Assembly: GCA_017499595.2 (NCBI GenBank)
Contig: CM039003.1
Span: 1,240,001-1,304,000, forward strand
Direction: 5' to 3'
DNA from: Psilocybe cubensis
Lineage: Eukaryota
DNA length: 64,000 nucleotides
Shown: positions 1 to 64,000 of the stretch, in pieces
Layout: each line of letters starts with the position of its first letter
Numbering within the stretch: the stretch's first letter is position 1
The notes under the pieces: generated by a model
What the model was told of the DNA's origin: nothing
The model's database searches: none
What the model saw: the letters and a program-made list of their open reading frames with translations, nothing else
Translations under genes and position numbers: made by a program

Positions 1-1
1 A

Positions 2-2410
2 CGACAGCATAGATATTTCATCAATAAAGATATACTTGACACCCTTTAATCGAGCTCGTACGTCATTTATTACTGCGACTTCGTTTTTTGAAAAGTCTTG
101 ACCACGATCCGACTTGGACCGTATTCCTAATACACTGTGATAAGTAGATCCGTTGAGGAGTGCAGCAGCGGTACCTGTGGGTGCGAGAACCACAAATCGG
201 TGAGATTCGCCTCTCGACTCAAACATATGAATGATAGATTTGATCACTTGACTTTTGCCAGTACCGCCCATGCCACCGAGATGCATCCTCAGCTGACCAG
301 GCGACAGCAAACTAGCGTGATTGGCAACAATACGGAAAGCCCTTTCCTGTTCCGTATTCAAGGTGAAATCGGCGACTGTAGAATCTACTAACACATTATG
401 TTCCATTTGCTTTGCCTTGTACGACCTGAGCAGATAATCCGAAGAAACTACTTTGACGTCATTAGTAGACTCTTCGTTGGAAATATGAATGTTTGTTATA
501 TCATCTGAGGGATCTGAAGGCACGTAACCGGACAACTTCTGTTTAAACAGTCTAATTTTTTCAGCTTTTATTAGAGATGCCCAGCTCGTATGCGTCTTGT
601 ATTCAGCAGGCCTGAACATGCTGACTTCTTGACATGTAACATCGCTAGAGGCGTTAGAAAACAATCCTGCAGATTGTATGATGCCATCTACTTCTCGCTT
701 TAACAACACCTCTCTGCGGTATGCCTCACCAATCTCTTCATAATCTAAATGATCTTCACCGAATTCAAGGCCGACAAAGTCGTTGTATTGATCGTCGAGA
801 CCGCAACCATCAGGATAGAGTTCATCCGTGTAAACATCTTGTTGTTCTCCGTCTTTCCTTCTTAACTGTGCGTGAAAATCGTCTCTGTCGTCTAAACATT
901 CATATCGCAGATTAAAGTTATCCATTAGTTTCAACTGTCGGTCGGAAAAAGCGTAAATGGTGAATGCATGTTCCCAAGTCTGATGCAATGATTTCAAATC
1001 TAACCCAGACCTCCAAGGTTTGAACAAGGTCAGCATACTGCAACAATAATACTCTCTGTCGCCTTTGTCGCGCCGTGGAAGGGGACCGCCTAGAAAATTG
1101 GGGACAATATTGTGCGCTCGGGATGAGTCACATTTGACTACGTGAGTGGAATAAAGAGGGTGCTCCTCAGTGAAACGTTCAAAACTTCTTTTGTTTATTT
1201 TAATATTTTTTCGCACACCGTCATATTTAACACGTTGATCAGAATCATCATCTGCAGGTATACCAAGACATGCATCAATGAAATCTTCCATCCCCCCGCC
1301 TTCACGTATGTCGGACGCATGATCATCTTCGAAGGTGAGTGTTTCACTACGCAAACGCTCCATTTCATTTTTAGTGAGCTTACGGCGCTCATAAGATCTA
1401 ATCCAGTCGAATAGAGACATGTCTTCTTGAGTGACTGGGCGGTATTTATAATCATCTACATTACTAGAACCTACATAATGACCGTCATGTCGAGCTAATA
1501 TAACTTTCTGTTCTTCATCTTCAGCATTTTCTAGATCCTCTACGGTAGGTAGGTGGGCGGCTTGGTCATCAGTGATACCGGATTTATGACTGCTCCTTGC
1601 GTCACTTACAAAACTTCTCCACCAAAAAGGTACAAAGGTATGATCAGTGTAATGATCAGGGTTGCCCAATAAATACAAGGAGGCCATCGGAGAACCTATC
1701 TCCATCTTAGAAGACAGAGAGTTGACAATTTTAAGCATCAACCTTCTGCCTGCGTCTTTACCTTCAATCTTGACATCGTCTTTAACTTTTTTTTCTTCAC
1801 GTTCAAACACGTCATACATAGAGGTAAATATCTGATACGTTTTCAATGCGGGTTTGCTAATATAGTCTGATATATAATATATTATTGCTTTTATCGAAGT
1901 ACCCGACAACAGACATGTCACGTCGGTATTACTTCTTGTGAGGTACGACAGCGGAAGAGTAAAGGTATTTAACATCGCTTCCAACTTTTTCAAAAATATG
2001 TGACCGTCGACGTGATCGACTTGAGACTGTTCGTACAGCCTTCGCGGAAATCGTGCTTTACAATTTCCATTCCAATCCAGGCAACCTTTCGGGCCCTTAG
2101 GCATATTTTTTATACCTTTTGATCCGTCAGGGTCATCAATTTGCTGACCGTATGAAACAGTGCATCTGTGCACATTGGACTTCAATATGATATCATCGAC
2201 TGTAGTTTCGTAATTGTCCCACCATTCAGCATTAGAAATGCATGATGTGCAGTGGTCCGGACCATTGGAATCTTGACAAGCATGTTCTACCGGTATAGGG
2301 AGTGTTAGAGTCGGATCTGCGTAACTGGAATTTACAGCCTCGTCATCCTCTTGTATAATTGAATGAAGTCCATCAATTTCTTTGTCGTAAATATGTGGCA
2401 CGCGAGTCTT
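2..2410 (-). CDS. Helitron RepHel, C-terminal part (Rep motif III + PIF1 helicase), in the +1 frame and running off the window
   Basis: Manual translation gives YADPTLTLP, GCLDWNGNCKARFPR, NTDVTCLLSGTSIKAIIYYISDYISK (catalytic Tyr motif), Walker A GGMGGTGKS, LAPTGTAAALLNGSTYHS and Walker B FIDEISM. The frame at 2410 and at position 4 is the same, and the ORF track lists no stop-terminated ORF in it. Confidence 0.92.
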
Positions 2411-5400
2411 TAACAGTCTGCATGTTTCCTGTAAGAAATTCGCCTTGATGACAGCCTTCCAAATATGATAGAAGGCTCGCCTGAAATGCAGAGTCGTTGT
2501 TCATAATACGGTCACGGATTTGCTGTGGAGACAAGCAATTCTCAATCCATAGTAACATATGCAAATGTAAGGTGAGTCTTCCCTGCTGTTCTACCGTACC
2601 ATAGTACGCTGAAGTTTTACCATACAAACCTCGATGAATATTGGATCCGACGCCTAGCACGTGTTTAATAAACAATTCAATTATGAGATGAAAAAAACGG
2701 GCAGCCGATACGGGATTCTGTGCAACCAGTCTATTCCTTTCAGAAGAAGGTAATATGTCTGGTGTAAAGGTCAGCTGTTCTTTGGCATAATATATTGATA
2801 TAGGATGTCTGTTATCGGCAGGTGACAAGGTTATAAACCATATTGGGCAACCTTTGAAAGAAAGCAAAGACCATATCTCATTGCGCATATACTTTTTAGA
2901 CGTGATTGACCCTTTAACATATCCTCCAACGTGGTCAAGATCATCTAAAAGTTTGTAACAGTCTTTCTCACTGTCTGTTTCAGGTGATACATGGTCCCCA
3001 TTTACAAGACGAGAGGAAATGTCTTGAAGAACCGTTTTGTCTATAGAGAGCAATCTTTTAGATATCGCATCAAAATTACGGCGTTTTGCAACAAGAAAGC
3101 TACCAGTAACGCCACCTTTCAGTTGCTCGTGATTGAATGCAATAATAGGAAAATAAAGGTCGCGCTGGAAACGCTTATCATGGTGCATAAGCAGTATTCG
3201 CTTATGTTCTGACTCTGAAAGTTTACGCTTATGACAATGCTGACCTATTCCACCATAACCGTAAGGAAATAGCCAAGGGAACATCTGCGGATAGGCCTGA
3301 GGATTATCGTACATAGACTGCGGTTTTGGATCATGCCCAATAGCTAGCATTTTGCCTTCATTTTCTATGTGTTGCAAGGCTTTTGCCTTCAAAGCTTGTA
3401 TGGACATATTGCCATAGTCTGTTCCACTCAAGCCATGGACAGTAAACGGACAAGGTCCGTCTACAGTTCCTTCATCTTCGCCTTCGTCGTGTAGACTCAT
3501 TGTAGACTCCATACGATTAGTACCGTTGCGCTGTCTGTAGTCTACAGCTACGGGGACACCTATCAGCGGGTAAGACTGGAGATTTTTCTTGGATATTTCA
3601 AGATCAATATAATCCTTATGGTTAAGTTTCAACCATTCCAGAGCATCTGCGACCTTATTGCGACGCACTAGCATTGGACTACGCTTGAACTCTTCTTCCG
3701 TGGGTTGGGTTGGTCCTGTAAATATAAAGGCAAGTACCTCGTCAAGTTCTGGCTTTGAAGGAGGTAATTCATGATACACTTTCAGCGTTGGATTAGAGTA
3801 CATGATGACATTTGCTGTCATTTTAGCCCGCCCAGAGGAAACTCTGACCAGACAGCGATTATGCCGAATGCGAGCAATCATCATGCGCTCTGCAAACGAA
3901 AGATCTTGCAGCTGAGAAGGTATTTTACCTAACCACAAATGATTTGCAAGCGAATGTCTCGGCACATGACCTTTTTTCAACGCAGCAGAGCAAGTATCGC
4001 ATACATGGTTACATGCAGGATCGATCACAGGGCCCGGGATGTCCTTCACCGGGTCGTCAGGATGTAATCTCTCTACACGGGTAGCTCCCTCAACTGCGAG
4101 TATGTCAAGGGGATGATCAAACATAGACAAGTGAGTTAAATTATGCAAAGGCTGCAGCAGACCGCAGACCATGCAGCCTGCTTCCTCCAGTAGAGATGCA
4201 GATGAATCAGCGCAAAATCCATTGATGATTTCCTCTATCAGAAGCTTTGACGGTGGTTGTGGCGGAAACACATGGTCGTTTGAAGTGTGGTCAGAGTCTG
4301 ATGTGGATACAAAAGCATCACCGTTGAGCATGTCAACATCGGAATTAGCAGATTCTGCGCCTGCCTGCCTCTGACGTTCTCGAGATGCTCGTTTATGTAG
4401 AACATTTTGGTTACGATTATGCATGATTGACTCTTCTGAATTGACTGTACTAGGTATTGCCTCAAAGATATATAAATGAGTGGAACATATACCACATTCA
4501 TGACCATCTGTTAATTTTATCAGAGCAGATTTTTTGGTCTTGGAATTAAATGATGTAATACCGTGTTCTTTCAGTACATCCCGAAGCTCGCTTGAAGTGA
4601 GCCATTTGGTTGCACTTTGTATAGAAAATCGACAAAGAACTAGACGGCGTTTGTGGGGTGCGGACGCTTCGGCAGAGAGAAATGACTCTAAATCACGTAT
4701 GTACGGCATATACCTAACGAACTTGTATGTATCACTATAATTAAACGATGCTGTGCCACTATAGGGTACAATATGACTTTCTATTAAAGCAGATGAAACG
4801 AAGCGAGAAAAATTTACAGCACTGTCTGTAAGTTCAAACTGCCGATCTGGATTACAAGAAGATGAATTGCTCTTAATTTTTCTATCTGACACTGATACCA
4901 CACGTTCAAAAATACAGACATTACGAAGGCAAGTTCCGCACACATGATCACGCAAAAGTTCAATGGCATTGCCTCTATTTGTGGTTGAATTGATGCCGTA
5001 CACTCCATGTAAACTTGCAATAGACCTAATTTCAGAAACAGACAGCCAACTAGCAGTGTCAAAGAGAGAGAACCTAGCAACTATTAAATCAGATATATTG
5101 TCAATGGAAGTTGAAATGTGAGCGTCTGTAGCAAGGTACTTCACAAATCTGTATTTAGTTTTAGCTTGAACGGAGGCACATCCCGTATCTTGTACCACAC
5201 GGTATCGCAAAATCTCTGAGCTGACAACCTTTGAAACACCGCCACCTCCGCCTTGCAAGACATCGGAAGGATGATAGTATGAGCATTCAGAAACATTAGC
5301 AGTAAATGAGATGTAGTGGAAATAGTTGAGACCGAATAACCAGGAACACTGAAACGGATACATTAGAACGCCCTTCGATACTATATTAATGAAGGGATAT

Positions 5401-5981
5401 TTCTCTGACCAAAGACGAGGTTGCGTGTAATGTCTGTCGAGCGTGAATTGATGCAAGGCGCATCTTGGCAAAATGGCTACCAGGCACCTATTATATTCCC
5501 ACTTCCTGAGATGATTACGTTGGAGCAACAGAGATACTAAAATAGAAACTCTACGTGTATACGTTGCAGGCGTGAATCTTAACCACAAATAAGCCGACAT
5601 TGAATGACAATCAATATATATGAAGCGGCGAAATTGCGAGTGCAACAAACGCACATTTCCATACGAGTGGGACTGTTTGACGGGTATCTCAGAAGCGGAC
5701 GTAGTAGTACGATTCAAGCAATGCATAACATGAACTAATACTACAGTAAGACGCACTCTACAAACTTTGTGCCCACTTGATACGCTGCTAGATCTAGTAC
5801 ATGTACGACTACGCAATAGATTATTGCCAGGAAATCGAACATCGTAGGTTGGAAATTCCCCACAGGGTAAGCAAAAGTCTATTGACCAATTATTTGTTTT
5901 AAACAACTGTTGATTGACAGCTATACAACTACTAAGCATCGATATTGTTCGAGAATCACCAGCATAATTGGATGCGTTCAA
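2373..5981 (-). CDS. Helitron RepHel, N-terminal part (Cys/His motifs, DUF6570-like region, Rep motifs I and II); true start codon uncertain
   Basis: 1202-aa intronless ORF with LSFAERMMIARIR, YPQMFPWLFPYGYGG, motif I WFITLSPAD and HUH motif YGTVEQQGRLTLHLHMLLWI. It stops prematurely at 2373. Confidence 0.9.
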   Translation of the reverse strand: MNASNYAGDSRTISMLSSCIAVNQQLFKTNNWSIDFCLPCGEFPTYDVRFPGNNLLRSRTCTRSSSVSSGHKVCRVRLTVVLVHVMHCLNRTTTSASEIPVKQSHSYGNVRLLHSQFRRFIYIDCHSMSAYLWLRFTPATYTRRVSILVSLLLQRNHLRKWEYNRCLVAILPRCALHQFTLDRHYTQPRLWSEKYPFINIVSKGVLMYPFQCSWLFGLNYFHYISFTANVSECSYYHPSDVLQGGGGGVSKVVSSEILRYRVVQDTGCASVQAKTKYRFVKYLATDAHISTSIDNISDLIVARFSLFDTASWLSVSEIRSIASLHGVYGINSTTNRGNAIELLRDHVCGTCLRNVCIFERVVSVSDRKIKSNSSSCNPDRQFELTDSAVNFSRFVSSALIESHIVPYSGTASFNYSDTYKFVRYMPYIRDLESFLSAEASAPHKRRLVLCRFSIQSATKWLTSSELRDVLKEHGITSFNSKTKKSALIKLTDGHECGICSTHLYIFEAIPSTVNSEESIMHNRNQNVLHKRASRERQRQAGAESANSDVDMLNGDAFVSTSDSDHTSNDHVFPPQPPSKLLIEEIINGFCADSSASLLEEAGCMVCGLLQPLHNLTHLSMFDHPLDILAVEGATRVERLHPDDPVKDIPGPVIDPACNHVCDTCSAALKKGHVPRHSLANHLWLGKIPSQLQDLSFAERMMIARIRHNRCLVRVSSGRAKMTANVIMYSNPTLKVYHELPPSKPELDEVLAFIFTGPTQPTEEEFKRSPMLVRRNKVADALEWLKLNHKDYIDLEISKKNLQSYPLIGVPVAVDYRQRNGTNRMESTMSLHDEGEDEGTVDGPCPFTVHGLSGTDYGNMSIQALKAKALQHIENEGKMLAIGHDPKPQSMYDNPQAYPQMFPWLFPYGYGGIGQHCHKRKLSESEHKRILLMHHDKRFQRDLYFPIIAFNHEQLKGGVTGSFLVAKRRNFDAISKRLLSIDKTVLQDISSRLVNGDHVSPETDSEKDCYKLLDDLDHVGGYVKGSITSKKYMRNEIWSLLSFKGCPIWFITLSPADNRHPISIYYAKEQLTFTPDILPSSERNRLVAQNPVSAARFFHLIIELFIKHVLGVGSNIHRGLYGKTSAYYGTVEQQGRLTLHLHMLLWIENCLSPQQIRDRIMNNDSAFQASLLSYLEGCHQGEFLTGNMQTVKDSRATYLRQRN

Positions 5982-6672
5982 GGAGTGTACATTAATGCAA
6001 CATTGTATGTGGCCACATAGGATTCCTACAAAATAGCGACAAATGTCAGATCATACACAGTACACATAAGGAGAAGATAACTCACCCCAACCAGAAACTA
6101 AAATAAAAAGAGCGTAGAAATGAAGTGATGCGGCGAGCATATATAAAAGAGTAATGTAAGTTTCAAGGTAAATAGATATGTTCACTAGTCTGATGGATAT
6201 GAGTGTGAGATCGATCAAGGGGGGGGGGGAGGAATGTGTAGGAATAATTAAAGGAATCGCATCGAGGACCCTCGATTTATATAAGTAGACACTGACAACA
6301 GGTAACACCGGGTAACTCTGTGTAGCGTACGATTATTGACAACGGGCGCTTAAATTTTGGCAGAGGGGACACGCAAAGGAAAAGCATATGTCCAACTGTA
6401 ATGCCATGATAATATGTATGTATTATTATATCGGGAGAAATTTGTACGGAAGACAAGTAGAATATGATACGAAGCAGTTGATAAGACAGAATACTAACTG
6501 GATATTCAAAGATACAGGAAGCAGAGTACAAATGACACGAAGAAAGAACAAAAACATTGAAGTAATAGACTACGCGACGTATATGATACCAAAAAATAAC
6601 AACAGATAGCAAGGAGAATGTAAATAATACCATAACTATGTGTATTAAAAGACATTAGGTTTAATGAAATAT

Positions 6673-9600
6673 TCAGTCTTCATCAAAACCTGCAAAGGAC
6701 TCCTGTTCTGCCTCTATGTCGCTGGTATCGTGTTCCGTACCGAACACAACGGCATACTGTATGTTGGTACACAGATGAAATGACCGTTCCTTCTCGTATT
6801 GAGTCATAGTGTACGCCACCATAACAAAGGAGTTAGGTGGAATCTCTCCGCGACGCCATCTAGGTAGCAATTCGTCTAACCGGTCGAGGTCAGTGTTGAA
6901 ATTGAAGGCATGGTTACGTGAATCATATATGGGAACTAATATATGACATTGTCAGTGGTTTGAAGCACATACAATGTTGATAACTTACTAGTGTCGGTTG
7001 AATCCATCATGGTCTTGAACCTGGTGCTTGATTTAAGTGCTTTTCGGCTTCCTCCTTGGAGTTTGGCATCTTTCTGTCCAGAAAGTATGCCGGGTGTCCT
7101 AGGAGGTTTTGAAGGAGAGATTGATTCCCGCTCCGCTATTTGAGTGAGTGTCTGAGTGAGTACAAAAAGAAAAAAAAAAAAAAGTAAGCATATGTGCCCA
7201 CTGACATTTAACTCCCATAGTGCCAAAGGTGATTGCCTTATCACGGATAGAGGCTACCATAACCTGATGTCCGAACGCCATGCAAGCAAATCCAGCGAAG
7301 CGTTCCCACTCCTGGTGCATCATGTGACCAGACAAAAATTTGTTACACAGTCCTTTGGATATCGGCTCCAATAGATACGAATCGCGGGTGAGAATTGCAC
7401 TCAGGCAGATAGCAGGCACCGAGTTGCACTGCAAAGTGGCACGCTTACGATCGTTTCCCATATACAGGATGCTGACGTCCAGAGGCGAAACCCGCGAAGG
7501 ATTGATAAAGTTCTTGTTCCTTACAAAAGTCACAGCGTCATAAGCGTTTCTATATAACATAGTAGAGAGAGTAAGCAATACGCATCATTAAGTAAAGTAT
7601 AGCAAAGGCTTTACGAAACTCACTCAAAATTCATCTCAGGGAAATTCTCACCGCAGAGAGAAAAAGAAACACAGTCGACTGGTGCCATGACATTAGGCGA
7701 GTTCCATTGCTTGAGAATACCATGCCTTGAAATAGTCAAAACAAAACATCGATTATCTTAGAAGGTAAAAACTTACTGAAGATTGGGAAGGTCAACGTAA
7801 GTGCTTTCTAAAAGACTATCTTGTAAATCTGTCTTCGTAACTTCGCATTTCTTCGGCAGATGTCTTAAGGTCAGACACAAATCAAGTCAGACAACAGATT
7901 GAAGATGACATATGGGTACGTTAACTTACTTGACCGAGAAGCGCATGGTATCCTCCATCAGAGCCGGCCCGTTCAATCCAAGACTGGGAGTTTTGTTCAC
8001 AGGACCGGCAGGCACAACATCCTTGAACTTGCGGGGAACTCGAACTGGAGTGACAGGTGTAGGGGGAGCTTCAACAGCGGCATTGATTGGAACAGCTGTC
8101 AAAGAAGATTGAAACTGCACTTGTCGAGTTTTTGGCTGTTCAGAAAGACTGGCCATAACCACATCAGAATGCGCGTCGATAGATTTGGCACTGTTGAATA
8201 AAGGTAGATAAAGACGATCACATATATTGGCATGACGGATATTTACCTTATTACAGACGCCTTAAATTGAACAGGGGGGTCCAAAGTCGAATGTTCGGTT
8301 TTAAGAGCATCTGCTTCACTGTACTTTTCATACGCATCATCGAGCGCTTTGAGCAACTTGCTAGAGGAAGGACCGCTGGGGAGAGCATTGGAAGATGGAT
8401 AAGTGGTCTGATGCATTCGACTCTCTCTGACCGCGTGCCTGATCAAACCCGATTAAGAAGTGATAAAAGAAAAACACCACAAATGAACATTACTGACGCA
8501 AACATCATAGCTTCATCTTCGTGAAGATCGATTGGACCGCTGGGAAGAACAATGCGAATGGATTTGCCTTTTCCTGGAATTCTGTAAATCAAGTTAAGTG
8601 ATGCTCACGTAGACTTTTAGAGCATACACATACTTGGTGCCCAAAATGACTTCAGGTGACGGCAAGAAGGGGTTGATATCAGAATCAGCATCACCCTGCA
8701 AAGTAATGGGTGGAGACAAAACAGCAGATCCAGAAATTTCAGACCCAATCTTCAGCGGAGACACCGACAGACTAAGAGCAGGACGTCAGTCAATCGCAAT
8801 GTGGAATAAAAGAGAACGGTACTCGCTCGATCGCAGCTTCCGAACGCCGAGCGGATCTACGAATCCCAACAGAGCCCTTCTTTGAAACGGATGATTTTCC
8901 TTTGTCTTTCTTTGTGGGGGTGGACGCAACGTTATCCGGTGCAAGAGGGATATGAACATCGACAGACTCTTTCTTAACCATAACTTCAGAGGGCAATACG
9001 GACGTGGGACGAGCAGATGCTTCTTGCTTTATGACAATGCCAGGCTCTTGTTTGATACGGACCGTTTGGGGCATTGTCTTCTGTGGCTTCTTGCCTTTCT
9101 GTTTATTCGGTTTTGCTCTGACAGGAGCACGAATTGTAATACGCGGATGTGAGAACGTATGACATAATAACATAAAAGATGTAAATGATAAACATACCCG
9201 CTGGTAGGATGAACAGAGACCATTTCATCCGCGGATGAATCATCGACTAATATGGCATCACTAATACCCTTCTGATATCGGGCGTTGGCTCTGTTCAGAG
9301 TATCCAACGGTATTAAGCAGAACGAAATAATGGCGAGATTTGATACAAGCAGTAAAACTTACGAATTATCGACGACTCGAATGACTTCGACCGAAGAATC
9401 ACTCGAGTAAGATACGTGATTGACAGTCGCATCAACGTTCGCGCTGACGGATGTACGACTCTTCTTCGGAGGGGAAATTCGGGCTCTGAGGTAAATATAT
9501 AACAAAACCAAAATATCAGCATAACATAAGGGTTATCAGATTGCAATTTCACTAACGGCAACTCCTCATCGGAACAAACGAGCGCAGCATCTTCGATATC

Positions 9601-10140
9601 GCGTTTCCTATAACGACAATAAAGTAGTCAAAACAAAAGAAAAAAAGTGCGGAATGTGCAGCTAAAATCATACAAGCCACTTGTTGACCTGGTCTTCCTA
9701 ACAAAATTGTCCAACGCATCTGATCCGCTGCAATACAGAGATAAGAAAACGGAAGGAACGCATGTAAACGACGTGCGTGATTGAAGACACAGGGTAAGAT
9801 AGTATGGGATACACGTACGCAACAGTCTTGTTCCCCGGTTTGACGACCTTTGCGGCAGCAATGCGAGAGGCGACGCTGTCTAACGGTCCGTCATCAGAGT
9901 CAGTGGCAACAGAAAAAGAATCTTCTTTGTTGTCGGGTTTGACGTGGATTATGACGTTGCGAATGCCTTTTGCAGGACGATGTCTGTTACAACGCACAAC
10001 GTTTAAAATCATAAACTGTACATAGAATAACATGGAACGGCTTACTTGTATTCAGCAGAGGGCGAGCGATCACCAGCAACCACATCGGCATATGTAGGCT
10101 TGGGAGAAGCAGGAGCATAAGCAGAGTTGATGGAAACCAT
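6673..10140 (-). CDS. 16-exon hypothetical protein (829 aa): long disordered N-terminus, globular C-terminal domain with an acidic tail; probable Helitron accessory gene
   Basis: Exons 10140-10046, 9983-9819, 9727-9674, 9607-9557, 9485-9363, 9290-9198, 9117-8827, 8771-8634, 8581-8498, 8438-8247, 8190-7930, 7863-7777, 7725-7624, 7549-7206, 7135-6989 and 6935-6673 splice (14 GT-AG, 1 GC-AG) into an open 2490-nt CDS. Confidence 0.8.
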
Positions 10141-11158
10141 AATGTGATTGAAACGATAAAGAGACTTAGGAATACTGTAGATGATAGAGCTCGAGGCAGG
10201 TAGAGCGTCGAAGATGGAAAGCACTAAACAAAAAAAAACCAAGGTTTTATAGAAAAGGTTATGAGACAGCATCACAAGAATTCAACATGATAAATACTAC
10301 TTGGAGAAACATGAAAAACAGAGAAAAAGGATAATAAAATCCATGAGTTGATACGGAGTAGAAAAATGCAAAGACTAACGCTCGGTACGATAGAAAGCGA
10401 TGAGTGGAAACGCCTTTAGCGAATACCATACACACTCCCGAAGCCACTGAGACAAGCAAGTCAGCACGAATAAGATATTACGCGTGATGAGCGTACCAAG
10501 AGCAAACACCATTGTACAGGAGCGATTGCCTTAAGGGATTAAAGACGCCAAAAAAAATGATGGACCAAAATTTGATGTAAAAAAAAAGCCGACAGATGAT
10601 GGTCGCACTACGCATAAAAACACGAAAAAGGTGAACTAGGCGAAGCGACACGTTGATGAGCAAAGGCAAAGAGCAAGCAAAGCAAGAGGAGCTCCATGAA
10701 ACGAGAAAAGTAGGCACTCGGTACACCAAATCAAGTTAAAGAACAAATGCAATTTAATGAAGCGCGTCATATGAGGAGACGACAACACCATAGATGAACA
10801 ACCGACCTAATGCCGCGGTCGAGAACAGGAACACCAGGGAAGAGGAACATATGAGAGCGAAGTAGACAGGGTCAAAACGGCGCCGATAGCGAATAAGCAA
10901 GGAGGAAAAATATATGAAAATTTTACAAAATGATCGGTGGTAACAACAACCGGAGAGGAGACAAAACATTAACAACCAGTACGAACCAAGCACGACGATG
11001 AGAACGGAACAGTAGCAGATTTCGGACAGAAACGGAAAGATTACACAAGAGGGACACACGAATACGAGTCGGAAAGCGAGAAACATCATAAAACCAAACG
11101 GTCAAACAAGGCCAAAAAAAAAAAAAAGTGAAACAGAATCCCACCCTCAACCAATTGC

Positions 11159-12289
11159 ATGGACCCAAACTATAACCAATACGCTGCGCAGGCCCTCATG
11201 GACCAAGGGTACTGCGACGCCCGAAAATCGATACACGATGCTATGCCGGTGGTAGACTTTCAGGTATTTTACATATTCATATGGATGGACGAACATACTG
11301 ACGATTCCAAAAACACGATTGACAGCTCGAAGATCATAGAGTGGTCTACGTAGAACAACCTCGCTCGTGGAGAATTACACGAACGAATTCCACTGAAGAA
11401 CAAAACTTCTACGTGTACGGCGCAATATGCAGAAACGAATTGCCGCCTATTAAATTAAGGTAAATGATATAACTATATATACAAAATGCATACCCAACTG
11501 ACCCAATCGTAGTGACGCAACACCGTCTATGAAGAAGAAAGCGATATATCTTCGACAGGGAGTTAGAATTACCGGACTGCGGAGCAACGGATTCAACGAC
11601 GATGCGGTTAGTATAAAGCATGTACACGAGATGATGAAGACATACCTCAAAAAGGAAGACATAGAGGTAAAGCCGTGGAACTTAAGCATGTACGAAGGTC
11701 ATTGGGCGGTCGACGCAAGTACGCGTTACTTCACACCTAGAAAGCATGCGCCGACAGAAGCAGGACTGGCGTTCGATATGGGTGTAGATCCAGACGGCGT
11801 GTTGGCGCACATGAGAGGAGACGATCTCATACACACCATGGACAACAAGGTCGACTATTTGCGAGAAGTCAAAAACGATAACGGTACAAGGTGAGCTTTG
11901 TGGTACATCTCATACACAGCGGCATACTAACAGTATCCGATCAATGACTCAGCACATCGCGTGTGGTTCCCAGCGTGTTCAAAGTTGGAGACATAGTCCG
12001 AGCGACCATAGCATTCATAGGAGTGATGCACAAAGACAAAGCTGTCGCGATGACCACAGTTCTGAGAGCGCTTACGCTCATACATGATGTGGTTAGTGAG
12101 GCAAGCATGTTCAGGGAAAATGAATAACACTGACCTCACAAACAGCAAGACGTACGAAATGGCCCAGCAGAGTTCATAGAGAATGACGCAGAAATCGCGA
12201 AGATACCCGTCATGAAGCGCCGTCGAGTGTATGACGAAGATAGAGAAGTAAGACAAAAGATGGAGGACATGACCATACACAGAGAATAG
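11159..12289 (+). CDS. 5-exon hypothetical protein (299 aa); probable Helitron accessory gene
   Basis: Exons 11159-11263, 11326-11459, 11513-11890, 11953-12091 and 12146-12289 with GT-AG introns and CTRAC branch points give an open 900-nt CDS (…FYVYGAICRNELPP…DPDGVL…HTMDNKVDY…FKVGDIVRATIAF…VLRALTLIHD…). Confidence 0.82.
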
Positions 12290-14489
12290 AAGAGAAATGA
12301 ATATCTTATATTAAAAACATTAGTTGTTAGTATATAACTGCACATTACGCTGACAGAAAGACATAAACAGTTGAAAGACTACATGGCTATCAGGATGGAA
12401 TCTTCACATCAACATCATTTAGAGCGCGATAAAGCAGATAAAGCAGTAGACATATCCACGAGAAATAGACGGCCTAACAGAGACGCATATTGAGGCAGCT
12501 TATGCACAATAAGTACAGACAAGTACATAAAAATATGGTACTGTAGCGAAAACAAAGGAAAGGAATCAAATATAACGACAACGCGCACAGACGGCAACTA
12601 ACATAGAGGATGAGGAAGAGAGAGAGAAAAGGGGAAACAGTCTCACGGTGCGGCATAAACGAGCAGCTCGCGAAAAAATTTCGGCAATAAGCGAATGAAC
12701 AAAAGATCAGAATACATAAGCAGAACATTCATTTTGGGAAATAAATTCCCGCGGAAACGCATACCTGACATTGGCCACCTGAGAAAGGCCTGGGAAAAAG
12801 AACGAGTCTATACTCCGTATAGGACTCGTAACACCGAAAATATCATGTTTACTTGGCTGCTAGTAACGTAACGCCGACTTGAAGCGAAGCGCGCATAGCA
12901 CACAAGTAAGTAAGCAGATCACTCATGATCAGTTGATGAGACTTATTTGCCTCATGAGCCTGTGTAAATTCAATTTGTATACGAAAAAACAATTATTGCA
13001 GTGCAAACTGGAAGGAAAATCAAAGGAAAATCTGAACACCTCCGAGTCGGTTAAGCTGGGCCCTACTCAAGCGCGCTCGGCCCTTATAAATCTTCAAATG
13101 ATTGTTCAAAACTCGGTTTATTTAAATTTTATAGAGTCGACATGTAGCGTAGCCAGGACCAGGACTGCCGCCGGGGTCCGCCGCTCTCAGCGGCGCGTTG
13201 AATCAGACGCAAACAACAGAATATTCTGCGGGAAGGTTAACGCGTATTTTGATTGGGTACACCCAGTAGTGGGACTGGGAAGTGGGGTCGGAGATCACGG
13301 TATGTTCGGGAGAGACTTCAAACCAATCATCGAATGAGAATACAAATAATGCGTTGACAGGTTAACAGCCAATTCCTGAACATCATGAACCATGAGTTAT
13401 CATTGGATAGTCGGCTATTATCCAGCGGGGTGGTAGGCAGGTACATGGCCAATAGTGGTCTCCCCTTCAGCTGAAAATGTTTACTTATTGGATTACCTTA
13501 AATTACCCCGAGGGGAATTCAAGACGATTCCATAACATAACATAACGTACACCTAAGTTACACGCGCAGGATAACGAAAGTTCCTTAACCCATGTTCTGA
13601 TCATGATCACAATTATGATCATAATTAACCCTCTTTGACCCTCAGAAAAGCTTGAGTGCGGTGGGAACCCGTTGAGCGGTTCAGCCCTGCTCAGCCGGAA
13701 CCAGGCGCGCTGTCCGGTGTCACCCCTTCGCCATTTGGTCTACGCGATTTCGGAACACGGAGGGTACGTCCGAGGCTCAGGGCTGGTTTTATGTACGACT
13801 GCCGTATACGAGCTGGGAGAGTATTATAATATACTGTTAATACGCGTTTTTTGTGATGCATATGAGGGTTGGAGGTTTGGATTGAAGGTTAGATTTTGAG
13901 CGCCGAATGGGGGAGTGATTTACATAAATTCAACCTTAATAGCACCCTTCATGATCATTTCTTTTAGATTTACATCTGTTAGTATCTAGTGCATGGAATA
14001 AAGAATAATGGAAGCACTGACCATGATTGAATTTTCCTGAGTCTGCGAGCTTTCACTGACAATCAACTTGAATAAAAGCCTGGCTTGTGATGACTACTAT
14101 GCCAGGGATCCGAGTCGGACGTTCCGTTTCCGACGTCTTGCACGAAGTTGAAGCGTGAAGTGCATCCGTTCTATAGTATCTATCATCAATATTTACCGTT
14201 TACTTGGAGCCCCCGTCGAAGCGAAGCGCATGCATCATAATACTACGCTCATGATTTCATCCATGACGATGACGAACTATCCAATATCGAAATAGAATCA
14301 TTCCAGATTATGTTGATATGATATGATATGATATTATTAACAACTCAACATGAACAGACGCTGGGGCTGTAGGCTGCAGGCTCCATTATGATAGGACTCC
14401 ATCATCATGTGTTCGGAATTCAGAATACAAAAATCAGAATTGAGAACCAAATTAACAATAACTAGTACGAGCTTTAGAAGTCCTTCCAT

Positions 14490-14630
14490 GCATCTACCAT
14501 CTACCATCTACCATCGACCATCGACCACCTAACAGTACTAGTAAGTAAGTAGCAATCAGTAGCACCAGTAACAAGCACTAATACTAATACCAATACCAAT
14601 ACCAATACCAATACTAATAGCAGCAGCACA
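14490..14630. repeat. Compound microsatellite cluster (CATCTAC, ACCATCG, ATACCA/ATACTA, AGC units)
   Basis: Directly visible short tandem repeats. Confidence 0.8.
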
Positions 14631-15881
14631 TTACTTTAGTTCAAGTATCTGTATACCCGACCCAAATCTAACATTCTAATAATACAAATTGAAAAAGTGC
14701 GATTTACCCGGGCATTCAAGAATCGAAGTTAGCGTCGTGTATGGATTCCGTTGACGGTTGCGGGGTCTTTGGCTGGAGCCCTGGGTAAGTTCTAAGTTCT
14801 AAGGCAGGTGCGACTCCGAGGTATATATAGACGGGGCTTCTTTGATGCATATGACAGCAGTGTGCTACTTTTAGAACATGGAAAATAGTAATAATATAGA
14901 GCAGCCCGCGTTCAAGTTCTGCTCAGGCTGAGTTTGGGTTTAGCTGACTGACTGCCAGATTACTAAATTACTAGAGCACTAAAATACTGGTTGGTCTAGT
15001 GATGCGCTGTAGAATATGTTGGGTATTGAGGTATGCGCCGCCTTCAACAATTTCAAGTTCAAGTTCAAGCAAGTACGAGTTCAAATTCTTTTTTTACTTT
15101 CTTTCCTTTCTTATCTTTCCAACGTTTGGGGATAACATGAGACACCATTTGGTCCACTCAAATACAGATACAGACACAGGCGCAGACGCAGACGCAGAGA
15201 GACCTGGAACCAGAACCGTCTGGGCAGCCAGTGGTAGCTGACCTACATCACTACTAGTATTATGAAAATGTTAATTCTGGGCTGGGTTTCTGGCGGTACG
15301 CTGGCATAGTACGCACGGTACGAATGGCGTTTTAATTTTAATTTTTAATTTTTAATTTTGTGTGGGTGCGTATTTCATTTGTTCGAGACTTCGAGACGCT
15401 CGTGATCAGAGGCTTACTGGCACTTTCTTTCTTTCTTTCTTATTACTTGATTACTTCCTTGCTCTGAAAATGCAGTTCTAATTTCATGGCCGGATATCAC
15501 GCTATCACGTCTCTTCTGTACCTACTACCCTACTACCACTACTCCCACCACACGCCATACCATACCACGCAGAGCCCGCAGACACAGAGCCTGTACCTGT
15601 ACTAGAGTTAAAAATGAATGCTGACTATTTTTATCCACACTGACACTCATCTATTATTATCAATTCTCATAGAACCTACCTAGACCTAGACCCCATGGCC
15701 ATTGTCATTTACAATGTTACATACATACATACTTCAATACTTACTACATACAAACTAACTTCTTCCATGTTGTCTGTCCTGTCGCTGTTTGTATGGTTTA
15801 TATGGTTCATGGAGTGTAATGGGGGTATCTCAGTAGTTGCGCGTGGGTTTTGTTATGCCAGCGTACGCCGTATGTACAGTA

Positions 15882-16695
15882 CTATCTACTATCGGTACTT
15901 GAAATTGAAGTATTAACGTTGAAGCCGTCGTCGTCGTCGTCGTCGTCGGGGAGCAATGTGATTGTTCTCAGCTCTGCACTGCTCAGCTGTGGCGACGACG
16001 GGACGGTGGTGCCTTTACGACCCGTTCGAATTTGAAGGAATTTCATACCTGCATACTTATATTATAATTAGGGGTCATCGTGGTAATGGATATAATGGAC
16101 GTGAGATGCACGAGGCCGATGCGCGATGTGCGAGGTGTAAATTCATATTCATATTCATATTATAATAATCATAATCCGCCGAGTCGTCGCTCAGAGCTTC
16201 AGACTGCAGGCTGAGGTAGAGGTAGGGGTAAGGGTACCTAACACTTTTCTTGTCTTGTCTTGTCTTGTCTTGATAGAGATAGAGATAGAGACAGGGGTAG
16301 TATGTGACTGTGCACTTACTTATCACAAGCGCCAGCACTGCAGTCCGTCCGAGTACCTGCATATAAATGAGCACCACAAAGGCACTAGCCCATTGATGGT
16401 CCCCCAAGGCCCAGTCCCACGCACGCGAGAAAACATTGTCCATGTCAGTGCGTTTGCGTTTGTGGTTTAGGCGCGCCATCCTGTAGGCTCTGCGTAAGGC
16501 CTAAGTGATAGCCGCCGTGAGCGTGGCCTGTATACTTGAACTTGTCTTAGACTTAGCCTTAGCCTTCGCGTGGGCGTGGGTGTGCGAGCGCGTTGCGGAT
16601 GAAAGTTTGACAAGTAAACAGAGCTCAGAGGGAGACGGCCCGATGTACGGTACAGTATACGAGAGAGTAAACGACTTGCGAGTCGTGGACGGCAC
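15882..16695 (-). pseudogene. Small or degenerate membrane-protein-like gene fragment
   Basis: ORFs 16501-16695 and 16075-16479 share a frame across a single TAG. A hydrophobic segment (WASAFVVLIYMQVLGRTAVLALVI) ends at a GTAAGT donor (16319) that splices in frame to exon 16048-15882. Confidence 0.3.
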
Positions 16696-17519
16696 AGCTT
16701 GGCGTTGATGTTGAATCCGTTGAATCGCTGATGTGCATTGGCGATGATGATGTTAATGATGATGATGATGATAGACTTAATGCGCCCGGAGCGAATCTGC
16801 AACTGCATACTGCACGCACCGTTGGCGTTGCCTGCCAACTTTGAGACTAAATTACAGCACGCAAAGCAGGTCAACTCTCGAGCGAGCGGAGATGGCAGAA
16901 GAGACGTGGACGTGATAAATGGCGGTTGGCAAGAAGAGTGAAAGGCGAATTAGTTGCGGTATACTGGATTCTCCTGCCAGTGCAATGGTGGAGGTAGTAT
17001 ACCTATACCTATCTTTACACAGTGCGGCGGCGGGAGTGAAACGCCGAGTCGCTCGCAATAAGATTAAGACTCAGAGCCAGGGCAGGATTGAGGGAAGCTC
17101 GAGGCTCAAGGGTTAGCGCAGGCAAAAAGGATTTTTGCAGACGTTGAAATGAAATGAAATGAAGTGCCAAAGCTAAAAACGTGTTGTGAATGGAGGGAGA
17201 GCGTTGTTAAGGAATTGACGATAAGGAAATATTTGGGAGGAAGATTGATGGGATGTGGAGTTGACAGGAGAGATGTATCGGGGTGGATTGGGAAAGGACA
17301 GGCAGAGACCTTGACGAGATTTTCATTGATGATGTGATATTTAAGCTTTAAAGCGATTCACAGGGAAAAAGAAAAGGGAAAAGCAAAGAGGGGAGCCGAA
17401 AAAGGCTAGCTCGCTTCGGTCTTCGCTTCAATCCAACCTCTTATTATGACCCTGCCTTGGCTTCTCCTTCCTCTTTTTTTGGCCTTCCCTCTCCCGCCAT
17501 ATCCCTCCCCCCGCCATCC

Positions 17520-20074
17520 ATGTCCTCCAGGATTCACAAAAAGTTTATACATACCCAGCCAAAGACCTACAAACTCACCCTCAACGCCGTTCTCTCCTTT
17601 CCTGTCCGTATCTCCTCCCCCTTTCCAGTGCCTGTCCTCACTTTCACTTCCAGTTCCGTATCTGCAATCCGCCCCCGGCTGTGGGCAAGGTCAGATCATG
17701 CAGCGGTGAGCACCGACCGTTCTCATCGCGTTGCGTTTGCTTATCGTTCCCAGTGACCCCCCTGCTACGGGTGCGCCTCGAAGATGTGTTGGACAGGAAA
17801 CATCTGCCCCCGCTCGGTCAGTTTGATCTTTATCTCGCGTCTTCATATCCACTAAACGCTGCTCTCCAGGCCTCAAGGACTTTGAGGTAACGCTAAGCGA
17901 TACATAGAATGAATGACGCACGAGTTAATAAAACACAATTACTAGGAATGGCTTCTTTTCGTCGAATTGAGCCCGGAAAATCTGTGCGTTCATTAACCCA
18001 TCTCACCTTGCTTGGCCCATGTGCTCATCATCGCCAAAGCTACTTCATCCTCTGGCTGCGCGAGTACAAGCAGCGGTACAACCAATGGAAAGCCCAGTCC
18101 GCGTTCCAAAGCAGAAACGCGCCGACGGACGACTGGTCGCAGCAGCACTCCTCCCACCTCGCCATGTTCTACACCCGCGCCAAGCAGACCTTCCTCACCC
18201 CAGGCTCCGAATACGAGCTCAACCTCACCTCCAACCTCCTCGCCCCTTTCCACACCCCGAACCCCTCCTCCCCGCACCCGGACCCCGCCCTCTTCCTCGA
18301 CGTCGAGCTCGAGACCTTCCGCACCCTCGAAGAGAGCCTCCGCCGCTTCGTCAACGCCCAGCTCAACAACGTCGGCAACAGCCGCGTCCTCTGCGGCATC
18401 ATCGCAGGCATCGTCTTCTCCCTCGCAGGCGCCGTCCCGCCCCTCGTCGTCAACTTCACCCGCGGACACTCGCGCTGGTCGCGTCTCACCGCCGTCCCGG
18501 GCCTCTGGCTCGGTCTCACCATCGTCCTGGCCGCATTGCACGGTGTGTGTCTGGCGGTGTACATCTTTGGCGATCTCCGCCAGCTGCGCAAGTTTGAGCT
18601 CGCGCGCCCGCCGATCTCGAAGCCGAAGCCGCTGCCCGCGTTCAAACCCAACTCGTTCATCCCCGCCACGCGCCCGCTATCCTTTGCCGACCCCTCGACG
18701 CTGCCTATGCAGCAGCGGCCGGGGACAGGAACGACACCTGGCGTGGTCGTTCCGACGCCGATTACAGACATCCCGCACCCGATCGTGGGGACGCAGACGA
18801 GCAACATTGCTAGCGCGCAGGGCCACACGCGGTCGCGTGTGACGTCGACGACATCGACGCGCGTGAGCGAGGAGAGCGCGCGGACGGAGTCGACGGACGA
18901 CCGGATCCACATCTCGCCCGCGTACTACGACGAGGAAGACGACGACGACAACGACGAGTGTCTGTACTACTCCGCGCCCGAGGAGAAGGGCGGTGCGTCC
19001 GCGACAACGGCGGGGGCGGCGGGTGCTGCCGCTATTACACCGGACAATGGTGGGTTGAAGGAGGGGGCGTTCAGCGCGACGGCTGCGTTTATCCGCCCGT
19101 TTGAGCCGATGACGGATGATGAGTATGAGTTGGACAGGTCGCTTGCGATGCCTGCGAAGCATCAGGTTATGACCTCGTTCAACTTTGACGCGCTCCCTAG
19201 CAGACCTTACTTTCCCGACTCTGACGACGACGACGACATCCATACCCACCCCCACACACGCAGCGCAACCAGCTCCAGCACCACCAACACAATCCCAACT
19301 CCAATACCATCACCATCATCACCCGCAGCAGCAGCACTACCCCCCTCACTCTCGCACTCCCGCCCGCCCCTCCCCCACATCAACACCTTCCTCCCACCCC
19401 AGCACACCCACATCGCAATTTCATGCCCCCCAGAACCAGCCGCATCCCCCAGCTTCATCGCGCGCATCCAGGAGCGGTGTAATATACCCAAGTGGCGCTT
19501 GCAGACGGGGTATTTGGAGCCGAGTTCGCCTGCTAGTGTGAGTAGTTCTAGTCGGTGGACTAGTAGAGGCGCAGGGAGGGGTATGGGGGCAGGGAGGGGG
19601 ACGGGGACGGGGACAGGGGGAAGCCCGCTGCCGCACTCGAGCAGCCCTTTTTGGACGCAGACGCATCATAGAGCGAATGCGTATTCGACGTCGTCCATGT
19701 CCATGTCGATGTCTGCGTCCATGTCCATGTCGTTACCTTCTCCCTCCCCACTCGTGCCTAAATCCGAGTCTGACTTGGATCCCACCGACGAAAAACTAAC
19801 ACGCAAATCCAAATCCAAATCCAAAAGCAAAGAGAAAGGGAAAGGAAAATCCAGAGGCCCAGAAAAAGAATCCAAAGTACACCGCCGCTTCCGACTCATG
19901 AACGCCGTGCCGGCGTTCGCGGTCCCGCTGACGCGCGTGCTGAGCCCGGTTATTGTGCGTGGGCAGTGGGAGATTGTGGTGAGGTCGGCGGTGGTGGCGT
20001 TTGTGGTTGCGTGGGTGCTTGTGGGGAGTTTGTTGGCTGTGCCGCCGGTTGGTGGGGGGAGGGGTGGGACGTAG
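17520..20074 (+). CDS. RGS-domain membrane protein (Rax1-like fungal family)
   Basis: Spliced N-terminus MSSRIHKK…FRICNPPPAVGKVRSC…RLEDVLDRKHLPPLGLKDFEEWLLFVELSPENLYFILWL (RGS signature), followed by two TM segments, a long low-complexity loop and a C-terminal TM helix. Confidence 0.8.
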
Positions 20075-21189
20075 GGTGTGTGGGGGTGGAGGAAGAGGTT
20101 GAAGGTTTGAAATTTGAAGCTTTGAAGAGGAAGTGGTGGTGGTGGTTGAAGAGGAGGAGGAGGGAGGAGGAGGAGGAAAGAGCGAAGTTATGCTGATAAT
20201 TGATTTGCGTTATACGTTATACGTTAACGTTTCACTATTAATTGGTGAAACGTACGCACGGTCGGCGTCGACCATCGTTCTTGGAATAGCGTCTCTTCAG
20301 GTCGCACGAAACACACCCCCGGCCCCCCGCTCTGTCAAGAAGTTCTAAAAATAGGATGGCTTTTCGTCCTTTGGCCTAACCGCCCGCCCGCCCGCCCGTC
20401 TGGCATAAGGGGTCTCTCTGGTCACCTCACCCTCACTTGCGACACTGTCTCTCTTTTCTTTGTTTTTCTTTCTATGCATGCATGCTTGTTTCTCTCATTT
20501 TCCAGTATTCACTTTTTTCATTTTTTTTGGCTTCTGACGTGCTCAATTTTTTCTCTTTCTTTCTCGGTCGCTGTATCAACAACATCAACAACAATCTGGT
20601 TCTGAATCTGAAGTTTGAATTTGAACTCTCACCACACTGCACTGTATCAATTTTCAATTTTTTTTCTCCTCCTTGTCCTCCTCCTTCCTCCTCCTCCTTC
20701 CTCCTCCTCCTCCGACGATGGCTCTTTTCTCTTATTTTATTCTCTTTATCGTTTCTTGGTCCTTGAATTTTTTTTTGTACTACATACACCCTCCTCTTTC
20801 TCTTTCTCCTCCTCCCTCCCTCTTACCACTCCTCATCATACCCCCGCCCGCCCCCACCACCACATCGTTATCGTTATCGTTATTCGTATGAACAACCTTT
20901 GACTCGACTCGACTCTGAAGACGACACCCATCCACCCCCATCCATCCACACACACATACACACACACAGAGAGAGACACAGACAGTCATACCCACACCAC
21001 AACTCTACGAGTACGAACGCAATATGACCGTGCATACCCAGCCTCTGCCCCTGCCCGTGCGGCGTGTGGAGTGTCGTTTTATATCCTTGATATCCGTTTG
21101 CGTTTGCGTTTCCGTCTCGTCTCGTCTTCGCACTGCATGGTGCACCCCTATCTTTGTCCATAACCCCTATCTCTATCTCTATCCTCGAC

Positions 21190-21320
21190 GATCCGACTAT
21201 CCGACTGCCTGATTACCCGACTACCCACCTACCCCTACTGCACTACCCGACTGCACTACCCTTCTGCACTACCCGACTACCCAACTGCCTGACTGCACTA
21301 CCGAACTGCACTACCCCTTT
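21190..21320. repeat. Degenerate tandem repeat of CCGACT/GCACTAC-type units
   Basis: Visible reiteration of (ccgact, gcactacc) motifs inside a pyrimidine-rich low-complexity block. Confidence 0.65.
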
Positions 21321-22975
21321 TGCACTTTTTCATATTCATATCTCATTTACCAGAACCAGAACCAGCACGCACTAGCACTAGCACGATACGCTTTATAGTA
21401 CTCACTTATACTCACTCTCTCACCTCACTCTCTTCTCACTCACTCTTTCTTTTTTTCTTTCTTTGCTTCAACTTCTTCAATTTCCTGACACTCAGCACTC
21501 AATTCAACACTCAATTTCATCCACCTTTTCCTTTTCCTTCCAATCAAAAACTTTGACACTGCACACTGCACAGTTTTTCGCCGCTCATTTCTTTGTTTTA
21601 AAGACATACGTATTTTAACTGCTTATCGTTATTACCCTCTCTTTCTCTCTCTTTCTCATTCTCTCTTCCTCATCCTGCTTTCTTTCTCTTTTTTTCTCCT
21701 ACTCCGAGTCATTTTCCTTTTCTTTTTTTGTATGCACATTGCAACTTGTACATATTGTCTTGTATGCAACGCGACTGCGCAACTTGGCAAATTTTGGACC
21801 TGGACCTGGACCTGGACTTGAGATCTGAACGATATTGATTGTGTATCATATCCTATGCTGCAGTACAGTGTCCAGCACGCTGCGTTAACACTCAACTTCA
21901 TGACACTGCACATATGATTTTCGAGGTGTATTGCTATTTTGTCTGAGTACATGAAGACGATATAAACAGCGACCATGATCAATAGCGTTGACTCTGAGTA
22001 AGTAGAGTGGTATGCACAAGTTAGATAGATATTCACCTGCCTGTCTGTCTGAATTTTGAAAACCTTGTCGAACGCTCGCTGAATTCATGTGTAACGTGTT
22101 GTTGTTGCTGTACTAAATATTACCTTACTTACATCCGTTCTTTTTTTCATTTTAGATAGCATAGCTCATTAATTAAACTTCCATTTGTCATTGTATTTTT
22201 GTTGTTTTATCATAAAGATGGATAGAAACTGTCATTAGACTACCATGGGTTTATTATAACAATGATCATGATTCAAAGCATCTCGACAGTCCACCTGGCA
22301 TGTAGTAGCTTTCACATCTTGTAAAGATACCTATTGATACATACATAATACTTTAATGTATAGTACTATAATACCTACTGCGTTTCAATTCAATTTATTT
22401 AACCAAGGTGGCAATTGTAATTATAAAGAGATTAGTACATTTACACAGTGCCAGTGGACAGTTGATATTTGATCCTGGCTCTCAGGACAGCACAAGTCTG
22501 TTTCATGAATTATGAATTATGATTTATGAATCGTGAATTGTGAATCGTGATCAAGGCCCATTCAACACATTGACGCCGTGACGTTCAGCGCTGAGCGCCG
22601 TAAGACCGACACCACACGCGTCCGAGCCAGGCTCGAATTCGAACCGAGTCCAAACGTTTGAACGGCTGATTGTCAAGAAGCCAAGTAGTCAAGGAATGCG
22701 ATTGCACGGGTGTTTGAAGATGTAGACGTAGACGTAGATATTGACTAACCTGTAGCATGATCTACAGACTCGATGTGCGCATACCTGAGTTTCTCAAGAG
22801 ATAAGCGTAGACTCGGCGGGATTGTCAACAACCTTTTTCAGAGACGAGTGACCAAGTTCAAAATCCTCCTATTCAAGAGCGCCGTAAACCACCTATCATC
22901 TACCCTACATAACAATAATCATATCAAATCAAAGCATCTGAATTCTGAATCCTAGCACCCACTACAAAGACACTC

Positions 22976-25024
22976 TCACCTAGGCGCCAACCACGCCGCA
23001 CCGCGTTTGCACGCGACGACTCTGCCCGCCTTGATCGTCGTGCGCTCGAACGGCGGGTTAAGCACCGCGCTCTGTAGCGAGGCGCGTTTGTGAAGGATGA
23101 CAAAGTCGGCGGTGTCCCCGATGGACGGCGTCAGATCGCGCGGAGTTGGGTTTAGGTAGGGGAGGTCGAGGCCCATCGCGCGTTTGGAGGTGAGTGTGAC
23201 GGAGCGCTGGGAAGGGTAGTGTTAGTACGATGTTGGGTGGTAGGGTAGGGTATGGTAATAGTTAGAATTGGTCATTGAGGAAATGGGGATTAGGGAGGGG
23301 GTTTGCAGGATTGGAAAGCGGTGAAACAAATTGATCCTGCAAGGATGTGGCAAGTCCACGCCAGCCCTGTACTTGTCAATTACAACCCCACAGAGGCTAA
23401 TATCCCATTACTCGTGCAAAACGAAAAGAAAAGGATGTATATGGCAAGATATATGCGACCTACCACCAAACTTCGAATAGCAGCGGGAGTAGCCGCCTGG
23501 AAGACGCCTACCCCAAACGTACACAAGGACAGCGGATCGAGCGAGCCCTGGGGCGTAAACGCGTTCTCGACGTTATTGACCGACATAGCAATCTCAATAC
23601 CGTATTTCTCGTGCAGATACGGCACGCGCAGGGTGCCCCGCGGCGCGCCTAGGGGAGCGTCCCAGAAGGACCGCCCTTGCATGTACATATCGGACTGGGG
23701 CAGCCCCACAAACACGATGGGCAGGTCAGATATGGCGTCGATAAGCGCACGCCACTGCTCTGGCGAGAATAACTGCAAACGCGTCGCGTGCCCTATGGTG
23801 ATGCGCGGACAAGGACGTTTGCTGGGAGAGGTGGTGTGACTAATTGGGGCGTCCGCTGCGTCCTCGGCGTCGATGCTCGACCTGGAACTGCTGACCATAG
23901 CCTGCTGCGAACCGTCCGGATCTCCGCGCGGTGTAGTCTGGTATCGCTTTTTGGCCTGTGCTATTACTTCATAAATGAGCGGTTCGGACTCTGGGTCGAG
24001 GTTATAGTCCAGGTGGAAGTCGACGTGATCAATGCCCCGCGCGTCCGCGATGTCAAAGATGAGCCCAACATTCATTTTGGCCTGCGCGATACTGGGCTCC
24101 ACGTACGGCGCGGAGCCGACGACGCTAACACCATGGCGTAGAGACGCCTCCTCCAGAAGCTCGAAATTGCGACCTGGTTTCCGATGATCCACAGAACCCC
24201 CAGAATCGAAGAGCGGTTCCTGGGCAAATACTGCAAGTGGATTGCTATATCAGTCCGCAACCCCCCTCGACACGGAAGGGATGAAATGAGAACGAGGATT
24301 AAATCGCGCACTGGCTATCTGCACGTCACAATGCGCGCGGTACTCGCGCTGGAGCGTCAGCGCGGCTTCGAGGCAGGCGAATCCGACCGAGGTGTCTATT
24401 TCGACGTGTGCGCGTATGGCTGTTACGCCATGTTCGACGCTTTCCTCGATTATGCGTGCCCCGCGGGCATGCAGGTCTTCCAGCCGTTTAGGAAATTCCG
24501 ATTTTGCAGCCTTTGTGACCTGCATGGCTTCCCGGAAATCGCTGCGCATGATTCAAATATGTAACGGTAGGAGTTAGTACCCATTGCTCAGTTTGAACAA
24601 AGAAACAAAAAAAAGATGCCCCAGGTGGAACCTTACCCGTCAACGAGGTCCCCACATTGGTCTAGAATGAAGCACTTGTCGAGATGAATGTGTGAGTGGC
24701 AGAACCTCGAGCTTTCGGGTAAATCGACATATTGCATTAACTGCTATGTAAAGGCTGGGCTCACGAGGGCAACACCAAGCCGCCTTGTGCATCCACCGCT
24801 GTGCAAGTAGATGGATCCCTAGACTCGGGTGTTCCAACTGCGTCATCATCGTCGTCGTTTGAGGATGATACTTTTACCACCCGGCCTGCGTGGATCTCTA
24901 TCGCCCATGTCTTTGACGACTCTGCCTTGTCAGCAAACGGTAGTCGCGCGTTGGTGATGATAATATTGCCGTTTGAATCATTAGCAATGGATATGTTTGA
25001 AACCCCTGGCAAAAGTTGATCCAT
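22976..25024 (-). CDS. Metallo-dependent amidohydrolase, bacterial cytosine deaminase (CodA)-like family
   Basis: VDAQGGLVLP, CHSHIHLDKCF (HxH), HGVTAIRAHVEID, VGSAPYVE, FHLD, GHAT, GDTADFVIL and TIKAGRVV motifs across spliced exons. Confidence 0.85.
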
Positions 25025-25217
25025 TCTCCGCAGTGGTCCTGATTGTGTGTGGTAAACCTACAAAACGCTGATTCATTATCAGAGGACCCTGTGGGGTTTC
25101 TGACGAGACTTCCCAACGATGGTACAGCGTGCGATCGCTCCGGACCGTTGCAAGAGAAAGGGGCCAGCGTGGGGGTTTCGCCACACTGGGCAATTTGCTG
25201 CAATTGGCGACGCCTCA

Positions 25218-25563
25218 CACGCCGGACAAAAATGCTGACCAGTTAGCCTGGGTGTTGTCCTGACCAGTGACGTGACTAGTACCGTGACCGATTACATAGT
25301 GTCACAAATATGTTGTCACGCTAGTTCATTATTAGTAGGCTCGACAGTAAATGGCAAATTACTTGATTGTCTTGCGTTGGAACTCAGTGCGTAGTAAGAA
25401 GAAATACTAAACAATCAAGTAATATGTTATTTACTGTTGAGCCTACTAATAATGAATTAGCGTGACAATGTATGTGTGACACTATGTAGTTGGTCACGGT
25501 ACTAGTCACGTCACTGGTCAGGACAACACCCAGGCTAACTGGTCAGCATTTTTGTCCGGCGTG
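25218..25563. mobile_element. 346-bp non-autonomous foldback MITE, CACTA/CMC-like
   Basis: 153-bp terminal inverted repeats (25218-25370 and 25411-25563; first 72 bp perfect, 10 mismatches in total), a 40-bp spacer, CAC…GTG termini and a 3-bp target-site duplication TCA (25215-25217, 25564-25566). Confidence 0.92.
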
Positions 25564-28500
25564 TCATGTTCAAGGCCCTTCAACACATGTCCAAGTAGAG
25601 AAGTTATAGGTCCAGATAGCCGTCATATGGTCTTGCACAACGAGGCAAGTATTGATTTCTTCTCCGGTGCGGGCTGATTGATAAGATGAAATATGCGGTC
25701 AATAAGGATGAGAAGAAAACAGTTGTGTTGGGTTATTGAAGGTGGTGGTGGCGAGTGGGCATCAGTGGCCCTTTGATTACCGCGCGGTGCCGCGTGTCTG
25801 TTCTTCTGACCACAACCACAACCATCGGCCTTTACCTCAGGTTCAATAAAAAAGTTCATGCACCACCACGAAATCATCGCCAAAAGGAACAATGCGTACT
25901 CTTTGGAGAACCTCCACGCCCGTCTCCCCCCTGTCAAGGAACAGTCGCTTATTTAGGCACCCTCAAAGAACTAAAACACGAGGCAGAATGCACTAAATTC
26001 CTTCGATGGTTGGCATTGGCGTACGCATACGACACTGCAGCAGTGCTATTGGCAATAGATTCCAAGGCTTCACAGCCGAATACGGGAAATCTTTTGTTGG
26101 ATGGAAGATTTCTTTTCGCTCATGGGCTGTCAGGCGAGGCGCTGAAGCTTGCCATGCTACTGCCACGACGTGGGCTTGTCCTACAACTTTCCTTTCTTGT
26201 GATCCATCTCGGCTCGGGGATTGGATTTACTTTGCTCCATTTCCTAGCAAGACTATTACCAATAAAACACGCGGCTCCGGAGGTTGAAGTTTTTGATATC
26301 GGAATGCATCGAGGTGAGTGTGATCTGTGTTAGTTCCATGGACATGATCTAGCCACGATGAGGGCACCCGTTTTCAACACAGGGTCATATCAGACAAATA
26401 TAGCGGAATATCAGGTTCGCGGGAAGGGTAAGCGCGTGTGCTGGATGCATTATGGATACACAGGACGCAAAAAAATTCTGTATGCAGGGCGACAACGAGG
26501 TCGATAAGTAAATGTATCACTAATTCAATTTTCGATTGGAGTTGAATGGTAAGCTCGAAATCTAATGAACAAGCTTCATCGGACCACGGTTGTCACTCCA
26601 AGGGTGTCTGGCAAGACAAATATACCTTCGCATTCACAAACATAACCGATGCTCAAAGGCTTGCGAAACGTTACTTCCCACTTGATGTCTCTGACATTCA
26701 GTCTACCAAGAGGTACTTATATTTACCCCACACACCGTGCCAAAGTAAGCATAACTAAGCTCAAACCGTATTTGTTAGATGATGCCTCCGACCAGGCGTT
26801 CCCGAATTGCCTTTCCAGACAAGGTTAGACAAATAAAAGTACACTTTCACTTTTACTCACAATTTCTACAATGCTCTAGAATGTTAGTAAACGTTCCGGG
26901 ACTGCGTCGCACCGCGCCGCTCATCCGGTCATCCTGTACGTACATGAAGACAGTCGCGGTGCTAGCAGCTGCTAGTTGTTACATCTCGGGCCCCAATAAG
27001 CATCATCGCCCATGAATTTCCCCATGACTCATGATCTCCAACACGTTCGGGGGTGACTTCGTCGAAAGCTACGCCAGTCCATCAAGTGTCCTCTGTCATG
27101 CAAGTATGGCAAACCCCTCGAAGAAATTTCCGTAACAAGCTAAAGCTTATCATCCACTGCCAGATAGCACTCATCGTTTAATTATCGGTAGAGTCCTATC
27201 TCTCTCACTGTGATAACAATTGACTATCAATATGCTCCTTATGAAACCAAGTTTAATACCGCTCTCTGCCGGTGCAAGGAAGGACTTGCTACGGGTCTTC
27301 ACTCTCCAGGAAGCCGTTTTGGCCGGGTGAAGCTCGTGAACTTATCGCGTCCAATAATTGTTTTAGGGCCGCCGTGCGCAACCGAGCCATAGGATTTCAT
27401 CATCCCATTCAAATTCTTTGCACCTCCCGCCTTGAGGAAGCGCATTCAAATCACTTCGATATTGTTTGCGATATTTGAAAGGATGGACACATGACAAGCC
27501 AGTGGCCAAATTTCGACTTGGTATTTCATTTCTTTTTGACTGGTAACTCTCGCAACATTTCATTTCGTCGCTCCAACGACCGCTTTCAGTCTAATGGCAT
27601 CTATTCACGACACTGGAGTCAGACGGGACCGTGAAAGTTCATTTGGCATTGAATGAGCTAGGCACCTCGCGGTGCCACAGAGTTCTTGGTTTAGAAACTC
27701 CTTCCAAAGGCACTGTGTTCTCCGTCCTGAAAGTAATTTTGAACCCAGCAGTTTTCCCCCGACTGTCCTTCTAATCAATTCCATTTGATTCGCTCATTTC
27801 ACCACTTGCCTATTGCGCAAGGGTTCTGAAATCCCCGAGGTGCCTCTCTTGCCTTGCCGAATCCCTTAACCTTTCGTATCTAGTATGGAGAACACACGCC
27901 ATGATGTTCTCACCACGAAAGACACCTCACCAGCGGCAGATGGGCCTTTTTGTGCTAATGTTACACGTATTCGGGCCAGCTTTACCTTGATGAGCGAAAT
28001 CAATCATATCATTAGAATTATATCCACCTACCGCCCTCCACCGTGCCCCCGTCCCTCGTCTCTCACTGTCAAATCTACTATATGTAAGTACGTATATCTT
28101 GCACCTATATTCGTCTGAGAATACCTCGGAATTACGACGTACAAGCTCTGGGGCAGTTTTGCTCATACCTGGTGAGCACGGCCTAGCAGGGCATTTGCAG
28201 GAGTTTTCCTTTTCGCCATCTTCTTTTTCTGACGTATACTTAAATTACGGCCGCACATATATATCTCGCTGTATGATATATCCCCGGAGTCCGAAAGACG
28301 GCTGAAACTTTGGTATGCATTTATGGCATTTCTCGAAATAAGTCTAAACTGTATTCAAAAAAGCTGCCACGGCAAGTTTATCTTTTCCAATCCAACCCCC
28401 ATCTTTTTCCGCTTTTGATCAGGGCTTCTCTTGTCATTTGGTTAGCAGTCTTGAGTGGCAGCAGCCCACCAGGCAGGATTCAGAAATGGGCAGGGCAGCA

Positions 28501-30403
28501 CCAGCGGAGAATGACAAATCGGTGGTGGCTTCGCCTGTGAAAAAAATGACGATGGCAGGCATTGATCAAACGGAATGCAATTGAGAATCTACTCTGGAAG
28601 GCCGCAGCAGCAGCCTGCTGCCCATGGGCCACGAATCTAATCAATGTATCAGTCCAACAAAAGAAGAAGAACGAAACTCGAGGAACCCGCCCATGGAGTG
28701 ACCAATGTGAAAAATGGCATCAGCGGAGAAACACCACTGAGAAAACATCAGAATTCTGGGTTCGTACCTTCCATGTTCCATCTGCTATCCACTGCATTTA
28801 GTGGGTACCGTGCTTGCGCGCGTTCCCCTCGCTAGTTAATCGATCAATTTCTTCCGTCATCTCGCGTCGAGCCATCGAAGGTTTTTGGAACGGGAGTGTG
28901 AGAGAATCGAACGGCACAAACTCGAAAATTAAAACACACACCCCGTCCGTTCCTCTCTCTCAAGCTTCAAGTGCCATGGATGATTTCATTCGGACGAATC
29001 GGAGGTAAGGGGAACATGGGTTTTTTACCCTTGGTTTGCACCTTCTTTATGTGTCCAGATGTATATGGGCATTGACACCACCGCATTGCACCGTATGTGT
29101 GAACATTCAAAGGATACGTAACACCTCGCTTTTAAATTCGAGAAAGTCTGGAATTCCATCGAAGTCAACGCTTGCAGCTCCTTACACGTCCAAAAACACA
29201 CTAGATAGATATCAATGAATTTGCAAAAAAAAAAATCTCTATATGCATTGCATAATGTCACAGTGGATGAGAGGAATGGGATACAGGATGTAATAACATA
29301 ACATAACATAACGAACAAGAAGAGGAAAAAAAGCGACGAAAGAGGTGAAAACTAAAAACGAACAAAAAGGAAAATAATTGGACAGACTTGGAAACGATTT
29401 GCAAAAAAGGTGCGTAAAGTAGGCTTAGTGACAACTAATGTAAAGTGACTTAGCGAGAAAGAGAAAGCTGAGGGTACCGAATAAAAACGGGAAGGAGAGA
29501 GAGAAGAAAAGTATAGCCAAAACAGAAAGCCCGACAACGATGTTCTCAAGAATGAAATATGCCAGTGTATGTGTGTCCATTGGTTGCCGAGTGGGGGTAT
29601 AATAATTGAATGAGAGAAGACAATGGAGAAAAAAAAGAAAAAAAAAACAGGTAGGAATAGAAGACAAGGTTTTGTGCATCAGATGCATGGGGAGTATTTA
29701 TAATGACAAGGATGTTTCTGTTACTGTACTGCTTCTGATTTATTTCTTTGTTTCTGACGATTGATCTTGTTGTGCTTGTGTGCTGTGTGGCGTGTGGGTG
29801 TGTGCTTTTAAGGTTACGGTTGTATGTTGTATGATGGATGCTGCGTTATGCAAGCGTGCTTTATGCGGATGGGAGGAATATGAGATGTATGGTGCGGGAG
29901 CGGTACGGGTAATGACGAAGTCAAAAGTCGACTGGAATGACCGGATGATCGTATGCAATAGTGTAGAACTGTGAGGGAAAGAAGGGTTCAGAAATGCGGC
30001 ATGTGCGAAAAGAAACAGTCAGGGTTCTGAGAACGTGTGGAACGTGGAATATGAATGGATGTGTCGCTCGTGGATATGTGCAGGACGTGAGAGTCGGGAT
30101 AAAGACATTTTGTAGGCGCATGAAGTTCGGGAGGAGAGTGGAGCCCGATCTCGTGAGAGATGAAGGGAAAAAAGGAAGAGAAGGAAGAGGAAGAGGAAGA
30201 AAAAAGTTGTAACGTCAAGGCTTGGTATTGGCCTGGCGAGAATGTGTGGGTGAGGATGAACTGTTTTCGAACTGGGCAGAAGTTTCGTCGACGAGGTCGA
30301 AACTCAATGGTCTTTGCGAACCATTCCGTTGCCGCGTTAGATGGCGAGTAAGAGCAAGATGATCATTGCCAAAATTAAGCCGTCTCAGCTGCCGCACTAG
30401 GCA

Positions 30404-33271
30404 CTACGTCGTAGGGAAGAACCCATCACCTTCGTACAGCGGCAAATGCGTATTTAGGTGAATCAGCGCAAGGCGCGCTGCGTCCTCTGCAACGCGGCGT
30501 ATCTCATCGGCAACGCTCTCCATCCCCGCCGCCTGCACCACGCTGCCAAGCTGTGCCGGAGTCGTGGCCATCATCGGGGATGACGACGCGGACGAGAGCG
30601 TGGCGGATGAGGAAAGATCTATGCCCGTTGACGGTGTGGATGACGACGACGATGACGCAGAGCAAGGAGATGGATACGCGAGGCACACAACCGCGTCGAA
30701 CACCACATCGCGCATGCGCCTGTGGAGGAGCGTCGCAAGCGGTGCGCCTGCGCGCATGTTCGTTGCTGCCCAGCGCTGTGCCACGCCGAGCAAAGCCGGG
30801 TCAGGGGCCTCGCCTCCTGCAACCGTAGCACTGGTGCTACTTGCGTCACTGGCCAAGTGCGAAACAGGGTGCTGCAACCGCCGCCGCGTTTCGCATGCCC
30901 GCTTCGCAATCTGCAGCACAAGGGCCTCCTTTACCTCCTTCATTTGCTCCGCATCTTTGCTGGATGCGTCGGAATCCGAAGGCGAAGGAGATGCATCCAA
31001 ACACCCTGCCAGACACGCTGGTCCGATATCTTTGATCTCCCTCTTCAATTTCACCATGTCCGCCTGCACCACCTTCTCCCTCCTTATTTGCGAAAGTGGG
31101 GAAGTTGATGAGTCCGAACCAGGGTTGAACACTAGCTGCCGGAAGAGGAGCATAAACATATACAGCGCGGTCGCGCTGGCGGCTTCTTGCCCGAGCGGCT
31201 GTATGCGCGTTTTATCGAGGTAGAGCGTCTCAGGGAGGGCAAAACCCCCTGCGCTGGGACTGGTCGGGGATGTCGGTGATGTAGGCGCTGAAGAGCATAC
31301 TGGAGATGGAGATGGGTCTGCGGGAGAGACAGGCGATAATGGTGGGCTGCTGCTGTTGGAAGTGCTAGAGGATGAGGATGCCTCAGCATCAAATATCAAA
31401 TCCACAACGCCCTTAAGTGCGGTAAGATATATTTGCTGGTTCCTATTCAGGTCCTTGTAATACTTCGTCGAGCTCGTGTGACTGAGAGAGGAGGATGGAT
31501 GAGAAAGCGAAGGGGAAGTGGAAAGGAATATGGGTCGCGGGCGCTCGAGGAGCGAGTGGTGTGCGGCATGTAGCCAACGGCGGGTATGGTGAAGTGAAGC
31601 GTCGGCACCAAACCGGATTTTGAACGCCTTGACCTCGAACATGCCGGTGTTGCGCAGGAGCCATGGGCGTAGTTGCGTCAATTGGTGGTTTGCAATGTCC
31701 TGAAGTCCATATTAAATGACAAAAATGAAATAAGAGAAAGAGAAAGTTAAAAACTCCAGAAAGATGAGCAAAAAGTGAGTATATGCGCACCAGTTTCATA
31801 AGTTCCAAGAGCTCCAGACATGTCCTCACCGCCTTGAACGCCTCCAACCCCGGCCGCTGCGCCATCCTCACCATCTCCTCCACCGCGCCATCCCGCATTG
31901 GTGCACAATGGTGCTTGAGTGTGTCGCCAATCTGCCTGAACAAGCCTGCAGGGTCAAACACGCCATGCCGCAGCTCCTGCGCAATGAGCTCGGGGTCAAA
32001 GATCGCGCGGAGGTATGCGGCATGCGCGGAATGCTCCTGGGCCTGCTCGCGTATCGCCGACGGGTCTGTGTACACTGCCGTGTTCGACAGCGGCTGGATA
32101 ACAAACACCATCACCTCCAAAAACTCCTCAAGCAGCGCTGGGATGCGCGACGTCTGTCGCAGCGTCACGAGGTGCTCTGCGCCCGGTATGCGCATATATT
32201 GCTCTGCGGGTGACTTGGGTGGTGACACGAGCTCTTTGCCGTTGCGGAAGCGCGAGCACACGCAGATTTTAGGGAGGTGCAGGGACTCGTCCCGGGTGTC
32301 GATCGTGACGCAAGTGCACCCCGTCTGCAGCTCCTCCCACACAGCGGCCCAATACCGCTCAAAACGCTCTCGCTTTCGCCGCGGGCGGAACTGCAGCCCA
32401 GGGTCAAATAATAGATCGTGCCCTGCATATATGCGCAAAACAAAAGAGGAGATGTGAGAAATGGATCAAATTAGGGGCGTGTGCGGGGTAGCGCGAATAT
32501 GGAATTGTGAATGTGGGGAATGGAATGGAGAGAATGGCACGCACGAATGACAGGGTTGCGGAGGATAATATCCAGTTCCAGCTCTTTTAGCGTTGAGCGG
32601 TTGATGAGGGGCCTGCTCGGGGGGATACGCGGCGAGTTCAAATGTACCGGTGGAATATAGTGGGAGCGCGGCCCTTGCACTGGCACTTGCACTGGCACCG
32701 GCACTGGCACCTCGTAGCTCAAACTGCACACCGCATCGGGTGGGGAAGATGAAGAGGAGGCTGAAGCTGACTTTTGCACAACATAAGTCTCATAGAGCGG
32801 TGCTGTGCGACTGGCACTGTTGTGGTGATGGTGGTGGTGGTGGTGGTTGCGCAAAAGAGAGCCTGATGACGGGCCGGGGTCCGCGGTGGACACAATGCCA
32901 ATGTCTTCAATGTCACTGCCCTGACGCACCCCAGAAGTAAGGGGCGCGGGGAGGATTTTATGATGGTGTGCGGCTGCGCGGGTGCTGGCGGAGCGGGTGC
33001 GGGGAAGGGGACCTGGACGCTTGGTGTCGAGGGCGTCGAGACGGGGCCGCTTGGAGGAGGCAGAGGCGGAAAGGGGGCTGGATACGGAGGGGGAGGTGGG
33101 GGACGCCCAGTGGTCGTCGGCGTCGGCAGCGGGGAGCCAGGGAAGACGAGGGGTGTGGATTGGGTTTGGGTCGCGGTGGTCGTCCTGGGGGACGGTGGGC
33201 TGGTCTTGCTGGTCGGGGCAGTCGTCCTGGTCCTGTTTGCGCTTCCTGGTGGTGTGTGCAAGGTCGTCCAT
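30404..33271 (-). CDS. SOK1: TCP11-family protein (SOK1-like)
   Basis: PLINRSTLKELELDIILRNP…HDLLFDPGLQFRP, HCAPMRD and LELMKLDIANHQLTQLRP motifs; two introns. Confidence 0.88.
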
Positions 33272-33846
33272 GGGGCTGGAAAGGGCGAATATGTTTCTGG
33301 GCGGGAGTATATAAGAGTGTGAACACATGGTATATTTCCCAAGAATGGACACAAGACAGGGCGTGTGGCCCATCACATTCACACTAAAATGCAACGCGAC
33401 ACCCACCACTCCCCAACCGAGATTCCTCCAAACATCCCTAATATGTCCATATGTACACGCCTCGAGGTACTCCGGAGATCACCTCTTTACCTCCGTAAAA
33501 GAAAGAAAAGATATTCTCCAATTGCAAAACACATCCACCAACGCCGACAACAACTCCTAAACAGGCTGCCACCGTCCCCGGGCCACACTTCTCCTCTCGC
33601 TACCGAGCTCCTTTCATATCGGGCGAATCTCTCCTCCCACGTTTTATGCCCTCTGACAGCCATCCAGCGGGAAATGAATCAACATACTTTCTGACATATC
33701 TGCACATACCGTAACCTCCCACCAAATTCAATAAATCCACTTCAATTAGGGGCTAGCAGACATACGGCCTAGCTTCATTCATGTTTTCTAATCAATGCAT
33801 AAGCAATTCCCGTCCATGTCCTGCCATAATCCATTATGTACTTCAA

Positions 33847-36273
<2,427 letters not shown>

Positions 36274-36682
36274 CGTTGTCTGCTTTCCTTCTTCACAAAA
36301 AAAACCGCTACTTGAACACTAGCCGGCGGAACGGGGCAAGATCAGGTCACAGAGGGGCTCTCTCAAGCGGGAGACACTAACAGTCGAACTAGCAGTAGAC
36401 CGCGATTCAAAGCGGTGAATTTGTTATTTCTCTTTTTTGACGCGCGTGTTTTGGGTGGGTCGGGGAAGGATGACTGCGTTGGTCAAAGTGCAGCCTTAGC
36501 GCAGCAGAAGATAACGAGAAGAGGACCGTTTGCGGACACTCGTGCGTTGCTCCTGATCATCATCATAACCCCAATTTGCTCATAACAAAACTTTCCCACG
36601 CCCTTCCTTAGGAGCCAAAAGCACTTCAGCGGCCAACCTAGTATTATTTGTACAGATTAAACTTGTTGTAACAGAGAACGTG

Positions 36683-39600
36683 CTACGATGTGAAGAGCTG
36701 TATAACCTCCTTTGCAGCCTCAGTTGCAACTTCTTTATCACCCGTGGCCCTTTATAAAATGCGCGTCAACAGGAGAAGACGATAAAGGAAAGAAACAGCC
36801 GCAATAACTCACCATTCAGTCTCAAGAAGAATGTCCTCGATCGCATCGGTCTCGATACCAAAGTCCGCACTTTGCAGAAGGACATAAAGATACTCTGCGG
36901 AGTCTGATCTCACCTGCATCCAAATTCATTAGAACGCGGCCGCCCCAGCACCATATGCAATGAAGAAACTTGCCTTTGGGAATGGATGCGCAAGGAAGTC
37001 ACTAAGAAGCGATAATTTCTCGTTTCTGATTTCTTCAAAGGAAAGCAAATTAACGAAACTGCATGTAACATCAGTTTCTGAGACACATTTCCAGAAGAAT
37101 GAAACCCCGGATCTTACATCTTCATAGATTCGTGGATGCGCTGGACGCTCTTCAGTTTATCAACGTTCTTTGTTGTCATATGCACTAAAGTTTTGAGACT
37201 GCAAGAGACACGTCAATTTTCATCAATCAGGGAATGAAAAACTCGCGTAGGATACCTTTGTAGCCCTGATGGTTCATTGGGAACCTCCCGTAGGACGTCC
37301 GCCTCGAGCAAGATCGTAAAAGTTTGGAAGACAGGCACCACAATGGCGTTCGAAGTCATATTCGCTTTTGCATGGTTAATCAGGTCAGACACCAATTCCA
37401 AAAGGCTGTATCCTGTGCCAGGATTGCTGACGAGTGGTATTTCTTGTGCGTATTTCACCAGGCTGTTGGCAACAGGTTTTTGCTACGTAAAAGGTGTTAA
37501 GGAGAGTTAGGTCTATGAATGTCGAAAAGACTTACCGTGCTGTCTGTTTTACTCCCGATGCTAATGACAATGCCGGAAAGCACGTCTTTACGATACTGGG
37601 GCACTTCTAACAAGGACATGGCGCGAGGGAATAGCCAATTTCCGTCGTTCCATCCACTCTGATCAGAAGCGCTGCGCCAAACACATATCCATATTAATCC
37701 ATGATGCGCATACACGCACTGAACGAGGCAAGAAATCTCACTTTTGGAATAATGTATTCATCAAATCCAGCCCAGGCAAACGCCACCTCTCCGGTCGCTC
37801 GACCAGAGGCAAAGGGGCATTCAGAAGCCTCACAATGCTTGTACCCGCAGTTTGCCGCACATTATCGAGCCTCTCGACACCCTGCTTGAGGAGGCCAGTG
37901 GCAACAGCGTGATACTTCCCGGGCGCAAAATAGCTTTCGAAGTCGGGTAAAGATCCAGCGACGCCGAACAGAAGTTCGGCGATCCTCGTCAGACCCTGGA
38001 TGCACGCGATCCTCACCCACGAGCCCACATCACCCCGCTCATCAAGGGTATAATCATCCAGTCCAGCTAGCATGGCGTCGAGAAGCGAGTTGAAAGCATC
38101 ACTTGACAGGACTGGGAAAATTGTAAACCTTTATGAGCGGATTACCCCGTGTGGGCAACATTTTGACGACTTACGTGAAGAAAGCTGGGGTGAAATTAGG
38201 GTCAGAATCTGGGGAATGGCCTCAAAACAGCTGCGCCGGGTCTCGATATTAGCCTTTGCCTGTTGTGGAGCAAGTAAGCTGTACGATCGGTATAAAAAAT
38301 GGGCCGGAATTGCCTGACTTACCGCAGGCTTCACTGTATCCAGCAGGTAGGTAATAGCTTCAGGCAGACTTTTAGGGTGATTATTATAATTAATGACACC
38401 AAGTAACCTGGCAAGGCCTTGTTGCATGGCTGGTGGTCCTCGCTTGAGTTCAGCGATCAGTGTAGAAAAATCAAAACCTGATGTTAGTGTCGCAAAACAT
38501 TACAAAGCGCAACAAATACTCATCTAGTGATATCAGCAGAGCAATCAGTGAGGTTGCTTATTTCCTGCATCGCAAGAGCAGCAGCCTCTTGGACGAGGGT
38601 GATGCGATGCTTCAAGCCGTTGTCTACTATTTTCTTCCATCCGGGGACGGAAGATTGTGGCCCGAGGTTGATCTCAGTGATTGTGATAGAGTTAGCAATC
38701 AGACGACATGCTGCAGAAGCAACAAGCTCATTGCGGGTCGTAGTTAAGGTCTTTAGATCCACATGTTTCAAGTGTTGAAAGATCTGATGATGAACACAAT
38801 GAAATGAACATGTGTATGCGTGAAAACGTGAAAATCGTCGAAAATATGACTAACACTTCGTAAATGTTCTTCTAATGCTGAAGGATCGGACTTCGATTGT
38901 TTGTATGCAATGGCAATTTCGCTGAGAACAGTGAGGCCTCCATGCACATCAGCTGTATCTAATGACTCCAAGAGCTTCACCTATAAGCAAGTCAAAATGT
39001 AAGGCGGTGTATAACCCATACAGGAAAGTGAAAAGCTCACAGATTTCTCTATGGCCCGAGGCGCTAGCACGTGCAAATCGAGTGATATGATAAGACGTAA
39101 TGACTGTGATCCAAGTTCCCTCATTGAAAGGTCCCAGTGGCGAAGCACGACATCCAACAGGTGATCAAGGAGGAAATCCCGGTACTCGACGTGCCTTACA
39201 GCAGACAACGTAATTTAGAAGACAGTCACAGTCCTTCGAGGAATACATAACACTCACTCGGCAACCTGAGGTGCGGCGACTAAAAATGCTTGTTTCCTTA
39301 TACTAACTGCATAGAAATCTGTTTTGCCCAATACATCGATACCATGAGGGAACAGGCCCTATACATCGGTCAGCAACAAAGAAAACACTACCAAAAATGG
39401 GCTGATTAAGAAAACTACGTACAGTCCTTCCTACATGCTCTTGGAACGCTGCACTGGCAGCACGGCGAATATGAATCTCTCGATCATAAAGGGCAACTGC
39501 AGTAAGACGCTGAGCCAGGTTTGTCGCATGAGGAACCAACGCTGTCTGATCTTGTGTTCTCGCAAGCGCCCACAAAACATAAGCCGCAGCATCTCGGACG

Positions 39601-41365
39601 TTCGAGCCGATAGAATGTGCACCTTTACGGAGATCAAAATAGAGGGCCTGCCGCAAGGTTTCCGTTTAATAAAAAAGCAAAAAGGCTTTTGCCGCAAGAT
39701 AGTCGCTGCAACGTACCTTTGATAGCCAAGCAATTAATTGAGGCAGATGGCCAGGCTCGATGAGACTCCGTCGTGCCAACTCAGCGCACGCCAGACACGC
39801 ACCGTGCCACGTGCCCTCTGCTATCGCAGGGAGGTCATATAAGCTGGCAGCAGCTACCGAATGGATCTCAAAAAGTCCCATGATAGTCTCTAGCACCTGC
39901 CCAGCAAAGTCTCTTGGAAGTCGTTGGGCAATTCTAGCCACTCCTTTAGCAGCCGACCAGCGCACGACGGTATCCTGGTACATGAGTCAATAAGATTAAG
40001 TAGCCATGTAAGATGATTGAGTGGAGATTACCCTATCTTGCAGTGCTGCGAACGTTTGCTCTAATATGTCCTCTATTTCTTCCGGAACTTCTATTTCATC
40101 CTCTCCTCCACCATGGCCATTATGTACCTCTTCAGCGATAAGTGTACGAGCTTATTCAACATTAATCTTTGAGCTGATTTCTGAAGAATTATAGTAAGGT
40201 GGAGATACCTTGTCGCTTGCTGATTCCTGAACTAGTTGGAAGTAGCCTTAAGCCTACTCTCGATATCAACTTTGTCCTTAATTTACGAATGATAGTATTA
40301 TTCGCATAGGTTGTAGTCTCTTGGATGATGGTGGCGATGGCGCGGAGTGTAGTAAGCTCGTCCTGGACCTGTTCTGCGGAACCTGACTTGACGACCTCGC
40401 AAAGGACCTTCAGGAGTCCTATTGCCTACGAATGAGCAATCCCATAAGTCATGGTTCCAGATGGTCCACGGTAGACCTCACTTTGAACAAGTCGTTTGTA
40501 GTCGTCTGTAAAAACGACCGAGCTTCTTCTACAAAATGATGAAACCCTTCCCCAGTGTCCTTTCTGCACAAATTGGTTCAACATTAAGAGTTGAATGGAC
40601 AGCTGACACACCTGATATACAACCTAGATAGCAACAAAGCAGCGGCTTCTTTCTCAAGACCAGCAGCTCCTAGATAAGTCTTTGCTACGGATTCCAGGGT
40701 TTTGGCTGTATGTCCAATTTGGTCGACTTCATCAAATTGCGCGAGGTCAAACGGGATTAGACAGATGATATAGAGCCATAAAAGCATCACATATCGCACA
40801 GGCCAATGCCAATGAGACGTGACGAGCCCATTTGGGATCAACATAAACTCCAAAGCAATAGATAAATCCGCAATCTCATGAGGGAAGAACCTTACTAGGG
40901 GATCTCAGTCTAGACCGGTAAGCGCATATAGCTCTGAAATCGACTGACCGATGGTTTTGTACCCTCGGAACTTGACGTAGCAATATAGCACGTTTGCAGT
41001 ACGATGGGCGTGCCAGATGTCGCTTCTGTCTGATTTGTTTGAAATGGAAATCTTGACATACTCCTTCAGTGTCTCGACCACAGGCGCGACGAGTTGTTCA
41101 AGATATGGATCAAGCAAGTAAGATTGCTCTTGATATTCATCAAGCTTTATGGCTACATGTGAGCTCAATAAACCGAGATGGGGTTGTAATGGCATACCGT
41201 AGTCGTGAACTTCTGGAAGGTAACGGACCTCTCGGTGTGTTCCTCTTCAGATAACTTCTCGTCATTGTTATAGCGTACATTTAACACTTTATCCTGAAGA
41301 TCCTTCAACTGGGTGAACGCTTCGAAAGTACCAAAGGCTTTCTCTTCCTGTATCTCATCGGCCAT
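36683..41365 (-). CDS. TBCD: Tubulin-specific chaperone D (cofactor D, Cin1/Alp1 homolog)
   Basis: YQEQSYLLDPYLE, DTVVRWSAAKG, WHGACLACAELARR, NVRDAAAYVLW, DREIHIRRAASAAFQEHVGR, LDDYTLDERGDVGSWVR; many introns. Confidence 0.95.
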
Positions 41366-41749
41366 GGCTTAGATAGACTTGTTCAAGCTGATGATGAGGT
41401 AACACGTCAAGAAAGGGTGTCGTTGGCCGTTGTGAGAGACTTTCGAGTTGATAGTGATACACAAAGGAATAAATCGACGGATATTCGGCTGGTTTTCTCG
41501 GAGATCGGATTGAATTCGAACATGACTCGAGACCGACGCGACATTGTGGGAGTCGCGCTCGCGGTGAGGATCTTCTTTGTTTGGATCGAATGAGGCTGCC
41601 AAGCAAATTGTAGATCACCGGAAAGTTCGAAGGCGGCAATGTGCAGCTGGGCTTCCTGGCGTCCTCTTGACTGCAAATCATTGATATCGATACCCTTTTA
41701 TCCTCTCACTACTCTGGAACTGCGAACTTTCTAACGCAAGAACAACAAA
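41366..41749. promoter_or_regulatory. Short divergent (bidirectional) promoter region between TBCD and BUD22
   Basis: The two start codons face outward with 384 bp between them. Confidence 0.6.
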
Positions 41750-43563
41750 ATGGATACCTCATCCAATCCGCAATTAAAAAGGAAGAGATATGAACCTCCT
41801 GAAGAGGTAAATTTTGACGTCTCTTCCCAGCTCAACTCCAACTGAAAATCAGCTTCCTGAGTAAAGGAACTAAGCGTCAGGATTGCTGGAAAACTTGTTT
41901 GTACTTCGAAAGCTCGCGTTACCTGTCGTATTTTGACGCGTTTTCGGTTGTTTAGCATCATGAGGTTAAAGAAGTCCATAAGGCTTCCAAGAGGGCCAAA
42001 ATTTTTGAGACGCAAAAAGTTATCAAGCGTCTGAAAGGCCTTCGGTATATGCTTTTGTATCTTTACATTTCATTTTACTAAACACTTGTTGCCAGCAAAA
42101 AAGACGAATCCAACAAGGCCATTGCAGATTTCGAAGCAGAGTTAACTTCACTGAAGGTCATTTCATCCGATATTAGTCGTCGTGGGATAACTTATACGAG
42201 CTTTCCATATAGGAAGTCCACCACGACGCCATTGGAAACTCTGCTCTCCGATCCAAAGTTCTCAAGGATCATGCCCTTCGCGACAACGAAGACGTTAAAG
42301 CTGCCATGACAAAAGAACTTGAGAGCAACCTCATCACTCCCGCGACGCCTGGAACGACTCTCGCCAAAATTCAAAGCCGTCTACTAAGCTCAAAAATCCT
42401 AGCTCAGCAGATCACAGCAACAATAACTTCTCTGAAATACCTACTCGATCCTGCTCTCAAACAACGCGTGAAAGGCGGGGACTCTGAAGGTCTGCCCTCC
42501 ACAACTGTCGACCCTGACTCCGAACGTCCGTCAAAAATTCGCAAGGAATCATCTGCTTCTGATGCCGTGAAGACGAAAGTGAAAGCTGAAAAGGTCAAAG
42601 CTGCTGCCGTTGATAGTGACCGTGAAGAATTTTCAGATTCAGAAGAGGTTGATGAAGCTGGGTGGGAGTCTGGGACAGTAGACGGAGATGGTGGTGGTGG
42701 CAGAGGCGACGACGACGGCTGGGAGTCAGGCTCAATTGATGGCGGGGACGGTGCAGCGGTCAATAATGATAGCTCCGACGAAGATGACAGTTCCGAAGAG
42801 GGTTCTGAATCCGAAAGCGAAAGCGACGATGAGCTAACCGTCAAGAAGCTAGACTCTAAACCAAAAGCGCCCACTGCAAAATCGGCGAAATCGGCCACGT
42901 CCACGACAAAAATGGAATCGACTTTTTTACCCTCGCTTTCCGTGGGCTTCGTACGAGGTTCTGATGATTCGGATTTCAGTGAAGGAGAGGATAAATCGGG
43001 CGGTGCTCCTAAGAAAAATAGACGTGGTCAGCGAGCTCGCAGGCTGTAAGTTTGCACCCATTTCTCATCAACTCTAATGTCTTCCGCTGACATTTCATTG
43101 AAACTTCTATCTCCTTGTGATTTCCCATAACTTATTATTGTCTGGCTACAGTATCTGGGAAAAGAAGTTTGGCAAGAACGCGAACCACAAGAAAAAAGAG
43201 ATGGAAGCGAGCGCTATGGCCGCTGCAACGGCACCCCGAAATAAGGGTCACACGAGCAAAGTAAATACGGGGTCGAACGCCATTGCTTCGCGTCAGTTCA
43301 ACGATGCCGGTTCCAAGAACGCACCGCCAAGAAGCAAAGGTACCCAGCAACATCATCAACCAGCCGATGCAGGATGGGGCGGCCGAACCAACCGCGCATC
43401 AGTTCCAGCTCCATCTAAATCTAATCCTTCTGTATCAAAGCCTGTACATAAAAAGGATGGTGACAAGCCATTACACCCTTCCTGGGAAGCCAAAAGAAGG
43501 CTGAAGGAGAAAGAGAGTGCGGGGATTGTGGCCAGTCAAGGCACAAAAATCAAGTTTACATAG
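41750..43563 (+). CDS. BUD22: BUD22/SRFBP1-family ribosome biogenesis protein
   Basis: Acidic mid-region, FLPSLSVGF, KKNRRGQRARR, IWEKKFG and C-terminal LHPSWEAKRRLKEKE…QGTKIKF. Confidence 0.9.
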
Positions 43564-43877
43564 TCAGGTGGGCGCTTTTTGTACATCTAGACAGTGGAAA
43601 AATATACAAGGCAATACAGCGTGTCTATAAAAAAAGACCCCAACGAAAGAAATTCTAAACCAGGAAAGCAATAACAAATCGAAGATCCGCGTGTATACAT
43701 ATGTGGTAATTATAAAAGCCTATGAAGAGACTCACAATGCCGAATTCCAGAGTGGATAGGATAAGAAACGGACGGGGAGGCACACAACAGGCCAATAGGC
43801 CTAAACAGAAAGCCCAAAAGAAATATAACCCGAAATGAAGACAAAACACACTTTAGAAAAGCTGCGGGACTTGTGAC

Positions 43878-44670
43878 CTATTGAATCTTTGTCGTAGAAC
43901 AAATGTGCCGCTTTCCATCCACTAAACGGCAAGATCTTGAACACCACATGTCCCCACATTTGGCACATCGAGGAAAGTCGGTGCCTGGTTTGCGGCAGGT
44001 GGAGCAGTGGGTTACCCGGGTGCAAATCCTGGACTTGCGTTCCAGACTGGCAAGTATAGGGTGGAGATCAGAAGTTGCGTTTGATGAGGTGCGTACAGAA
44101 GGCGATGACGACGTTGGAAACACCGGGAAGACTGGAGAAGATAGTGTGCGCGTGATATAGGGAACTTCTGGAGAAGGCGGTGAAGATTCCTCTGAGTCGT
44201 CATCGTCGAACTTGGGTGCTGATAGACGTCTATCGTCGGAGGCAAATGTTACTCTTCTCCGACGCGTAGCTGGTCGAAGGGCGGTGGTAATATGTGGTGC
44301 AATGTTCTTCAAGGTGGATGCGGCTGAGCGAAGGGGTATAAATGACCCCCGCGCTTCGTGTGCCTCTGGTAGTTGGCTAAGACTGGAAGTAGATAGTGTT
44401 TTCGATAGTACGATAACTGGCCCAAGCGAGATGCGAGAGGAGTTGGATAGCAAAGATGATGTACGTGTCCGTGGACGCGATGGTGTGGTTCGTGGTAGGT
44501 CCTATTCATTAGAAAGAGCCAGTGAGTTGTGCGCGTCAGAGTAGCATTAGAGAGCGTTGACTCGCCATGGCAGTGTGTAATGGATTGGTAGAATGGATCA
44601 AAATCACGTAGGCCAAGGTCTGGCGTACCGAAGAGATGGTAGGGATTATATATGGCTGAAAGTGAATTCT
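43878..44670 (-). CDS. Hypothetical Ser/Pro-rich protein with C-terminal MYND/HIT-like zinc finger (5' end not resolved)
   Basis: C-terminal CSTC…PRCAKCGDMWCSRSC…HIC; an upstream intron (~44627-44501) extends the frame. Confidence 0.65.
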
Positions 44671-46839
44671 CACCTAGAAGTTTATTTAGAGTTCTGTCCC
44701 TTGGACCGATATTTAATGGGACGGACACACCGAATAGCAGTAGCGCAGGAAATGTGGATTTAAGTCGATGTTCGGTATAAAGAAGGATGTACGGTATCAA
44801 AAAGATAGTGTGAAAGTCTTATCCGCTAGCGAAAGTAGTCGGCGCTGTATTTGGTTACGAGCGGCGTGGCCTGTTGATAAATATGGTAGGAAAGCGAGAA
44901 AGATGGTCGCAGATAGCAATAAAGTGTTGGTTGAGAGCAAGAGGCGTAGGTGGCGATTGAAATGCAGAATTTGTAAAAGGTTGGCAGGTCAAGACTTTTG
45001 CAGACTTTTGCTCTAGGAGGCAGATCTAAAAATGATTGCCCAAGTGCTGACATCACATGCAAGCTTCGATCACCCAACGGCCAAGGCGACCCTTCGGCTG
45101 TCCGCATGCCGCGGTAACCAACTCTTCCCCTAATTCGATATTTCTGGTCGTGTGCATCTGCTTCCCTCATCGTTCGCCGCCTTTTGCGACAGCGATGACC
45201 CCAGATTCCAAGATAACACTCGCCGTCTATAGTTGTTATCGCTCCCGTTGTGCAACGAGGCCTTGATCCCTTTTCTCACAAATTTTCATGTTTTCTGTCA
45301 CCGAGCCTGAGGTAGATCCGTTCATTCATACGGCTCGGGACATACTGAATGGATCACAACATAGCTATGCTGTGCTACAAGTGCTCTAGTCGTTCAAAGG
45401 GGGACCTCGTCAAAGTTCTTCCAGCGTTGTCTCGACTCTGATATGCCAGCTCAATCACCTATGCGCTGCTGCAGGGCCGACCCACATCGACCAAAATAAG
45501 GAAAGATGCTTCATGACTTTGTGTGTGTAGACCTGCAATACGCGTCCCTTAACTCTGGTTCGGCTTCACCGTGGGCCTCCTGGAAAAGGCTATGGATATC
45601 TTCATCTCTCTGTAGGGTAATGTTGTCAACATTTGCTCTCTAACCCTCGTCGTCATCCTCTTCCAACGCACGACTTTTAATTTCGCAAGATCCTCGCTGC
45701 GTCATCGACTCCTATTGCGCAACCTTGCATCGAAGTTGATCGCCTTGTTACACCCGTCTGCAAATCGTATACATGGTATTCTCGTTTCCTACATTCGGGG
45801 TCTCCTCCCGCGAACGTTCGAGGCAAATTCTACTCACGAAAACTATAACCACCCAGCGCCACAAACAATTTGCAAGCAAACGAGGTCGAAGGTTGGGACG
45901 GGCCGGGACACATGGCTCTTCTATACATCCGAGAAGAACAATTTTTCTCAGCCTATTAATAGCCACGACTAGGAGGAGCGACAACTCTCACTCGAAAATC
46001 CTTTCGCACCTTCACTTTCCTGGCCTCTGGAACTCAATTGCTACAACTGAGGTTGCCAAGCATCTTGATCACTTGAAAAGGTCATATGTGGGTCCTTATT
46101 GGACCTTTGGGCGCTTAACTTGTCCCAAGACTTACCCAAGGCATACTGAAGGCGCAGTGTTGAATCCAGTGCCTGATTTTTGCTCTTTAAATCCCGTGAC
46201 CCGGGCCAACTTCGGCGACATTGATGTTAACCATGGATTCTTCTCCTCCATGAGGTCGTGTAAAACCCCACACTACCAGCAAAATGTTCAAAACTTCACC
46301 ACTTCCTTCCTTCCCGCATCACTCAAAAGCACCACCTGACACCCCTTTTACGAGAAATATATACCCAGGCTGTCGTCATATCCGCACATAAGACTGTATT
46401 GGATGGAATTATACCATTTAGCGGTCCACTTCCACCGTGCCAACGTGCTACAGAATGCTCGAAAACCTTGCGTTCTACCTCCAAAAGGTCGTTTTAATGG
46501 TTGTTCAGACAGATAAAATTTCCGGGCGGAATAATTGCTCCAGCATTATTACATTCCACCTGGCGTAGCCGTACGGCTCCGGACCATATCTTGCAAATGC
46601 TTCGTTGTTCTACTATGCTGTCTGCGTAAGATAGACTCTTGGCACCATTTAACGGACATGGCATTATTCAAACATTAGGTGTTTGGGAACTTACTAATAA
46701 GGGCATCTGAGAGAAGCTGCATCGCAAGTTGGGGTTTTCTCGTTCCTTGACTTCTTCCTATTATATTGCTTGGTCTCGAACAACGACCTTGCAGTTGCAA
46801 TCGCAGCCCCTTTCCAGCTCCACATACAAGCTAAGCGAA

Positions 46840-49800
46840 ATGGGGACCCACAGTCCAACCCACTCTTCTATCGACAAAGACCTCGATGCAAAAAATGAAA
46901 TCGAACACATCGACTCGCACGATGAGAAGCAGCGCAGGAAGCCGATCTTGCCGCAGACACCGATGGAGAAGCAGATGGCTCTACAGGAGGCGTTGAAGGT
47001 CGACCCGGGCGTCAGCAGGTTCAGCTGGGCGGCTATTCAGGTGAGTGATAGCTGGTTACTCGCTTTTTGGTCTGTGCAATCCCACCCCTGTTGGTTTTGG
47101 CTCCACTGTGTTGGGTGGTTATCGTGCTGACCGCCCTCTACGGGCGTCTTAGAATAGAATGCGCGTTGACCTTTAGCGTAGATGTATCTGGTGACGTTGG
47201 TGGTATGCTGCTGTTCAGGTGATAGCGGTTTCGATGGGACGGTTATGGGGGGCATCAACAGCATGGTTCAGTACCAGAAATATTTTGGGCTCAATGGCGT
47301 CGGAAGCAAGACTAGGTACGACACTCTACGCCCACATTTCCCCACGGAATGTAGCTGACGATGGATTCATGTTAGCATTGTTTTTGGAATTTTCACGGTG
47401 TATGTACTCGTCTCCGTTTCGTTATCTTGCGCTTATCAGTCGTTTGACTTGTGCGTTGCCCACAGTGGTTCTATCGTGTATGTAACAATTCTATTCACTG
47501 GAAACGTAAGCTTGTGTCTGATGCTGCTTCTGATGTACTTAGTGGTACGATCCCGGCTTGTAAGCGACATTCTCCATGCTTCAAGGACCTTTCCAGGTCT
47601 AAACCAGAAACCAAATTAATGAATTTCTTTCATAGCGTACTTCCCGGACAGGTTCGGTCGTCGGTTCTCTATGTTCTTCGGAAACGCTGTCTTGGTGTAA
47701 GTTTATTTGAAGTTTCTATTCCGTTTAAACTCCCTTCATCTGCACACATGATTTTTTTAATGAACTTAATGAAAAATGAAAACTAACCACAAGTATTACG
47801 AACTAACAGTGTCGGAGCCGTAATCACAGCCAACGCCAAAGATAAAGGCATGTTCCTCGGCGGTCGTTTCCTCACAGGTAAGCGCCTACAGTCCGATGAT
47901 CGGTCTCTCTCGTATTGCGTGCACACTGCATCAATAAAAAAATATGATCATGATCCATCATGATGCTGCCCAGACGGAAAAAAATAAAAAATCTAAAAAC
48001 GCACAACTGACTTCCTAATCAGGACTCGGATCGTCGTGTGCGGGCGCTTCTGCGAAATCATACCTAGCGGAGATGGCCCCGGCCCATTCGCGGGGCGCTT
48101 ATCTTGGGTTTTTAAATTCGTTGTAAGCGAAATATAATCATGTGAATTTAGAGGTAAAGTTGGGGTTTGACTGCGTGGTTTTAGCTATTATGTTGGCCAG
48201 ATGACTGCTACTGGGATGATGGTGGCCACAGGCAAGTTCAACAGCGAGATGTCTTGGCGGCTTCCTTTGTACATCCAGGTGCGTTGACTTTTTAGTTGAC
48301 AATTAACTGTCAAATGTCCATGTAGCTGATTCCTTCATGATAGCTTGTACCTGGTGCTCTCAACGTCATCTTTGTGTTCCTGTGCCCGGAATCGTGAGTG
48401 CTAGAGTGTTCTGTTTATAATTTCTACATTGATTTTCTAACCTGTTTGGTTGAAATAGCCCCAGGTGGTTGTACAGCATTGGCAAAACTGAACAAGCGAG
48501 GAAAATTCTGGCTAGGTTCCACAGCAGCACGAATGATCCCAATTCTCCTCTTGTTGACCTGGAGATGAGGGAGATTGAGGAGAAGATCCAAATTGACGGC
48601 GCTGATAGTAAGCTTTAATTTGCCTTTTACTTTTAAATTGGTTGGACGTAGTTAACTGGCTTTGATCGTTTTTAGAAACATGGTGGGATTTCAGGCCGTT
48701 GTTCACTACCCGTGCGGAGAGATACAAGGCTTACATGGTAATCCTCATTGGTGAGTGAAAAATATAACAATGGTCTGGCTTTAGCTAACACATTTGGCCA
48801 GGTGTTTTCGGTATGAATCTTGATACTAGGAACATTGAGAGGATATCTAAATTTTATATCGTGATTAACAGGTCAACTCAGTGGCAACGGATTGATCACA
48901 TACTTCCTCCCTATTTTGCTCAAAGATGCGGGGATAACTTCACAAAACAAACAGTTAACACTTAACTTTGTGAACAGTGTTACATCCTAGTGAGTGATTG
49001 ACATTTGCTATTAACGCCCATCCGTGTGCTAACAATAGTCTAGTATCGGAGGTAAGCTTTAAAAATGTTTGATTCAGAAACTCGGACTAAACTTGGAAAA
49101 TTTGGGGATTGTACAGCTCTGACAGTGAGTGCAGTCTTGCTAAATAATTTTTTTTTCCGGCGCTTATGGTGACACAGGGATCTGCTGTCGTTGACCGTTT
49201 CGGTCGTCGCAAAGTGCTGCTGCTCGCCACTAGCATTATGGTGGCCATTCTAGCCACGGTAACTGGCTTATTGAGCGACTTTGGCAGTGCCGCAAGAGCG
49301 AACGCGGGTATCACATTCATCTACCTATTCATGGTCGTCTTCTCGTTCGGATGGACGCCCATGTGAGTAACCGCCTTCTCGGCTGCGCAGTACAGCCTGG
49401 GTACTGACGGGTTTACAGGCAGGCACTCTACCCCGCTGAGGTACTGAGTTACCAGGTTCGCGCAAAGGGGCTTGCTTTCCTGGGCATAGTCGCCCAAGTA
49501 GCGACACTGATCAACACATTTGGGTAAGCCTCGGATGATGAGCCTTTGATAGCGCGTATTGATGGGGTGCGAAAAACTGTAGCCTTCCTGTTGCGCTGCA
49601 AAAGCTCGGGTGGAAAGGTGCGATAATGCCGGCTATCTATAACGCATGTTTACTTAAATATACATTGGCCGCACAGTTTACCTGATTTTCTTGATCTGGG
49701 ATGTATTCGAGGTTATCGTGATCTACTTCTTCGTGGTTGAGACGAAGGGTTTCACCTTGGAGGAGATCAATGAGGTGTTTGAGGATGATAGTCCGCGAAA

Positions 49801-49864
49801 GTACAGCGAGCGACTCCAGCGCGAGATGCGCGAGTCCCGAAAGAGAGAACAAGGCAGTGCTTGA
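46840..49864 (+). CDS. MFS sugar porter (lactose/cellodextrin/hexose permease-like), very intron-rich
   Basis: GFDGTVMGGINSM, PDRFGRR, YLAEMAP, PESPRW, GQLSGNGLITY, VDRFGRR, YPAEVL and VETKG motifs. Confidence 0.95.
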
Positions 49865-50143
49865 AGAAACGAAATAGTTACGAGAGTTCATGTACACGAT
49901 ATATCCCTATGCGCAATTTTTTCATCGAAATGGAGGAAAAGAGTGAAATTGTAAACAGCCGCAAATACATAGCTGATTGTGATGCAATCTGCAGTGTCCA
50001 TCTTAGCGGCCTTTAGGGTACACCACGCACCACACGACCTGCCTCATTCTTTTCTTACTCCGCCTCTTCCTTCAGCTCTACGACTATCCCCCGAGACTTG
50101 CATATACCACTCTATCCGCCTACCCTCGCATCCCATATCCGCA

Positions 50144-52383
50144 ATGGTTAGCCATATTTCTTCCTTAGTCCATCTCCGCGGGCTAACCCATACGCTCTAT
50201 GCATTAGGGTCAAACTCTCTCCTCACCCGGTTTGTTCTTTTCTGAATCTACATCTCGTTCTGTGCCCTCATGCGGCGTATCGCAGCGACCAAGAAAACGA
50301 CGGAGACGGGCAGCAATAAGCGCTTTTTCTATGCCATCTCTGATATGCAAGGGTGGAGAGTTAGTGAGTCATTTGCCTCGATGCAGCACACCGGCTGCAC
50401 CACTACAATCCAGATGGGCATCAGACTAACGGTCCTGTCTAGCGATGGAGGACGCACACGCCGCAGTCCTGGATCTGGACGGTACAGGAGACAACAGCAA
50501 CACCTTTTTCGCCGTATATGATGGCCATGGCGGTACGATAACGGGCGCTCCATTTTTACGATCCCGTGCTCATCATTTTGCCCAGGCTCGACGGTAGCGA
50601 AGTTTGCCGGCCAAAACGTGCATAAACGATTAGTCTCCGAAGAGACGTACAAAGAGAAGCAGTACGATGTCGCCCTCAAAAAGGCGTTCTTGGGCACCGA
50701 TGAAGACCTTCTTGCAAGTGTGTGTTTTCCTCGTTGGTACCTTTACTCTATTCATCCATTTTTATTGCCTTTAGACCCCGCGCACACCAGAGATCCTTCA
50801 GGATGCACGGCTGTCGCAGCGTTAATAACTTCAGATAATAAACTATATGTCGTATGTCCCTTTTCGATTCATCTGTCGATCGTATGCTCACAATATCAGG
50901 CCAACGCCGGCGATTCACGGTCAGTAATTAGTATTAAGGGTGAGGTGAAGCCTCTCAGTTTCGACCACAAACCAACAAGCGACAGTAAGCCAGTCTCGCA
51001 TTCATTTAGAACCTTATCCAACGCATTGTAGCTGAACGGGCACGAATTTCGGGTGCTGGTGGATACATTGAGTATGGTCGGGTTAATGGTGCGTCATCAT
51101 GTTAATTAGTTGTCATCGGGATCCACTCTGACACATTTGCAACCCAGGCAACTTGGCCTTATCGCGGGCGTTGGGAGATTTTGAATTTAAAAAGAATTAT
51201 TCACTCGGACCAGAGGCACAGATTATCACCGCTGATCCCGACGTAACGTGCCACGAGATAACAGACGAAGACGAGTTCCTGGTGTTGGCTTGCGATGGTA
51301 ATTGATCTCACCAACGGAGCCATCTTGATCTGTGCTCAAGCCTTTTTGAACCTTTTATTCAGGCATCTGGGATTGCCTATCGTCGCAGCAAGTCGTCGAC
51401 TTCATCCGGTACCAGGTCTCCGAAGACAAGGAACTAGAGGACATCTGCTCAGACATCTTCGACCACTGTCTTGCGCCGGATACGACGTCCGGAGCTGGAA
51501 TCGGATGTGACAATATGACGATTCTCATCGTGGCCATCACACACGGCCGCACCAAGGAGGAGTGGTACGAGTGGGTAAAGAAGCGTGTGCAGACCAAGTA
51601 TGGGTATGACACCCCAAGCAAACCACCACAGCTATACTCTCCGAGCCGTTTGTTGTCGTTCCGCGCTAGGCAGGAGGCTATTGAGGCGAGGGAGCACATG
51701 CGTTCGCAGAACAAGACACCTGAGGAGACCTTCGAGAGCGAAGATTTCCTGCGCCGGTATGGGTTGACCGTGACGACGTTTTCCCCGTCAGGGGGGATCT
51801 CGTATAGGCCCGGTGCCGGCATCATCAGTGACAGCGGGCAGCTAATGTTCGGGAGTAGTGACGACGACGAAGACAGCAGTGATGACGAGCGGGAGATGCC
51901 CGGTGGACAATCGTTTTTCACGGAGACGCTGGGACTAGGACGAGCAGAGTCGCCGGACCCGACGAAGAACCTCAAGGCGCAACTGGACGAGTACGAAAAA
52001 GATATCCAGGGCGAGAGCGAGACAGATATTGATGCGAAGCCCGCGGAAGGGCAACAATCTTCAGGTTATTGGCTTTTCTTTTCATCGAGCTCTATTGCCA
52101 TCATCCTATTATCTTCCTGGTATTTCCGCCGTTGACCCATTGATTTATTCATCGTCCCCTCCTCGCTCCTACCCGCTTATCATTTATACCCTTGCTATCC
52201 CCTTTGCCTATCCCCTTTGCTGTCGGTTTTGCGATTTAGAGACATGATTTTGACTATCGCCCTTTTTGTTTCCCTTTTCATATAGATGCCTCACAACCTT
52301 CAAAACTGCCGAATGGTGATTCAAAAGGAACACCAGAGCATGAGACACCCGTAATCGAAATTCCCGAGTTGGCTAGCACCTAA
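50144..52383 (+). CDS. PTC2: Protein phosphatase 2C, Ptc2/Ptc3 subfamily
   Basis: [61 protein letters not shown] and GCDNMT. Confidence 0.93.
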
Positions 52384-53511
52384 TGGGCTGGTTAGAGGAA
52401 GGGACGATACATGGTACCGGAGGAAGAGTCTGGCAGAGAATGGGGGTTTCTTGCTGAGTGGGGTGGGGATGGGAGGAGGAATATATTCGTCGTCGTCATC
52501 ATCATCATCATTCATTCATCACCTTCACCACCGTCATCATCTCTTTTCTCGGGTGAAAACGATCAATTCGAACAGGACTCTCTTGTAACATTTCTCGTTT
52601 GTAAAATCTGTTCGTTTGTAGTGCGGGGGTCGTGTATTTTATGTATAACCCCCCACTATGCTTTTGTCATCATACCTTACTGCCTTACCACCCCTCTCCT
52701 CATCGTGAACCCCCATATCGCGCCATTCCGCACCTTCTGTACAGATATAGTTGTAGCCTCCAGCTTGCCTTTTTTCCTTACGTTTTGTTTTCTTTTTCGT
52801 TTGGGATCGACCAGGTCTTTTTTTAGCTTATCTATCTGGTGGTAGTTAGAGTACCATGGCATGCGTTCATGATCTCTATCGTGTTTTTTTCTTCTCATCA
52901 TTTCGTTTACACTCTCCCCATTCACAACCAACATCCCTCTTTACAATCATTGTATCGCACCTGCTTTCTTCTCTCTCTCTCTCTCTCGTCTCCCCTTCGT
53001 TACGACACCCAGTCTCACGATCAGTTTTGCTCTGCTCCATACCTTTTATGATAATCCAATGATTCTCTCTCTCTTCTTCTTTCATTCAAGTTCTTTGATT
53101 TTGCATTTGCATTTTTGGGCATAATTATTTCTTTTTCCTCCATCTCATCATGCAGTATCCGCATCTGCAAACCACTCGCGACAATGCCTTTTGAAAATAC
53201 CAAGGTCTGTCTGACGCCAGTGATTTAAAAATCAACGAAACGACGATATGCTCGTTTCTTCAAGATTAATACGTATGTAAGTTATACTAAAAAATGGGCG
53301 AGATCTGGGTAGAGTGATACGCGATTTGTGTTTATGTTGAAGAACATGTGTTTGGCTGTTGAGATCTTTGACATGGTGCCCATTGAGAGCAGCAGGCTTA
53401 GCCAAATGTCTGGAGACGGTGGTTAACGCTGAAAGGGAACGACGGGACAGACAGAAATCCTTCAAAAGGACCTTACACAGGTTCGTGTCGTTCGGAGAAT
53501 CATTATCAAAT

Positions 53512-55604
53512 TTAAATCCCGTTGATGAGGACCAGTTCTCCCTCTGTCAAGCACACCACTACGACATCACCATCTCCTGTTTTTACACATCCGACTCCCA
53601 ACAACGCGCCACTGCTCCCGTCATCGACCTGCAGCACCGACTGCTTCGCCCACTTGTCTTTGCCGCTCTTGGATGGGCGGTAGATGTACACATTGGCTCC
53701 GCGATCGCGCAGGCTCCCGCCCTCGAACGCGAGCACACCGCGCCTCGGGATGTGGTGCGTGAACCGCGTGTCCTGCTTGGACGCCAGGACAAACGCGAGT
53801 GCGCAGTAAGTTGACGTGTGTTGCCAGGTAAACTCGGGAGCGGAGTTGGCTGGGACGAGGGAGAACACCGCTCCGTCTACGTCTTGCTTCAGGATGAGCT
53901 GCAGGTCCGCGATGGATGTTGGTGTGGTCGAACCTGGAATTGGGGTGGATAATAGCGTGATCGGCTCGTCTTCCCAGTTTTCTTTCTCTTTCTTGCCGAG
54001 CAGCGAGCTCTCGCGCGTCCATGTTGGTGTGTGGCCGTTGATGTCCACCCAGGTTGCCCACACCTTCCTGCCAACAGCTGCGTCGGCCTCTTCGTCGGCC
54101 TCGCCTTCGACAAGACTAGGCACGCCCCTTCCCAAACCCAATCCCGACGCGTCCTCGCCCGACTTGAGCGCAGCCGTGTATTTCTCGAGTGATTCGCGAA
54201 TGTGCCAAAGCTCCGATGGGTCCAGCGTCTCAGGCACCTCTGGGTTTTCTTCATCATGGGCCAAGGAGGAAGCGGCTGCAGCAAATACCTGCATCCACCT
54301 TGTACCCTCATTTTTCTTCTCCATGTGCAGAGTCAGCAATCCATATGCGTGCTCGGCTTCGCGGTCCCATGTCCAGAAACACGATGTAGTGTTCACGCTG
54401 TCCCACAGAGCCTTTGCCGAGTAGTGAGGGATGGGAGCAGGGGTGTTGTCGCTACTTTCAAGCGGGAAGGAGTCGACGTGTAGAGTTAGAGTCTGGGTTG
54501 TGAATAAAACCTTGATTTTGTTTTTCGGCGTACTGGAGGGCAGAGGGAACGCCACAGTGACAGCATCAGGTGTTTGAGTCCATGAATAAGGGTGAGGTTT
54601 TTGTGGTTTGTTCGGTTCAACATCATTCGGAGTGGTGGTAGTGGTAGCGTCGAGATTTTCGCCCGCACGCGGTATTGGCGCGATTTCGTCAGGAGTGGGC
54701 TCATAATGTTTCGCGGGGGGTTTCGCATCCGGATCGGGGTAGGTGGACCCACCAAGGATGAGGAAGGAATTGACCTGTTCGACAAAAGTAGTGAATGTGG
54801 GGACGTCCTGGCCGCGTCGATGCCATATTACTTCGAGTTTGCGCGGTTCGCTATTAGGTCTGAGGGAAAAGATGTTTATTTTCACTGCCCAAATGTCGAA
54901 CTCTGGGGTTGAATTGGATGCATTTGAAGTAACTTTCTTTGCCTCGGGGTCGTAATGTCGTGAGGAGAGTAACAAGACTGCGGTGACCGGGGAGGACCTA
55001 TAAAGGTTATGTATCCTGAACGGCGCGTCGACAGCACCGCCTGTGGGCAAGGTAAATATTCCTATAGGTTCGGAGGTCTGGTTATCACGAATGGGCAAGA
55101 CATATAGAATCCCATTTCCATCTGTTACGACCACAGTAGTTGGGCTGAGGAATACAGATGAAGGATATTCTCTCTGGATAGCTGGGACTGATGATGTATC
55201 CATTGGAGTGGCCATCTGGTAGACGATTTGGAAAGAGGGTCCTGTGATACCCTACTTTGGTATGAACAGTCGAGTAAGTATACATGGAATAGATCTCAAC
55301 CTTGATTTAGTACAAGGAAAAAAGGTTGACTCACCCCTGGCATTGGGATCCCAATCAAACATACATTGAATTCTTCGTCGACATAGATCGCCCGGCCAGT
55401 CTCACTATCAACGGTGAGATGATTGTGGGTGATGCGACTGCGCATTTCCTGGAAGGTTAAAGGCACCTTCCCTGATGCTGTGGCTTGGGTAGGTCTCCGC
55501 GATAGCTTGTATCTGGCAACTGCCTGTTCTTGATAAATGGGTTCCAGTTTATATCCTTCGAATTTTGGGTTCAAGAGAGATCTGTTGGCTTTGAATGAAT
55601 CCAT
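53512..55604 (-). CDS. NUDCD1: NudC domain-containing protein 1 (CS/p23 domain)
   Basis: RSLLNPKFEGYKL N-terminus, CS domain YSWTQTPDAVTVAFPLP, and ALAFVLASK C-terminal motif. Confidence 0.85.
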
Positions 55605-56399
55605 TTTTGTAGTAGGCAAGAATATACGTTAAGAAAGAGGCAGTAAAGCTCGAAATTTCAAGATCAAAGGTTTATAACATAGATAAAGAGTAAATCGCAG
55701 TTGATGTGATCTCGAAGGTTCTGAGAGTGATAGTAAATGTAACATTTATGACGTAACGTAAGTGTGTCACGTGAATGTTAACTTTACGAGCACGTCAGAT
55801 TTGTTCTTCACCACCACAATTGCGGTGTCCATCCCTAGGCTACTACCCAGCTTTGCAGTCGAATTCTCATAGAATCTATTCTAGTATCTGCTCTAACCTG
55901 GGGTCGAAGTATCATGCTTCCAGCCTGTGCGTTACTCTGAATTGTGCCTCTGTTACCAATCACTTGTCGAACTATGTGCGGCACATCCTTATGTTGCTGT
56001 TGGACGCGTTACCGCTCGCCTGTCGCCCTGTTTTTAGATCCATGATCCGGACAATAGGTGTCCTTCCGAATTGTTTGGATTATACTCTGCTTGGCGTGGT
56101 CCTTGCCCTGCTCGACACAGCGGGATTCGGGCAGTTGGACCGTCCCTGCGACTTGCAAATGATTTAATTGGCTAGATGGGTCAGCAGAACTCATAACCTT
56201 ACTCTGCCAACCACCGATTATGAACTAAACATCATTTGGTCACTAGCTAAACGATGATGCCATTTGTCATCCCCCAAAGTAGCACCGGAAGACACCACGC
56301 CGCAACCCTGGCAAAATCTCAAAACGCTTTATCACCCTTCTCTTCACTTTCATGACGCAGTCCGTTCCATTTCAACTTCGACGCGCCTGAAGGCAAGAA

Positions 56400-57749
56400 A
56401 TGGATCGAGACCACATCCGCATTCCCATCGAAATCGCGTTCATGGTCATAGATGAGCTGTTCTCCACAAACGAGCTCAAAACACTATTTGCCCTCTCCGA
56501 AACATGCCACGCACTGCACACACCCTCTCGACGACGCGTCTTCTCCAAAATTGCCCTCGGCATCCACGAGGAATTTCTAGAGTCTGGAATTCTCTCTCTT
56601 ACCATCTCGAGCATGGACAAATTATTCAGCAGTGCTCCTGCCGTCGCGACGTACATCCAAAAACTAATTATAAATATCACAACCAGCTCGGGCTTAGACG
56701 GCGACCTTCTCTTCCCCCTCTTACAAAAATTATGTGCGCTTACAAGCCTGCGTCTCACCTCCGAGATGGCGTGGAGTGTCCAGCTTTCGGAGAATTGGAA
56801 CGACATGAGCCCTGAGATGGAGCGTTGCGTACATCATCTTCTGCAGACACCGACACTTTTTGAACTCGAGATATACCGCCTTCAACGAATCCCTATTTTG
56901 TTGCTGTTTGCTGGCATACCCCAAGTCAGACATCTCCGTTTGCATGCATCGACAATCGCTAATCGAATACCAGAAAACCCTTGTCCAAACCGTATAACTT
57001 CACCCTTGACCTTGCTGGACGTACGAAGAAAGTCGATCAATTCCCTTCATCGTATTATATCACACCATCCAGATGTAGACCTTTCCGGCCTCAAAGAGCT
57101 CTACATCAGCTTGGAGGAAAAACAAGACATGGTGTTCCTCTCTAAATTCCTCAAAACCATTAGGTCGCTTGACCTCCTCTCTATCAACAGTATGTTCTTT
57201 CTTGAGTTCATATCCTTCGCCTTACTAACCCATTTTCGCCTTCTCTACATTCGCGTTGTTGTCCACTAAGCTACCTGCCTAACATCCGAACACACCGTCG
57301 CGGACCTAATGTCCGCCCCCTCCCTCGCACACATCCGCGTCTTGCACCTGGAATATCCAGAAGGGCGATGGAACCGCCCCGAACACCTACTCAAACAAAC
57401 CGTCGACACTCTGCTTGCGCTCCAACACAAACACGCACTGCAAAGGCTTCACATCCACATCCGGTGCCCGACACTCACACACAAGGTGAACCTCGCGGAG
57501 GGGCTTGAAAGCCTGGACGCGCTGTTGGCGGGTGACGCGTTTTGTGGGTTGAGGCGCGTCGTAATGTGTGTCGAACCAGCGTTCTACCTCGGAGCTGGAT
57601 CTGGATCTGGAGTTGGAGCTGATTCAGAGGGTTTTGTTACCACGCTGACCAGAGATGATTTACTAGTCCATCTGAGTCGGCTGAACAAGCATCCAGATAG
57701 ACACTTTACACTGGGGTTCAATTTCAAGCACGTTTCTCCCGGTGGGTAG
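56400..57749 (+). CDS. F-box-like/LRR-like hypothetical protein of an expanded Agaricomycete type
   Basis: N-terminal IPIEIAFMVIDEL…LSETCHAL (F-box-like), then Leu-rich repeats; one intron at ~57191-57270. Confidence 0.65.
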
Positions 57750-58846
57750 CATAGCAGGCTTCTGGCACATAGGCTTTCGATTAGCTTTCGAATCCAACTT
57801 TGTTAAATTTTGTAAATATGCTTTCGGGTACAATCAATCCTCTGACATCAATATCAACGTTATTGATTAATTAAATAGACGCCTGAACAACAAGCGCCGA
57901 ACCCCGGCTCATTTTGAGCCCGTTTCATATTGTTGAAAACCAGGTAATAGGACAAGCAAATTATCATTAAAGCCAATCCAATCATTGACCACTCGGTTTT
58001 TGAGTATGGCTACAAATATATAAACGAAAAGAGAGGCAAAATCGAACAGAGGAGAGAGAGAGGGGAAGAACAAAAAGAATTATATGTGGTACATACAACA
58101 ATCATTATCATCAGAATCCATTCAATTTCGTTACTGTAATTGTTATTGTTACTGTTTGCTACGTATGAATGAGTAGGAATGGACTGGAGAGGTGGGTTAC
58201 AGTTACATTCATCTACAACAATCTCTGAGTACACATGTACATGTACAAATCATTGAAGCATCTGCGATTCAGGGTTCGCTAATCGACGTGTGGAGTGTGG
58301 AGTATTGGGTTTAATTTGAATAACAGGCAAGCGTAAAGATGTGTGTGTGTGTGGGAGGTGATTCAATGGGAGAACGTATAAGATATTAATCGAACTTGTG
58401 TGTCTGTGTCGGCGTTTGTAAACCTTGGCCAGACGTCGGATGGTGGAATATTGATGCTACGATGAGTGTGCATGTGCATGGAATTAACATGGATTGGCAT
58501 GGGATTGGATAAACAAATTGTACATGGATGTGTTGGATTGGGTTGTTGGGTTTGTTGGGGTTGATTGATTTGGTTTGGTTTCTCCGGACATGCTCGCTCC
58601 AATTTACAAGCGAGCGAGCGAGTGTGTAGTAGTAAACAACATTAGAAAAAAGAAAAGAGAGAGAGAAAAGAAAAAAAAAAAGGAGCGGAAGAGAACAGCA
58701 TGTGGGAGGGAAGTGAGCAAAAAATGCAAAAATGCAGAGCCAAAGCGAACAAGAACAATGAACCAAAAAAAAAGAAAGGAGGGGAGAAGGAAAGAAAAAA
58801 ACACCAGCGTCTCCAAATTTCCTTCTTGATCTCTCTTTTTCTTCTT

Positions 58847-60789
58847 TCAAGCTCGTGCACTTCTCCATGCGCTCTGCATCGCGATCCGTCGGGCCTGTAT
58901 TTCATAATGAGATTGTCAGATAACGCAAACCTCGTCTCCAAAGAAAAAAAAAAGACGAAATGCCGCACCTGATCCAACGATATCGAATCCTCCCTCAACT
59001 CAATCTTCTGCCTCCCATCGTCCTCGTCCTCATCCTCATCATCAAACGCACTCCTCCCCGCGCCTATCCGCATCCCACCAAACGCCGCCTTGCCACCCGC
59101 GAGCGAGAACGGCGTCGACGCAACAGCCGTCCCAAACACACTCGCCGACTTGGGCGCCCCGAACGCCGCAAAGTCTGTCACGACCTTGCGCGGCGGCGAC
59201 GCTGGCGGCACTGCGCCTGATTTGATGGGCGACGACGGCACGCTCGCCCGCGTAATCGATGGCGATGAGTACGATGGGCTGCTGTACGATGTGTATGAGG
59301 ACCGGCTGAGGTTATGCCGCATTTGCAGGTATTTCTCTGTGAATCGCGTGCCGTGTACCTAAAACGAATTCAAATGTTACACGAGTCAGACCCAGAGTAA
59401 GAGTAGAAGAAAAAGAAGAAAGGAAACGTGGTCGCCACGCACCCGCTTAAGCAACGGCCTCGCATCTTCCAACGTCGGCGCCTGGGTGAACACGGCGACA
59501 TTATGCTTCGCCTCCGCCGATTCCTTGTATATGCTCTCAATCACGACCTTCTTCGTGCTCTCGTTCCTCAGCAGCAGCTTCTCATGCAGCTCGCGCGCAA
59601 CGTCGTCGACGCTCTCGTTGTTGCCCAGGATGCGCTGCGCGACCGCCGCGCCGACCTCGCGCACGAGGCGCTCCATGTCCAAGTTCTCGAGCACGCTGCC
59701 GACAATCGCGTGCGTCAGCAGGTCCGCGGTTGTCAGTGGGAGCATCAGCCCTGAGGTGATAGTCGTAATCGCCTGATAGAAATCAGTCGCATACTGTATT
59801 TGAAAACCATTGCGTGAGTCAAGTGTACGTCAAATACGTATATAGCATTCATGGAGTGGCGGGGTTTATTTATAAGTGTCTTGGAGAGGGGAGGACTTAC
59901 GGAGTATCCACTGAGCGCAGGCTCGCAGGCGACGAAGAACTGCAGAATAGAGTGTTTGTTAGTGAGATCGTGCAATATCAGATATTATCCAGAAATGACT
60001 TGCCAGAGTGATCCCCTTCTGCGCCATCGCTCTCGCCAACTGCAATGGATCATGTCCATCAGGCGACCCATCGTCAAAGCCTTCACAAAAGCAAAACATG
60101 ATTCAATCGTCCGCAAACGAAACAACAACAAAAAAAGACGCACCATCACCGTACTCCCCAATGCCATGGGGCGGCGCATCCGCAATAAGCACGACCATCT
60201 TACTCGCATACTCCCTCCACTCCATATTCAGTGCCTCCGCAAGGGCAGCCGTAACCGCCTCCGGCCCATCCCCGCCCCCACTCGCATACAGCGTGGACAG
60301 ATGCTTATGCACCTGGCTGATATCCGACGAGAAGCCAAAGTTCTTCGTGATGTACGTGTGGTCCTGCGGCGGGTGGTCGCGGAACGCAACGAGGCCGACG
60401 CGCAGGTCCTCCGCGCTCTGCAGCCGCCCCGACTCGAAGATGTGCGCGCAGATCGCCTCGATGTTCTTCGTTGCGGACGAGATGTACGTCCCTTGGCTCC
60501 CCGTGCAGTCTTGCACGAACACGAGATCTCTGTGTGATTTGCGAGATGCGAGATGGGATTTGGGATTTCAGATGTGATATGTAGGATTGTGCATGCGGTG
60601 TAGAGGTAAGAGAGATTCATGTATGTGAGCTTTCAGGTATGCAGATGCGATGAGAGAGAAAAAGGGTACTTGCAGTTGTTTCCGGGTCGGATCGCCCTGC
60701 GGGTTGGCAGTCGGCGCAGGCTGCTCTTGAAACGCAGGCTGCAAGCCATACCCCGATGAAGCATCCATACTCATATCCTCATCCATCAT
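58847..60789 (-). CDS. von Willebrand factor A domain protein
   Basis: MIDAS-like FVQDCTGSQ, VGLVAFRDHPPQ, ASGGGDGPEAV and LIADAPPHG. Confidence 0.88.
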
Positions 60790-61303
60790 AAACACAAGCT
60801 AGCAATCGTCGTTCAAATACCCAAAATCGCAATCTATCTGTGTCTGTTTACGTCGTTTCGTATTAGGGTCGCAGTATTAGTTTTGAGAGGAAAGTCGTCG
60901 TTCGTACCCCAAAGCCCAAGGTCAAAGTAGCAGAACAAGAGGCAGATCAATATCGATGAACACGAGCCTCCAGGGGGAGAGAATGGGAAAAAAAGGGGGG
61001 CGGCGGCGATGGGGGGTTACTTACAGCTCAGGGACCTTTTAGATCCAAAGCAGGTTTGCACAAATCGAGGGACAGAAAAGGCCACGAGTTTCTGTCCAGA
61101 TTCGGATCTTACACATCGGCTTTCGGATTTTGCCACCTAATCTTTTCCTTTTCCAGCCACACTTCAGTGACTTCAACCCCCTTTGAACCTTCCCTTCATC
61201 TCGCTATTTTTATTTTGACACACAAAATATAACTTTTTGTCGTCACTTCACTGTTTTTAAATCCCAAATGCAAATCATCTAACCACCGTCTACCGAATAT
61301 CAT

Positions 61304-64000
<2,697 letters not shown>

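Follow-up and report, generated by a model that had tools for sequence, protein, structure and literature searches.

A run of phase-2 introns in a putative Helitron companion gene of Psilocybe cubensis

A minus-strand gene of Psilocybe cubensis, at positions 10140 to 6673 of the 64,000-nucleotide stretch analysed here (the window), is interrupted in its predicted form by fifteen introns, the first thirteen of which all cut a codon after its second base. This raises the question of whether so long a run in one phase is a property of the DNA or of the gene model, how such a run could have come about, and what the gene encodes next to its immediate neighbour, the coding region of a Helitron.

The initial model of 16 exons and 829 amino acids, whose junctions are predicted, was rebuilt exactly from the sequence. 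Counted from the donor of exon 1, each exon length fits between an AG acceptor and a donor that is GT or GC, and the coding sequence between the ATG at 10140 and the stop codon ending at 6673 amounts to 2490 nt (829 codons and a stop codon) and is not broken by any earlier stop. In this model the first thirteen introns are in phase 2 and the last two in phase 1, just as the first-pass annotation had claimed; intron lengths lie between 51 and 91 nt, G stands at +5 in 12 of the 13 phase-2 donors, and 13 of 15 acceptors read YAG. Exon 1 (10046-10140, 95 nt) begins at the ATG and codes the N-terminal motif KPTYADV. Exons 2-13 are all multiples of three, and because each is also flanked by phase-2 introns they could be skipped or duplicated in frame: exon 2 (9819-9983, 165 nt; present in all eight public models), exon 3 (9674-9727, 54 nt; uncertain, present in one of the eight, P0155), exon 4 (9557-9607, 51 nt), exon 5 (9363-9485, 123 nt), exon 6 (9198-9290, 93 nt), exon 7 (8827-9117, 291 nt with the initial model's GC donor, GCGAGT, at 8826), exon 8 (8634-8771, 138 nt; starting with LSVSPLK and containing a DSDINPF motif), exon 9 (8498-8581, 84 nt), exon 10 (8247-8438, 192 nt), exon 11 (7930-8190, 261 nt), exon 12 (7777-7863, 87 nt) and exon 13 (7624-7725, 102 nt). 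The core of a conserved domain (NPSR..QEWERF) is coded by exon 14 (7206-7549, 344 nt) and a disordered loop within that domain by exon 15 (6989-7135, 147 nt), each followed by a phase-1 intron, and exon 16 (6673-6935, 263 nt including the stop) supplies the last strands of a predicted OB-like fold and a candidate acidic tail.

The public annotation offers eight distinct models of this gene, which are predictions on near-identical DNA and not transcripts. One of them, P0155, equals the initial model except for a 9-nt donor shift at intron 7, where all eight take a GT (GTTCTC) 9 nt downstream of the initial GC donor; either choice gives a phase-2 intron, and the product is 829-832 amino acids long depending on the variant. 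A GT-AG form of intron 7 with donor GTACCG and an acceptor 22 nt downstream, in phase 0, was considered and rejected: it would remove LSVSPLK, and the start of exon 8 and its DPF motif align with the Flammula alnicola relative P0006. The models disagree at three places. Exon 3 is missing from seven of the eight, which leaves twelve phase-2 introns instead of thirteen; exon 13 is skipped in three and present in the P. cyanescens protein P0004; and at intron 14 seven choose a phase-0 alternative, while the fragment P0011 reads through there and so favours the donor of the initial model. The predictors drop exons 3 and 13 with the reading frame intact, which bears out the earlier statement that internal exons can be lost or duplicated without a frameshift.

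An open frame does not force phase 2 here, because alternative-phase splice pairs are available. Between 10 and 149 other frame-preserving GT/GC..AG pairs exist for each of introns 1-13, pairs of a phase other than 2 at every one of them and pairs of all three phases at 11 of the 13. By a crude consensus count of our own, the best-scoring frame-preserving pair is phase 2 in all 13 introns, and the pair used in the initial model ranks first in seven, second in three, third in two and fifth in one. At one third per intron the chance of thirteen phase-2 introns is (1/3)^13 = 6.3e-7, in agreement with the figure of about 6e-7 given at first pass, and 1.5e-8 at p = 0.25; twelve introns would give 1.9e-6 and 6e-8. 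As a baseline, 64 intron positions gained in a basidiomycete amylase gene are reported to have phases not different from 1:1:1 (PMC3584928). The run is far beyond chance.

Part of the run is also conserved. A single metagenomic locus, L001, found in a locus search with the closer alignment A2 and 41% identical, carries introns 12-13 in phase 2 and introns 14-15 in phase 1 at positions identical to those of P. cubensis, including the intron that follows exon 12 and the two that flank a 96-nt counterpart of exon 13. By this sequence comparison, introns 12 and 13 are older than the split from L001. It could be supposed that the run is an artefact of fitting a gene model to a transposon gene that is silent or in decay, and that real transcripts, if any, use other sites: the eight public models differ among themselves, the initial model needs one GC donor, and L001 is itself broken by a frameshift and stops. 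Against this stand a 2490-nt frame that remains open across 16 pieces, the G at +5 in nearly every phase-2 donor, top-scoring alternatives that are all phase 2, and four intron positions kept with their phases at 41% identity. The relative P0008 (846 amino acids), moreover, is encoded on a 2803-nt Logan contig that has no space for introns and is thus probably an mRNA. Two RNA runs under the same species label (X2 and X3) gave no contig on 6200-12827 save an 18-nt chance piece and are uninformative on expression of the gene; what their contigs do show is GT..AG splicing of a neighbouring gene, located at 17.5-20.1 kb. We consider the artefact quite unlikely and take the phase-2 run as real at the level of the sequence, of the public annotation and of partial conservation.

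Where the introns fall in the protein bears on how the run may have arisen. In the structural model a disordered N-terminal region of about 505 residues is followed by a folded C-terminal domain of some 320. The N-terminal region is predicted with pLDDT < 50 and no secondary structure, in keeping with the disordered N-terminus proposed at first pass. Introns 1-10 sit in this region and introns 11-13 at or within the start of the fold; exon 10 is the last exon to lie entirely within the predicted disordered region, and the end of exon 11 reaches into the conserved folded domain. The intron sequences have little in common. Recent insertion of introner-like elements was tested by comparing the 15 introns with blastn and rejected, the introns being alike only in splice signals and T-rich runs with no alignment beyond 7-17 nt (best match 14 nt, E 1e-4). 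That a burst of such elements, an ancient one included, inserted in a single phase would fit the uniformly short introns; the same lack of similarity and the age of introns 12-13 speak against it, and we find it barely credible. The exons are equally dissimilar to one another (peptide alignments of 78 pairs; best pair z 4.6, score 30), no Pfam family is matched by P0001, P0002 or the exons tested, and copies from Ephemerocybe angulata gave no interpretable exon-sized indel pattern.

Two uses of such exons had been suggested at first pass, combinatorial alternative splicing and Helitron-driven exon accretion, and neither finds support. Regulated combinatorial skipping, yielding many protein isoforms, would suit twelve exons that are all multiples of three and the in-frame omission of exon 3 or 13 by predictors; those omissions, however, come from differing predictions and not from transcripts. 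Exon 13 codes part of the conserved fold, so that its loss would break the domain. In a long-read study of the related mushroom Coprinopsis cinerea, 67.5% of splicing events were intron retention and 0.5% exon skipping (PMC12230235). We judge regulated skipping very improbable indeed. Capture of exons from other genes by the Helitron, which would have added them singly to the N-terminus, gains some appeal from the element that adjoins the gene and from basidiomycete Helitrons reported to carry genes of unknown origin (PMC4289320). The N-terminal motifs nevertheless keep their places in remote members of the family: KPTYAxV comes at the beginning (a motif of this type lies near the N-terminus of the distant relatives P0008, P0014 and P0128), and exon 8 has LSxSP...DPF. 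Pfam gave no match for the exons tested, residues 1-600 of P0155 found no match at E <= 1e-3 among shorter proteins (8000 candidates) in a search meant also to pick up junction-spanning transcript fragments, introns 12-13 predate the divergence of L001, and fragments from unrelated genes would be expected to bring mixed phases. Capture of foreign exons is, on this evidence, very unlikely.

The origin that we infer for the run is historical. New exons would have been inserted, duplicated or exonized within a phase-2 intron; a new exon in such a place survives only if its length is a multiple of three, and its arrival turns the parent intron into two that keep the parental phase. A disordered region would tolerate nearly any stop-free piece, and the phase run may accordingly be read as a record of the growth of this region and not as machinery by which exons are chosen in a regulated manner. 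Patthy's phase-compatibility rule for exon insertion explains other symmetric-exon genes in this way, among them animal class 1-1 modules and the 54-bp exons of collagen. The P. cubensis gene resembles these in its long run of introns in one phase and its exons that are all multiples of three. It differs from them in that its run is in phase 2 and its exons code disordered sequence, whereas the known cases are in phase 1 or 0 and code domains, and in being fungal and transposon-borne, with exons that share no similarity. An initial look through the literature for fungal symmetric exons gave nothing pertinent. The gene would offer a clean test case for the growth of disordered regions through insertion of whole exons into an intron, and its eight differing public models for near-identical copies carry a warning for annotation, namely that predictors silently omit symmetric exons.

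The folded domain bears on the likely function. An AlphaFold2 model of the relative P0007 (pLDDT 86, pTM 0.82) has as its top nine PDB matches T7 gp2.5, the Enc34 single-stranded DNA-binding protein (SSB), African swine fever virus (ASFV) CP312R and DUF2815 proteins, with TM scores by target of 0.26-0.51 (0.43-0.51 without CP312R) and by query of at most 0.28. The PDB matches are weak by E-value (best 2.6e-3, none reaching 1e-3) at probabilities up to 1.00 and 6-13% identity. For the model of the P. cubensis protein the top 11 PDB matches are the same, all of the gp2.5 type, and a structure search of the Atlas returns the same families. In BFVD the P0007 model has 14 matches at E <= 1e-3, to giant-virus and phage proteins, and phage proteins named as SSBs rank just under that cut-off. 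At the level of sequence, 47 family members scanned against Pfam gave no match at E <= 1 to any SSB family, the T7 gp2.5-type families PF21265 SBB_T7, PF10991 Enc34_ssDNA-bd and DUF2815 included; RPA-type OB domains from Pfam were absent from P0001, P0002, the exons tested and the 47 relatives; and a profile of the alignment A3 against PDB sequences found no SSB, its matches being low-complexity ones at E >= 0.06. The C-terminal tails contain 32% D/E (106 of 330 residues; scoring was possible for 45 of 151 hits), compared with 12% in whole proteins, at a median tail of four residues; the window protein itself ends in ...EAEQESFAGFDED. By its best structural matches, weak as their E-values are, the folded domain would be a T7 gp2.5-type viral SSB fold. 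Members of the gp2.5 family (1JE5, the Enc34 SSB in 5ODJ/K/L, ASFV CP312R, DUF2815) are the best structural match of two independent models and may share with the Helitron family an acidic C-terminal tail, which in the latter would be short, about four residues at the median. The Helitron-side protein differs from them in the additional helices and strands that precede its OB core on the N-terminal side, in its eukaryotic transposon context, and in lacking a sequence-level match to them.

The gene lies 0.6 kb upstream of a Helitron RepHel coding region on the same strand (2..6050, minus), which is made up of two long open frames, 6050..2373 and 2500..2, and continues past the edge of the window. 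Its Pfam matches are DUF6570 (E 4.3e-40), Helitron_like_N (E 2.2e-33) and PIF1 (E 9.2e-14), and P0158 and P0131 align collinearly with the region. According to PMC11417382, DUF6570 marks HLE2 elements, and RPA genes in this group stand upstream of RepHel. Classed by its RepHel domains together with DUF6570, the neighbouring element is an HLE2-type Helitron (the Helitron2/Helentron group). A candidate 5' end lies on the minus strand at 12802..12830, where a T|T junction at 12831|12830 is followed immediately inside by a 12-bp hairpin (-7.7 kcal/mol, z -3.5; as stable in 0 of 200 shuffles). The contig from the DNA run X1 ends at 12827, with loose ends at 12830 and 12831, and we infer that this junction is the end of the element, its 3' end lying beyond the window. 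The block of gene and RepHel differs from X1 by one mismatch in 6.6 kb and the flank by about 1.6%. No second copy of gene or element occurs within the 64-kb window, and none of the 120 RepHel relatives listed comes from P. cubensis, the best among these matches being 71% identical.

Near-identical proteins are found at no fewer than six P. cubensis loci: six GenBank accessions from one annotation of the species and four UniProt entries are identical except for one R/C residue and differences between models. A relative in E. angulata is represented by at least eight accessions at 94-99.6% identity. Six family hits continue for at least 250 amino acids after the domain. Two of these run on into RepHel domains in their gene models, P0131 from Candolleomyces efflorescens, which is collinear with the window, and P0081 from Coprinopsis cinerea, both Agaricales. 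The other four are without a RepHel domain, and the long extensions of P0091 and P0076 past the domain have nothing in common with the RepHel of the window.

These observations have to be weighed against the reading that an ordinary host gene happens to stand beside a Helitron insertion, that its copies arose by segmental duplication and that the phase run is a family peculiarity passed down by descent. By annotation, stand-alone proteins make up most of the 443 family representatives, and four of the six hits with a downstream extension lack RepHel, both of which would be natural for a host gene. So would the contrast between 15 introns in the gene and an almost intron-free RepHel. The X1 contig has a depth of 58.6 over 6200-12827, equal in effect to the value of about 55 at the flanking gene and unlike what six collapsed copies would give. 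On the other side, the same gene order appears fused in gene models of two other species, the near-identical copies recur at several loci in both P. cubensis and E. angulata, and the breakpoint at 12827-12831 places gene and RepHel in one block that matches X1 far more closely than the flank does. We regard a host gene as unlikely. The Helitron is involved, as first proposed, in that its RepHel frame directly adjoins the gene downstream; accretion of foreign exons is not the form that this link takes, and the gene as a whole instead has the look of a companion to the element.

Helitron transposition passes through an intermediate of single-stranded DNA, and some Helitrons are known to bring RPA-like helper genes, whose products are presumed to coat this intermediate. 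The gene described here probably encodes the ssDNA-binding helper of its Helitron, to judge from the predicted fold; its protein would coat the single-stranded DNA intermediate of rolling-circle transposition. Taken together, the evidence suggests a minus-strand companion gene of an HLE2 element in which a disordered arm precedes a gp2.5-type SSB fold and the phase run arose through exon insertion, a joint reading whose prospects we put at about even. The gene would belong with RepHel to an apparent single mobile unit and would have been copied to several loci along with it. The disordered arm carries short linear motifs, a HUN-type motif among them in relatives: HUN (PF08729) is matched in the disordered region of 10 of 47 family members, at best with E 9.9e-6 and, where shown, under the Pfam cut-off. 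The P. cubensis protein has no HUN match in Pfam scans of P0001 and P0002; set beside the HUN domain of Hpc2/ubinuclein, it keeps only the degenerate DSDINPF stretch.

Like the RPA-like genes of Helitrons in plants and in HLE2, this gene is distinct from RepHel and adjoins it upstream, which is the arrangement described for HLE2 (PMC11417382); its product has a predicted ssDNA-binding fold of the OB type and would act on the rolling-circle intermediate. Unlike them, it has no RPA or Ssb-like_OB match in Pfam and a gp2.5-type fold, with a disordered N-terminus of 500 amino acids and 15 introns, and it occurs in Agaricales. It also recalls capA-capC of HELPO1 in Pleurotus ostreatus, which are likewise of obscure function and origin inside basidiomycete Helitrons, and some of which are expressed; as described, capA-capC differ in lying downstream of RepHel (PMC4289320).

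More tentatively, and well short of an even chance, HLE2 Helitrons of Agaricales may in general carry their own viral-type (T7 gp2.5 / NCLDV-like) SSB, joined to a long disordered arm that is built of a dozen symmetric phase-2 exons and in many members has a histone-chaperone-like HUN motif. Such a protein would have gone unrecognised because it is without a Pfam model; published surveys of extra genes in Helitrons relied on Pfam (PMC11417382). In the literature searched, no paper named both Helitron and gp2.5, and work joining gp2.5, transposons, single-stranded DNA-binding and eukaryotes was, among the matches listed, not on Helitrons. An arm built of symmetric phase-2 exons would allow copies of the transposon to gain or lose whole exons with the frame kept. 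If this is true, a gp2.5-type helper would be a second, independent solution besides the RPA-like helpers, and fungal Helitrons would be linked to viral replication proteins.

The first-pass annotation had proposed, for a minus-strand gene of 16 exons in this Psilocybe cubensis window, thirteen consecutive phase-2 introns and lengths divisible by three for all of exons 2-13, and this arrangement is borne out in silico, the exon lengths fitting the splice sites. The frame runs from an ATG at 10140 to a stop ending at 6673 (minus strand); exon 1 (95 nt) and the twelve exons that follow, at the lengths proposed, are all flanked by AG and GT/GC, and exons 14-16 (344, 147 and 263 nt) complete a coding frame of 2490 nt, or 829 codons. 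The introns measure 51-91 nt; introns 1-13 are in phase 2 and introns 14-15 in phase 1, with G at +5 in 12 of the 13 phase-2 donors and YAG in 13 of all 15 acceptors. Phase 2 is not imposed by the open frame alone, because each of introns 1-13 offers frame-preserving GT/GC..AG alternatives (10-149 per intron), including pairs in a phase other than 2, and all three phases are available for 11 of the 13. Ranked by our own crude consensus count, the top-scoring pair is nevertheless phase 2 in every one of the thirteen. With p = 1/3 per intron such a run would arise by chance with probability 6.3e-7, and with p = 0.25 with probability 1.5e-8; an excerpt of PMC3584928 describes 64 intron positions in a basidiomycete gene with numerous intron gains, and their phases were no different from 1:1:1. 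As a separate observation, a His codon (N/CAY) opens four of the thirteen exons preceded by a phase-2 intron, namely exons 2, 10, 12 and 13 (first full codons at 9983, 8438, 7863 and 7725, minus strand), and an Ala codon (N/GCM) opens exons 5, 6, 7 and 11. With 18 His among the 829 residues, the post hoc binomial P for the excess is 1.4e-4, and the exon-start His is not kept in P. cyanescens or in L001, a related metagenomic locus.

Eight distinct public protein models cover the gene and its near-identical copies. One of these, P0155 (832 aa), equals the first-pass model except at intron 7, where a GT donor 9 nt downstream, still in phase 2, is used as in all eight; the 291-nt exon 7 originally proposed requires a GC donor. 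The 54-nt exon 3 is left out of seven models and exon 13 out of three, intron 14 takes a phase-0 version in seven, and the last intron is retained in two. Two models, P0002 and P0154, add 38 upstream residues (extension region 10141-10260), whose opening MVFALVASGV is not found as such a string in the window. Distant relatives also carry KPTYAxV, the motif that follows the ATG, close to their N-termini, which argues for a start at 10140 and against the extension. In L001, the sole related locus found in metagenomes (41% identity), introns 12 to 15 each have a counterpart at the matching position, in phases 2, 2, 1 and 1 respectively, and the equivalents of exons 13 and 15 measure 96 and 141 nt. 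Within positions 1-1100 of this locus, the exon-14 equivalent (352 nt vs 344 nt) contains an in-frame stop and a frameshift; L001 is either a decayed copy or carries sequencing errors. The P. cyanescens-like fragment P0011 runs into intron 14 precisely at the proposed donor, P0004 of P. cyanescens contains exon 13, and LSVSPLK, the start of exon 8, aligns with P0006 of Flammula alnicola. Judged from L001, introns 12 and 13 are old.

A phmmer search with P0002 returned 443 representatives at E <= 1e-3. Among the best 150 of the 443, the best aligned stretch lies within approximately the last 430 query residues, mostly the last 330, the exceptions being the same-species P0001 and the long low-identity alignments of P0121 and P0128; the N-termini ahead of the matched region are long and unrelated among the matches listed. 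The named members checked all belong to the Agaricales (Psilocybe, Flammula, Candolleomyces, Coprinopsis, Ephemerocybe, Mycena). A Pfam scan of the P. cubensis protein yielded no family and no HUN domain, which 10 of 47 relatives match weakly via YDxxDPFIDD, a motif lying in the disordered arm. The C-terminal tails are rich in D/E (106 of 330 residues vs 12% overall; 45 of 151 hits scorable). In the AlphaFold2 model of P0155, built with 48 aligned sequences, residues 1 to ~505 have pLDDT < 50 and lack secondary structure, and residues 510-832 form a confident fold apart from the loop 714-734, which corresponds to exon 15. Introns 1-10 are placed in the predicted disordered part because of this lack of structure, with intron 11 at the border and introns 12-15 in the fold.

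For the model of P0007, a 331-aa relative (pLDDT 86, pTM 0.82), the first nine PDB matches all belong to T7 gp2.5, phage Enc34 SSB, ASFV CP312R and two DUF2815 proteins, below which other OB-fold proteins rank; the P. cubensis model gives an identical first eleven. In BFVD, giant-virus and phage proteins account for the 14 matches that reach E <= 1e-3, with phage proteins named SSBs directly under the cut-off, and an Atlas structure search indicated the same families. These matches agree with one another but are weak (best PDB E-value 2.6e-3, identity 6-13%). The P. cubensis protein is thus predicted to share its fold with gp2.5-type viral SSBs, whereas no sequence-level match to them was found.

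The phase-2 run is concentrated in the disordered region, whose length differs greatly between relatives. The introns resemble one another in nothing past their splice signals, which rules out a recent introner burst; and since none of 78 pairs of exon peptides is convincingly similar, recent exon duplication is not visible either. An exon that arises or lands within an intron persists only if it is 3n long, and it leaves two introns with the phase of the parent intron. An exon appearing or landing in a phase-2 intron of this tolerant region would be kept only if 3n long and would then be flanked by two phase-2 introns; repeats of such gains could build a long phase-2 run. We infer that this phase-compatibility rule is the best-fitting explanation. 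That the symmetric exons instead serve a regulated selection of exons is improbable from the outset, since skipped exons accounted for 0.5% of splicing events in Coprinopsis cinerea (an excerpt of PMC12230235); exon 13, moreover, codes for part of the fold. Of the earlier interpretation, the symmetric exons, the disordered N-terminus and an involvement of Helitrons hold; combinatorial alternative splicing and Helitron-driven exon capture in the N-terminus find no support.

Directly downstream of the gene, two long open frames on the minus strand (6050..2373 and 2500..2) hold the domains DUF6570, Helitron_like_N and PIF1, and are collinear with RepHel (Helitron transposase) proteins from other fungi. 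The frames overlap at ~2340-2420 (minus strand), where by eye a 52-nt GT..AG stretch (GTGCCA...ACAAG) could join them; the transposase may be intact save for this one short intron. Six GenBank accessions from one annotation and four UniProt entries encode proteins that are the same but for a single residue and differences in gene modelling, and a relative in E. angulata has at least 8 accessions at 94-99.6% identity. Two of the six family hits with at least 250 residues past the domain continue into RepHel domains: P0081 of Coprinopsis cinerea and P0131 of Candolleomyces efflorescens, the latter in the order exon 14, exon 16, RepHel, as in the window. A contig of the DNA run X1 spans 6200-12827 with one mismatch and stops at 12827, with loose ends at 12830 and 12831, where a T/T junction and a 12-bp hairpin (12830/12831, minus strand; -7.7 kcal/mol, none of 200 shuffles as stable) mark a candidate element end; in the flanking gene, X1 and the window differ by ~1.6%. 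Together, the accession copies, the RepHel-fused models and the X1 contig end suggest a link between the gene and this Helitron. Against this link count the absence of RepHel from the other four extended hits, the position of the element's 3' end beyond the window, and an X1 depth over the gene-plus-Helitron block (58.6 over 6200-12827) close to that of the flanks (about 55; 26-55 over the flanking gene at 17004-20100). Given at least six annotated near-identical copies, either the X1 strain is single-copy or the depth value does not lend itself to comparison.

An open frame of 130 codons, on the strand opposite to the gene, lies between it and the candidate end (11502-11894, plus), with no Pfam match and a weak feature-based Atlas lead to GCR1_C clusters (score 0.92, low recognition). 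Past the end, at 12843-16204, X1 coverage consists of short contigs 90-95% alike with gaps, which suggests that older repeats flank the insertion. The neighbouring gene (17484-20100, plus) is GC-rich (up to 62%), has no Pfam match and is expressed: contigs of the RNA runs X2 and X3 show GT..AG introns spliced out at 17604-17653, 17705-17752 and 17984-18039. These contigs also carry 14 other letters in place of 17818-17943 and several 3-12-nt insertions relative to the window; these changes are strain differences. On 6200-12827 the two RNA runs place nothing beyond an 18-nt chance piece, a result that carries no information on expression of the 16-exon gene.

Excerpts of PMC11417382 report DUF6570 as a marker of the HLE2 (Helitron2/Helentron) group and place RPA genes upstream of RepHel in HLE2 elements, and a portion of PMC4289320 describes internal genes of unknown function in basidiomycete Helitrons; the literature searched contained no paper pairing 'Helitron' with 'gp2.5'. 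Because it has no RPA domain, the P. cubensis gene lies outside the RPA-type helper family, but by analogy with RPA-type Helitron helper genes it is a putative companion gene that probably works in a similar way.
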